From NCBI GenBank assembly GCA_002269645.1, contig NIVC01000298.1, positions 1-64,000 of the forward strand: 64,000 bases of DNA, read 5' to 3'. Of the stretch, positions 1-64,000 are shown one piece after another. The DNA is from Macrostomum lignano. Taxonomy: Eukaryota. The notes below the pieces were generated by a model that was not told the origin of the DNA, searched no databases, and saw only the letters and a list, made by a program, of their open reading frames with translations. Within the stretch, counting starts at the first letter, position 1; every line of letters starts with the position of its first letter. Made by a program: the position numbers and the translations under genes.

Positions 1-358
1 GAGTATCAGTTTTGAGAAAGACATGCAGAGAACAGCTCTGTTAGTGAGTGCAACGAGTTGAGGCCACGCTGTGCCCCGCTGCTGTCTCGCATTTTCAGTT
101 CCCCCTTCGTCTGTCTCGCGTTCCCAATAGTTTCCCGTCGAAGACTCAGAGCTAGGAAAAAGCATTTAACATGAATAAAGCCTCGAGAGAGCGCATGTGA
201 TGGATCGAAATTATCAGCGATCGGACATACGGAATTGTGACACAAGCAGTAAAATCAAAGTGATACGCAGGGATTGAGAATATGCTGCTTCGAGATGGTT
301 TTTTGCTGAGAATAAATGCTCGTTAATAAATGCATAGACAATATAACATTTTTGCTAG

Positions 359-625
359 TCAATGTCTCAACGAAAAGAATTCAAAATTGCTTTCATCGAT
401 CGAGCATCGTTTGGTCGTAAAAAGAGTAACTTAGCTTCCGCATCCATTAGCGGTCATAGGAATACTATTGGTAGCAGTAGTAAGGACGCGAGCCGTGCTA
501 GTAGCAGTCGAACTAGTAGCGCCAAAAAGTCTGCGCTAGTTGTTAAGGGGGCCACGGCAGCCTCGTGTAAGCAGCTGGTGCTGTCAGCTGAGATGGAGAA
601 GTTTCTCGGATTCTACGATCAAATT
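359..625 (+). CDS. Candidate alternative 5' or N-terminal exon of the ankyrin gene (MSQRKEFK...EMEKFLGFYDQI)
   Basis: T-rich acceptor (tttttgctag, AG 357-358), ATG at 362, open frame, and a consensus donor ATT|GTGAGT at 626. It ends in phase 0, matching the phase-0 acceptor at 5925. No clear homology, apart from a weak echo of ANK repeat 1 (MEKFL vs LE[K/R]VL). Confidence 0.4.
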
Positions 626-681
626 GTGAGTCGGACTTTTCTGTTCAATCTTATATCTCAGCTTCATATAGTCTCCCTGAT

Positions 682-2133
682 CCTTCATTCTCCCTACTGC
701 CCTCGTCATTCTCCCTACTGCTCACTTCATTCTCCCTACTGCTCACTTCATTCTCCCTACTGCCCTCGTCATTCTCCCTACTGTTCCCTTCATTCTCCCT
801 ACTGCCCTCGTCATTCTCCCTACTGTTCCCTTCATTCTCCCTACTGCCCTCGTCATTCTCCCTACTGTTCCCTTCATTCTCCCTACTGCCCTCGTCATTC
901 TCCCTACTGTTCCCTTCATTCTCCCTACTGCCTTCGTCATTCTCCCTACTGTTCCCTTCATTCTCCCTACTGCTCACTTCATTCTCCCTACTGCTCCCTT
1001 CATTCTCCCTACTGCTCTCGTCATTCTCCCTACTGCTCCCTTGATTTTCCCTACTGCCCTTCATTTTCCCTACTGCTCCCTTCATTTTCCCTACTGCTCA
1101 CTTCATTCTCCCTACTGCTTCCTTCATTTTCCCTACTGCTCCCTTCATTCTCCCTACTGCTCCCTTTATTTTCCCTACTGCTCTCTTCATTCTCCCTACT
1201 GGTCCCTTCATTTTCCCTACTGCTCCCTTCATTCTCCCTACTGCTCCCTTTATTTTCCCTACTGCTCCCTTCATTCTCCCTACTGCTCACTTCATTCTCC
1301 CTACTGCTCACTTCATTCTCCCTACTGCTCCCTTCATTCTCCTTACTGCTCACTTCATTCTCCCTACTGCTCACTTCATTCTCCCTACTGCTCCCTTCAT
1401 TCTCCTTACTGCTCACTTCATTCTCCCTACTGCTCACTTCATTCTCCCTACTGCTCCCTTCATTCTCCTTACTGCTCACTTCATTCTCCCTACTGCTCAC
1501 TTCATTCTCCCTACTGCTCCCTTCATTCTCCCTACTGCTCACTTCATTCTCCCTACTGCTCACTTCATTCTCCCTACTGCTCCCTTCATTCTCCTTACTG
1601 CTCCCTTCATTCTCCCTACTGCTCACTTCATTCTCCCTACTGCTCACTTCATTCTCCCTACTGCTCACTTCATTCTCCCTACTGCTCACTTCATTCTCCC
1701 TACTGCTCACTTCATTCTCCCTACTGCTCCCTTCATTCTCCCTACTGCTCACTTCATTCTCCCTACTGCTCACTTCATTCTCCCTACTGCTCCCTTCATT
1801 CTCCTTACTGCTCACTTCATTCTCCCTACTGCTCACTTCATTCTCCCTACTGCTCCCTTCATTCTCCCTACTGCTCCCTTCATTCTCCCTACTGCTCCCT
1901 TCATTTTACCTACTGCTCCCTTCATTCTCCTTACTGCTCCCTTCATTCTCCCTACTGCTCACTTCATTCTCCCTACTGCTCCCTTCATTCTCCTTACTGC
2001 TCCCTTCATTCTCCTTACTGCTCCCTTCATTCTCCCTACTACTCCCTTCATTCTCCATACTGGTCCCTTCATTCTCCCTACTACTCCCTTCATTCTCCAT
2101 ACTGGTCCCTTCATTTTCCCTACTGCTCCCTTA
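682..2133. repeat. 21-bp minisatellite CTTCATTCTCCCTACTGCTC(A/C), about 69 copies
   Basis: Direct reading; it produces the HSPYCSL / SFSLLLP / SSRENEG pseudo-ORFs. Confidence 0.97.
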
Positions 2134-3169
2134 CCGCTAAGTCGGACAGGTCGTTTATCCCCAGACGCGATGCCGTGGTACCCGAAAAAATGGAATATTC
2201 TTTGAATAAATAAGATAGTAGAGCCTTACTGGCGAGGCGTAGTTTCAGCCTAGTTTAAATCTCGGAAGCGGCTATAAAGAAGGGCGCACGCTATCTTAGC
2301 ATTCGATAGAAGCCACCAATTTAATCCACTGTTAATTAAGCATGGTCCCTATTTCGTGACTCAATCAGTCAGTCTTTGTAATCTCTCTCCTTTTCTATCC
2401 GATCAGTTCAGTCATTAAAAAGTCTCTAATGTATGAGCAAGAGTTATGAATATGTCTGCCAGTAAGAAAGTGGTAGTAGTGTCGTGTAGAAAATTTAATT
2501 TAGTAAATTACCGAAGAAAGTGAAGCAAGAAATAAAGTAGCGATTACCGCCATTAGCATATCGGAAATGATTATATGATCCAACTTCTCCATTACTAAAT
2601 TGCTTAATATTGCTTTAGCTCGTTATTAAAATGTCTTGGAGATTAGGCCACGAGCTCGAGCTCAGTATGACTGCTACAGTTAACATACAAAAACACAGGC
2701 CTGTGTCTTGTAGATTCAATCAACTAACTTACCAGCCTTGTTTAAAAGCATGATCAAGTAGAACGAAGGAGTATGAGGTCTTGAGGCGCTGAGACACGAA
2801 TAAAAGAGACGAGAAGTATGTCCTCCAGTCAAGCGCGACGCTGTCGGGCAATCCACTTGATTGAAACCAGCGATATTCTTCAGAAGTCCTTGGGTATAAC
2901 ACTTGTCTCTTTGAGCGCTAGGCGGACTAGTGCAGGCATACAAAAAAGATGTGTTGCTCGCAATTTTTTTCTGCTTTCGGCTTGACTTCTTGATGCTGCC
3001 AAGTGTCTGCCTTTGAGAGAGAAGACCGCTGCTCTTTATAATAATCCCAGTGTCTTCCATACAACGTATCGATTCTCTTACTTGGAACTGTTTATATCGT
3101 TCTCTGTTTGCTCAATAAGCGCAGAGAAACTGTAATAATGGCGCAAAAATGTATTGGGTCTTCAAAATG

Positions 3170-3310
3170 AGGCAAAATAGTATCTTGACAACAGCTCCTA
3201 AGTAGTATCGTAACAACAGCGTTAAATAGTATCTTGCTGATGGCGCGAAATAGTATCTTGCTGATGGCGCTAAGTAGTATGTTGCTAATGACGCCAAATA
3301 GTATATTGAC
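3170..3310. repeat. Degenerate ~23-bp repeat (GCGCCAAATAGTATCTTG...), with a sister array at 5519-5765
   Basis: Recurring AAATAGTATCTTG / GGCGC core. Confidence 0.75.
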
Positions 3311-3389
3311 TAGCAATTTAAGCCCCCCGTTGGGGGACGCAAGAATGACGCCAAATGGTTTTTATTTTGGCCTATGAGTAATAACCTTA

Positions 3390-4520
3390 CCCCCGGTAAG
3401 CCTTGAAATCTCAGCAATACCCCCAGTAAGCCTTGACATCTCAGCAATTCCTCCAGTAAGCCTTGACAACTCAGCAATTCCCCCCAGTAAGCCTTGAAAT
3501 CTCAGTAATTCCCCCCAGCAAGCCTTGAAATCTCAGTAATTCCCCAGTAAGTATCGAATCTCAGTAATTCCTCCAGTAAGTCTTGACTTCTCACAATTCC
3601 TCCAGTAAGCCTTGACATCTCAGCAATTGCCCCAGTAAGCCTTGAAGTCTCAGCAATTCCCCGAGTAAGCCTTGAAATCTCAGCAATTCCCCCAGTAAGC
3701 CTTGACATCTCAGCAATTCCCCCAGTAAGCGTTGACATTTCAGCAATTCCCCCAGTTAGCCTTGAAATCTCAGCAATTCCCCAGTTAGCCTTGACATCTC
3801 AGCAATTCCCCCAGTTAGCCTTGACATCTCAGTAATTCCCCAGTTAGCTTTGACATCTCAGTAATTCCCCAGTAAGCCTTGAAATCTCAGCAATACCCCC
3901 AGTAAGCATTGACATCTCAGCAATTCCCCCAGTAAGCCTTGACAACTCAACAATTCCCCCAGTTGCCATGAATCAAAATCTTCACCAGCCAAAGTTTCCT
4001 TCATCAGCCCAAAACCCTTTCTCATTCAGCAAATAGTACTTATCCTTTCAAGCACAAACTCTTAGTGCATATCGTCATTGGCCTGGGCGTATTCTGGTCC
4101 GCAGCAGGAGCTCAATATGCCATAAGCCTTGATGACATCTCAGTAATTCCCCCAGTTAGCCTTGACATCTCAGCAATTCCCCCAGTAAGCCTTGACATCT
4201 CAGCAATTCCCCCAGTAAGCCTTGACATCTCAGCAATTCCCCCAGTAAGCCTTGAAATCTAAGCAATTCCCCCAATAAGCCTTGACATTTCAGAAATTCC
4301 CCAATAAGCCTTGAAATCTCAGCAATTTCCCCAGTTAGCCTTGACTTCTCAGTAATTCCCCCAGTTAGCCTTGACATCTCAGCAATTCCCCCAGTAAGCC
4401 TTGACATCTCAGCAATTCCCCCAGTAAGCCTTGACATCTCAGCAATTCCCCCAGTAAGCCTCGAGATCGCAGCAATTACCCCAGTAAGCCTTGACATCTC
4501 AACAATTCCCCCAGTAAGCC
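3390..4520. repeat. 30-bp minisatellite AGTAAGCCTTGACATCTCAGCAATTCCCCC in two blocks (3390-3965, 4124-4520)
   Basis: Direct reading; a ~160-bp unique insert separates the blocks. Confidence 0.95.
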
Positions 4521-5234
4521 AGATAAATTTGCTGCTTCAATGCAGACTCCAACTGCCGACCATCTGCTTAGCCTATGCTTGTTATTGCTTGTCTACAGTA
4601 ATTCAGTAATTCTTGTAGCTTGTAGCTTCTCTTCTAATCCCGCAAAACAGAATGCAGTCATACTATTAACAGCCTGCAGATATCCACACTGCCGTCTACA
4701 ACTTTCATTAACATCAGCAAACTACAATAATTCATTCAGCAGTCTGCAGTTATCCCCTCAAAAACTTGCGCTTAATCATTCACAGTTATTATCCACTAAA
4801 ACTCTGTAGATAGATATCCCATTGGAAGTTTGCAGCTATACACTCATAAGTCTTGAGGAACAACCTCAGCAGTTTTTCGTTTTTCAACTTTGCAGTCTAA
4901 ATAAATGATCCCTTCGACAATCTGCAGTTCTCCTCAGCAACCTGCGGTCATTCCATTTGCAGTCTACAACAATTCTCATTCTCAGCAGTCTGCAGTTTTC
5001 CTCTTTGCTGGCCCCTCAGTATCCTCAGGAAGCTGCAATGATCCTTTCAATAATTGTACGGCTCATTATATAATCAATTTTCGATAGATATTGGCAGTCT
5101 TTTGCACATCAATGCAACGAAGATTTTGCATCGTCTGCATTTTAGCGATTAGTCCAGGAACAAGCTACAAATAAATGAAAATGAAAATAACTGAAGCTTG
5201 CGAATATTTAATTATTTATAGCTCGCAGCATCAG

Positions 5235-5517
5235 CTCAAGAAGTTAAAGTTTAGTCTATGGCCATAGACGTATTATTATTTTTCGAGCTCTCACTGCGAG
5301 AAAAATACACTAATTAGATAGGGAAAATACAGTTTTTTGAATATTTAAGACCTTTAGCATTGAAGCAGATAAAAGAAATTTTAACCATACAATCCTTGGC
5401 TGATTTGCAATGTTTTGGTGAAAACGCGATCGAAATTGGTCAAGAATTGCAGTCTGCAGAGCGTTTTACACGGACATAGATTAGAGATTTAGTATATTTA
5501 GATTTAGATAGATAGAT
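5235..5517 (-). mobile_element. Possible non-autonomous Helitron-like relic
   Basis: The minus strand starts ATCTATCTATCTAAATCTAAATATACTAAATCTC..., contains GACCAATTTCGATCGCGTTTTCACC, and ends near the perfect 16-bp palindrome GTCTATGGCCATAGAC (5254-5269). The resemblance to invertebrate rolling-circle elements is from memory only. Confidence 0.3.
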
Positions 5518-5518
5518 G

Positions 5519-5765
5519 GTAGCGCCAAATAGCATCTTGAAATGATAGCGCTAAATCAAATCTTGCTGATAGCGCCAAATAGTATTTTGAGGACAGCGCT
5601 AAGTGGTATCGTAGCAATGGCGCCAATTAGTGTCTTGATGATGATGGAGCCAAATAGTATCTTGATAATGGCGCAAGTATGATCTTGTCAACTGCGCCAA
5701 ATATGATCTTGACAACAGCGCCAAATAGTATTTTGATAACGGTGCTAAATATGATCATGACTATG
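5519..5765. repeat. Degenerate ~23-bp GCGCCAAATAGTAT repeat
   Basis: Same family as 3170-3310. Confidence 0.75.
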
Positions 5766-5924
5766 AAGAAGAATGGAGCCAAAATAAATTTAAATTGCGC
5801 CAATTAAAGCATTGGCAAGAACTGCATCAGCTGAAAGCTTGGTATCTCAGCCTAATCAGTTTTGAGAACTATCTGCTTGAGCATCAAATGGATATGTTAC
5901 TTCACCATCTCTCCAACTATTTAG

Positions 5925-6170
5925 AACGGCCTGAACGCGCTTCATCTGGCCTCAAAGGAGGGCCACACCGCTGTCGTGCGCGAACTTCTAATGCGCAACG
6001 CTGATCCTGACGCCAGCACCAAGAAAGGCAACACGGCGTTGCACATTGCCTCTCTGGCTGGCCAACTAGACGTTGTGAAGCTTCTAGTTGAGAAGGGAGC
6101 CCGAGTGAATTGCCAGTCGCAGAACGGGTTCACGCCGTTGTACATGGCCGCGCAGGAGAATCACCTCGAT
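5925..6170 (+). CDS. Ank: Ankyrin exon: ANK repeats 2-4
   Basis: ttag|AAC GGC CTG AAC ([14 protein letters not shown]...QENHLD)|gtaagt; 246 nt, phase 0-0. Confidence 0.95.
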
Positions 6171-9100
6171 GTAAGTTTGTCTGCATTTTTACATCCTATT
6201 GGGGTTAAAAAAGCCTAATAATAACAATAATTTCTTAGTAACATTTTACTGAGGATTTTGGATCTCTATGGCCCTCCTTATCTCGGCACTATGACCGTCG
6301 TGATCTCGGCACTCTATGGCCCTCCTGATCTCGGCACTCTATGGCCTTCCTGATCTCGGCACTCTATGACCCTCCTGATCTCGGCACTCTATGGCCCTAT
6401 GGCCCTCCTGATCTCGGCACTCTATGACCTTGATCTCGGCACTCCATGACCCTCGTGATCTCGGCCCTCTATGATCTTCCTTATCGATCAGATCTATGAC
6501 CTTCCTGCCTCGGCACTCTATGACCTTCCTAATCTTGGCACTATATGACCAACCTTCGTAATATTTCTGCTATGTGCCCTTTCTTTTGTAGTCTAAGTAC
6601 TCCATGACCCGATTATCGTAGCACTGATTTCAGTATAGTTGAATAGTCTAATAGTAGTTTAGTAGTTGAAAAAATGCCTCCAGTGATGCTACTCAGAAAG
6701 TTAGTCGAACTATTCGTAAAAAATTGTTATTACTTTCGCCTTAGGTCGTGAAGTTCCTCCTAGCCTCGGGCGCTTCGCAGACTCTGGCCACAACGGACGG
6801 CTTCACTCCGCTAGCCGTCGCTCTTCAGCAGTGCCACGACAAAGTGGTCGCCTGCCTGCTAGAGAACGACAGTCGCGGCCGTTCTCGCATGCCTGCCCTA
6901 CACGTGGCCGCCAAGAAGGACGACGTTCGCTCGGCTACCCTGCTGCTGACCTCCGACTGCAACCCAAATCAGCAGGCTGGTAGCGGGTTCACCGCTCTCC
7001 ACATTGCCGCTCACTACGGCAGCCAGAGCGTGGCTGCTCTGCTCATTGAGAAAGGCGCCGATGTTAACTTCCAGGTGAGTGCGCAGGAGTGAGGTGGGTG
7101 TCTTCGTTTATGGCTTGTTCAATGGTCAGAGTTTCACTAACCAATTAGCCGTGGAGTGAGGTGGATGTCTTTATTGATGAATCATTCTATGGTTAGAGTT
7201 CCACTAGCCAATTAGTCGCGGAGTGGGGTGGATGTCTTTATTGATGACTCATGCTGTAGTTTAAAATTCCACTAACCAATTAGCAGCGGAGTGGGGTGGA
7301 TATCTTTATTGCTGATTCATTCTATGGTCAGAGTTCCACTAACCAATTAGCAGCGGAGTGGGGTGGATGTCTTTATTGCTGACTCCTTCTATGGTTAAAA
7401 TTCCACTAACCAATTAGTCGCGGAGTGAGGTGGATGTCTTTATTGATGACTCATTCTATAGTTAAAGTTGCACTAACCAATCAGCCGCGAAGTGGGGTGG
7501 ATAGCTTAATTGATTACTCATTCTATGGTCAGAGTTCCACTAACCAATCACGAGCGGAGGAAGGGTAGGTTTCTGATGACTCATTCCCCGACCCTCAAAG
7601 TAATTTTAAGTAATAACAACCACCTTATTCTCAGGCCCGCAACAACATTACCCCTCTGCACGTGGCCGCCAAATGGGGCATGCTGCCCGTAGTGCAAAAA
7701 CTAATCGAGAACAATGCCGAAGTCGATTGCAAAACTCGCGACGGCCTCACGCCGTTGCACTGCGCCTCCCGGTCGGGCCAGTACGCCGTTGTCGACCAGC
7801 TGCTGACCAGCGGCGCCAGCTTCGGTATGAAATCGCGCAGCGGCCTGAGCGCCCTGCACATGGCCACCCAAGGCGATCACGTGGACTGTGCCAGGCTTCT
7901 ACTGGTTCGCGGCACTAATATTGACGATACTACTATTGACTTGCTGACTCCGTTGCACGTGGCGGCTCATTGCGGCTACACTAGGGTTGCTAAGCTTCTG
8001 CTAGATCACCGCTGCATGGTCAACGCCCGAGCTCTCAACGGTTTCACTCCGTTGCACATCGCCTGTAAGAAAAATCGAATTCGCGTTATCGAACTGCTGC
8101 TGCAGTACAGCTGCGCTATTGAGGCCACGACTGAGTCCGGCTTGACTCCGCTTCACGTGGCCGCTTTTATGGGCCACACCAACGTGGCCGTGCTGCTCAT
8201 GCAACACGGAGCCAATCCTAACAGCCCCACTGTGCGCAGTGAGACGCCTCTGCATCTGGCCGTTAGGAGCAACCAGGTTAGTAGGGCTTTTAGGGTGATT
8301 CGATTCGGTATTTTACGAGTATCATTGTGGGATCATTCGGGTTATATTTTATCATTTTGGGATCATTCGTGTCATTTTTATAATTGTGGGATCATTCGGG
8401 TCATTTTTATCATTGTGGGATCATTCGGGTCTTTTTTATCATTGTGGGATCATTCGGGTCATTTTTATCATTGTGGGATCATTTGGGTCATTTTTATCAT
8501 TGTGTGATCATTCGGGTCATTTTTATCATTGTGTGATCATTCTGGTCATTTTTATCATTGTGTGATCATTCGGGTCATTTTTATCATTGTGTGATCATTC
8601 GGGTCATTTTTATCATTGTGTGATCCTTTGGGTCACATTTTATCATTGTGGATAATTCGGGTGATTGTATCATTGTGGGATCATTCGGGTCATATTGAAT
8701 CATTGTGGGATCATTCGAGCCATTCAGATCATTTTTTCAAGCGTAATTCGCAGCACAAATGAAAACCAACTTATACAAACCGCAGGTTGAAGTGGTTCGG
8801 GCTCTCCTACGCAGCAACGCCCAGGTGGACGCGCGGGCCAAAGACAACCAAACGCCGTTGCACATTGCCAGCCGTCTGGGCAACGCCGAGATGACCACCG
8901 TGCTGCTCGAAGCCGGCGCCAATCCCGACGCCACCTGCAAAGATAATTACACAGCTCTGCACGTGGCTGCTAGGGAGGGTCACGAAGATGTAAGTTAATG
9001 TTCGCAGGGCCTTTCTGGGTACTATCCAAGTGAAACAGAGCACAGGCGGAGTCGAGAACTGTATTTGTCTTCTCTAGCCAATCAGAACGCGGAGTGGGGT

Positions 9101-11092
9101 TGTTAACTGTTCCCTACCCTCTCCAGCCAATCAGATTAAAGCTAAGTGTACATGCGCACAACCCCCCCTCCCAATACCCTCAGGTGGCAGCCGTCCTGCT
9201 CGACAACAAGGCCAGCCTGCAGTTGGCCACTAAGAAAGGCGCCACTCCGTTGCACAACGCCGCCAAATATGACAAAATCGGCGTTGCTAAGCTGTTGCTA
9301 GCCAGAGGCGCCGATCCCAACGCTCGCGGTCGGAACGGCCTGACGCCATTGCACCTGGCCGCTCATTACAATCGCACATCGATCGCTGCCGCTCTTCTAG
9401 AAGCCAAAGCCAACGCCAATTGCTTGGCTAGCAACGGCTACACGCCGTTGCACATCGCCGCTCGTAAGAATCATCTGGATCTAGCGCGGCAGCTGATGTC
9501 CGGCGGCGCCAACACTCGCGCCGAATCCAAGAGCGGCTTCGCGCCGTTGCACCTGGCCGCCCAGGAAGGCCATCCGGAGATGTGCGCCGCATTGCTAAGC
9601 AGTAACGCCGCCGTTGATCAGGCCTCGCATAATGGCATCACGCCGTTGCACCTGGCCGCTCAGGAGGACCGGGTCACCTCCGCCGAGGTTCTGGTCGTTC
9701 AGCACGGCGGGCAGATCGATCCGCAGACCAAGGCCGGCTACACTCCGCTGCACACCGCCTGCTTCTTCAACCAGGTCAACATGATCCGCTTCCTGCTCCG
9801 TCACGGTGCCGGGGTTAACGCGCTCACGCAGCAGAAGTTCACTCCGCTACACGTGGCCTCGCAGCAGGGCCATCTGCAGGTTGTCTACCTGCTGCTCGAA
9901 GCTGGCGCCGATGCCAACATGCGGAACGCGGTGAGCTGTCTGCCATCCTGCTAAGACTGTAGAGGGATCGTGATTAGGAGGGCTAGACTCAACCTTGAAG
10001 CTTCAAATGCTTTTCTTCTCGTAGTTTCAACATGTGGAGCTTCTTCTCTCAAGCTCAGAGTATCTCATAAGCTCAGAGTATCTCATAAGCTCAGATTATC
10101 TCGTAAGCTCAGAGTATCTCATAAACTCAGAGTATCTCATAAGCTCAGATTGTCTCGTAGGCTCAGAGTATCTCATAAGCTCAGAGTATCTCATAAGCTC
10201 AGATTGTCTCGTAAGCTCAGAGTATCTCATAAGCTCAGAGTATCTCGTAAGCTCAGAGTATCTCATAAGCTCAGAGTATCTCATAAGCTCAGATTGTCTC
10301 GTAAGCTCAGAGTATCTCATAAGCTCAGATTGTCTCATAAGCTCAGAGTATCTCATAAGCTCAGATTGTCTCATAAGCTCAGAGTATCTCATAAGCTCAG
10401 ATTGTCTCGTAAGCTCAGAGTATCTCATAAGCTCAGATTGTCTCATAAGCTCAGAGTATCTCATAAGCTCAGAGTATCTCATAAGCTCAGAGTATCTCAT
10501 AAGCTCAGAGTATCTCATAAGCTCAGAGTATCTCGTAAGCTCAGAGTATCTCATAAGCTCAGAATATCTTATAAGCCCAGAGCATCTCATAATTTGAGAT
10601 TATCTCTAATAAGCTCGACACTTCACAAGGTCAACAATTAGCTTGCTGGGGAATCTTTATTTTTTGATAAAAAATCACAAATTTTCGAGCTAAAATAGGC
10701 GAGAGGCCCAGTTTCAAACTTGCATTGAGGTAATCTATACTGGTACATATTTTTGTTACCTAAAAGGCCATTTCAAAGACACTTATATAGATTTTGGAGA
10801 ATGGGATTTCTTGCCTTTCTATAGGATATTTTTGGACGGATAGATAGGATGGTTTTAGTTCCGCTGTTTTTAAAGCTCTTAGATATTGCGCATGTAAGCA
10901 TCATCCATGTATCTTTGCGTTGCATGCACGTTGTGATGGTAGGGGATTTAGGTAGATAAAGAAACCTTTGCTATTTCTAGGGCTGACTGATTCGTAATTA
11001 AAGCCTCGCACTCCTCCCCGCACTGCTGGGCCTCCCTCTCCCATATTCTCCTGTTCTGCTCCTTTTTGTGCTGTTTCGAAGTCTGCGGCAGC

Positions 11093-11146
<54 letters not shown>

Positions 11147-14100
11147 AAAAATACTATCCAGAAAGCACCAATTATGTATACGGTACCTGTATTTATATGC
11201 GTTTTTTAGCTAGTACATATACATGTCAATAAGTAGGAGCTTTTTTATATTATTCATTTTTTACTTATCTTTTCTATCATCTTTTTAGGCTGTCTGTTAC
11301 TCTCCCCCTAGTATTTTGTTGTCTCACTCCTAGTGTCTCATTGTCTCAGCCCTAGTGTCTCATTGTCTCACCCCTAGTCTCGCATTGTCTCACCCCTAGT
11401 CTCGAATTGTCTCAGCCCTAGTCTCTCATTGTCTCACCCTAGTCTCACATTGTCTCACCCTTAGTCTCTCATTGTCTCACCCCTAGTCTCTCATTGTCTC
11501 AGCCCTAGTCTCTCATTGTCTCAGCCCTAGTCTCACATTGTCTCACCCCTAGTCTCGCATTGTCTCAGCCCTAGTCTCTCATTGTCTCGCTCCTAGTGTC
11601 TCATTGTCTCACCCCTAGTCTCTCATTGTCTCACTCCTAGTCTCTCATTGTCTCACCCCTAGTCTTGCATTGTCTCACTCCTAGTCTCTCATTGTCTCAC
11701 CCCTAGTCTTGCATTGTCTCAACCCTAGTCTCTCATTGTCTCACCCATAGTCTCGCATTGTCTCACCCCTAGTCTCTCAGTCTCTTTACATGTACACTAG
11801 TCTTTGTCTCACCGCCAGTCTCAACCCTCTTACCCTCAGTATCATCTCAATCTCACCATTCTGTTTTAGCTTAGTAATGTAACCATATTAGTATTTATTT
11901 AGATGGGTGCATCGATACTCTGCCACACATTTTGCCGCCAACGAGCGGGTCAAAAAGTTAAAGTCTGCAGTGCAACCAAACCGCTATCTCCGTAGGCAAT
12001 CTAGGACGCTAAGACTGTATGTCTTCTTACGCATTGCCGAATTCACTCATTCAATTGTAATTCCTCGGATTTCTCCCCTTTCTTCCAGTTCCTAGTGTAG
12101 TTTTTTGTCTCTCTTTGGCCTTCTATTAGTATCCTTTCCCAACAGTGTGTCACATAATTCTTTCTCCTTGCATTCCACTTACAGTTATGTACACGCGAAA
12201 GTCATTAACTGATTAACTGGCTGACTGACTTAACCCTCCTCTCGACCCCCGTGTGCTACCGCTTATATGGGTCATTATGGATGCATTCACCTCTGCCCTT
12301 GCGCTGTCGCTGTGTGTCCTGTCCTGTTTGCTCTTGGCTACCGCTATTCTCCTGGGACCTGGGAGGCTTTTTTTGGTGCAGTTCTATAGTCATTTTGCTG
12401 AGCTCTAATTATGGTAATAACCACAGGACAGCTGCTTTGAGGCACTCTGGCGCGACGCCTTAGGCGACATCGAGAGCCAGGAGAGGTCAGAGAGGGAGAG
12501 GAGAGAGGGTCAGAGAGGGAGAGGAGAGAGGGTCAGAGGGAGAGGAGAGAGGGTCAGAGGGAGAGGAGAGAGGGTCAGAGGGAGAGGAGAGAGGGTCAGT
12601 GGGAGAGGAGAGAGGGTCAGAGGGAGAGGAGAGAGGGTCAGAGGGAGAGGAGAGAGGGTCAGAGGGAGAGGAGAGAGGGTCAGTGGGAGAGGAGAGAGGG
12701 TCAGTGGGAGAGGAGAGAGGGTCAGAGGGAGAGGAGAGAGGGTCAGAGGGAGAGGAGAGAGGGTCAGAGGGAGAGGAGAGAGGGTCAGTGGGAGAGGAGA
12801 GAGGGTCAGTGGGAGAGGAGAGAGGGTCAGAGGGAGAGGAGAGAGGGTCAGAGGGAGAGGAGAGAGGGTCAGTGGGAGAGGAGAGAGGGTCGGAGGGAGA
12901 GGAGAGAGGGTCAGAGGGAGAGGAGAGAGGGTCAGAGGGAGAGGAGAGATGGTCAGTGGGAGAGGAGAGAGGGTCAGAGGGAGAGGAGAGAGGGTCAGAG
13001 GGAGAGGAGAGAGGGTCAGTGGGAGAGGAGAGAGGGTCAGAGGGAGAGGAGAGAGGGTCAGTGGGAGAGGAGAGAGGGTCAGTGGGAGAGGAGAGAGGGT
13101 CAGTGGGAGAGGAGAGAGGGAGAAGAGAATGTGGCACTACGCGCCCTGCTTTAGTATATGCAGCTAGGATCCTTTTAGAGACAACTTGATGAAGTCTATG
13201 AGCCTGAATCCTATCTGATTTATTAAAAAATGTGTCAAAATATGTTTCTTCAAGGGCTCAGTTTATTATTAAATGTGTTGTTTTTTGGCCAAAAAAACTC
13301 CGACGCCATAATCCCCAGCTTTGCCGGAATGCGATTATCTTCAAATTGGAGCAACAACGGACTTAATCCCGTTTTCTGACTGCGCTCAATTTTCCTTATC
13401 GTTTCAATTTTATAAATTCTGAGACGCAGCTGTTTCTTGTTTCAGGCTCTCATAATCAGTCTCGTACCACTTGCCTAAAAAGTGCGAGTTGATTCCTAAG
13501 TCACTTTTTTAGTAGGGGGTCAAATGACACCTGAGTCGGTTTTTTCAGAGTGGGGGGTCAAATGACACCTGAGTCAGTGTTTTCAGAGTGGGGGGGGGGT
13601 CAAATGACACCTGAGTCGGTTTTTCAGAGTGGGGGGTCAAATGACACCTGAGTCAGTGTTTTCAGAGTAGGGGGGTCAAATGACACCTGAGTCGGTTTTT
13701 CAGAGTGGGGCGTCAAATGACACCTGAGTCGGGTTTTTTTAGAGTAGGGGTCAAATGACACCTGAGTCGGTTTTTCAGAGTAGGGGGGTCAAATGACACC
13801 TGAGTCGGTGTTTTCAGAGTGGGGGGTCAAATGACACCTGAGTCGGTGTTGTCAGAGTGGGGGGTCAGATGACACCTGAGTCGGTTTTTTCAGAGTGGGG
13901 GGTCAAATGACACCTGAGTCGGTGTTTTCAGAGTGGGGGTCAGATGACACCTGAGTCGGTGTTGTCAGAGTGGGGGTCAGATGACACCTGAGTCGGTTTT
14001 TTCAGAGTGGGGGGTCAAATGACACCTGAGTCAGTGTTTTCAGAGTAGGGGGGTCAAATGACACCTGAGTCGGTGTTTTCAGAGTAGGGGGGTCAAATGA

Positions 14101-17100
14101 CACCTGAGTCGGTTTTTCAGAGTAGGGGGGTCAAATGACACCTGAGTCGGTTTTTCAGAATAGGGGGGTCAAATGACCCCTGAGTCGGTTTTTCAGAGTA
14201 GGGGGGTCAAATGACACCTGAGTCGGTTTTTCAGAGTAGGGGGGTCAAATGACACCTGAGTCGGTTTTTTCAGAGTAGGGGGGTCAAATGACCCCTGAGT
14301 CGGTTTTTCAGAGTAGGGGGGGGGGTCAAATGACCCCTGAGTCGGTTTTTCAGAGTAGTGGGGTCAAATGACACCTGAGTCGGTGTTGTCAGAGTGGGGG
14401 TCAGATGACACCCAACTGATACCTTCACAAATTGAAGCAGTCTAACAAATCAGAGGGAGCAGAATATCGCATAATTCCGTTGAAAAAGCAAATATTTATG
14501 TGGTAACCTCTTATTAATGCATTTTTAGCGCAACTGGACCCCGGCTCACATCGCCAAGAAGCAGAACTACATCAACATATTTGAAGTGCTACGTCAGGTG
14601 ACTACTATTATTGAGAACTGGGAAGAAGAGATCATCCTAGAGGAGACCATCGAAATTAGTAAGCCGGACACCATTGCCGATCATCACATGTCCGAGTCCG
14701 ACGATGATGGCGGTAAGTTTTAGAATAAAACGCCTTTTACACTACTTAATTGGCGCTGATGAGTAAAAAATGAGATATTTATTTGCCATTTTTATTCTAA
14801 CGTTGAAACGTGAATTTTTATGCAGAATTAACTAATTGACTTACCTGTTAAATTGCGACTATTGTAAGCATTGCTCAGGTGACTAGGGAGTTGCAATTGT
14901 AGAATCAATAAAACAACAACAAAAACGCTTTGTTAACATTGTCAACTAGAAAATAAAGTCACAAATACAAAAGAAACTGGACCCCCCTTCCTCGGTGTGC
15001 ATCATACTACTAATATCCCGCTTGTGTTTTTATCTCCCTCCTGCATCCATTGTTAGTAGCAGTGTGCCTACGTGTAGTTTATGAATTATGAATTTATTAT
15101 AGATATTGTGCTAGCTGTGTGCGTGTTTATCTTATTTATTTACGTAAAATTAGTTTAAATTATTACTTTTTCATTCCATCAATCTGTTGTCCATTCCTTG
15201 CATCGTTCTTTTCTAGTTTGCGTGTTTGTTTTTTATTATTTTAAACTTTTCTAATTGATCTGTATGGAACCTATTGGGCAGTAAACGTAGTTTAGAAAAA
15301 AGCATGCAGCTTTCCAGGATATCGTCAAACGTCAAAGAGGAGAAGTTTAATAATTTTTTAAAACAATAAATTCAATAAATATTTCAGGCGCACGTCGGTT
15401 AAGATCAATTGGCAGCTCCGGTCACCCGAAGTCGGGTAGGGCCGATATTTTGGGGAGTTAAAATCTTCCTCTGAATATAACTGTGCTTCAAATCCTGTAT
15501 CCCAGATTTTTGGCAATAATATTTACTTATTTTTTGCTTGTCTTCGTGTAATTTTTCTGCCAATTTTCTTTACTATCTACTGGTAGTAGCTGGATAGGGG
15601 TTTTTGTCTTAATTTGAAAATTTAATACTCGGAGTTTTATTTTGCACTTACTACATTTCGTTTAATTAGATGGATAGAGGAACACTTTCTTTAGAAATTA
15701 TTATGTACGATAAAACACGGTATAGTTATTGTTTTAATATTATGATATAATATTAGGTCAGACACTTGTTTGTTGTCAGATCATATTGTACTTATTTTTG
15801 TTTATCCCTATATTATGCTCTCTTATACAAGCATGCCTGAATTTTTGTGTGTTTCATTAAGTTTTTTCACTATCTGTTTCCTATGAACAGATTCTGGTCA
15901 ATAATGCTTAGATTTTTGTCTGCCGGTGCTTGTCTTTATACAAGAGTCATTTCTGTTCGTGGATTCTACGAGTTAGTAGTAACCAAACTCAACGTTAAAA
16001 GACAAAATTTAAGGGTGAATGAATAATAGCATTGGTAGGATAAGAGGAGAGGAGAGGGTAGGAGGGAGAGGAGAGAGGGTCGGAGAGAGAGAGAGAGGAG
16101 AGAGGGTCAGTTGGAGAGAGGGTCAGAGTGAGAGCAGAGAGGGTCAGGAGAGGAGAGAGGGTCCGAGGGAGAGGAGAGAGGGTCAGGAGAGGAGAGAGGG
16201 TCAGTGGGAGAGGAGAGAGGGTCAGGAGAGGAGAGAGGGTCCGAGGGAGAGGAGAGAGGGTCAGGAGAGGAGAGAGGGTCCGAGGGAGAGGAGAGAGGGT
16301 CAGATGGAGAGGAGAGAGGGTCCGAGGGAGAGGAGAGAGGGTCTGATGGAGAGGAGAGAGAGTCAGATGGAGAGGAGAGAGGGTCTGAGGGAGAGGAGAG
16401 AGGGTCCGAGGGAGAGGAGAGAGGGTCAGATGGAGAGGAGAGAGGGTCCGAGGGAGAGGAGAGAGGGTCAGAGGGAGAGGAGAGAGGGTCAGAGGGAGAG
16501 GAGAGAGGGTCAGAGAGGGAGAGGAGAGAGGGTCAGTGGGAGAGGAGAGAGGGTCAGTGGGAGAGGAGAGAGGGTCAGTGGGAAAGGAGAGAGGGTCAGA
16601 GGGAGAGGAGAGAGGGTCAGTGGGAGAGGAGAGAGGGTCAGAGGGAGAGGTGAGATGGTCAGTGGGAGAGGAGAGAGGGTCAGAGGGAGAGGTGAGATGG
16701 TCAGTGGGAGAGGAGAGATGGTCAGTGGGAGAGGAGAGAGGGTCAGGAGAGGAGAAAGTGAGTCAGTTGGTTCAATATACGGTAACTCTCATCTTTGGCT
16801 TACTTAAAGCAGAGTTGGTTTACTGGAAGCAGAGCTGAGTTCTATCCTGGCAAACTGCATCATTTTCTGTGTGTATGTGTGTGCTTCAGCTTTTTGCAGT
16901 ATACCGCAATATTCATCTCTTATTTTGTCTATCGCCTCTAGATATTGTGCCTTCCCTTGTGCCTGTAGTAACAGTAGTAAGTTGATATTCTGCAATAGAT
17001 TCTTATCGTTATGCTATTACCTGGCCTGCGCTTTATTATTATTATTATTATTTACTAACTGCTTGCCTCAGAATCCATACAAAATAAATACTTTATAAAA

Positions 17101-20100
17101 ACCAGGTGTAACGCCGAAACTTCGCCGCCCGAACCATGCCGGCTCGCCGACCGGCGCCCAGCATCTCGGCGCCAGCGACACTCTTCGTTCGCGCGGCTCC
17201 GAGAGCGCCGATTCTGTATTCGACGAGCGCCACGTCAATGCCAACACTTTGATGCGCTCCGATTCTTATAATAAATATACTACTAGCGTGGATTACCTGG
17301 AAGATGAGATGCTGTACACCACTACTAAGCTAGGTAGATATCGATCATTTCTTTTAATTCAATATTCTTTATTATATAAACATAACCTTTCCTAACTGGT
17401 GGTCACTCTTGTGGCTATTACTTTTTACTTCTGGTTCAGTGTGGGGCACAGATACTAGAATAACTAGATGGGCCACTCAGGCATATATACTTAGTAAAAC
17501 TGCTTTCTACTTTCACTTAAGTAGCAAAGAAGAATACAGTAGCTATTTTATTAAATAAAGGCAGCTGAAATAACTGATAAGTTTAGAAGCCAAAGCTTGC
17601 AGACGTAAACAACTTGCTAATTGGTTCAGCAATAATGTACATTAGCCAGTCCACTGAAATGTACATGGCAGCTTTAGGCTGGAATTCCGAGAAAGGCAAT
17701 AAAAATTGGGGTGGGGCGGGGGGTAGTGGGAAAGGCGCGCTTGGAGGGTTTAAGCTGGGAGTAAGGCCCAATAAATGAGCCTTTAGCTTTTAAAAATACA
17801 TTAAAATGCTTCTGTTTAACTTACTGACAGTAGCTTACACGCAAATGTGCTGAGTGGCTCATCTAGTTATTCTAGTATATGCGGTGTGGGGCTAGAAAAA
17901 GGAAAATTAAAGCACTCGTTAGTTAAGAGTAATGAGTTAGTATTTAAGGACGGTTATAAGAGGTGCTGGCTTTTTTTAACACTTAACACCATTGTAATTT
18001 GCGTTGCAGTTTTTAACAAACTGGGCTGGTCCCCCTGCTTATGCAAGCGTGCGAGGGGTGTTGCAGAAGTTTCTGGACTTTTGTTTGCTGTTTACTGTAA
18101 ACAACAGCAAAACGATTATCCACATGTTGAACAAAATTTATAACAATTTGGTTGTAGGCCTAGTGCTTCGAGCGTCGGAATCACGACTTGAAGGTCGGGG
18201 GTTCGATTCTCGACCCACTCGAAGAACAATTTGTGTCCTTGAGGAAAGATACTTAACTCTGCATTGCTTCAGTTCACCCAGCTGAAGAATGGGTGCCAGC
18301 ATTAGCTGGGGTAATTGAGGGTGTGTGTGGCGACCCCCCGCCCTTGGACTGAACGCAGCCTTCAGATGCGCCGCGCAATAGCTGCGGCTGAGCTGTCGGT
18401 TGCACATCTGGTCTGATGGGGGAGGTGTAATCACTTAAGTTACCAACTTTACAGTGTGCAAGTGGTAGCGAGTGAAAATTTAAACTTTCAGATTGTTTTA
18501 TATAAAACTCGTGCGTTAAATGTTTTAAATGTCATTCGTTACAGTTCAGAAACTTTTGCAGCGTTCCTCGTACTATCAAAACTATTTATTATTGATTTCG
18601 TATAATGCTACTTTAGTGTCTAAAATCAGTAGTGTAGTTAGGATTTAGCCTGTCTCTTCCCTTCTTTTTAGTTGCACAAAACAAAAGCTTACCTTACAAA
18701 ATAACCAATTTCCTTCTGACATCTAGGACTAGCTTGAACCAGCCTTATTTATTAATAACTTATAATTTATGATTATTTGCGTAACCAGACGAGGGCAGGT
18801 CCTCTAAGCTCGACGGCTCGGAAAGTTTCCGTTCGGCCACTTCGCTCAACACGGGTAGGCAAATAAAAATGCTTTGAAGCGAGGCAGTAGTAATTTCTTT
18901 ACCAAATTTGTCAACTCAATCAGGTTAGAAATAGCACAATTGATGCTTCTGCATATCTTCTGTTCTTTTTGTTGACAAAATTTTAACACGAAAAACTGCT
19001 TCTTTTCTAACAAAAAAATCTTGTTGATTAATATCATTAAAATGATTAAATAATAATTAACTTCTGTAATTAACTTTTAATTACTAACCTTGGTGGCGGT
19101 ATAAATCAATAACTAATAATTTGCACCGACCGTCCTACTACCAAGGTAGTAGTGTAGTAATTTTAGCACCCAGTAATTTTTTAAACGTTATAGTTAAGCA
19201 TGATTCAGCAGTTTTTTATAGTTCCAATAATTTTCGATTTTTAATATTGATTTTTACCCAGTTCGATTTTTGTTTGTTCGTTTGTGCGGTTTACTTCATT
19301 GGCTAAGGCCAGTTCTAAAAATAGATTTCTCTGTCTCTCTCTCCCCCCTCGACAGATGTACAGCCCTGGCCGTTAATGGGGTTATAATTAGGTCATAAAA
19401 TTAATAGATAACGATGAGATCAAAGCCAAACATGCCGCCGCCGCAGGCTCTGTTCTAGAAACTGATAATAAAACCGGCGGAGCAGCTGCAGGCGCTTCTA
19501 TTGGCGGCATGAGCGCCCTACTGCAGCCAGAGGGCAGCACAGAATTCCTTCTCTGTGACGATGCCTCCTCGTCTGCCGCTGTTAGCGAGCATGAGCACGA
19601 TGAGTCATCGTTAATTAAGGAGCCGGAAATGAAAAAATCTACAGCCGGTCAGCAGCAGTTGCAGTCAAGGCCGTCAACTCGCTCCAAGGGTGCTCAGAAG
19701 CTGCCAGTGTTGCTGACACCGCCTCAACCGGCGTCAGTTGCTCGAAAAGGCTCAAAAAGTTCCAATCGATCCAAGGGTATTGTTAAAATAAAATTAGGAT
19801 AATCTTAATTATGCAGAAAAAATAATGCAGCGCATTAAAGTAACACAGCCAAGTGTTGAAGTGTGTGATCTTCAAGCTCTTCTCCAGCTTAATAATTATA
19901 ATATAATAACCTGGCTACTTCGGTTTGGCAGCGGATCAGAGGTTAAAATATTATGTTTTTGTCAAAGGAGCCTGCATTAATAAGCTTACTTACAAATGAA
20001 TTATCTAATTATGTGTGCTTGCTGTGTCAATAACAGTGCATTCTATTATGCATGCAATATTTGTGTAGATATTAGCACATTTATAATATTAATCAATTTT

Positions 20101-20720
20101 CCTTTCGCGAGCTTGCTTTCAGTATTGTTTCAAAAAACCATCCCGTCAAAATTAACTGAAATTCAAAATCAAAATTCAAAATCAAACAAAGCGTTTTTAT
20201 AATAAGGTTTTTTATAAGTACTCGTAGCTAGTCAGCCAGTTTATGCAATATTTGCAACAAGGCAATGTTCTTCTCATAAATTATGCCTTTTTAAAATGTT
20301 TTATAAATATTGAAAATTTGAGCAAACGTATCATGACACGACGATATACGCAGCTCACCACACGGACGCGGCTGATTACACTCAGCTGCCCGCCTCGCCA
20401 ATGTTCTCCTCTTCTGTCGGCCGAACGCCTGAAGGCGCCGCCGCTGTCACTGCCGCTATCGCGTCTGTCGATCAGCGACTGGGCAGGGCGGCACCTGGCT
20501 CCGCGTCCAGGCGTCAGCTGTCTGACTTGTCCTCGGCTAGATCGGGTAACACGGAGCTCGGTTGGGACAGACAGACTGACAGAGACAGAGAGACAGACAG
20601 ACACAAAGACAGACAGACAGACACAAAGACAGACAGACAGACAGACAGACAGACACACAGACAGACAGACACACAGACAGACACTAAGACAGACAGACAC
20701 TAAGACAGACACTAAGACAC

Positions 20721-20775
<55 letters not shown>

Positions 20776-20870
20776 CACACAGACAGACAGAAAGACAGAC
20801 ACTAAGACACACAGACAGACAGACAGACAGACACTAAGACAGACAGACACTAAGACAGACACTAAGACAC

Positions 20871-20929
<59 letters not shown>

Positions 20930-20932
20930 CTA

Positions 20933-20965
<33 letters not shown>

Positions 20966-23679
20966 CTAAGACACACAGACAGACAGACACTAAGACACTA
21001 AGACACACAGACAGACAGACAGACACTAAGACAGACTGACACTAAGAGAGACAGACAGACAGACAGAAAGACAAGACACTAATACACACAGACAGACAGA
21101 CAGACAGACAGAAAGACAGACACAAAGACAGACAGACAGCCACTAAAACAGACACAGGCATTAACAATTAAGTTTTTCTAGCGGCATTGCATCTCTGCAG
21201 GGCTGACGGCCCCACTTCTTCATCCATACCTTGCTGCACGTCCACCATGCCAACCGTGTTCAATTTAGTCTTGAACAACAATAACTATCTGTAATCGTTA
21301 TTAACAGTTTCTTGCAGGTTACGCTCAGTTAAAGCCCTGAGCGGTTTTTCCCAACGACAATCCCTTCTGTTTACCGAATTCCATTCCATCTATCGATGCT
21401 TTTTTGTCGTTTTTGCCAGTACAGAATGTAAATAAGAACCGCTCGACATTGGAGTGTTGAAGTGCATGATCTCCTTTCCTGTTCGGTGTGAACTTGTACT
21501 TCAGATCTGCCGAAATTCAATTATGGCTTGTCGCAACAAAAAATCCCTATAACAGACTAGGCAGCTAAAATGCAATTGAATTCTGTTTGTATAACATTAT
21601 ATTTTCCCTAATGGGTGCGGATATTATACAGATAATATCTTTTATAGGTAGTGCCAGAACTTTTGGCTTTGAATCGAGATGTGGGGTTTGGCGCTTTGAC
21701 ATTGGGTTCATGAGAGGATAAGATGCACTCATAAAAATATTGGTTGTGGGATGTGGCGCCAACACACAGAGATTTTATAGAGATTAGATGTGGCGCCAAC
21801 ACAGAAAGATCTTAGAGATTAAATGTGGCGCCAACACACAGAGATCTTAGAGATTAGATGTGGCGCCAGCACAGAAAGATCTTAGAGATTAGATGTGGCG
21901 CCAACAGAGAAATATCTAGAGATTAGATGTGGCGCCAACACAGAAAGATCTTAGAGATTAAATGTGGCGCCAACACACAGAGATCTTAGAGATTAGATGT
22001 GGCGCCAGCACAGAAAGATCTTAGAGATTAGATGTGGCGCCAACAGAGAAATGTCTAGAGATTAGATGTGGCGCCAACACAGAAAGATCTTAAACATTAG
22101 ATGTTGCGCCAACACAGAAAGATCTTAAAGATTAGATGTGGCGCCAACACTGAAGGATCTAGAGAGTAGATGTGGCGCCAACACTGAAGGATCTAGAGAG
22201 TAGATGTGGCACCAACACTGAAGGATCTAAAGAGTAGATGTGGCGCCAACACTGAAGGATCTAGAGAGTAGATGTGGCACCAACACTGAAGGATCTAAAG
22301 AGTAGATGTGGCGCCAACACTGAAGGATCTAGAGAGTAGATGTGGCGCCAACACAAGGACCAAGAGAGTCGATGTGGCGCCAACACTGAAAGATTCAAAG
22401 GGTAGGTGAGGCGCCTACAGTAGGTACATTTATCTTACGTGTACTATTGAAGAGCAGATGTGTTAGCGACGCCAACATTGAACTACTAAACGAAGTAGTT
22501 TTTGTATCTAATTAACTAGTGTTCAACACTAATACTCTAATCTAGAGTCTAAATTCCAGCGCTGAAAACATAAACAAACTAATATATAATCGATTTTTGC
22601 CTTACATGCTGTGCAATAAAATTTAATCTAATAAAATCAATCCATCCATGCGTTTTTTTCAAACTTTTGAAATTTCCGTTGATAATTTCCGTTTTTTTTT
22701 AACTTGTTTTTAAAGGTTTCTAGGAAAACAACGAATTTAAATAATCGCCACTTTTGCAGGCGATGCCGTTAGCGTGGACGAGACTACCCACGATATTGAG
22801 AAGATTGGCACTCTCTCATCGCAGAAGGTTAGTTTTTGTCAGTCACTTTTTTTGTTACCTAAATCACATGTGTACAGGTAACATAGTAATCGTGTGCAAT
22901 CTCTATGTTTGAAAGTTTTGGCTTTCAATACTAGCTAAGCAGTAAGCATTGTACCTGTGCACATACTACACATACATGCTGTTTGCCCCAAGTGTGTTTA
23001 AATATTTCACCCCAGTTTTGTTTATTCTAATTCACTTGCGCGCTATGACTAGCCGACTAGAAATATAAACAGCGGACTGACTCTCTCCTGTCTCCCCTCT
23101 CTCTCCTCTCTTTAACCGAATCAAAAATTTTCTACGAAACGGAATTCTCTGCAGCATCATCAGCAGCAGCATCAGCTTCAGTTGCAGTCGTTCGAGCAAT
23201 CAACCGAGTTAGAACCGCTGTTCTATCGGGAGTCGGAGGCTCCCATTGCTAACTGCAGCAGTTTCGGCGTGGAATCCACGGCTCCAACTAATATTATTAA
23301 TAATACTAGTTATAATAATAATAGTAGTAGTAATAATACGACTGCAGCGACGACAAGTTCTCAAGAGTACTCTAGCGCTTTTAACGTAGGTTGCCCTGTG
23401 CTCTTTGTTTAGACAAAGACGTTTTAAAGATAGGAAACTATTTTTTAAATCCGTTCTCTTAGCAAAACTCTGGTGTAAAAGTCCAACTAGTGCGATTTGT
23501 GGAGTTTTTTGGTAATTGGAAAATGCAATTTTTTAATGCCCCCTCTTTTTTACATGTTTGTCTCATGATTTTTACATTGTGTTTAACTGCTTTAACGTGG
23601 TTTAGTGTGTCTCAAGTATGATGTGTCTGTCTGTCTGTCTATGTGTCTTTGTGTCTGTCTGTCTGTCTGTCTGTCTTTG

Positions 23680-23718
<39 letters not shown>

Positions 23719-23843
23719 GTGTCTTTGTGTCTGTCTGTCTGTCTGTCTGTCTTTGTGTCTGTCTGTCTGTCTGTCTGTCTTTGTGTCTGTCTGTCTGTCT
23801 GTCTGTCTTTGTGTCTGTCTGTCTGTCTGTCTGTCTGTCTTTG

Positions 23844-23878
<35 letters not shown>

Positions 23879-26800
23879 GTGTCTTTGTGTCTGTCTGTCT
23901 GTCTGTCTGCCTGCCTTAGTGTCTGTCTGTGTCTGTCTGTCTGTCTTAAGTTTTATTTACAGCTACCATTTTATTTTATCCGTCTACTTGATGTAAGTAT
24001 GAATTGTTGATAGCTATTTTTGTACTTCTACAATATTTTAATCAAGCGGAATGAATTGTTAACTTGGAGAAAAAATATGGATTGTCATTGAGTTGGGGGC
24101 TGTGACAGAGGTGCCAATCTGGCGCATGTTTTTAATATTTTTTCTGGCTATGTTGTGCGTTTAGTCCGACTTAAATTGGCACCATGTCTTCCTGTGTTGC
24201 AGGACAACGTTGCCATGGAGCAGATCGAGCCCAGCTCCTACATGAGCCAGTACCGAGAGCCGGAGGCGCTCACACCGCCAGAGAACTACATCACTGGCAA
24301 GGACAATGTGGCACCTCAAAGGATTCCGGTTGTGTCCGGGTTAGTATATTATACACTATATTAGTAGGGAACTAAAAACTGAAAATATAGTGCAACTTGG
24401 TTCAGGCGTTTTATCGACGCTAAAGTCATCATTGAAGCGCTTAATTAGCGCTGACAAATCTTGATTGAGGCGCTTAATTGGCGCTAAAATCTTGATTGAG
24501 GCGCTTAATTGGCGCTAAAGTCTTGATTGAGGCGCTTAATTGGCGCTAAAGTCTTGATTGAGGCGCTTAATTGGCGCTAAAGTCTTGATTGAGGCGCCTA
24601 ATTGGCGCTAAAATGTTATTTTGAGGCGCTTAATTGGCGCTGAAATAATTATTGAGGCGCTAAATTGGCACTAAAATCCTGATTGAGGCGCTAAAATCCT
24701 GCTTGAAGCGCTAAAACTCTGATCGAGGCGCTTAATTGATGCTAAAATCCTGATTGAGGCGCTAAAATCCTGCTTGAAGCGCTAAAACTCTGATCGAGGC
24801 GCTTAATTGATGCTAAAATCCTGATTGAGGCGCTAAAATCCTGCTTGAAGCGCTAAAACTCTGATCGAGGCGCTTAATTGATGCTAAAATCCTGATTGAG
24901 GCGCTAAAATCCTGCTTGAAGCGCTAAAACTCTGATCGAGGCGCTTAATTGATGCTAAAATCCTGATTGAGGCGCTAAAATCCTGCTTGAAGCGCTAAAA
25001 CTCTGATCGAGGCGCTTAATTGATGCTAAAATCCTGATTGAGGCGCTAAAATCCTGCTTGAAGCGCTAAAACTCTGATCGAGGCGCTTAATTGATGCTAA
25101 AACCTTGATTGACTCGCTTTTGTGCTGCCCTACAAGCCTAGACTAAGTTTTTATATGTTATTATTTTACTAAAATATGAATTTATTTTATATCTCATTCG
25201 CTAATTGGCCATATTGACGTATTGACAGCTAAATCAACAGGGTTTATAAGAGTAATAACTGGTTGGTCTGCACTTCTTGGCTCGATTTGGCTCTCGAGAA
25301 GAATTTTCCTCTCTCTATCGGCCTCTTCCTACTGCCTTTCCTTCTGTACTGTTTTTCCGCTTCAAAGTCTTCTGCTTTTTTCTGGCTAAGCTATATAGCT
25401 TTTGGCAGTGTATTTTAGTACTGCTTATTGAAGTGTTTGGTTTCTCTTCTTCTGCTACGCTTCTCTTGTTTCAGTTTTTTTTCGTGTGCTTATGCGCTCG
25501 GGTGTGCAAGTAATGGTGCGGAGTTGAGGTTGCCCCCTCTTGTCTCTTGTTCTCATTGCATTCTGTCTGCATGTGCGCGCACAGGCCACGCGCTACAAAA
25601 TGCTATTCAGGCAACAGACAGGGCGCTCTCGACTTAGTAAATCTAGACTAGATCTTGTAGTTTCTAGTTTGTAGATTGTTTTTTACATGTAGATAATTGA
25701 ATTATTAGAATTACGAAATGAGAAAAAGGTAGCCAAGCTCAACTAATCTTATCAGCTGAAGTCTTCACACCTCTTGTGGCGTGACATCCACCGGTCAAGG
25801 GGCGTCAAGAGGCAGGGGCGCCAAACCAAAGAGACAGGAGGCGCTCATCAAGAGACAGGGGCGTCAATGAAACCATAAGGGCGCCAACCAAGAGACAGGG
25901 GCGCCAACCCAAGGAGACAGGAGGCGCCCATCAAGAGACAAGGGGGCGCCAACCAAGAGACAGGGGCGCCAACCAAAGAGACAAGGGGGCGCCAACCAAC
26001 AGACAGGGGCGCCAACCAAAGAGACAAGGGGGCGCCAACCAAGAGACAGGGGCGCTACGCTAACCAAGTGACAGGGGCGCCAACCAAAGAGAAAAAGGGG
26101 GCGCCAACCAAGAGACACCGGGCACCAACCAAGAGACAGGGGCGCCAACCCACCATGACCCCTAAATATTATTTATTAAGAAGCGTATTAATGGGAGTTT
26201 AGGACTGCAGTCAGCAGACTCGGTATTAATTCTTTGAAAAATCCCACAAAGGGTGTGGCTTCTTAGTCCCAGGCCAGACAGCCAGACACATGGATTGATT
26301 TCCATTGGCCTGGGCAAATATGCTACTGCCTACTGGGGGAATGGGGGATAATAGAGAGACAGGCCTCCGCGGTTACTGTACACAATGTACACTTAGAAAT
26401 AATTGCGCTGTATCTTTACTATAGAGAAGCTTTGGACTTTGCCTGTACGTGAATGGTCTGCCCCCCCCCCTCCGCATGCGGGCAGGACAGAGTTCTTGTA
26501 CTCTGTGGGAACCACCAACTGGGAGAGAACGAGTTGTGAGAGAGAAGACAGGAAAAATAAAGCTTTAGAAAGACCAATGCGCGCGCGCGTCACTCGCTCA
26601 CTCGGTTGTTTAGTGTTGAAAATAGGGACTGGGACTGGAAAAAAAACGCGCGCACACAACTGGGGGGCTAAGAGACCCCCAACCAGAGCTAGGAATATTG
26701 ACAGCTTTTCTCTCTACGAACTATTTAGTCGCCTGCCCTTAGACTAGAAATTTACTGGGCATTCAGACAAAGAACTAAATAGTAATTTACAGCCTTGTGT

Positions 26801-29800
26801 AAAGCAACAATTGCAACAGCAAATTAATCTGTAGGCATGACTGTTGATAGTAAAGTTATCGATCCAGAGACTGGCAGGTAAGTTGTGTTTAATAAGATAT
26901 CTTACGTCTGTTGTTGTCCTGAAATATGCCTTTTTTAAACTCAAAATTGTCTGGCACCAAAACTGAGAGAATCGTCCACAATTCCCAAATGATCCTCAAC
27001 CATTGAGAATCGCCCACAATTCCCAAATGATCCTCAACCATTGAGAATCGCCCACAATTCCCAAATGATCCTCAACCATTGAGAATCGCCCACAATTCCC
27101 AAATGATCCTCAACATTGAGAATCGCCCACAATTCCCAAATGATCCTCAACCATTGAGAATCGCCCACAATTCCCAAATGATCCTCAACCATTGAGAATC
27201 GCCCACAATTCCCAAATGATCCTCAACCATTGAGAATCGCCCACAATTCCCAAATGATCCTCAACCATTGAGAATCGCCCACAATTCCCAAATGATCCTC
27301 AACCATTGAGAATCGCCCACAATTCCCAAATGATCCTCAACCATTGAGAATCGCCCACAATTCCCAAATGATCCTCAACCATTGAGAATCGCCCACAATT
27401 CCCAAATGATCCTCAACCATTGAGAATCGCCCACAATTCCCAAATGATCCTCAACATTGAGAATCGCCCACAATTCCCAAATGATCCTCAACCATTGAGA
27501 ATCGCCCACAATTCCCAAATGATCCTCAACCATTGAGAATCGCCCACAATTCCCAAATGATCCTCAACCATTGAGAATCGCCCACAATTCCCAAATGATC
27601 CTCAACCATTGAGAATCGCCCACAATTCCCAAATGATCCTCAACCATTGAGAATCGCCCACAATTCCCAAATGATCCTCAACCATTGAGAATCGCCCACA
27701 ATTCCCAAATGATCCTCAACCATTGAGAATCGCCCACAATTCCCAAATGATCCTCAACCATTGAGAATCGCCCACAATTCCCAAATGATCCTCAACCATT
27801 GAGAATCGCCCACAATTCCCAAATGATCCTCAACCATTGAGAATCGCCCACAATTCCCAAATGATCCTCAACCATTGAGAATCGCCCACAATTCCCAAAT
27901 GATCCTCAACCATTGAGAATCGCCCACAATTCCCAAATGATCCTCAACCATTGAGAATCGCCCACAATTCCCAAATGATCCTCAACCATTGAGAATCGCC
28001 CACAATTCCCAAATGATCCTCAACCATTGAGAATCGCCCACAATTCCCAAATGATCCTCAACCATTGAGAATCGCCCACAATTCCCAAATGATCCTCAAC
28101 CATTGAGAATCGCCCACAATTCCCAAATGATCCTCAACCATTGAGAATCGCCCACAATTCCCAAATGATCCTCAACCATTGAGAATCGCCCACAATTCCC
28201 AAATGATCCTCAACCATTGAGAATCGCCCACAATTCCCAAATGATCCTCAACCATTGAGAATCGCCCACAATTCCCAAATGATCCTCAACCATTGAGAAT
28301 CGCCCACAATTCCCAAATGATCCTCAACCATTGAGAATCGCCCACAATTCCCAAATGATCCTCAACCATTGAGAATCGCCCACAATTCCCAAATGATCCT
28401 CAACCATTGAGAATCGCCCACAATTCCCAAATGATCCTCAACCATTGAGAATCGCCCACAATTCCCAAATGATCCTCAACCATTGAGAATCGCCCACAAT
28501 TCCCAAATGATCCTCAACCATTGAGAATCGCCCACAATTCCCAAATGATCCTCAACCATTGAGAATCGCCCACAATTCCCAAATGATCCTCAACCATTGA
28601 GAATCGCCCACAATTCCCAAATGATCCTCAACCATTGAGAATCGCCCACAATTCCCAAATGATCCTCAACCATTGAGAATCGCCCACAATTCCCAAATGA
28701 TCCTCAACCATTGAGAATCGCCCACAATTCCCAAATGATCCTCAACCATTGAGAATCGCCCACAATTCCCAAATGATCCTCAACCATTGAGAATCGCCCA
28801 CAATTCCCAAATGATCCTCAACCATTGAGAATCGCCCACAATTCCCAAATGATCCTCAACCATTGAGAATCGCCCACAATTCCCAAATGATCCTCAACCA
28901 TTGAGAATCGCCCACAATTCCCAAATGATCCTCAACCATTGAGAATCGCCCACAATTCCCAAATGATCCTCAACCATTGAGAATCGCCCACAATTCCCAA
29001 ATGATCCTCAACCATTGAGAATCGCCCACAATTCCCAAATGATCCTCAACCATTGAGAATCGCCCACAATTCCCAAATGATCCTCAACCATTGAGAATCG
29101 CCCACAATTCCCAAATGATCCTCAACCATTGAGAATCGCCCACAATTCCCAAATGATCCTCAACCATTGAGAATCGCCCACAATTCCCAAATGATCCTCA
29201 ACCATTGAGAATCGCCCACAATTCCCAAATGATCCTCAACCATTGAGAATCGCCCACAATTCCCAAATGATCCTCAACCATTGAGAATCGCCCACAATTC
29301 CCAAATGATCCTCAACCATTGAGAATCGCCCACAATTCCCAAATGATCCTCAACCATTGAGAATCGCCCACAATTCCCAAATGATCCTCAACCATTGAGA
29401 ATCGCCCACAATTCCCAAATGATCCTCAACCATTGAGAATCGCCCACAATTCCCAAATGATCCTCAACCATTGAGAATCGCCCACAATTCCCAAATGATC
29501 CTCAACCATTGAGAATCGCCCACAATTCCCAAATGATCCTCAACCATTGAGAATCGCCCACAATTCCCAAATGATCCTCAACCATTGAGAATCGCCCACA
29601 ATTCCCAAATGATCCTCAACCATTGAGAATCGCCCACAATTCCCAAATGATCCTCAACCATTGAGAATCGCCCACAATTCCCAAATGATCCTCAACCATT
29701 GAGAATCGCCCACAATTCCCAAATGATCCTCAACCATTGAGAATCGCCCACAATTCCCAAATGATCCTCAACCATTGAGAATCGCCCACAATTCCCAAAT

Positions 29801-32800
29801 GATCCTCAACCATTGAGAATCGCCCACAATTCCCAAATGATCCTCAACCATTGAGAATCGCCCACAATTCCCAAATGATCCTCAACCATTGAGAATCGCC
29901 CACAATTCCCAAATGATCCTCAACCATTGAGAATCGCCCACAATTCCCAAATGATCCTCAACCATTGAGAATCGCCCACAATTCCCAAATGATCCTCAAC
30001 CATTGAGAATCGCCCACAATTCCCAAATGATCCTCAACCATTGAGAATCGCCCACAATTCCCAAATGATCCTCAACCATTGAGAATCGCCCACAATTCCC
30101 AAATGATCCTCAACCATTGAGAATCGCCCACAATTCCCAAATGATCCTCAACCATTGAGAATCGCCCACAATTCCCAAATGATCCTCAACCATTGAGAAT
30201 CGCCCACAATTCCCAAATGATCCTCAACCATTGAGAATCGCCCACAATTCCCAAATGATCCTCAACCATTGAGAATCGCCCACAATTCCCAAATGATCCT
30301 CAACCATTGAGAATCGCCCACAATTCCCAAATGATCCTCAACCATTGAGAATCGCCCACAATTCCCAAATGATCCTCAACCATTGAGAATCGCCCACAAT
30401 TCCCAAATGATCCTCAACCATTGAGAATCGCCCACAATTCCCAAATGATCCTCAACCATTGAGAATCGCCCACAATTCCCAAATGATCCTCAACCATTGA
30501 GAATCGCCCACAATTCCCAAATGATCCTCAACCATTGAGAATCGCCCACAATTCCCAAATGATCCTCAACCATTGAGAATCGCCCACAATTCCCAAATGA
30601 TCCTCAACCATTGAGAATCGCCCACAATTCCCAAATGATCCTCAACCATTGAGAATCGCCCACAATTCCCAAATGATCCTCAACCATTGAGAATCGCCCA
30701 CAATTCCCAAATGATCCTCAACCATTGAGAATCGCCCACAATTCCCAAATGATCCTCAACCATTGAGAATCGCCCACAATTCCCAAATGATCCTCAACCA
30801 TTGAGAATCGCCCACAATTCCCAAATGATCCTCAACCATTGAGAATCGCCCACAATTCCCAAATGATCCTCAACCATTGAGAATCGCCCACAATTCCCAA
30901 ATGATCCTCAACCATTGAGAATCGCCCACAATTCCCAAATGATCCTCAACCATTGAGAATCGCCCACAATTCCCAAATGATCCTCAACCATTGAGAATCG
31001 CCCACAATTCCCAAATGATCCTCAACCATTGAGAATCGCCCACAATTCCCAAATGATCCTCAACCATTGAGAATCGCCCACAATTCCCAAATGATCCTCA
31101 ACCATTGAGAATCGCCCACAATTCCCAAATGATCCTCAACCATTGAGAATCGCCCACAATTCCCAAATGATCCTCAACCATTGAGAATCGCCCACAATTC
31201 CCAAATGATCCTCAACCATTGAGAATCGCCCACAATTCCCAAATGATCCTCAACCATTGAGAATCGCCCACAATTCCCAAATGATCCTCAACCATTGAGA
31301 ATCGCCCACAATTCCCAAATGATCCTCAACCATTGAGAATCGCCCACAATTCCCAAATGATCCTCAACCATTGAGAATCGCCCACAATTCCCAAATGATC
31401 CTCAACCATTGAGAATCGCCCACAATTCCCAAATGATCCTCAACCATTGAGAATCGCCCACAATTCCCAAATGATCCTCAACCATTGAGAATCGCCCACA
31501 ATTCCCAAATGATCCTCAACCATTGAGAATCGCCCACAATTCCCAAATGATCCTCAACCATTGAGAATCGCCCACAATTCCCAAATGATCCTCAACCATT
31601 GAGAATCGCCCACAATTCCCAAATGATCCTCAACCATTGAGAATCGCCCACAATTCCCAAATGATCCTCAACCATTGAGAATCGCCCACAATTCCCAAAT
31701 GATCCTCAACCATTGAGAATCGCCCACAATTCCCAAATGATCCTCAACCATTGAGAATCGCCCACAATTCCCAAATGATCCTCAACCATTGAGAATCGCC
31801 CACAATTCCCAAATGATCCTCAACCATTGAGAATCGCCCACAATTCCCAAATGATCCTCAACCATTGAGAATCGCCCACAATTCCCAAATGATCCTCAAC
31901 CATTGAGAATCGCCCACAATTCCCAAATGATCCTCAACCATTGAGAATCGCCCACAATTCCCAAATGATCCTCAACCATTGAGAATCGCCCACAATTCCC
32001 AAATGATCCTCAACCATTGAGAATCGCCCACAATTCCCAAATGATCCTCAACCATTGAGAATCGCCCACAATTCCCAAATGATCCTCAACCATTGAGAAT
32101 CGCCCACAATTCCCAAATGATCCTCAACCATTGAGAATCGCCCACAATTCCCAAATGATCCTCAACCATTGAGAATCGCCCACAATTCCCAAATGATCCT
32201 CAACCATTGAGAATCGCCCACAATTCCCAAATGATCCTCAACCATTGAGAATCGCCCACAATTCCCAAATGATCCTCAACCATTGAGAATCGCCCACAAT
32301 TCCCAAATGATCCTCAACCATTGAGAATCGCCCACAATTCCCAAATGATCCTCAACCATTGAGAATCGCCCACAATTCCCAAATGATCCTCAACCATTGA
32401 GAATCGCCCACAATTCCCAAATGATCCTCAACCATTGAGAATCGCCCACAATTCCCAAATGATCCTCAACCATTGAGAATCGCCCACAATTCCCAAATGA
32501 TCCTCAACCATTGAGAATCGCCCACAATTCCCAAATGATCCTCAACCATTGAGAATCGCCCACAATTCCCAAATGATCCTCAACCATTGAGAATCGCCCA
32601 CAATTCCCAAATGATCCTCAACCATTGAGAATCGCCCACAATTCCCAAATGATCCTCAACCATTGAGAATCGCCCACAATTCCCAAATGATCCTCAACCA
32701 TTGAGAATCGCCCACAATTCCCAAATGATCCTCAACCATTGAGAATCGCCCACAATTCCCAAATGATCCTCAACCATTGAGAATCGCCCACAATTCCCAA

Positions 32801-35800
32801 ATGATCCTCAACCATTGAGAATCGCCCACAATTCCCAAATGATCCTCAACCATTGAGAATCGCCCACAATTCCCAAATGATCCTCAACCATTGAGAATCG
32901 CCCACAATTCCCAAATGATCCTCAACCATTGAGAATCGCCCACAATTCCCAAATGATCCTCAACCATTGAGAATCGCCCACAATTCCCAAATGATCCTCA
33001 ACCATTGAGAATCGCCCACAATTCCCAAATGATCCTCAACCATTGAGAATCGCCCACAATTCCCAAATGATCCTCAACCATTGAGAATCGCCCACAATTC
33101 CCAAATGATCCTCAACCATTGAGAATCGCCCACAATTCCCAAATGATCCTCAACCATTGAGAATCGCCCACAATTCCCAAATGATCCTCAACCATTGAGA
33201 ATCGCCCACAATTCCCAAATGATCCTCAACCATTGAGAATCGCCCACAATTCCCAAATGATCCTCAACCATTGAGAATCGCCCACAATTCCCAAATGATC
33301 CTCAACCATTGAGAATCGCCCACAATTCCCAAATGATCCTCAACCATTGAGAATCGCCCACAATTCCCAAATGATCCTCAACCATTGAGAATCGCCCACA
33401 ATTCCCAAATGATCCTCAACCATTGAGAATCGCCCACAATTCCCAAATGATCCTCAACCATTGAGAATCGCCCACAATTCCCAAATGATCCTCAACCATT
33501 GAGAATCGCCCACAATTCCCAAATGATCCTCAACCATTGAGAATCGCCCACAATTCCCAAATGATCCTCAACCATTGAGAATCGCCCACAATTCCCAAAT
33601 GATCCTCAACCATTGAGAATCGCCCACAATTCCCAAATGATCCTCAACCATTGAGAATCGCCCACAATTCCCAAATGATCCTCAACCATTGAGAATCGCC
33701 CACAATTCCCAAATGATCCTCAACCATTGAGAATCGCCCACAATTCCCAAATGATCCTCAACCATTGAGAATCGCCCACAATTCCCAAATGATCCTCAAC
33801 CATTGAGAATCGCCCACAATTCCCAAATGATCCTCAACCATTGAGAATCGCCCACAATTCCCAAATGATCCTCAACCATTGAGAATCGCCCACAATTCCC
33901 AAATGATCCTCAACCATTGAGAATCGCCCACAATTCCCAAATGATCCTCAACCATTGAGAATCGCCCACAATTCCCAAATGATCCTCAACCATTGAGAAT
34001 CGCCCACAATTCCCAAATGATCCTCAACCATTGAGAATCGCCCACAATTCCCAAATGATCCTCAACCATTGAGAATCGCCCACAATTCCCAAATGATCCT
34101 CAACCATTGAGAATCGCCCACAATTCCCAAATGATCCTCAACCATTGAGAATCGCCCACAATTCCCAAATGATCCTCAACCATTGAGAATCGCCCACAAT
34201 TCCCAAATGATCCTCAACCATTGAGAATCGCCCACAATTCCCAAATGATCCTCAACCATTGAGAATCGCCCACAATTCCCAAATGATCCTCAACCATTGA
34301 GAATCGCCCACAATTCCCAAATGATCCTCAACCATTGAGAATCGCCCACAATTCCCAAATGATCCTCAACCATTGAGAATCGCCCACAATTCCCAAATGA
34401 TCCTCAACCATTGAGAATCGCCCACAATTCCCAAATGATCCTCAACCATTGAGAATCGCCCACAATTCCCAAATGATCCTCAACCATTGAGAATCGCCCA
34501 CAATTCCCAAATGATCCTCAACCATTGAGAATCGCCCACAATTCCCAAATGATCCTCAACCATTGAGAATCGCCCACAATTCCCAAATGATCCTCAACCA
34601 TTGAGAATCGCCCACAATTCCCAAATGATCCTCAACCATTGAGAATCGCCCACAATTCCCAAATGATCCTCAACCATTGAGAATCGCCCACAATTCCCAA
34701 ATGATCCTCAACCATTGAGAATCGCCCACAATTCCCAAATGATCCTCAACCATTGAGAATCGCCCACAATTCCCAAATGATCCTCAACCATTGAGAATCG
34801 CCCACAATTCCCAAATGATCCTCAACCATTGAGAATCGCCCACAATTCCCAAATGATCCTCAACCATTGAGAATCGCCCACAATTCCCAAATGATCCTCA
34901 ACCATTGAGAATCGCCCACAATTCCCAAATGATCCTCAACCATTGAGAATCGCCCACAATTCCCAAATGATCCTCAACCATTGAGAATCGCCCACAATTC
35001 CCAAATGATCCTCAACCATTGAGAATCGCCCACAATTCCCAAATGATCCTCAACCATTGAGAATCGCCCACAATTCCCAAATGATCCTCAACCATTGAGA
35101 ATCGCCCACAATTCCCAAATGATCCTCAACCATTGAGAATCGCCCACAATTCCCAAATGATCCTCAACCATTGAGAATCGCCCACAATTCCCAAATGATC
35201 CTCAACCATTGAGAATCGCCCACAATTCCCAAATGATCCTCAACCATTGAGAATCGCCCACAATTCCCAAATGATCCTCAACCATTGAGAATCGCCCACA
35301 ATTCCCAAATGATCCTCAACCATTGAGAATCGCCCACAATTCCCAAATGATCCTCAACCATTGAGAATCGCCCACAATTCCCAAATGATCCTCAACCATT
35401 GAGAATCGCCCACAATTCCCAAATGATCCTCAACCATTGAGAATCGCCCACAATTCCCAAATGATCCTCAACCATTGAGAATCGCCCACAATTCCCAAAT
35501 GATCCTCAACCATTGAGAATCGCCCACAATTCCCAAATGATCCTCAACCATTGAGAATCGCCCACAATTCCCAAATGATCCTCAACCATTGAGAATCGCC
35601 CACAATTCCCAAATGATCCTCAACCATTGAGAATCGCCCACAATTCCCAAATGATCCTCAACCATTGAGAATCGCCCACAATTCCCAAATGATCCTCAAC
35701 CATTGAGAATCGCCCACAATTCCCAAATGATCCTCAACCATTGAGAATCGCCCACAATTCCCAAATGATCCTCAACCATTGAGAATCGCCCACAATTCCC

Positions 35801-38800
35801 AAATGATCCTCAACCATTGAGAATCGCCCACAATTCCCAAATGATCCTCAACCATTGAGAATCGCCCACAATTCCCAAATGATCCTCAACCATTGAGAAT
35901 CGCCCACAATTCCCAAATGATCCTCAACCATTGAGAATCGCCCACAATTCCCAAATGATCCTCAACCATTGAGAATCGCCCACAATTCCCAAATGATCCT
36001 CAACCATTGAGAATCGCCCACAATTCCCAAATGATCCTCAACCATTGAGAATCGCCCACAATTCCCAAATGATCCTCAACCATTGAGAATCGCCCACAAT
36101 TCCCAAATGATCCTCAACCATTGAGAATCGCCCACAATTCCCAAATGATCCTCAACCATTGAGAATCGCCCACAATTCCCAAATGATCCTCAACCATTGA
36201 GAATCGCCCACAATTCCCAAATGATCCTCAACCATTGAGAATCGCCCACAATTCCCAAATGATCCTCAACCATTGAGAATCGCCCACAATTCCCAAATGA
36301 TCCTCAACCATTGAGAATCGCCCACAATTCCCAAATGATCCTCAACCATTGAGAATCGCCCACAATTCCCAAATGATCCTCAACCATTGAGAATCGCCCA
36401 CAATTCCCAAATGATCCTCAACCATTGAGAATCGCCCACAATTCCCAAATGATCCTCAACCATTGAGAATCGCCCACAATTCCCAAATGATCCTCAACCA
36501 TTGAGAATCGCCCACAATTCCCAAATGATCCTCAACCATTGAGAATCGCCCACAATTCCCAAATGATCCTCAACCATTGAGAATCGCCCACAATTCCCAA
36601 ATGATCCTCAACCATTGAGAATCGCCCACAATTCCCAAATGATCCTCAACCATTGAGAATCGCCCACAATTCCCAAATGATCCTCAACCATTGAGAATCG
36701 CCCACAATTCCCAAATGATCCTCAACCATTGAGAATCGCCCACAATTCCCAAATGATCCTCAACCATTGAGAATCGCCCACAATTCCCAAATGATCCTCA
36801 ACCATTGAGAATCGCCCACAATTCCCAAATGATCCTCAACCATTGAGAATCGCCCACAATTCCCAAATGATCCTCAACCATTGAGAATCGCCCACAATTC
36901 CCAAATGATCCTCAACCATTGAGAATCGCCCACAATTCCCAAATGATCCTCAACCATTGAGAATCGCCCACAATTCCCAAATGATCCTCAACCATTGAGA
37001 ATCGCCCACAATTCCCAAATGATCCTCAACCATTGAGAATCGCCCACAATTCCCAAATGATCCTCAACCATTGAGAATCGCCCACAATTCCCAAATGATC
37101 CTCAACCATTGAGAATCGCCCACAATTCCCAAATGATCCTCAACCATTGAGAATCGCCCACAATTCCCAAATGATCCTCAACCATTGAGAATCGCCCACA
37201 ATTCCCAAATGATCCTCAACCATTGAGAATCGCCCACAATTCCCAAATGATCCTCAACCATTGAGAATCGCCCACAATTCCCAAATGATCCTCAACCATT
37301 GAGAATCGCCCACAATTCCCAAATGATCCTCAACCATTGAGAATCGCCCACAATTCCCAAATGATCCTCAACCATTGAGAATCGCCCACAATTCCCAAAT
37401 GATCCTCAACCATTGAGAATCGCCCACAATTCCCAAATGATCCTCAACCATTGAGAATCGCCCACAATTCCCAAATGATCCTCAACCATTGAGAATCGCC
37501 CACAATTCCCAAATGATCCTCAACCATTGAGAATCGCCCACAATTCCCAAATGATCCTCAACCATTGAGAATCGCCCACAATTCCCAAATGATCCTCAAC
37601 CATTGAGAATCGCCCACAATTCCCAAATGATCCTCAACCATTGAGAATCGCCCACAATTCCCAAATGATCCTCAACCATTGAGAATCGCCCACAATTCCC
37701 AAATGATCCTCAACCATTGAGAATCGCCCACAATTCCCAAATGATCCTCAACCATTGAGAATCGCCCACAATTCCCAAATGATCCTCAACCATTGAGAAT
37801 CGCCCACAATTCCCAAATGATCCTCAACCATTGAGAATCGCCCACAATTCCCAAATGATCCTCAACCATTGAGAATCGCCCACAATTCCCAAATGATCCT
37901 CAACCATTGAGAATCGCCCACAATTCCCAAATGATCCTCAACCATTGAGAATCGCCCACAATTCCCAAATGATCCTCAACCATTGAGAATCGCCCACAAT
38001 TCCCAAATGATCCTCAACCATTGAGAATCGCCCACAATTCCCAAATGATCCTCAACCATTGAGAATCGCCCACAATTCCCAAATGATCCTCAACCATTGA
38101 GAATCGCCCACAATTCCCAAATGATCCTCAACCATTGAGAATCGCCCACAATTCCCAAATGATCCTCAACCATTGAGAATCGCCCACAATTCCCAAATGA
38201 TCCTCAACCATTGAGAATCGCCCACAATTCCCAAATGATCCTCAACCATTGAGAATCGCCCACAATTCCCAAATGATCCTCAACCATTGAGAATCGCCCA
38301 CAATTCCCAAATGATCCTCAACCATTGAGAATCGCCCACAATTCCCAAATGATCCTCAACCATTGAGAATCGCCCACAATTCCCAAATGATCCTCAACCA
38401 TTGAGAATCGCCCACAATTCCCAAATGATCCTCAACCATTGAGAATCGCCCACAATTCCCAAATGATCCTCAACCATTGAGAATCGCCCACAATTCCCAA
38501 ATGATCCTCAACCATTGAGAATCGCCCACAATTCCCAAATGATCCTCAACCATTGAGAATCGCCCACAATTCCCAAATGATCCTCAACCATTGAGAATCG
38601 CCCACAATTCCCAAATGATCCTCAACCATTGAGAATCGCCCACAATTCCCAAATGATCCTCAACCATTGAGAATCGCCCACAATTCCCAAATGATCCTCA
38701 ACCATTGAGAATCGCCCACAATTCCCAAATGATCCTCAACCATTGAGAATCGCCCACAATTCCCAAATGATCCTCAACCATTGAGAATCGCCCACAATTC

Positions 38801-41800
38801 CCAAATGATCCTCAACCATTGAGAATCGCCCACAATTCCCAAATGATCCTCAACCATTGAGAATCGCCCACAATTCCCAAATGATCCTCAACCATTGAGA
38901 ATCGCCCACAATTCCCAAATGATCCTCAACCATTGAGAATCGCCCACAATTCCCAAATGATCCTCAACCATTGAGAATCGCCCACAATTCCCAAATGATC
39001 CTCAACCATTGAGAATCGCCCACAATTCCCAAATGATCCTCAACCATTGAGAATCGCCCACAATTCCCAAATGATCCTCAACCATTGAGAATCGCCCACA
39101 ATTCCCAAATGATCCTCAACCATTGAGAATCGCCCACAATTCCCAAATGATCCTCAACCATTGAGAATCGCCCACAATTCCCAAATGATCCTCAACCATT
39201 GAGAATCGCCCACAATTCCCAAATGATCCTCAACCATTGAGAATCGCCCACAATTCCCAAATGATCCTCAACCATTGAGAATCGCCCACAATTCCCAAAT
39301 GATCCTCAACCATTGAGAATCGCCCACAATTCCCAAATGATCCTCAACCATTGAGAATCGCCCACAATTCCCAAATGATCCTCAACCATTGAGAATCGCC
39401 CACAATTCCCAAATGATCCTCAACCATTGAGAATCGCCCACAATTCCCAAATGATCCTCAACCATTGAGAATCGCCCACAATTCCCAAATGATCCTCAAC
39501 CATTGAGAATCGCCCACAATTCCCAAATGATCCTCAACCATTGAGAATCGCCCACAATTCCCAAATGATCCTCAACCATTGAGAATCGCCCACAATTCCC
39601 AAATGATCCTCAACCATTGAGAATCGCCCACAATTCCCAAATGATCCTCAACCATTGAGAATCGCCCACAATTCCCAAATGATCCTCAACCATTGAGAAT
39701 CGCCCACAATTCCCAAATGATCCTCAACCATTGAGAATCGCCCACAATTCCCAAATGATCCTCAACCATTGAGAATCGCCCACAATTCCCAAATGATCCT
39801 CAACCATTGAGAATCGCCCACAATTCCCAAATGATCCTCAACCATTGAGAATCGCCCACAATTCCCAAATGATCCTCAACCATTGAGAATCGCCCACAAT
39901 TCCCAAATGATCCTCAACCATTGAGAATCGCCCACAATTCCCAAATGATCCTCAACCATTGAGAATCGCCCACAATTCCCAAATGATCCTCAACCATTGA
40001 GAATCGCCCACAATTCCCAAATGATCCTCAACCATTGAGAATCGCCCACAATTCCCAAATGATCCTCAACCATTGAGAATCGCCCACAATTCCCAAATGA
40101 TCCTCAACCATTGAGAATCGCCCACAATTCCCAAATGATCCTCAACCATTGAGAATCGCCCACAATTCCCAAATGATCCTCAACCATTGAGAATCGCCCA
40201 CAATTCCCAAATGATCCTCAACCATTGAGAATCGCCCACAATTCCCAAATGATCCTCAACCATTGAGAATCGCCCACAATTCCCAAATGATCCTCAACCA
40301 TTGAGAATCGCCCACAATTCCCAAATGATCCTCAACCATTGAGAATCGCCCACAATTCCCAAATGATCCTCAACCATTGAGAATCGCCCACAATTCCCAA
40401 ATGATCCTCAACCATTGAGAATCGCCCACAATTCCCAAATGATCCTCAACCATTGAGAATCGCCCACAATTCCCAAATGATCCTCAACCATTGAGAATCG
40501 CCCACAATTCCCAAATGATCCTCAACCATTGAGAATCGCCCACAATTCCCAAATGATCCTCAACCATTGAGAATCGCCCACAATTCCCAAATGATCCTCA
40601 ACCATTGAGAATCGCCCACAATTCCCAAATGATCCTCAACCATTGAGAATCGCCCACAATTCCCAAATGATCCTCAACCATTGAGAATCGCCCACAATTC
40701 CCAAATGATCCTCAACCATTGAGAATCGCCCACAATTCCCAAATGATCCTCAACCATTGAGAATCGCCCACAATTCCCAAATGATCCTCAACCATTGAGA
40801 ATCGCCCACAATTCCCAAATGATCCTCAACCATTGAGAATCGCCCACAATTCCCAAATGATCCTCAACCATTGAGAATCGCCCACAATTCCCAAATGATC
40901 CTCAACCATTGAGAATCGCCCACAATTCCCAAATGATCCTCAACCATTGAGAATCGCCCACAATTCCCAAATGATCCTCAACCATTGAGAATCGCCCACA
41001 ATTCCCAAATGATCCTCAACCATTGAGAATCGCCCACAATTCCCAAATGATCCTCAACCATTGAGAATCGCCCACAATTCCCAAATGATCCTCAACCATT
41101 GAGAATCGCCCACAATTCCCAAATGATCCTCAACCATTGAGAATCGCCCACAATTCCCAAATGATCCTCAACCATTGAGAATCGCCCACAATTCCCAAAT
41201 GATCCTCAACCATTGAGAATCGCCCACAATTCCCAAATGATCCTCAACCATTGAGAATCGCCCACAATTCCCAAATGATCCTCAACCATTGAGAATCGCC
41301 CACAATTCCCAAATGATCCTCAACCATTGAGAATCGCCCACAATTCCCAAATGATCCTCAACCATTGAGAATCGCCCACAATTCCCAAATGATCCTCAAC
41401 CATTGAGAATCGCCCACAATTCCCAAATGATCCTCAACCATTGAGAATCGCCCACAATTCCCAAATGATCCTCAACCATTGAGAATCGCCCACAATTCCC
41501 AAATGATCCTCAACCATTGAGAATCGCCCACAATTCCCAAATGATCCTCAACCATTGAGAATCGCCCACAATTCCCAAATGATCCTCAACCATTGAGAAT
41601 CGCCCACAATTCCCAAATGATCCTCAACCATTGAGAATCGCCCACAATTCCCAAATGATCCTCAACCATTGAGAATCGCCCACAATTCCCAAATGATCCT
41701 CAACCATTGAGAATCGCCCACAATTCCCAAATGATCCTCAACCATTGAGAATCGCCCACAATTCCCAAATGATCCTCAACCATTGAGAATCGCCCACAAT

Positions 41801-44800
41801 TCCCAAATGATCCTCAACCATTGAGAATCGCCCACAATTCCCAAATGATCCTCAACCATTGAGAATCGCCCACAATTCCCAAATGATCCTCAACCATTGA
41901 GAATCGCCCACAATTCCCAAATGATCCTCAACCATTGAGAATCGCCCACAATTCCCAAATGATCCTCAACCATTGAGAATCGCCCACAATTCCCAAATGA
42001 TCCTCAACCATTGAGAATCGCCCACAATTCCCAAATGATCCTCAACCATTGAGAATCGCCCACAATTCCCAAATGATCCTCAACCATTGAGAATCGCCCA
42101 CAATTCCCAAATGATCCTCAACCATTGAGAATCGCCCACAATTCCCAAATGATCCTCAACCATTGAGAATCGCCCACAATTCCCAAATGATCCTCAACCA
42201 TTGAGAATCGCCCACAATTCCCAAATGATCCTCAACCATTGAGAATCGCCCACAATTCCCAAATGATCCTCAACCATTGAGAATCGCCCACAATTCCCAA
42301 ATGATCCTCAACCATTGAGAATCGCCCACAATTCCCAAATGATCCTCAACCATTGAGAATCGCCCACAATTCCCAAATGATCCTCAACCATTGAGAATCG
42401 CCCACAATTCCCAAATGATCCTCAACCATTGAGAATCGCCCACAATTCCCAAATGATCCTCAACCATTGAGAATCGCCCACAATTCCCAAATGATCCTCA
42501 ACCATTGAGAATCGCCCACAATTCCCAAATGATCCTCAACCATTGAGAATCGCCCACAATTCCCAAATGATCCTCAACCATTGAGAATCGCCCACAATTC
42601 CCAAATGATCCTCAACCATTGAGAATCGCCCACAATTCCCAAATGATCCTCAACCATTGAGAATCGCCCACAATTCCCAAATGATCCTCAACCATTGAGA
42701 ATCGCCCACAATTCCCAAATGATCCTCAACCATTGAGAATCGCCCACAATTCCCAAATGATCCTCAACCATTGAGAATCGCCCACAATTCCCAAATGATC
42801 CTCAACCATTGAGAATCGCCCACAATTCCCAAATGATCCTCAACCATTGAGAATCGCCCACAATTCCCAAATGATCCTCAACCATTGAGAATCGCCCACA
42901 ATTCCCAAATGATCCTCAACCATTGAGAATCGCCCACAATTCCCAAATGATCCTCAACCATTGAGAATCGCCCAAATTCCCAAATGATCCCCATTGAGAA
43001 TGCCCACATTCCAAATTCCTAACCATTGGAAGAATTCCCAAATTTATTCAACATTGGATGTATCATTCGGTGATTTTTTGTGTATGGTTATATTAAGTAG
43101 ATGCATAGCAACATTGGATGACATTCAAAAGTAGCTATTATTACCTGATTTCACTTGGTAGCTTTATTATTATTGTTACATTACATTTGTTAAAATCAGT
43201 TTCGTACATTGACCAGTAGTTTATATGGCTTGAAGCCTAATGTTTAATCTTGCTGCGCAATTCAATAAATTTATATACGAGTACATGTATATTATAGTAA
43301 AGCTTTTATGTTGCCAATGCTCCTGCAACTGCTGTGTGAATCCACTGACTGTCAGCTGCGTTGTCTGTGCATTTTCCTGGGTGTGCTTTCTCTCACCGAC
43401 TCCTCCTATCTCTCCGCTCCCTACCTCTCTTTACCCCCGCTGTCTACCTCTCTCTACCTCCTATCTACCTTTCTTCATCCCCTATCTAACTCTACCTATC
43501 TACCTCTCTTTAGCCCCTTATCTACGTCTCGTTACTCCCTATCTACTTCTCTTTAGCCCCGAACTACCTCTCTTCACCCCCTCTATCTACTTCTCGTTAC
43601 CCCTTATCTACCTCTCTTTACCTCTTATCTACCCCTTTTTACCCTCTATCTACCTCTGTTTAGCCCCTATCTACCTCTTTTTAGCCCCTATCTACCTCTT
43701 TTTAGCCCCTATCTACCTTTATTTACCCCTCTACCCCTCTTTACCCTCTATCTACCTCTCTTCGCCCACCCTATCTACCCCCCCTTTACCTCCCTCTAAC
43801 CCCTCTAAAACTCCATTTTCTCCACCTTTACTATCTATCTTCTTCCCTCTCTATCACCGATCATGTCTGTAATGAAAATCTCTCACTCGATTATAATTCA
43901 GTTACTTAACGCTTATCCGTAATAATTTATCCAAAACGTTTTGTGTTTGTTTCTCTTTAGCTTCCTGGTCTCCTTCCTGGTTGACGCTCGCGGCGGCGCC
44001 ATGAACGGCAGCCGGTTCCCCGGCCTGCGCATCGTGATCCCGCCCAATGCGGCCTCGGCCCCCACCCGCATCACTTGCCGGCTGATGCGCCAGGGCCGAG
44101 TCTCCCGACCGCCGCAGTTCAACGACGGCGAAGGCCTCGCCTGTCGCGTCATCGAGATGGGCCCTAGCAACGCTACTTTCAATAGCAACGTACTGATCGA
44201 GGTGCCGCATTTTGCTTCAATGCGCGATCGAGAACGCGAAATCGTTGTACTGCGTTCGGACAACGGCGAAACCTGGAAGGAGCACACCGTCGAAGTCACC
44301 GAACAGTCTGTTATCGACGCTGTCGGCGGCGCATTTGGCTCGATGCCAACTAACGACGATTTGCGCAAGAAACGAATCGTGCGAATTCTAACTAACAGCT
44401 TTCCGCAGTATTTTGCCCTGGTTACTAGGATTCGGCAGGAGAGCGCTCTGATTGGTCCGGAGGGTGGCGTCATCTCGTCTACTGTGATTGGACAGGTGGG
44501 GTTTCATCTCCAAATTAGCTTTAGCGTGCTTTTTTTAAAATACGTTTCCTGGAAATTGGTTGTCCTGTCTTACTACTTACAGTAGTTTTAATCTTAGTTA
44601 TAACACGGTGTACAGATTATAGTAATAATGGACATTTAGGCGATATCTAAAGATAGTAGGCATCTAAGTATTTAAAGGTTAGAGACAGTGAGCAACCATC
44701 TATAGACAATAAGCATGATCTACATGTAGAGATAATGGACATCTAGGCATCTAGATATAGTAGACATATGGGCATCTAGAGATGGTGGACATCTAGGCAT

Positions 44801-47800
44801 CTAGAGATAGTAGACATATGGGCATCTAGAGATGGTGGACATATAGGCATCTAGAGATTGTGGACATCTAGAGATAGTGGATATCTAGGCATCTAGAGAT
44901 AGTGGACATCTAGGCATCTAGCGATGGTGGACATCTAGGAATCTAGAGATGGTGGACATCTAGGCATCTAGAGATGGTGGACATCTAGGCATCTAGAGAT
45001 GGTGGACATATGGGCATCTAGAGATGGTGGACATCTAGGCATCTAGAGATGGTGGACATCTAGGCATCTAGTGATGGTGGACATCTAGAAATCTAGTGAT
45101 GGTGGACATCTAGGAATCTAGTGATGGTGGACATCTAGGCATCTAGCGATAGTGAACATCTAGGAATCTAGTGATGGTGGACATCTAGGCATCTAGAGAT
45201 GATGAACATTTTGACATCTATAGCTTCTAGAGACAGTAAAACATCCAGTGATGCTGAGCACTTAGGGCTAAGCATCAAGACAGGTGTCTAGAGACAGTAG
45301 ACATCTATTCGATATCTAGCAAACTCATCTCCAGATGTCCACACAGATATAATCTTTCTGTGATTTTTTCAGCATAAACTCGCATACAGTAGACACTTTC
45401 TACTTTACTACTTAAAACTCCAGTAGGCAGTAGTGCACAATCTGAACGCGCTCCGCCCACCCTCGCGTCGCTCCAATCCCAGGTGCAAGCCGTATTCCCG
45501 GAAAGCGCACTAACTAAGAAGATTCGCGTCGGCATTCAGGCCCTACCGGTGCCCACTGAACAGGTTAACCGGTTGCTAGGCAACCGAGTAGCCGTATCGC
45601 CCGTGGTTACTATCGAGCCGCGTAGGCGTAAATTCCACAAGCCGATCACTTTGACCATCCCGCTGCCCAAGCCGGCTACTCGGGGAATTACTAATCCGGG
45701 CGAGAGCCCCACCCTGCGCCTGCTGTGCAGCATCACGGGTGGTGTACAGCCGGCCACCTGGGAAGATATCACCGGTTCAACGCCTCTGTCCTACGTTAAA
45801 GACTGCGTCTCGTTTACTACTACGGTTAGCGCTCGGTTCTGGCTGATGGACTGTCCGAATACTACGGAATCGGCCGATATGGCCGGCAAGCTCTACAGGG
45901 ATGCCTTCCTGGTGCCCTATATGGGACGCTTCGTAATCTTTGCTAAACGGACCGAACAGGAGGAGGCTAAGCTGCGCTGCTTCTGCATCACCGATGATAA
46001 GGTAATGGTTATTGTAATATGTACTGTATACTCGTATACTGCGCGTAGAGTGGATAAAATGCATAGGAAGTCATAATAGATATAGAAAAAGGAGACATGC
46101 ATGTAGAGTGGTTTGAGAGTCGGATAAGGTGTGAGAATAAACAATTAAAGGCATGAGAAAGGATACGAAACTGTAACGGTAAATAACAAGTGAGAGTAGA
46201 TAAACATGTAAGAGTATATAGGGTAGTGTGAAAGTAGATACGGAGGTATGAGAGTAGATATCGGGGTATGAGAGTAGATATGGGAGTGTGAGAGTAGATA
46301 TGGGAGTGTAAGAGTAGACGCGGAGCTGTAAAGATGTGAGAGTAGACACGGAGAGTGAAGGTGTGAGAGTAGACGCGGAGCTGTGAAGGTGTGAGTATAG
46401 CGTTAGCTATAAAACGCTGTAGATAAGGTTTAAAAATAGACCGAACAAGCCTGGCCCAACTCGCAGGTGGACAAGACCCTGGAGTGCAACGAAGGCTTCG
46501 AGCGCAAAGCTGAATCGCGCGAAGTTGAAGTTCTGGATAGCAAGCCGCAGTGGATTGAAGGCGTCGGCAACCTGACTCCGACTAGTAAGAATGGCGACCA
46601 GCTGTTCCTGCCGTTCCGCGCCTTCAAGGAGAACCGGCTCGCTTTCCCGGTCAAGGTGGGTCTTTGGTATCTAATCTCATTGTTGTCTATCTAATGTCAC
46701 CCTAGTTAATCTAATCTCACCTTTGTTTATCAAATCTCGCTTATCTAATCTCCCCTAGTATCATACAGTCTCCTGTTTGCGTGATCTCACCCCTGCTCAT
46801 CTAATCTCACCGCCTTTAATAAAATCTCACAAATTTTTATCCCATTTCATTCCATGCGTTCATCTAGTCTTTCAGGAAAGACGATCATCCAATCTCATCC
46901 ATTTTTATCTATTTACCTCACTCTTGTGGCATTCAAACTCATTCCTTGTATCATCTAATCTCACCCCTTGTATCATATAAAACATATATGATCTCACTCT
47001 TGTATTATTTAATCTCACCCTTGTGTTATCTAATCACACCATTCTATCCTATGATCTCATCATTGTATCATCTAATCTCAACTGCAGATCAAGGATCCCA
47101 ACGAGCCAGCCATCGGCAAGATCGCCTTCCTGAAAGATCCCCGCCCTACTAAACCGACTGATAGTCCGTCGCTGAAGCCGATCTGCACCCTGGAGGTCCA
47201 GCTGCCAGATTACGTCAGCGACGGCTCGTCGCCGAAGCCGGACAAGAGCGCGGCCGACCAGCCGGAGCTGCTCAGCTTCACCACGGACAGGATTGCCCGG
47301 TCCGAGTTGGACTTGCGCGATCTGGCCGACTGCGTCCGGGCCGACTGGCCTATGCTGGCTAGGGAGCTGGGGGTTGGCCAGTCAGACATCACCAATGCTA
47401 AGGTTAATGCTAAGGCCTTTGTGATACACAGTTCGATGCAGATAGTGCCTAGGTCTCCCATTGTCTCTTTCTACCCTCTACCCCCTCTCCCTATCCCTCT
47501 CAATGTCCCCTCTTTCTCTCCCCCTTGTTCCCATGTCGAATCGACTATCAAACTTAAGCCTAAACTAAACCATAATTGCAATACTTTTATCACCGACACC
47601 TAAACCCTAACCATAACCATTACCATAACCTAAAACCTAATTCCTAAACCCTAACTAAACCCTAAAACCCAGTTTCTAAACCCTAGAAACGTAAACCTAG
47701 TTCCTAAACCTTAGAAACGGAAACCTAGTTCCTAAACCCTAGAACATAAACCTAGTTCCTAAACCCTAACTAAAACCTGAAACCAGAAACCTAATTCCTA

Positions 47801-50800
47801 AACCCGAAATAAAACCTAAAACCTAATTTCTAAACCCAAACTAAAACCTGAAACCTAATTCCTAAACCCTAACTAAAACCTGAAACCAGAAACCTAATTC
47901 CTAAACCCGAAATAGAACCTAAAACCTAATTTCTAAACCCAAACTAAAACCTGAAACCTAATTCCTAAACCCTAACTAAAACCTGAAACCAGAAACCTAA
48001 TTCCTAAACCCGAAATAAAACCTAAAACCTAATTTCTAAACCCAAACTAAAACCTGAAACCTAATTCCTAAATCCAAACTAAAACCTAAAACCTAATTCC
48101 TAAACCCAAACTAAAACCTGAAACCTAATTCCTAAACCCGCAATAAGACCTGAAACCTAATTCCTAAACCCAAACTAAAACCTGAAACCTAATTCCTAAA
48201 CCCGCAATAAGACCTGAAACCTAATTCCTAAACCCAAACTAAAACCTGAAACCTAATTCCTAAACCCAAACTAAAACCTAAAACCTAATTCCTAAACCCA
48301 AACTAAAACCTGAAACCTAATTCCTAAACGCAAACTAAAACCTGAAACCTAATTCCTAAACCCAAACTAAAACCTGAAACCTAATTCCTAAACCCAAACT
48401 AAAACCTGAAACCTAATTCCTAAATCCAAACTAAAACCTAAAACCTAATTCCTAAACCCAAACTAAAACCTGAAACCTAATTCCTAAACCCGCAATAAGA
48501 CCTGAAACCTAATTCCTAAACCCAAACTAAAACCTGAAACCTAATTCCTAAACCCGCAATAAGACCTGAAACCTAATTCCTAAACCCAAACTAAAACCTG
48601 AAACCTAATTCCTAAACCCAAACTAAAACCTAAAACCTAATTCCTAAACCCAAACTAAAACCTGAAACCTAATTCCTAAACGCAAACTAAAACCTGAAAC
48701 CTAATTCCTAAACCCAAACTAAAACCTGAAACCTAATTCCTAAACCCAAACTAAAACCTGAAACCTAATTCCTAAACCCAAACTAAAACCTGAAACCTAA
48801 TTCCTAAACCCAAACTAAAACCTGAAACCTAATTCCCTGCTCCGCTATCAACTCTCCCAGGTCAACTTCCGCGACGATCGCGACCGGGCATTCGCCGTGC
48901 TGTGCCAGTGGCAGCGCGAGCGCGGACCCGAGGCCACCGGCAACGACATGGAACGCGCCCTGCGCCGTATCGGCCGAGACGATGTGGTCAAGAAATGCAT
49001 GCGCAACGTCGAATACGTGGTCGGCGAAGACGAGAAGCGTCAGGCCAAGAGTCTGCTGGACAAGCAGGAGGCGGAGGACCGGCACAGCGGCAGCAATCGT
49101 TCCAGCCAGCCTCCCCTAGAAGATGTCGCCGACGACGAAGCCGGTGCCGGCGATTTCGTCAAGCCGAGCGTCGACGAGCGTCACGGGCCGCCGCCGCCGG
49201 CGAAATCCGAGGCCGAACAGGCCAAAGAGCGCGAGGTCAAGAGTGAAGCCTTCCTGAGCCTGATCGACTCTATGAACTCGATGACCCCGGAGCCGGAGGT
49301 GCACCTGCCGGCTAGCGATATGGAGGGTCAAGGTGAGGCCAGTGTTGTAGATTTATAGATCGTTCAAAATGTTTTTAATCGCTCTGTTTTCATTTTACTA
49401 GGTATGAAATTAGTTGATGCGATTTTAGCTCGTATATCAGCTTATATAAAATTAGCAATTGTGCAGCTCAATTTTATTGATTTTCAGTCTCCCTGATTAT
49501 CCCAAGTCTGTAACCCCGTGATCCTCAATCTGGAATCCCTAATATTTAATCCCCAATTCCCATGATCCTAAATTTGGAGTCCCCAATTTCCATGATCCCC
49601 AATCTGGAATCCTACGATCTTCAATTCCCCTGATCCCCAATCTGGAATCCTACGATCTTCAATTCCCATAATCCCCTATCTGGAATCCTACGATCTTCAA
49701 TTCCCCTGATCCCCAAGCTGGAATCCCATGATCACCAAGTCCCATAATCCCCAATCTGGAATCCTATGATCCCCAATCTGGAATCCTATGATCCACAATC
49801 TTGAATCCTATGATCCCCAACCTGGAATCCCATGCTCTCTAATCTGGAATCCCATGATCCCCAATCTGGAATCTTATGATCCCCAATCTAGAATCCCATG
49901 ATCCCCAACCTGGAATCCCATGCTGTCTAATCTGGAATCCCATGATCCCCAATCTGGAATCCCATGATCCCCAATCTGGAATCCCATGATCCCCAACCTG
50001 GAATCCCATGCTGTCTAATCTGGAATCCCATGATCCCCAATCTAGAATCCCATGATCCCCAACCTGGAATCCCATGCTGTCTAATCTGGAATCCCATGAT
50101 CCCCAACCTGGAATCTCATGATCCCCAATCTAGAATCCCATGATCCCCAACCTGGAATCCCATGCTCTCTAATCTGGAATCCCATGATCCCCAACCTGGA
50201 ATCCCAAATGATGCCTAATATAACCCTGTTTTGAGGATAAGAACAATCCTCGGCATTGATCCAGTCCTGTCGATTTAACAACGTTTTCGAATCTCCACTG
50301 GATCCTTCTCAACTTGAATTGCCCAATAATCCCCAATCAAACAACAAAGAAGCCGTACAAGAAGAGGACATTGCCGCTATTAGTCGCGAACCAGCTGTAG
50401 AAGACCCCGCAGCAGTTGAAGAGTTGCTAGGCAAATTGGACTCGTTGCCTGCCATGTCTATGGCGCCTGAGGGTGACGAAGGTTTGTACTACTATAAGTA
50501 GTAGAGCTATTGTCGCCTTTCGCTCGCTACATTGAGGGCGGTGCATCTTTCAGCTTTTATTTTCTTTGTAATTCAGTTCGATATTGATCTGTTGTGCAGT
50601 TTGTTTGTTTTTTTAGTTTTCGTTTATTGCCTTGGCGCTTTTCATTCTGTTATAACGGACTAATTTTTGCTACTCTTCAGGACAGTAGCGTCTTAGACGT
50701 GTCTATCACTATCTCACCCTCACCTGTCTCCCTCTCAACCTCTCTGATGTCTCCCTCAGCCTCTCTGCTGTCTCCCTCAGCCTCTCTGCTGTCTCCCTCT

Positions 50801-53800
50801 CAGCCTCTGCTGTCTCCCTCTCACCCTCTCTGCTGTCTCCCTCTCAGCCTCTCTGCTGTCTCCCTCTCAGCCTCTCTGCTGTCTCCCTCTCAGCCTCTGC
50901 TGTCTCCCTCTCACCCTCTCTGCTGTCTCCCTCTCAGCCTCTCTGCTGTCTCCCTCTCAGCCTCTCTGCTGTCTCCCTCTCAGCCTCTGCTGTCTCCCTC
51001 TCACCCTCTCTGCTGTCTCCCTCTCAGCCTCTCTGCTGTCTCCCTCTCAGCCTCTCTGCTGTCTCCCTCTCACCATCTCTGCTGTCTCCCTCTCACCCTC
51101 TCTGCTGTCTCCCTCTCACCCTCTGCTGTCTCCCTCTCACCCTCTGCTGTCTCCCTCTCACCCTCTCTGCTGTCTCCCTCTCACCCTCTGCTGTCTCCCT
51201 CTCACCCTCTGCTGTCTCCCTCTCAGCCTCTCTGCTGTCTCCCTCTCACCCTCTCTGCTGTCTCCCTGTCACCCTCTCTGCTGTCTCCCTCTCACCCTCT
51301 CTGCTGTCTCCCTCTCAGCCTCTCTGCTGTCTCCCTCTCACCCTCTCTGCTGTCTCCCTGTCACCCTCTCTGCTGTCTCCCTCTCAGCCTCTCTGCTGTC
51401 TCCCTCTCACCCGCTCTGCTGTCTCCCTCTCACCCTCTCTGCTGTCTCCCTCTCACCCGCTCTGCTGTCTCCCTCTCACCCGCTCTGCTGTCTCCCTCTC
51501 ACCCTCTCTGCTTTCTCCCTCTTTACTGTCTCCATCTTTCTACTGTCTCCCTCTCACCCTCTACTGTCTCTCTCGCCCCCCCTATCTGCTATCTTCCTCT
51601 CCTTCTCTATTGTCTCTCTCTAACTCTCTGCTGTCTTCCTCGCCCCCTCTCTCTACCCAGTACTTTACTTACTCTAACTCAATAAATTGACATAGACTTC
51701 ACGGTTCTATCTTCTTATACCCAGCCTTGTGTTGCATTGTTGCACCAACTTTTTAATCTCATTAAACAGATTTTTTGTCTAGTTTGTTGTGTCGCACGTC
51801 AGTTTTAACCAACATGTTGTGTTTTTTGTCGGAATTGTTGATAGATCAACAATATTAAACAGTCTTTGAATGCTGGTCATCGATATGGAGATCTACATTC
51901 ATTTGTCTGTCCTTGAAGAAGTTCAAGATGACGTGTTTTATGCGCTAAAAATAACTCTTTCGAAATTCAAAAGCATGCTCAAAAGTTTGAACTCGACAAT
52001 ACGATCAGTGCATGTGAACTATGAAGTTTTCAAAGCTTTATTAAGACAAGAATGACAACCTAAACTATGACATTTGTCTGTCTAGATCTTAAATCTCAGT
52101 GGTCCCAATCTAGCATTCCAATGATCCCCAACTCTAGAATCCCAATGATCCCCAGTTCTAGAATCCCCAATGATCCCCAGTTCTAGAATCCCCAATGATC
52201 CCCAGTTCTGCAATGACCCCGAGTTCTAGAAACCCCAAATAATCCCCAGTTCTAGAATCCCCAATGATCCCCAGTTCTAGAATCCCAGATGATCCCCAGT
52301 TCTAGAATCGCCAATGATCCCCAGTTCTAGAATCCCAATCATCACCAGTTCTAGAATCCCCAATGATCCCAAATACTAGAATCCCCAATGATCCCAAATT
52401 CTAGAATCCCAATGATCCCCAATTCTAGAATCCCCAATGATCCCCAATTCTAGAATCCCCAATGATCCCCAATTCTAGAATCCCCAATGACCCCCGAGTT
52501 CGAGAATCCCAGATGATCCCCAGTTCTAGAATCGCCAATGATCCCCAGTTCTAGAATCCCCAATGATCCCCAATTCTAGAATCCCCAATGACCCCCGAGT
52601 TCGAGAATCCCAGATGATCCCCAGTTCTAGAATCGCCAATGATCCCCAGTTCTAGAATCCCCAATGACCCCCGAGTTCGAGAATCCCAGATGATCCCCAG
52701 TTCTAGAATCGCCAATGATCCCCAGTTCTAGAATCCCCAATGATCCCCAAATTCTAGAATCCCCAATGATCCCCAATTCTAGAATCCCCAATGATCCCCT
52801 ATTCTAGAATCCCCAATGATCCCCAAATTCTAGAATCCCCAATGATCCCCTATTCTAGAATCCCCAATGATCCCCTATTCTAGAATCCCCAATGATCCCC
52901 TACTCTAAAATCCCCAATGATCCCCTATTCTGAAATCCCTAATAATCCCCAATTCTAGAATCCCCAATGATCCCCTATTCTGAAATCCCTAATAATCCCC
53001 AATTCTAGAATCCCCAATGATCCCCTATTCTGAAATCCCTAATAATCCCTAATTCTAAAATCCCAATGATCCCCTATTCTGAAATCCCTAATAATCCCCA
53101 ATTCTTGAATCCCCAATGATCCCCAGTTCTAAAATCCAAAAAACACTCGAAACAGCAAGTCACGGGCCAACAGTAGCACATAACAAATTTGTTCTAACCG
53201 TTGCAAACAGTAAAAGATCCCCAGCTAATAATTGTCCCTTTTCTCCTTCGATCGCGCTCAGAAGTCGACACGCCCCAGGCCGCCCCAGTAAGCCACACGG
53301 CGCCGTCACAGCGCGACACGCCGCCGCCGTCACCCGCCGAACGAGCGGACGACGCCGACGACGAGTCCCGACTCAAAGAAGAGGCCAGGCAATTCGCTGA
53401 GGGCGTCATGGAGCGTCAGGATGATCTGCAGCGCCACGAGCAGGAGCGAGAGGATCTTGGTAGGAGTTTTATGTGTTAATGGTTATTATTTTTTATTTAG
53501 TCAGAATCATAAATATCCCAATCCCGAAATCCCAAGTATTCCAATACTGAAATCCCAAATATCCCAATCCCGAAATCCCAAATATTCCAATTCTGAAATC
53601 CCAAATATCCCAATCCCCAAATAACAAATATCCCAATCCCGAAATCCTAAATATCCCGATTCCGAAATCCCAATTATCCCAATCCTTAATCCCCAAATAT
53701 CCCAATCCTACTAATATCCCAAAATCCCGATTTTAAAATCCAAAAATCCCTAAGGCGCCTACAATAAGAGTTCATTTTTTAATTTTAACCTCCAGACAAC

Positions 53801-55109
53801 CAGCAAGAAGGCACCCAGGATGATGGTGAGAAAGACTTTATCAATAAAAGTAATCCTTATTAATTATGCAGCTATCACACAGAGTGTCGTCTGCTCATTA
53901 AATTATTAATTTTATAAAGCACATTTTATATTCCTCTTGCTATCTTAAAAGCACTAACTACTGAATTGTTTGTACTTTCTTAAAAATATTTTAATAAAAT
54001 TCTAAATTTCTGACTTTATTATAAATAGGCTTGTTTGCACATGCATGTTTTCAATTCAGTATGCGAGTGAATTTTGATTGATTGAGTGATTGATGGATGG
54101 ATGGATGATCAATATCGAGATGTAGATACTAGACAACTTCTGCAACAGCAACAACAACAACAAGATCAACATTTTGGACGGGCTGTCTATCAAGTACCTA
54201 TTGGCATCCGGTGCTTTTGCGTCTACTAATGATGTCCAGAAGGGTGAAGAGTCGGTCAGATCTGCTCTTCTATTAGGTAAGCTCTATATACATATTTTTA
54301 TAGAAATAGTTTGTGCGTTTTTTCAATAACTAATTTTATATGCTTGCATTCTTTCAGTAGTATATATCGACTTTTCAATACTACATTATATTATATTGTT
54401 TATTTCCTATGCTACTACTAGCAGTAAACAAAATGCGCACTACCTACTCGTATGATTCCCCCGGCCCTCGCTGGCCTTGGAATTTAAATAGATTTTCTCT
54501 GCTAGTAAAATAGTTCTAAAGGTAAAACTATTTTACTTTTGTATTGCCCTTCACAATTTACAGAATCGTAGCTTATGTGGCCAGCATCTGTCTGTGCCTC
54601 AGTTCCCTGACTGTGTCTGTGAGGCCTATATGTTTTATTAACTTGAATACCGCCAATTGTTTAGAATAACTACTTACAGTAGCTTAAATAACTGTTCAAT
54701 TATAAACAGACTTGCGCCAAGATGTGTTGGGCAATTTTTTAACCTATAAAAATCTGTTCGCACTTCTTCCCAATACTTTGTGGCGTCTCCTACTGCGCGT
54801 ACACATGCATGTGCGCAGATTTAGCATTGCCTGTTCTGTCTGATTAGCTATAGAAGCTGGCTTTTTGTGTGAATAGATTATGGACACAGGCAGACAGGCA
54901 GGCAGACAGACATACAGACAGACACTAAAGACAGACTGACAGACAGACATGCAAAAAGACAGACAGACAGACAGACATGCAGCAAGACAGACAGACAGAC
55001 AGACAGACATGCAGAAAGACAGACAGACAGACAGAAGGACATGCAGAAAGACGGACAGACAGACAGACACTAAAGACAGACTGACAGACAGACAGACAGA
55101 CATGCAGAA

Positions 55110-55162
<53 letters not shown>

Positions 55163-55229
55163 GGCAGACAGACAGGCAGACAGCCAGACAGACAGACAGA
55201 CATGCAGAAAGACAGACAGACAGACAGAC

Positions 55230-55260
<31 letters not shown>

Positions 55261-55363
55261 AACAGACAGACAGGCAGACAGACAGGCAGACAGACAGAAA
55301 GACAGACAGACATGCAGAAAGACAGACAGGCAGACAGCCAGACAGACAGACAGACATGCAGAA

Positions 55364-55438
<75 letters not shown>

Positions 55439-58400
55439 GGCAGACAGACAGGCAGACAGACAGAAAGACAGACAGACATGCAGAAAGACAGACAGACAGA
55501 CAGACAGACAGGAAGACAGACAGACAGACCGACAGGCAGGCAGGCAGACAGTTCGCAAAATTCAAATTGAATTATTTGGTCAAGTGCAGTCTCTCGCCAT
55601 CAAACAAATCAAACTACCATCTATCCTGAAACCCGTTCAGTTAGCTACTTGAAATTAAATTTTAAAAGAAATTGTCGTTGTCTGCAGGTCAGTTGGTTGC
55701 CCCTTGCTTTTCCTTAAAACAGAACTGTGATTTCTTATTTTTAGTTTTCTAAATAAGCGCCCTGTTTCGTTATTTGTAGGAACTTTCTTATAAACACTGG
55801 CTAATAAATGTGTCATAGATTAGTTCGGTGATTAGCTTTGCAGTTGATGTAATCATCTTATTCATTGATCAACAGTATCCTCAAAGCCAGAGCGTCATCA
55901 TATCACGGATCTTTCGTCAGTTTTGTTTTAATTAATGTTGTTTAAAATAATATAGGTCGTTTGTAGTTTAATTTGATTGATCAAACTGAGTGAGCAATCA
56001 GTTTCTCCTATGGGAAATTAGGAATTAGAGCAACAACCACTCACAGTTTGCCGTTTTCATAGAATTAATACATAAGTAGTATGTGCCGCGAATGTTTCTT
56101 GAAAGCGATAAAACTGAAATCATATTTAGGCGACTTTAGCAAACTATATTTAGTTTGTATTCCAATGCAAGCTCTTTGGGTTTTTTTCAACTGCACTCTG
56201 TGTGCTTTGTACACTATATAAAAGTACAGCAAGCACTTTTGTTAATTTCTGCGTCACTCTATCGATTCACCTTAGTATATTGTACAGACAAATCTTATAG
56301 GCAACGTATATTGACTGAGGCAGGCTTCCTAAAGAGTTTAAAACAGTATCGTGATATCTAAACATCTTTACGCACCATCACCGAAAATATGATGCTTTTT
56401 AATTTAATTGTCTCACTTTGTAATTAGACTGAGGTAAGAGAGTGGAGTCGCGGAGGTTTAGAGGGAGGGAGAGAGGAGCAGCAGACTAGGGAGATGCGGA
56501 ACTAGACAATAAAGTTTAGAAGAGTAGACAAGGGAGATTAAGAAGAGTAGACGAGGGAGATTAAGAAGAGTAGACAAGGGAGATTAAGAAGAGTAGACAA
56601 GGGAGATTAAGAAGAGTAGACAAGGGAGATTTAAGAGGAGTAGACAAGGGAGATTAAGAAGAGTAGACAAGGGAGATTAAGAAGAGTAGACAAGGGAGAT
56701 TTAAGAGGAGTAGACAAGGGAGATTAAGAAGAGTAGACAAGGGAGATTTAAGAGGAGTAGACAAGGGAGATTAAGAAGAGTAGACGAGGGAGATTAAGAA
56801 GAGTAGACAAGGGAGATTAAGAAGAGTAGACAAGGGAGATTAAGAAGAGTAGACAAGGGAGATTTAAGAGGAGTAGACAAGGGAGATTAAGAAGAGTAGA
56901 CAAGGGAGATTAAGAAGAGTAGACAAGGGAGATTAAGAAGAGTAGACGAGGGAGATTAAGAAGAGTAGACAATGGAGATTAAGAAGAGTAGACGAGAGAG
57001 ATTAAGAAGAGTAGACAATGGAGATTCAGAAGAGTAGACGAGGGAGATTAAGAAGAGTAGACAATGGAGATTCAGAAGAGTAGACAATGAGAGATTAAGA
57101 GTAGACAAAGGAAATAAGAAGAGTAGACAAGGTATATAAATAAGAGTAGACAATGGGTATTAGAAAAAGTAGATATTAAAAGAGTAGACGGGGAGACATG
57201 ACATGGACAGGCGTGGACATTTGCATATCAGAATCTGGACCGGAGTCGAATACTGGCCGCTATTCCCTAATATGGTTCACATGGGAGTACAAGCTATGCA
57301 GTTCAAAAAGAGTAGAGCCTCCATAAACCTAAAAGACCCTGTTGTACCGGTAATATTTTGATTTTCTAGCGGAAACTACTTATAGTAGTTAAAATTTTCA
57401 AACCGATTCGTTTTTTTTCAATCAACGCAGATCATCGGCACAGCCTGACGGTGCGCCGCGAGCTGATCAGCTCCAAGCCTGCTCAGGAGTTCGTCGAAGT
57501 CTCCGACTACGAGGAGCCGCTGCCAGACGGTGGCATTGTGCGTCGTCGGATCGTCAAGCGTCGCGTAGTTCAAGAGGTCACCGAACGAATCGTGGCCGAA
57601 GGCTGCGACCCGGACATCTCCGGCGCCGTTGTCCAGGCCGATTGTCGGGGTGATGATGTCGAACGCGCCGATGATGGAGTTGATGAGGAGGTGACGGAGA
57701 CTGAGGAGGAGCTGCCCGATGGCAGTGTTGTTAAGCGCCGCGTCATCACCAGGACAAGGCGCGAGGTTGTCAGCTTGGTTGACGACGACGACGACGGCGA
57801 CGTCGAGGGAGACGGTCGGGAAGCCGATCTGCGAATTGCCGCCGATCGCATTGTTGACGACGCCATCCGGGATGCTTTGAAGGCGGTGGAAGGTAGCAGC
57901 CGGATGCCCGAGTGCTGAGCGGCTGTCTCCGCGGTTGTCTGTCTGTCTGTTTTGTTCTGTCTGTCTGTGCCTGTCTGTCAAGAAAAACGTGTGTGTCCTA
58001 AAAAATCTACCAAGGAACAATAGGAATTAGCCGTGAAAAAATAACTTTTCGCGCCTAAAATGGTTTTGTTTCCAACGTAACTCACTAGCGATGGAATGCC
58101 ATGCACCGTAGTTTAATTAGCCTACTATTAGTAGCTAAAGTTTAACAATAGTTTTCGTGTTTGTGTTTGATTATTTTACGCTAGTTTATTAGTCACTTTT
58201 GTGTTGTCATTTGTTATATTATTGCATTGGCTGCATTGGTCACCCGCCTCCCGCGTATCTAGCACATGTAGTTACCCGTATTACTTTATTAATTTATTGT
58301 GATATTACATATTTTATCCAGTTAATATTACGGTTTTATTTTGCTACACCTCACCTTTAGCAGTACTCAGATAATTATCCCATTATATTTCCCTACCCAG

Positions 58401-58977
58401 CTTCCCTTTTTATCTTTTTATAAATCAAACAATAAACTCTCAATTGGATGTGCAAATCAAAAAAGTCCATACTTCGATTTATGCGACACAAACAGCTCCG
58501 GTCGAGGCGATTCAGCTACAGCAGCCGCTAGTTGAAGCGTCGCCGCAGTCTGTACCGGAAGTAGAGCCGGAATCAAAACTGGAAGTAGAGCCGGAAGCGC
58601 AACCGGAAGCGCAACCGGAAGCGCAACCGGAATTAGAGCCGGAAGCGGAACCGGAAGTAGAGCAGGAAGTGCAACCGGAAATAGAGCCGGAAGCGCAACC
58701 GGAAGTAGAGCAGGAAGTGCAACCGGAAGTAGAGCAGGAAGCGCAACCGGAAGTAGAGCCGGAAGCGGAACCGGAAGTAGAGCAGGAAGAGCCGAAGCCC
58801 GCTCAGACTGTTTCGAGTGTTCCGGAAAATGAAGCAAACCCTGATGAAGCTTCCGCCGCCATGGCGTCAGCTGCTGGTCAAGACGATGAAGCCGAAACTC
58901 AGCCGGCAGAAGAAGATGAACAGCAGCAGCAGCAGCAGGGTGGAAAGAAAAAGCGTCGCAACAAGAAGAAGAAATAA
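5925..58977 (+). CDS. Ank: Ankyrin (ankyrin-B/G / UNC-44 family adaptor), multi-exon and 5'-partial: ANK repeats - linker - ZU5-ZU5-UPA - death domain - C-terminal tail
   Basis: Exon chain 5925-6170, 6745-7074, 7635-8276, 8786-8989, 9184-9930, 14529-14712, (15388-15435), 17106-17333, (18789-18854), (19408-19776), (20354-20545), 22760-22827, (23155-23385), 24203-24339, 43961-44495, 45483-46001, 46467-46655, 47088-47402, 48861-49332, (50395-50481), 53262-53459, 53796-53825, 54133-54276, 57431-57892, 58496-58977. All junctions are GT-AG with compatible phases; the sum is 7125 nt (2375 codons including the stop). Hallmark ankyrin peptides: [62 protein letters not shown]. The symbol is family-level only; I cannot assign a specific vertebrate paralogue. 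Confidence 0.95.
6261..6545. repeat. ~24-bp minisatellite CTCTATGACCTCCTGATCTCGGCA
   Basis: Direct reading; lies in intron 6171-6744. Confidence 0.9.
6745..7074 (+). CDS. Ank: Ankyrin exon: ANK repeats 4-7
   Basis: ttag|GTC GTG AAG (VVKFLL...GADVNFQ)|gtgagt; 330 nt, phase 0-0. Confidence 0.95.
7085..7555. repeat. ~67-bp tandem repeat carrying CCAAT and GGGGTGG motifs, about 7 copies
   Basis: TTCCACT recurs at 7267, 7334 and 7401. Confidence 0.92.
7635..8276 (+). CDS. Ank: Ankyrin exon: ANK repeats 8-14
   Basis: tcag|GCC CGC AAC ([15 protein letters not shown]...LAVRSNQ)|gttagt; 642 nt, phase 0-0. Confidence 0.95.
8322..8722. repeat. 29-bp minisatellite TGGGATCATTCGGGTCATTTTTATCATTG
   Basis: Direct reading; fills most of intron 8277-8785. 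Confidence 0.95.
8786..8989 (+). CDS. Ank: Ankyrin exon: ANK repeats 14-16
   Basis: gcag|GTT GAA GTG (VEVVRALL...AREGHED)|gtaagt; 204 nt, phase 0-0. Confidence 0.95.
9184..9930 (+). CDS. Ank: Ankyrin exon: ANK repeats 16-23
   Basis: tcag|GTG GCA GCC (VAAVLLDNK...ADANMRNA)|gtgagc; 747 nt, phase 0-0. Confidence 0.95.
10051..10600. repeat. 18-bp minisatellite AAGCTCAGAGTATCTCAT, about 30 copies
   Basis: Direct reading. Confidence 0.96.
11097..11143. repeat. (CT)n microsatellite
   Basis: Direct reading. Confidence 0.98.
11322..11785. repeat. ~23-bp minisatellite CCCCTAGTCTCTCATTGTCTCA(C/G)
   Basis: Direct reading. Confidence 0.94.
12481..13125. repeat. 21-bp purine-rich minisatellite GGGAGAGGAGAGAGGGTCAG(A/T)
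   Basis: Direct reading; the same unit recurs at 16043-16757. Confidence 0.96.
13511..14412. repeat. ~38-bp minisatellite with palindromic core GGGGTCAAATGAC(A/C)CC, about 23 copies
   Basis: Direct reading; G-run and T-run lengths vary between units. Confidence 0.95.
14529..14712 (+). CDS. Ank: Ankyrin exon: ANK repeat 24 and start of linker
   Basis: tttttag|CGC AAC TGG ([25 protein letters not shown]...[17 protein letters not shown])|gtaagt; phase 0 to 1. The P-D-T...MS-E/D-D motif resembles the post-repeat segment of other ankyrins. Not in the ORF track. Confidence 0.9.
15388..15435 (+). CDS. Candidate 48-nt cassette microexon in linker ([16 protein letters not shown])
   Basis: atttcag|GC GCA CGT...TCG G|gtaggg; phase 1-1, open frame, GC-rich island in an AT-rich intron. 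Confidence 0.55.
16043..16757. repeat. Second array of the 21-bp GGGAGAGGAGAGAGGGTCAG unit
   Basis: Direct reading. Confidence 0.95.
17106..17333 (+). CDS. Ankyrin linker exon ([15 protein letters not shown]...[11 protein letters not shown])
   Basis: accag|GT GTA...CTA G|gtagat; 228 nt, phase 1-1, open frame, codon usage like the other exons. Confidence 0.75.
18150..18440 (+). mobile_element. tRNA-derived SINE with CORE-like central domain
   Basis: A-box-like GTAGGCCTAGTG, B box GGTTCGATTCT (18200-18210), then TGTGTCCTTGAGGAAAGATACTTAACTCTGCATTGCTTCAGTT...CTGAAGAATGGG, which aligns by eye with the MIR/CORE consensus (TGTGACCTTGGGCAAGTCACTTAAC...GCCTCAGTTT...CTGTAAAATGGG). The 3' boundary is approximate. 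Confidence 0.75.
18789..18854 (+). CDS. Candidate 66-nt cassette exon in linker ([22 protein letters not shown])
   Basis: aaccag|AC GAG...ACG G|gtaggc; phase 1-1, GC-rich island. Confidence 0.55.
19408..19776 (+). CDS. Candidate cassette exon in linker ([14 protein letters not shown]...SKSSNRSK)
   Basis: taatag|AT AAC...AAG G|gtattg; 369 nt, phase 1-1, same frame as ORF 19509..19802. Splice sites are weak. Confidence 0.55.
20354..20545 (+). CDS. Candidate cassette exon in linker ([18 protein letters not shown]...LSSARS)
   Basis: acgcag|CT CAC...TCG G|gtaaca; 192 nt, phase 1-1, GC-rich. Confidence 0.6.
20566..21155. repeat. Interrupted (CAGA)n microsatellite
   Basis: Direct reading; variant units GACACAAAGAC and GACACTAAGAC. 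Confidence 0.97.
21760..22412. repeat. ~35-bp minisatellite AGATTAGATGTGGCGCCAACACAGAAAGATCTTAG
   Basis: Direct reading; the unit drifts to the AGAGTAGATG...ACTGAAGG variant toward the 3' end. Confidence 0.93.
22760..22827 (+). CDS. Ankyrin linker exon ([23 protein letters not shown])
   Basis: cttttgcag|GC GAT...AAG|gttagt; 68 nt, phase 1 to 0. It is required to bridge the phase-1 exons upstream to the phase-0 acceptors downstream. Confidence 0.8.
23155..23385 (+). CDS. Candidate Q/N/S-rich cassette exon in linker (HHQQQHQLQ...SSAFN)
   Basis: tctctgcag|CAT CAT...AAC|gtaggt; 231 nt, phase 0-0. Confidence 0.6.
23626..23946. repeat. Interrupted (TCTG)n microsatellite
   Basis: Direct reading; it is the reverse complement of the 20566-21155 type. 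Confidence 0.97.
24203..24339 (+). CDS. Ank: Ankyrin pre-ZU5 exon ([10 protein letters not shown]...[14 protein letters not shown])
   Basis: gttgcag|GAC AAC...TCC GG|gttagt; phase 0 to 2. It joins 43961 to give the conserved SG-FLVSF junction. Confidence 0.88.
24430..25112. repeat. 31-bp GAGGCGCTTAATTGGCGCTAAA... repeat grading into a 71-bp higher-order repeat
   Basis: 71-bp units start at 24725, 24796, 24867, 24938, 25009 and 25080. Confidence 0.94.
25800..26150. repeat. ~20-bp repeat AGAGACAGGGGCGCCAACCA
   Basis: Direct reading. Confidence 0.9.
26967..43055. repeat. Giant intronic satellite, 38-bp unit TTGAGAATCGCCCACAATTCCCAAATGATCCTCAACCA, about 421 copies
   Basis: The period is 38 (line pattern recurs every 1140 nt = 30 units). 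The only deviations I saw are the first unit, single-C deletions near 27113 and 27455, and a decayed 3' end (about 42970-43055). Confidence 0.99.
43395..43850. repeat. Degenerate C/T-rich ~21-bp repeat (CCCCTATCTACCTCTTTTTAG)
   Basis: Direct reading. Confidence 0.85.
43961..44495 (+). CDS. Ank: Ankyrin exon: first ZU5 domain
   Basis: ctctttag|C TTC CTG GTC ([18 protein letters not shown]...[14 protein letters not shown]...TVIGQ)|gtgggg; 535 nt, phase 2 to 0. Confidence 0.96.
44690..45310. repeat. 25-bp minisatellite CTAGAGATGGTGGACATCTAGGCAT
   Basis: Direct reading. Confidence 0.93.
45483..46001 (+). CDS. Ank: Ankyrin exon: second ZU5 domain and start of UPA
   Basis: ccag|GTG CAA GCC ([10 protein letters not shown]...[12 protein letters not shown]...CFCITDDK)|gtaatg; 519 nt, phase 0-0. 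Confidence 0.96.
46190..46400. repeat. Degenerate ~20-bp GAGAGTAGA... repeat
   Basis: Recurring GAGAGTAGA core. Confidence 0.75.
46467..46655 (+). CDS. Ank: Ankyrin exon: UPA domain
   Basis: gcag|GTG GAC AAG (VDKTLE...[11 protein letters not shown])|gtgggt; 189 nt. Confidence 0.95.
46685..47080. repeat. Degenerate ATCTAATCTCACC... repeat
   Basis: Recurring TCTAATCTCAC core up to the 3' splice site. Confidence 0.75.
47088..47402 (+). CDS. Ank: Ankyrin exon: end of UPA and first half of death domain
   Basis: tgcag|ATC AAG GAT ([16 protein letters not shown]...ICTLEVQLP...[18 protein letters not shown]...TNAK)|gttaat; 315 nt. Confidence 0.9.
47600..48836. repeat. 32-bp C/A-rich minisatellite CCTGAAACCTAATTCCTAAACCCAAACTAAAA, about 38 copies, telomere-like at its 5' edge
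   Basis: Direct reading; lies in the intron that splits the death domain. Confidence 0.95.
48861..49332 (+). CDS. Ank: Ankyrin exon: second half of death domain and start of acidic tail
   Basis: ctcccag|GTC AAC TTC ([41 protein letters not shown])...CAA G|gtgagg; phase 0 to 1. Confidence 0.9.
49510..50205. repeat. 22-bp minisatellite GATCCCCAATCTGGAATCCCAT
   Basis: Direct reading. Confidence 0.93.
50395..50481 (+). CDS. Candidate tail cassette exon ([29 protein letters not shown]); 5' boundary uncertain
   Basis: Phase-1 donor GAA G|gtttgt at 50482. Phase-1 acceptors are possible at 50394 (CAG), 50400 or 50241, and the frame is open from 50242. Confidence 0.45.
50720..51545. repeat. 21-23-bp pyrimidine-rich minisatellite CTCTCTGCTGTCTCCCTCTCA(G/C)C
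   Basis: Direct reading. Confidence 0.94.
52112..53130. repeat. ~25-bp minisatellite AATGATCCCCA(A/G)TTCTAGAATCCCC
   Basis: Direct reading. Confidence 0.94.
53262..53459 (+). CDS. Ankyrin tail exon (EVDTPQAAP...RHEQEREDL)
   Basis: Polypyrimidine tract...ctcag|AA GTC...CTT G|gtagga; 198 nt, phase 1-1, GC-rich. Confidence 0.8.
53512..53750. repeat. Degenerate ~23-bp AAATATCCCAATCCCGAAATCCC repeat
   Basis: Direct reading. Confidence 0.85.
53796..53825 (+). CDS. 30-nt tail microexon ([10 protein letters not shown])
   Basis: ttttaacctccag|AC AAC...GAT G|gtgaga; phase 1-1. Confidence 0.65.
54133..54276 (+). CDS. Candidate tail cassette exon ([27 protein letters not shown]...SALLL)
   Basis: actag|AC AAC...TTA G|gtaagc; 144 nt, phase 1-1, strong donor but weak acceptor. 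Confidence 0.55.
   Translation, partial: TTSATATTTTRSTFWTGCLSSTYWHPVLLRLLMMSRRVKSRSDLLFY
54888..55548. repeat. Interrupted (CAGA)n microsatellite
   Basis: Direct reading; recurrent CATGCAGAAAGA interruptions. Confidence 0.97.
56520..57190. repeat. 23-bp minisatellite AAGAAGAGTAGACAAGGGAGATT
   Basis: Direct reading. Confidence 0.95.
57431..57918 (+). CDS. Ankyrin tail exon with two E-E-x-LPDG-xx-V-x-RR motifs; terminal (...SSRMPEC*) or spliced at an internal donor after 57892
   Basis: ttttttttcaatcaacgcag|AT CAT...; stop TGA at 57916-57918; internal phase-1 donor GAA G|gtagca at 57893. Confidence 0.8.
58496..58977 (+). CDS. Alternative last coding exon: E/P/Q-rich repeat ending in polybasic [12 protein letters not shown]
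   Basis: aaacag|CT CCG GTC (phase 1); 12-nt coding repeats (EPEV/QPEA); stop TAA at 58975-58977 overlaps AATAAA (58973-58978). Confidence 0.75.
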
Positions 58978-59625
58978 ATTAATTAGCATAAATCGCGATG
59001 CCAAATAGTGAAATTTTGTCGCTGTTTAACATCTGAGAATGCAATCAGGTATACGCGAGAGCATTGTACTCAATTCCCAACAATCCTTAACTGATTTCTC
59101 AAATCACCTGAAATCTCCTACACCGATTTTCTATCATGCCACACTACACGCAAAACTAACGGATATGCACAGCCTAATTAAACGCACATTATTTACTAGC
59201 ATGATTTGTCTGTCATAATTTAATTGGTACCTATATATCTGTCTCTGATTGGTTGAAACTGGCTGATAGTTATTAATGCTCTTAAATTAGTCGTTAAATT
59301 ACTAATGTACATGTTATCGTGATTATTGCTTTGCTGAATTTAGGTACTAAATTACAGAGCTAGTATAATTAATGTTATTAAATAACCAAAGTTGCATGAT
59401 TTTGAAAATTATGCTTTCAGGCGGTTAAAAAATATCAATTTATTTCATGTAGCGTTGATTTACTTAAATAAACACACGCATTTCAGGTACCACCAACTGA
59501 TCCGAATAAATTCTGGTCTTCATCTGTTCGTCCGCCTGCCCTGTGTTTGCTTTAGCGGCTTGAAAATAATTATTTATATGGTGAGAGGATTTATCACACT
59601 TTCGGTTTATTTCTACCTTATTCCC

Positions 59626-59985
59626 TACCTGCCCTCCCATAGCCCCAATTAACACCCACCTCACTCCCTACCTGCCCCCATAGCCCCAATTAACACCCAC
59701 CTCACTCTTACCTGCCCCCATAGCCCCAATTAACACCCACCTCACTCTTACCTGCCCCCATAGCCCCAATTAACATCCACCTCACTCCCTACCTGCCCCC
59801 ATAGCCCCAATTAACACCCACCTCACTCTTACCTGCCCCCATAGCCCCAATTAACACCCACCTCACTCCCTACCTGCCCCCATAGCCCCAATTAACACCC
59901 ACCTCACTCCCTACCTGCCCTCCCAAGCCCCAATTAACACCCACCTCACTCCCTACCTGCCCCATAGCCCCAATTAACGCAACCA
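59626..59985. repeat. 40-41-bp C-rich minisatellite ATAGCCCCAATTAACACCCACCTCACTCCCTACCTGCCCCC, about 9 copies
   Basis: Direct reading; downstream of the last stop codon. Confidence 0.94.
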
Positions 59986-62900
59986 CTCACACATAAACAC
60001 CTTATTTTCAGACTAATTAAAAATCGAATGACTTGGCGGCAGAAGAGGACATTAATAAAAATTTATTAGCTACTAATATGATTCTGCAATTTTTTGGCGC
60101 GCACAGAAACCCGCTGTTTCGCTTCTTCCTTCTTTTTTATGCCTGAATCATTTAAATAAAAAAACAAACAATTAAAACTTACTCGTTTTTCGCCCCATAC
60201 CTCGACGTCAGTTTTCAATAGCTTTTCTCAATTTGAGAGAATTTATAAGCTTTTTTCGGTTCGCTGCTTCGGCTTTTTTCTAACCCGGAAAACCAATTTT
60301 GTGTCCGATTAATTTATTTATTTCGCTTAGATAAATATTTTATTAGAAAAATTCATTAATTTATTTCATTGTGCTACAGGCTATTTTCAATAATATTATA
60401 TAATAATCAGATTATATTGAAAGCTCGTCTACGTTAGTTTTTTTTGGAAAAAATCAAATTATTGACGCGAAAATTTTCTAATAATTTTGGAGAAAACTAC
60501 AATATTAAACAGAAAGGTCGAGCATTACTTTTATTTGACAAGCTGTCAATATTTTCTGTTTTCAAATTTTAGTATTATAACTACACTTTAAATATGAATT
60601 TTTTCACAACTTTAGTTTAGAATTTACTGAATCTGCTTGCCTGCGGCTTGATCCATTTAGTTGTTTTCGCTGGCACTGTGTGTATTTTTTTGCAATTTTC
60701 TTATTGCTAATTTCGCCTTACGTTTTTACAGTTCGATACGGAAAGCAGCTTAGGAGTTTATCCTTATGTTTGTTATGAATTGGATTGTTGTGTTCGCAAT
60801 GGGAAGTTTCTGTGGTAAGCAGAGTCATCTGTCATTGTTGTAGTTAAAAAGTTCATTAGGCAGTTTAAATAATTGTTCATTGCTCGCTGATTTATTTACG
60901 ATTATTTCATAGTAATAATAAGAATCATCAGAATGGTAACCAATTATTAAAATGTTTCTGTTTTTTTCACCATTCGCTCATTAAATTATAATTATTTTCG
61001 TTTCATTTATTAGACAGTTATTGAAAATTAATTTTATAACTGATTATATTAAGCAATTTCGCATCGATGTCTAATAATTATGATTTAGTAGTATTCAATT
61101 GTTTAAGTTAATTAACATCGCAAAATATTACGTACGCTCTACTATTTTCTGTATCTCTTAAACAAGAAATTTTGTGCGGCTTAGTATGCTTATCTATTTA
61201 TTAAATAATCCGGTATGAACCGTACGTACTTGCTATCATTATATTTACCTTATAAAACAATTTAAAAATAACCGCTGAAAGAGATGACTGTGTAATCTGC
61301 TTAATGCTTCTCTGTTTACTTCTTATGCTTATTTAGTGTTGTTTTGAATCTAAACGCGAAATAAAAAATAAAATCTATACTTATAACCGCTACGCAAAAA
61401 TTCATTACTATAATATTTAGTTAAACAAAAAATATATATCTCTGATGGTTCATTTGTAATTTTAGTAAATCAAAACTTGTTATTTTAATGCGGACGTACA
61501 CTGTAGAAAGACTAATCTACATTTACATAATATAGAATGTAACTGTACATAACTGCTTTTCGCATTAGGACCCATGCACTTGTAATGTGAGGTTGATAAA
61601 AAAGTAATCAATTGATCTACAAATACGGATATACAATTAATCTACCTATATTGGGGCCTGATATAGATTACTTTTTTTGTGCTGCGCACAGTCACGGTCC
61701 GGCCCCCCTCTGCCCGCTGCCGCCGCCTCTCAATGAATGTAAAATAGGAGTGTTAGTTTATGTATTAATGCTCCTTGACCTGCAAAAATTATACGGTTGC
61801 TAGGCAGTGTCGTAACACAGGACATGCGTTTTTCTGTAAAGTAATAATAACCCCACCATTAATATAGACAGTTGGTTGTGTAAACGAATGATTTGAAAGT
61901 TTAGTCTATGTTTTACAAAATGTCTCTATGAAAACTCATCTTCCTACTGACAGTAGAGTTTGCAAAAATCAGTTCTTGGAAGAATGCGACATTTTCGTGA
62001 AAATATTTAAACTGCTATATTGGGCCTATGACAGATTTTTATTGAGAAACTATCATCATTTCCACAGAGAAAGATAAACATGTGAAGCTTTCGTGAAGAT
62101 TACATCTTCATACTACGGGTATCAAATTTTCCTGTATTTGACTGAACGTACGTGCATTTAGTCATAGTCGGGGGAGTGCTTCAACCATTTATCAGGTTTA
62201 AATCGGCTGCCGCTTGCATATGTACATCACATGTAAATGAACATGTGGTAAATCTGATGAGGAACTATGCACACATGCGCGAGTTGCCCCGGAAAGAGCT
62301 GAGATTGATAGATAATGAAAAATCAGTAGGAAAGAGAGAATGAGGCTGCGTGACCACCCACCCCATTATCCTGTCTTTCCGTTCCATGGCAGCACGTAAT
62401 TAAATGTGTCAAGTGTACAATTGATTCAATCGATTACTCGTTTATACGCAAAGCATCGAGAGAGTTTTTAATTGCATCCAAACTTTCTGACTAATGCCTT
62501 CGTGTGTTCCAAAGAAGGAGACACTGATTCATAGGGTGTGTACATTGACAAATGCAATTACAACACGCAGGGTAGGGTTGGCTTTGGTAGACGCGCGGAT
62601 TTGCTTGGTTCGCATTGTTCATATATGTGCATCGAAATTTTTTTCTTGCTAACTGCTTCTATGGGGAGGTGGATGACGTAATCAAGATAGGGTTTTGGTT
62701 GGAGGAGGCTCAATATATGGGTCCGTGCTGTGAAGATATCTGTTTATACACTGAAATTGGAGGGGTAGGGGTTGGAATTCCTTGACAGTTAGAAATGGTA
62801 AGGTCAGAGAGACAGGGACGAGTGGTTCTGTTCTACATGGGTCTGTGCTGTGAAGACGAGTCTAATATGACCATTGGGTGTTGGCTGTTTTGCCAATTCA

Positions 62901-63139
62901 GTAATATACTAAACCTGTCCAGCTGTTTGCCGCATGAGTCACTTTTCTCGGTGGGTGCAGAAGGAGAGAGAGAGAGGTCTGGGAGGGACAGTTTAAATGT
63001 CAATCGAAATCAACGGGCCGCTTCGCCGACTGTATATGTTAAAATTATTATAGCTAGGTTTATAGCAAACTGTACGTTTTAACCCAATATTCAAGAATAA
63101 TCCCTTCCCTGACTTCTTGAGGGGTATTACATGTACCAA

Positions 63140-64000
63140 ATACATACATTTGAATGATGAAACAGCATTTTTGACGATTAAGTTGTAAAAATTATGGTTT
63201 CTGCTGATGAAGTGATTAATTTTGTTCAATAAAGTCAGCATTTTAACGTAAAAAGAGTAAAAACTGTGAAAAATTGACCTTTTTAAAACGAAAATGTGCA
63301 ATTTCTAGTAATTTGGCTTTCAATGAAAATGTCTTGGGTGGAATTCCAACTTGGGCCTGGGTGTGCATATGGAGATCAGTGTGTGACTCATTCCTGCTCG
63401 AAAGCTGTCTCTTGCCAACTTTGAAATCAGCATTTGGACAAATTAGCGGTTGAAATTATGGTTTTTGGGATGAAACTACTAAGTTTGATCAATTCGCATT
63501 TCGCATTTTAACGTTAGAAAATAATAAAACTGTGAAAATTGGCCTTTATTAAACGAAAGAATGAGAAATTCTAAGAATTAGCTTTAAAAAAACCATGGTT
63601 TTAGTGGAAATTGGACTGGCTCGGGTAATCCGTGTGCGAATATAATTCCTGCTCAAAGGTGTCTCAGATCGAGTTCCAGAAGTAGCATTTGTGATAATTT
63701 TGTGTTAAAATTGTGGTTTTTAGTGATGAAACCTACTGATTTCGATCAATAAAGTCTGCATTTTAACGTAAAAATGCATAAAAACTGTGAAAAATTGTAT
63801 TTTCTTATGAAAAATGCTCATTTCTAGCAATTTAGGCTTCAATAGCCATGTCTTGGCTGATTTTGGGCTGGCTTGTGGATGTTTGTGTGGGGTTCATTCC
63901 TGCTTAAAAGCTGTCTAAGGTCAAGTTGAAAGCGATATTTGGACAAATTAGCTGTTGAAAGTATGGTTTCTAGTGATGAAACTACTGATTTTGATCAATA
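63140..64000. repeat. Diverged ~260-bp tandem repeat (3 or more copies), continuing beyond the window
   Basis: CATTTTAACGT at about 63239, 63504 and 63759. AAAACTGTGAAAA, ATTCCTGCT and TGATGAAAC recur with the same spacing. Confidence 0.8.

What the first reader, a model, noticed from the sequence alone, without database searches (positions are those of the whole stretch)
26967..43055. 16-kb, about 421-copy, almost invariant 38-bp satellite inside a conserved ankyrin intron
Seen: the array fills about 82% of the 19,621-nt phase-2 intron that splits the conserved SG|FLVSF junction. I saw only three variant units before the decayed 3' end. Known: satellite-filled giant introns occur in Drosophila Y-linked fertility genes, where they need dedicated transcription and splicing factors. 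Inference: a very recent expansion or strong homogenisation in a gene that must be transcribed through it. It might delay or gate production of spectrin-binding isoforms. Length and homogeneity could partly be assembly or polishing artefacts.
Basis: partly seen in the sequence, partly recalled or inferred. Interest (0 to 1): 0.7.

Follow-up and report, generated by a model that had tools for sequence, protein, structure and literature searches.

The report
Giant perfect minisatellite in ankyrin intron
A 16-kb run of about 423 head-to-tail copies of a 38-base unit, 408 of them letter-perfect, lies inside an evolutionarily conserved intron of an ankyrin gene whose other introns are also full of such repeats; it is most likely a very young, functionless repeat expansion whose exact length and perfection still need checking against raw reads, not a regulatory device.

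Summary
A 38-bp tandem array spans 26967-43028 (423 copies). A letter-perfect core runs 27455-42974 (15,520 bp, 408 units). There are three variant units at the 5' edge and about three decayed units at the 3' edge. The array fills 82% of a 19,621-nt phase-2 intron (24340-43960) that splits SG|FLVSF at the start of the ZU5N domain of a canonical ankyrin gene. The same intron position and phase occur in a beetle, a springtail, a trematode and a cestode.

The context changes the reading. Nine of ten mapped introns of this gene carry minisatellites, and three are 80-84% one array. 34% of the remaining window is minisatellite, against 0-12% at four orthologous loci. The 38-mer is also related to shorter arrays in other introns. 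Only the size (11 times the next array) and the perfection (408 versus at most 6 perfect units) are exceptional.

Best reading: a recent or ongoing expansion of one variant of a local minisatellite family, spliced out as a passenger. The closest analogue is the human CACNA1C intronic VNTR, not Drosophila megabase Y-introns. I found no evidence for isoform gating. Length and perfect identity are the properties most exposed to assembly or polishing artefact and could not be tested here.

The parts
26967..43028 (+). 38-bp minisatellite array, 423 copies, unit GAGAATCGCCCACAATTCCCAAATGATCCTCAACCATT (written on the sense strand of the host gene)
   Evidence: TRF. 421 matches at <=3 mismatches against 0 expected. 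No ORF >=60 aa overlaps it.
26967..27454 (+). 5' edge zone: 13 units, 3 of them variant (C->T in unit 1; the same 1-nt deletion in units 4 and 13, nine units apart)
   Evidence: 3/13 variant units here against 0/408 in the core, Fisher p=2.3e-5.
27455..42974 (+). Perfect core: 15,520 bp with exact 38-bp periodicity (408 identical units)
   Evidence: No other array in the window exceeds 6.1 perfect units (432 bp).
42965..43070 (+). Decayed 3' tail: about three units with increasing indels and substitutions
   Evidence: Global alignment of the tail to the unit; sequence shown.
24340..43960 (+). Host intron, 19,621 nt, phase 2, GT...AG. 89% tandem repeat in total; 3,559 nt without the giant array
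   Evidence: Position and phase conserved in four relatives.
24203..24339 (+). Upstream exon (linker, ...[13 protein letters not shown])
   Evidence: Aligns to human ankyrin-2 across the junction. Read-through into the intron hits a stop after 7 codons.
43961..44495 (+). Downstream exon: the whole ZU5N (spectrin-binding) domain in one exon
   Evidence: Pfam ZU5, PDB ankyrin-1/2/3, boundaries.
24396..25112 (+). Other arrays in the same intron: 31-bp and 71-bp units. The 71-bp array 24654-25112 is 98% identical and is the second most perfect array in the window
   Evidence: perfect run 432 bp.
25806..26150 (+). Another array in the same intron (21/43/65-bp periods)
43414..43795 (+). Another array in the same intron (21-bp unit, 75% matches)
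49548..50206 (+). Related minisatellites (30-, 38- and 22-bp units) in a downstream intron, same strand, homologous to the 38-mer
   Evidence: Cyclic alignment against 200 shuffles: score 42 for the 30-mer, z=9.6 for the 38-mer, z=4.5 for the 22-mer.
52104..53137 (+). Related 25-bp minisatellite, same strand
   Evidence: z=5.4.
53511..53750 (+). Weakly related 23-bp minisatellite, same strand
   Evidence: z=2.8, 4/200 shuffles as good.
8320..8724 (-). Related 29-bp minisatellite in an ANK-domain intron, opposite orientation
   Evidence: z=4.3, best on the reverse strand.

Best explanation
The feature is a non-coding intronic minisatellite (a VNTR-type array). One 38-bp variant of a locally recurring repeat family has undergone a very recent, or still ongoing, large expansion. 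An older short array, of the kind found in nearly every intron of this gene, supplied the seed; its remains are the decayed 3' tail and the variant 5' units. One internal unit was then amplified to about 400 copies. The likely route is replication slippage, unequal sister-chromatid exchange or break-induced replication within a perfect tract; this step is inferred. The array lies in a conserved phase-2 intron in front of the ZU5N exon. It is transcribed as part of the ankyrin pre-mRNA and removed by ordinary splicing (inferred). It is a passenger with at most a mild quantitative cost to expression, not a device. Shown here: the array, its perfection, the gene structure, the conserved intron, the relatedness to other arrays and the lineage-specific repeat load. 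Inferred: the timing, the mechanism of expansion and the neutrality.
For: The array and its perfect 15.5-kb core are in the sequence. The unit is homologous to shorter, more diverged arrays in other introns of the same gene. The unit occurs nowhere else in the window. Nine of ten mapped introns carry arrays covering 37-89% of their length, and three are 80-84% a single array. 34% of the window outside the giant array is minisatellite, against 0-12% at the orthologous loci of four relatives. So the giant array is the tail of a lineage-specific tendency. Variant units sit only at the edges, with a decayed tail, which fits an old seed with a young core. Zero substitutions in 15.5 kb bounds the age to roughly <2e4-2e5 generations for mutation rates of 1e-8 to 1e-9, absent homogenisation (the rates are assumed). 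The intron minus the array is 3.6 kb, comparable to the ~4.7 kb (beetle) and <=~2.9 kb (springtail) orthologous introns. The array is non-coding: no ORF >=60 aa, no Rfam family, no tRNA and no Pfam domain in the intron flanks. The flanking exons are collinear, phase-compatible and rebuild a motif that aligns without a gap to human ankyrin-2. The human CACNA1C VNTR is proposed to have expanded through perfect tracts that later decayed (PMC13131567), so such a stage should exist.
Against: 408 identical units is 15 times the longest perfect tract reported in human TRACT (26 units; PMC13131567). The other 24 arrays here reach at most 6 perfect units. Such perfection is what consensus polishing of multi-mapping reads produces. 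All variants lie within 456 bp of the 5' edge or about 100 bp of the 3' edge, which is roughly the reach of short-read pairs anchored in unique flank. The mechanism of expansion is not supported by any sequence property I could find: the per-unit DNA hairpin is weak (z=-1.1), and shorter arrays fold better. Neutrality is assumed, not tested. Only one window was available, so genome-wide copies are unknown.
Confidence: 0.6

Rival explanations
1. Assembly or polishing artefact. A real but shorter, longer or more variable array has been rendered as a 16-kb perfect block. Reads inside a near-identical array can be placed in any register, so the consensus converges on the majority unit. The length is then set by the few spanning reads or by the assembler's graph. 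This partly overlaps with the best explanation: an array is almost certainly there, but its length and 100% identity may be wrong.
For: The perfect run of 408 units compares with at most 6.1 units in 24 other arrays of the same window. Variants are confined to the first 456 bp and the last ~100 bp: 3/13 edge units against 0/408 interior, p=2.3e-5. At the edge rate, about 94 interior variants would be expected. Two of the three variants are a CC->C length change, a typical long-read error or residual type. The array length is close to a typical HiFi read length (general knowledge), which is the size at which perfect arrays tend to be truncated.
Against: There is no N or gap next to the array. 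The two flanks are the correct, collinear, phase-matched halves of one gene. The same assembly preserves 4-45% unit divergence, spread through all quarters, in arrays up to 1.45 kb. So an array with ordinary divergence would have assembled with its variants, and the real array must be at least about 99% homogeneous. Edge-only variation with a decayed tail is also the normal biological pattern, since homogenisation is more efficient within long arrays (PMC10048060).
Confidence: 0.3
2. Functional intron element. The array acts as a transcriptional delay or gate, an RNA-binding-protein sponge or a chromatin element that controls production of ZU5-containing (spectrin-binding) ankyrin isoforms.
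For: The array sits directly upstream of the ZU5N exon in an intron retained since the protostome ancestor, while two neighbouring ZU5N introns were lost in this lineage. The sense strand has no GT dinucleotide, so it offers no cryptic donors. The repeat RNA folds better than shuffles, z=-3.7. Long CACNA1C TRACT alleles are associated with lower expression in some tissues (PMC13131567).
Against: 16 kb adds only minutes of elongation, about 100 times less than the Drosophila case (PMC6508621). Absence of GT is expected 36% of the time from composition alone. No alternative exon, domain or RNA family lies in the intron. Orthologous introns in four relatives carry no such array, so the conserved feature is the intron, not the repeat. 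A perfect array implies it is too young to have a conserved role. Comparable arrays fill most other introns of the gene.
Confidence: 0.04
3. Local outpost of a dispersed repeat system. The 38-mer is carried or seeded by a mobile element (Helitron- or MITE-type tandem-repeat cargo), or it belongs to a genome-wide satellite family, and the intron merely received a copy that then grew.
For: Related units occur in at least four other places in the gene, one of them inverted, so some dispersal process exists. TE-borne tandem repeats are a documented source of dispersed arrays (PMC10048060).
Against: The array flanks share no sequence with anything else in the window. No terminal inverted repeats were found and no TE protein domains. 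The related arrays differ by many indels, so they are not recent copies. TE-borne arrays are usually up to 10 monomers, about 90 at most (PMC10048060). Neither the unit nor the family unit was found in the metagenome collection or in any searchable paper.
Confidence: 0.1

Closest known systems
Human CACNA1C intron-3 VNTR ('TRACT')
   Same: A minisatellite unit of similar size (30 bp against 38 bp). A kilobase-scale array (3-30+ kb against 16 kb) lying wholly inside an intron of a large membrane/cytoskeleton-related gene. A lineage-specific expansion. It is proposed to have grown through perfect repeat tracts (PMC13131567; also PMC11118589 and bioRxiv 10.1101/311795).
   Different: TRACT alleles are mosaics of many variant units, and the longest perfect tract reported is 26 units; here 408 units are identical. 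TRACT length polymorphism, haplotype history and expression association are measured; here none of these could be tested. The host genome here is saturated with minisatellites.
Satellite-containing gigantic introns of Drosophila Y-linked fertility genes (kl-3, kl-5, ks-1)
   Same: Tandem repeats inside introns that RNA polymerase II must transcribe through to make the mRNA (PMC6508621).
   Different: Those introns are megabases of 5-bp simple satellites making up >99% of the locus. They are Y-linked and spermatocyte-specific, transcribed over ~90 h, and depend on Blanks and Heph. This array is 16 kb, has a 38-bp unit and covers 30% of the gene span in the window, in a housekeeping-type cytoskeletal adaptor gene. 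The scale differs by about 100 times, so no special expression programme is implied.
Dispersed euchromatic satellite or TE-borne tandem arrays (e.g. oyster Helitron-associated repeats, Tribolium and Drosophila 1.688 euchromatic copies)
   Same: Tandem arrays in gene-rich DNA, with related units at several nearby sites. Longer arrays homogenise better than short dispersed ones (PMC10048060).
   Different: Those arrays are typically up to 6-10 monomers (up to ~90) and are often flanked by TE sequence. This one has 423 monomers and no TE hallmark in its flanks.

Membership tests
Intronic minisatellite / VNTR | Head-to-tail tandem array with a unit of about 10-100 bp | tested here: met
   Period 38, 423 copies. 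421 matches at <=3 mismatches against 0 expected.
Intronic minisatellite / VNTR | Lies wholly within an intron bounded by canonical splice sites of a protein-coding gene | tested here: met
   GT at 24340, AG at 43959-43960, phase 2. The exons rebuild ...SG|FLVSF..., aligned to human ankyrin-2. The same intron is present in four relatives.
Intronic minisatellite / VNTR | Non-coding: no reading frame or structured-RNA gene in the array | tested here: met
   No ORF >=60 aa overlaps the array. Rfam gave 0 hits and tRNA search gave 0.
Intronic minisatellite / VNTR | Copy number varies between individuals or haplotypes | not testable with these tools
   Only one assembled sequence is available. No independent copies turned up in the metagenome scans.
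Satellite-DNA gigantic intron (Drosophila Y-loop type) | Intron of hundreds of kilobases to megabases | tested here: not met
   The intron is 19,621 nt.
Satellite-DNA gigantic intron (Drosophila Y-loop type) | Simple satellite repeats make up nearly all (>99%) of the gene locus | tested here: not met
   The unit is 38 bp, and the array is 30% of the gene span in the window. Definition taken from PMC6508621.
Satellite-DNA gigantic intron (Drosophila Y-loop type) | Needs dedicated RNA-binding factors and a prolonged transcription programme | not testable with these tools
   No expression data. The expected extra elongation time is only about 4-16 min (general knowledge of Pol II rates).
Canonical ankyrin gene (host) | N-terminal ANK-repeat membrane-binding domain | tested here: met
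   Pfam Ank/Ank_2 in five exons between 5925 and 9930, E down to 9e-65.
Canonical ankyrin gene (host) | ZU5N-ZU5C-UPA supramodule followed by a death domain | tested here: met
   ZU5 E=1.6e-26. ZU5 plus UPA_2 at 45483-46001, and UPA_2 at 46467-46655. Death domain at 48819-49355, E=3.7e-6. PDB ankyrin-1/2/3 hits.
TE-borne tandem repeat (Helitron/MITE cargo) | Array flanked by element termini or inverted repeats, with flanks shared by other copies or with TE coding remnants | tested here: not met
   Within this window there are no shared flanks, no inverted repeats and no Pfam domains in intron ORFs. Genome-wide copies could not be examined.
Assembly artefact (mis-join or collapsed/over-polished array) | Gap, broken collinearity or incompatible flanks at the array | tested here: not met
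   No N in the window. The flanks are consecutive, same-strand, phase-matched exons of one gene.
Assembly artefact (mis-join or collapsed/over-polished array) | Read depth, spanning reads or interior variants disagree with the assembled array | not testable with these tools
   No reads were available. The edge-only distribution of variants is compatible with both artefact and biology.

The most novel reading that the evidence does not exclude
The 408-unit perfect tract is real, and the array is a minisatellite caught in the unstable 'burst' phase that the perfect-tract model of VNTR growth predicts but that has not been observed at this scale. On this reading it would be hypervariable in length between individuals, and perhaps somatically. 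It would measurably change ankyrin output, as long CACNA1C TRACT alleles lower expression. It would sit in a genome whose repeat-generating process has filled nearly every intron, giving a natural system for studying how kilobase VNTRs are born.
Probability: 0.15. Interest if true: 0.55.

Novelty: new member of a known kind. Interest (0 to 1): 0.3.

Why it matters
If the array is as assembled, it is an unusually clean example of a kilobase-scale intronic VNTR at the very start of its life, with 15.5 kb free of any mutation. It lies in an essential, conserved gene, next to older and decayed relatives in neighbouring introns. That would give a time series of minisatellite birth, growth and decay within one locus. 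It would also test the idea, drawn from the human CACNA1C repeat, that long perfect tracts drive expansion and that interruptions stabilise arrays. The wider observation may matter more than the single array: about a third of this gene's non-exonic DNA is minisatellite, against almost none in orthologous loci of other animals. That points to a lineage-specific process that builds introns out of tandem repeats. If the array is instead partly an artefact, it is a useful warning for annotating long-read assemblies of repeat-rich genomes.

Tried and rejected
(1) Hairpin-driven expansion. Each unit holds an imperfect palindrome (GATCCTCAA-CCA-TTGAGAATC), and the repeat RNA folds at z=-3.7. With DNA parameters, however, the hairpin is weak: -2.7 kcal/mol per unit, z=-1.1, and 30/200 shuffles fold as well. 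Much shorter arrays fold better: the 31-mer at 24396 (z=-4.1), the 25-mer at 52104 (z=-5.1) and the 34-mer at 21750 (z=-3.8). Rejected as an explanation of why this array grew.

(2) Selection against cryptic donors. The sense strand has no GT, but composition alone gives that 36% of the time. Not significant.

(3) An inverted partial unit at the 3' junction. Score 28 against a null of 24 +/- 4.9. Chance.

(4) Transposon origin. No shared flanks, no inverted repeats and no protein domains.

(5) A structured RNA or tRNA-derived element. Rfam gave 0 hits and tRNA search gave 0.

(6) Independent copies elsewhere. Two metagenome scans, one with the 38-mer core and one with the related 25-nt family unit, found nothing. 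The unit sequence is in no searchable paper.

(7) Identifying the organism. The best protein matches are only 64-68% identical (flatworm fragments and unnamed contigs), so no close relative is in the collection. Literature probes for minisatellite-filled introns did not point to a species. I ran no further search on this.

(8) Drosophila-type giant-intron membership. Two defining features were tested and not met.


Full report
THE OBSERVATION. Tandem Repeats Finder reports a single array at 26967-43028 with period 38, 423.0 copies, 99% matches and no indels. The consensus unit GAGAATCGCCCACAATTCCCAAATGATCCTCAACCATT matches 421 times at three or fewer mismatches, and none are expected by chance. 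Outside the array, only 10-12 nt chance-level matches exist in the window. Unit 1 carries a C->T change. Units 4 and 13 carry the same one-base deletion (CAACCATT to CAACATT), nine units apart. From 27455 to 42974 the sequence is perfectly periodic for 15,520 bp, which is 408 identical units. About three units then decay progressively up to roughly 43070. The window contains no N.

THE HOST GENE AND INTRON. The upstream exon (24203-24339) ends ...PQRIPVVSG with GG|GTTAGT. The downstream exon starts at 43961 after TTTAG with C TTC CTG GTC, giving [12 protein letters not shown]. The joined peptide hits Pfam ZU5 (E=1.6e-26). It also aligns to human ankyrin-2 (6m3q, E=4e-69) without a gap across SG|FLVSF. 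The rest of the window encodes a canonical ankyrin on the + strand:
- Five ANK-repeat exons between 5925 and 9930, with Pfam Ank_2 E-values down to 9e-65.
- The last ANK exon at 14529.
- ZU5N as a single exon, 43961-44495.
- ZU5C plus the start of UPA at 45483-46001, and UPA at 46467-46655.
- A death domain at about 47088-49355.
- C-terminal ORFs out to 58974.

Full-length protein therefore requires transcription through the array. Retaining the intron would give a stop after seven codons.

IS THE INTRON CONSERVED? I fetched the genomic loci of four relatives found by protein search: the beetle Henosepilachna, the springtail Orchesella, the trematode Schistosoma margrebowiei and the cestode Dibothriocephalus latus. 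In all four, the FLVSF codons are preceded by ...ag plus one base. That is an acceptor in phase 2 at the same residue. The beetle intron is about 4.7 kb and the springtail intron at most about 2.9 kb. Without the giant array, the intron here would be 3,559 nt, which is ordinary. Schistosoma, the cestode and the beetle each split ZU5N into three exons, whereas it is one exon here. So this lineage lost neighbouring introns but kept this one.

CONTEXT THAT CHANGES THE READING. The window is saturated with minisatellites. TRF lists more than 30 separate arrays with units of 18-93 bp. Nine of the ten introns I could map contain arrays, covering 37-89% of their length. Three introns (7075-7634, 8277-8785 and about 47406-48850) are each 80-84% a single array. 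So 'fills 82% of the intron' is the local norm. With the giant array removed, 34% of the window is still in arrays of period 10 or more. With identical settings, the orthologous ankyrin loci of the four relatives give 0-12%, and three of the four give 2% or less. The repeat load is a property of this lineage or locus.

The giant array is set apart by two things. First, its size: 16,062 bp against at most 1,451 bp. Second, its perfection: 408 perfect units against at most 6.1. In the other long arrays, variants are spread through every quarter of the array.

RELATIVES OF THE UNIT. I aligned the 38-mer cyclically to the consensus units of 24 other arrays and scored each against 200 shuffles. It is homologous to arrays in downstream introns on the same strand:
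- The 30-mer at 49548 (score 42).
- The 38-mer at 49584-49771 (z=9.6).
- The 22-mer at 49740-50206 (z=4.5).
- The 25-mer at 52104-53137 (z=5.4).
- Weakly, the 23-mer at 53511 (z=2.8).

On the opposite strand it is related to the 29-mer at 8320-8724 (z=4.3). The remaining 18 units are unrelated. The 38-mer differs from the 30-mer by several small insertions, so the relationship is old. The giant array is thus one variant of a recurring local family that has been amplified far beyond its relatives.

ORIGIN. The flanks of the array share nothing with the rest of the window. There are no terminal inverted repeats, and the intron's non-repeat ORFs have no Pfam domain. There is no Rfam or tRNA match. 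I therefore see no sign of a mobile element, although one window cannot exclude it. The decayed 3' tail and the variant 5' units look like the remains of an older short array from which one internal unit expanded. The nine-unit spacing of the two identical deletion variants suggests a block duplication by out-of-register exchange; this is inference. No substitution in 15.5 kb implies an age below roughly 2e4-2e5 generations for mutation rates of 1e-8 to 1e-9 per base per generation, unless homogenisation is continuous (the rates are assumed).

WHY THIS ARRAY? I tested one idea. Each unit contains an imperfect 9-bp palindrome, and four units of RNA fold better than all 200 shuffles (z=-3.7). 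With DNA parameters the hairpin is weak (z=-1.1), and several short arrays in the window fold far better. So hairpin-promoted slippage does not explain the outlier. The sense strand lacks GT, and so offers no cryptic donor, but composition alone gives this 36% of the time.

FUNCTION. Nothing supports gating of spectrin-binding isoforms. The array is non-coding. The intron holds no alternative exon with a recognisable domain. The relatives keep the intron without any such array. A perfect array is by definition too young to carry a conserved role. At ordinary polymerase speeds of 1-4 kb/min (general knowledge), 16 kb costs about 4-16 minutes. The Drosophila comparison fails on scale and kind. 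kl-3 and kl-5 introns hold megabases of 5-bp satellites, make up more than 99% of the locus, take most of a ~90-hour programme to express, and need Blanks and Heph (PMC6508621). Here the array is 30% of the gene span.

CLOSEST KNOWN. The best match is the human-specific 30-bp VNTR in CACNA1C intron 3 (TRACT). It is 3-30+ kb, intronic and lineage-specific, and it is proposed to have grown through perfect tracts that were later interrupted by mutation (PMC13131567; see also PMC11118589). Its longest reported perfect tract is 26 units. The present array, if real, would represent the earlier, uninterrupted stage, which that model predicts to be unstable. Long TRACT alleles are associated with lower expression in some tissues, so a mild quantitative effect is conceivable. 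Dispersed euchromatic satellites and TE-borne arrays (PMC10048060) resemble the family aspect, but those arrays are usually short.

THE OPEN PROBLEM. The two properties that make the array remarkable are its length and its perfect identity. These are the properties most exposed to assembly and polishing error. All variants lie within 456 bp of the 5' edge or about 100 bp of the 3' edge. That gives 3 of 13 edge units against 0 of 408 interior units (p=2.3e-5). Both explanations predict this pattern: natural edge decay, and consensus polishing in which only reads anchored in unique flank keep their variants.

Against a gross artefact there are three points. No gap adjoins the array. The flanks are the correct consecutive halves of one gene. 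The same assembly preserves abundant variants in arrays up to 1.45 kb, so the true array must be at least about 99% homogeneous and several kilobases long. I could not test more than that. Scans of the metagenome collection for the unit and for its family relative found nothing, and the sequence appears in no searchable paper.

VERDICT. The feature is a new member of a known kind, a kilobase-scale intronic minisatellite. It is notable as an extreme outlier in homogeneity within a genome region that is itself unusually rich in such repeats. It is probably a young passenger expansion (confidence 0.6). There is a substantial chance (0.3, partly overlapping with that explanation) that its assembled length or perfection is inexact. 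The chance that it has a dedicated regulatory role is small. Interest 0.3.

Noticed in passing
window 1-64000 (introns of the ankyrin gene, 5925-58974): Nearly every intron is built largely from its own minisatellite. Nine of ten mapped introns carry arrays covering 37-89% of their length, and three are 80-84% one array. 34% of the window outside the giant array is tandem repeat of period >=10, against 0-12% at the orthologous loci of a beetle, a springtail, a trematode and a cestode. This lineage-specific repeat load may be more interesting than the single array.
   Followed up: partly
window 49548-50206, 52104-53137, 53511-53750 (+) and 8320-8724 (-): A family of related minisatellite units (shared core CAATTCCC..ATGATCC..CAA..TGGAAT) occupies several different introns of the same gene, one of them in inverted orientation. 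The giant 38-mer belongs to this family. How the motif spread between introns is unexplained.
   Followed up: partly
window 24654-25112: A 71-bp-unit array of 6.5 copies, 98% identical (perfect run 432 bp), is the second most perfect array in the window. It lies in the same intron, 1.9 kb upstream of the giant array. That makes two very young arrays in one intron.
   Followed up: no
window 58554-58789 within ORF 58375-58974 (+): A 24-bp (8-codon) tandem repeat lies in frame in a candidate C-terminal exon. It encodes a Pro/Glu/Val/Gln-rich acidic repeat (…[30 protein letters not shown]…) that ends in [10 protein letters not shown]-stop. The only Pfam match is a sub-threshold low-complexity hit. 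This may be a coding VNTR in the ankyrin tail; whether it is an exon was not verified.
   Followed up: no
window 20566-21139 and 23624-23946; also 54886-55551 and 57936-57979: Long tetranucleotide microsatellites occur in opposite orientations within the same transcription unit: (GACA)n, then (TGTC)n 2.5 kb downstream, and (ACAG)n with a short (TGTC)n further on. As RNA these would be complementary over hundreds of bases and could pair to loop out the sequence between them. Not examined.
   Followed up: no
window 43961-44495, 7635-8276, 9184-9930 compared with L001, L002, L003: Intron loss in this lineage. ZU5N is one 535-bp exon here but three exons in Schistosoma, the cestode and the beetle. 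The ANK domain sits in exons of up to 642 and 747 bp. The phase-2 intron before FLVSF was nevertheless retained.
   Followed up: partly
window 1-64000: There is strong strand asymmetry. Most arrays are C-rich and G-poor on the sense strand of the gene (cumulative GC skew -5.6; the giant array has skew -0.53). A few G-rich exceptions occur at 12491-13120, 13511-14412 and 16052-16755. Whether this reflects transcription-coupled bias was not tested.
   Followed up: no
window 682-2132: A 21-bp array of 69 copies (90% matches) upstream of the first ANK exon in the window creates long stop-free frames, such as the 592-aa ORF 362-2140. These are almost certainly repeat artefacts rather than coding sequence, and could mislead automatic gene callers.
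   Followed up: no
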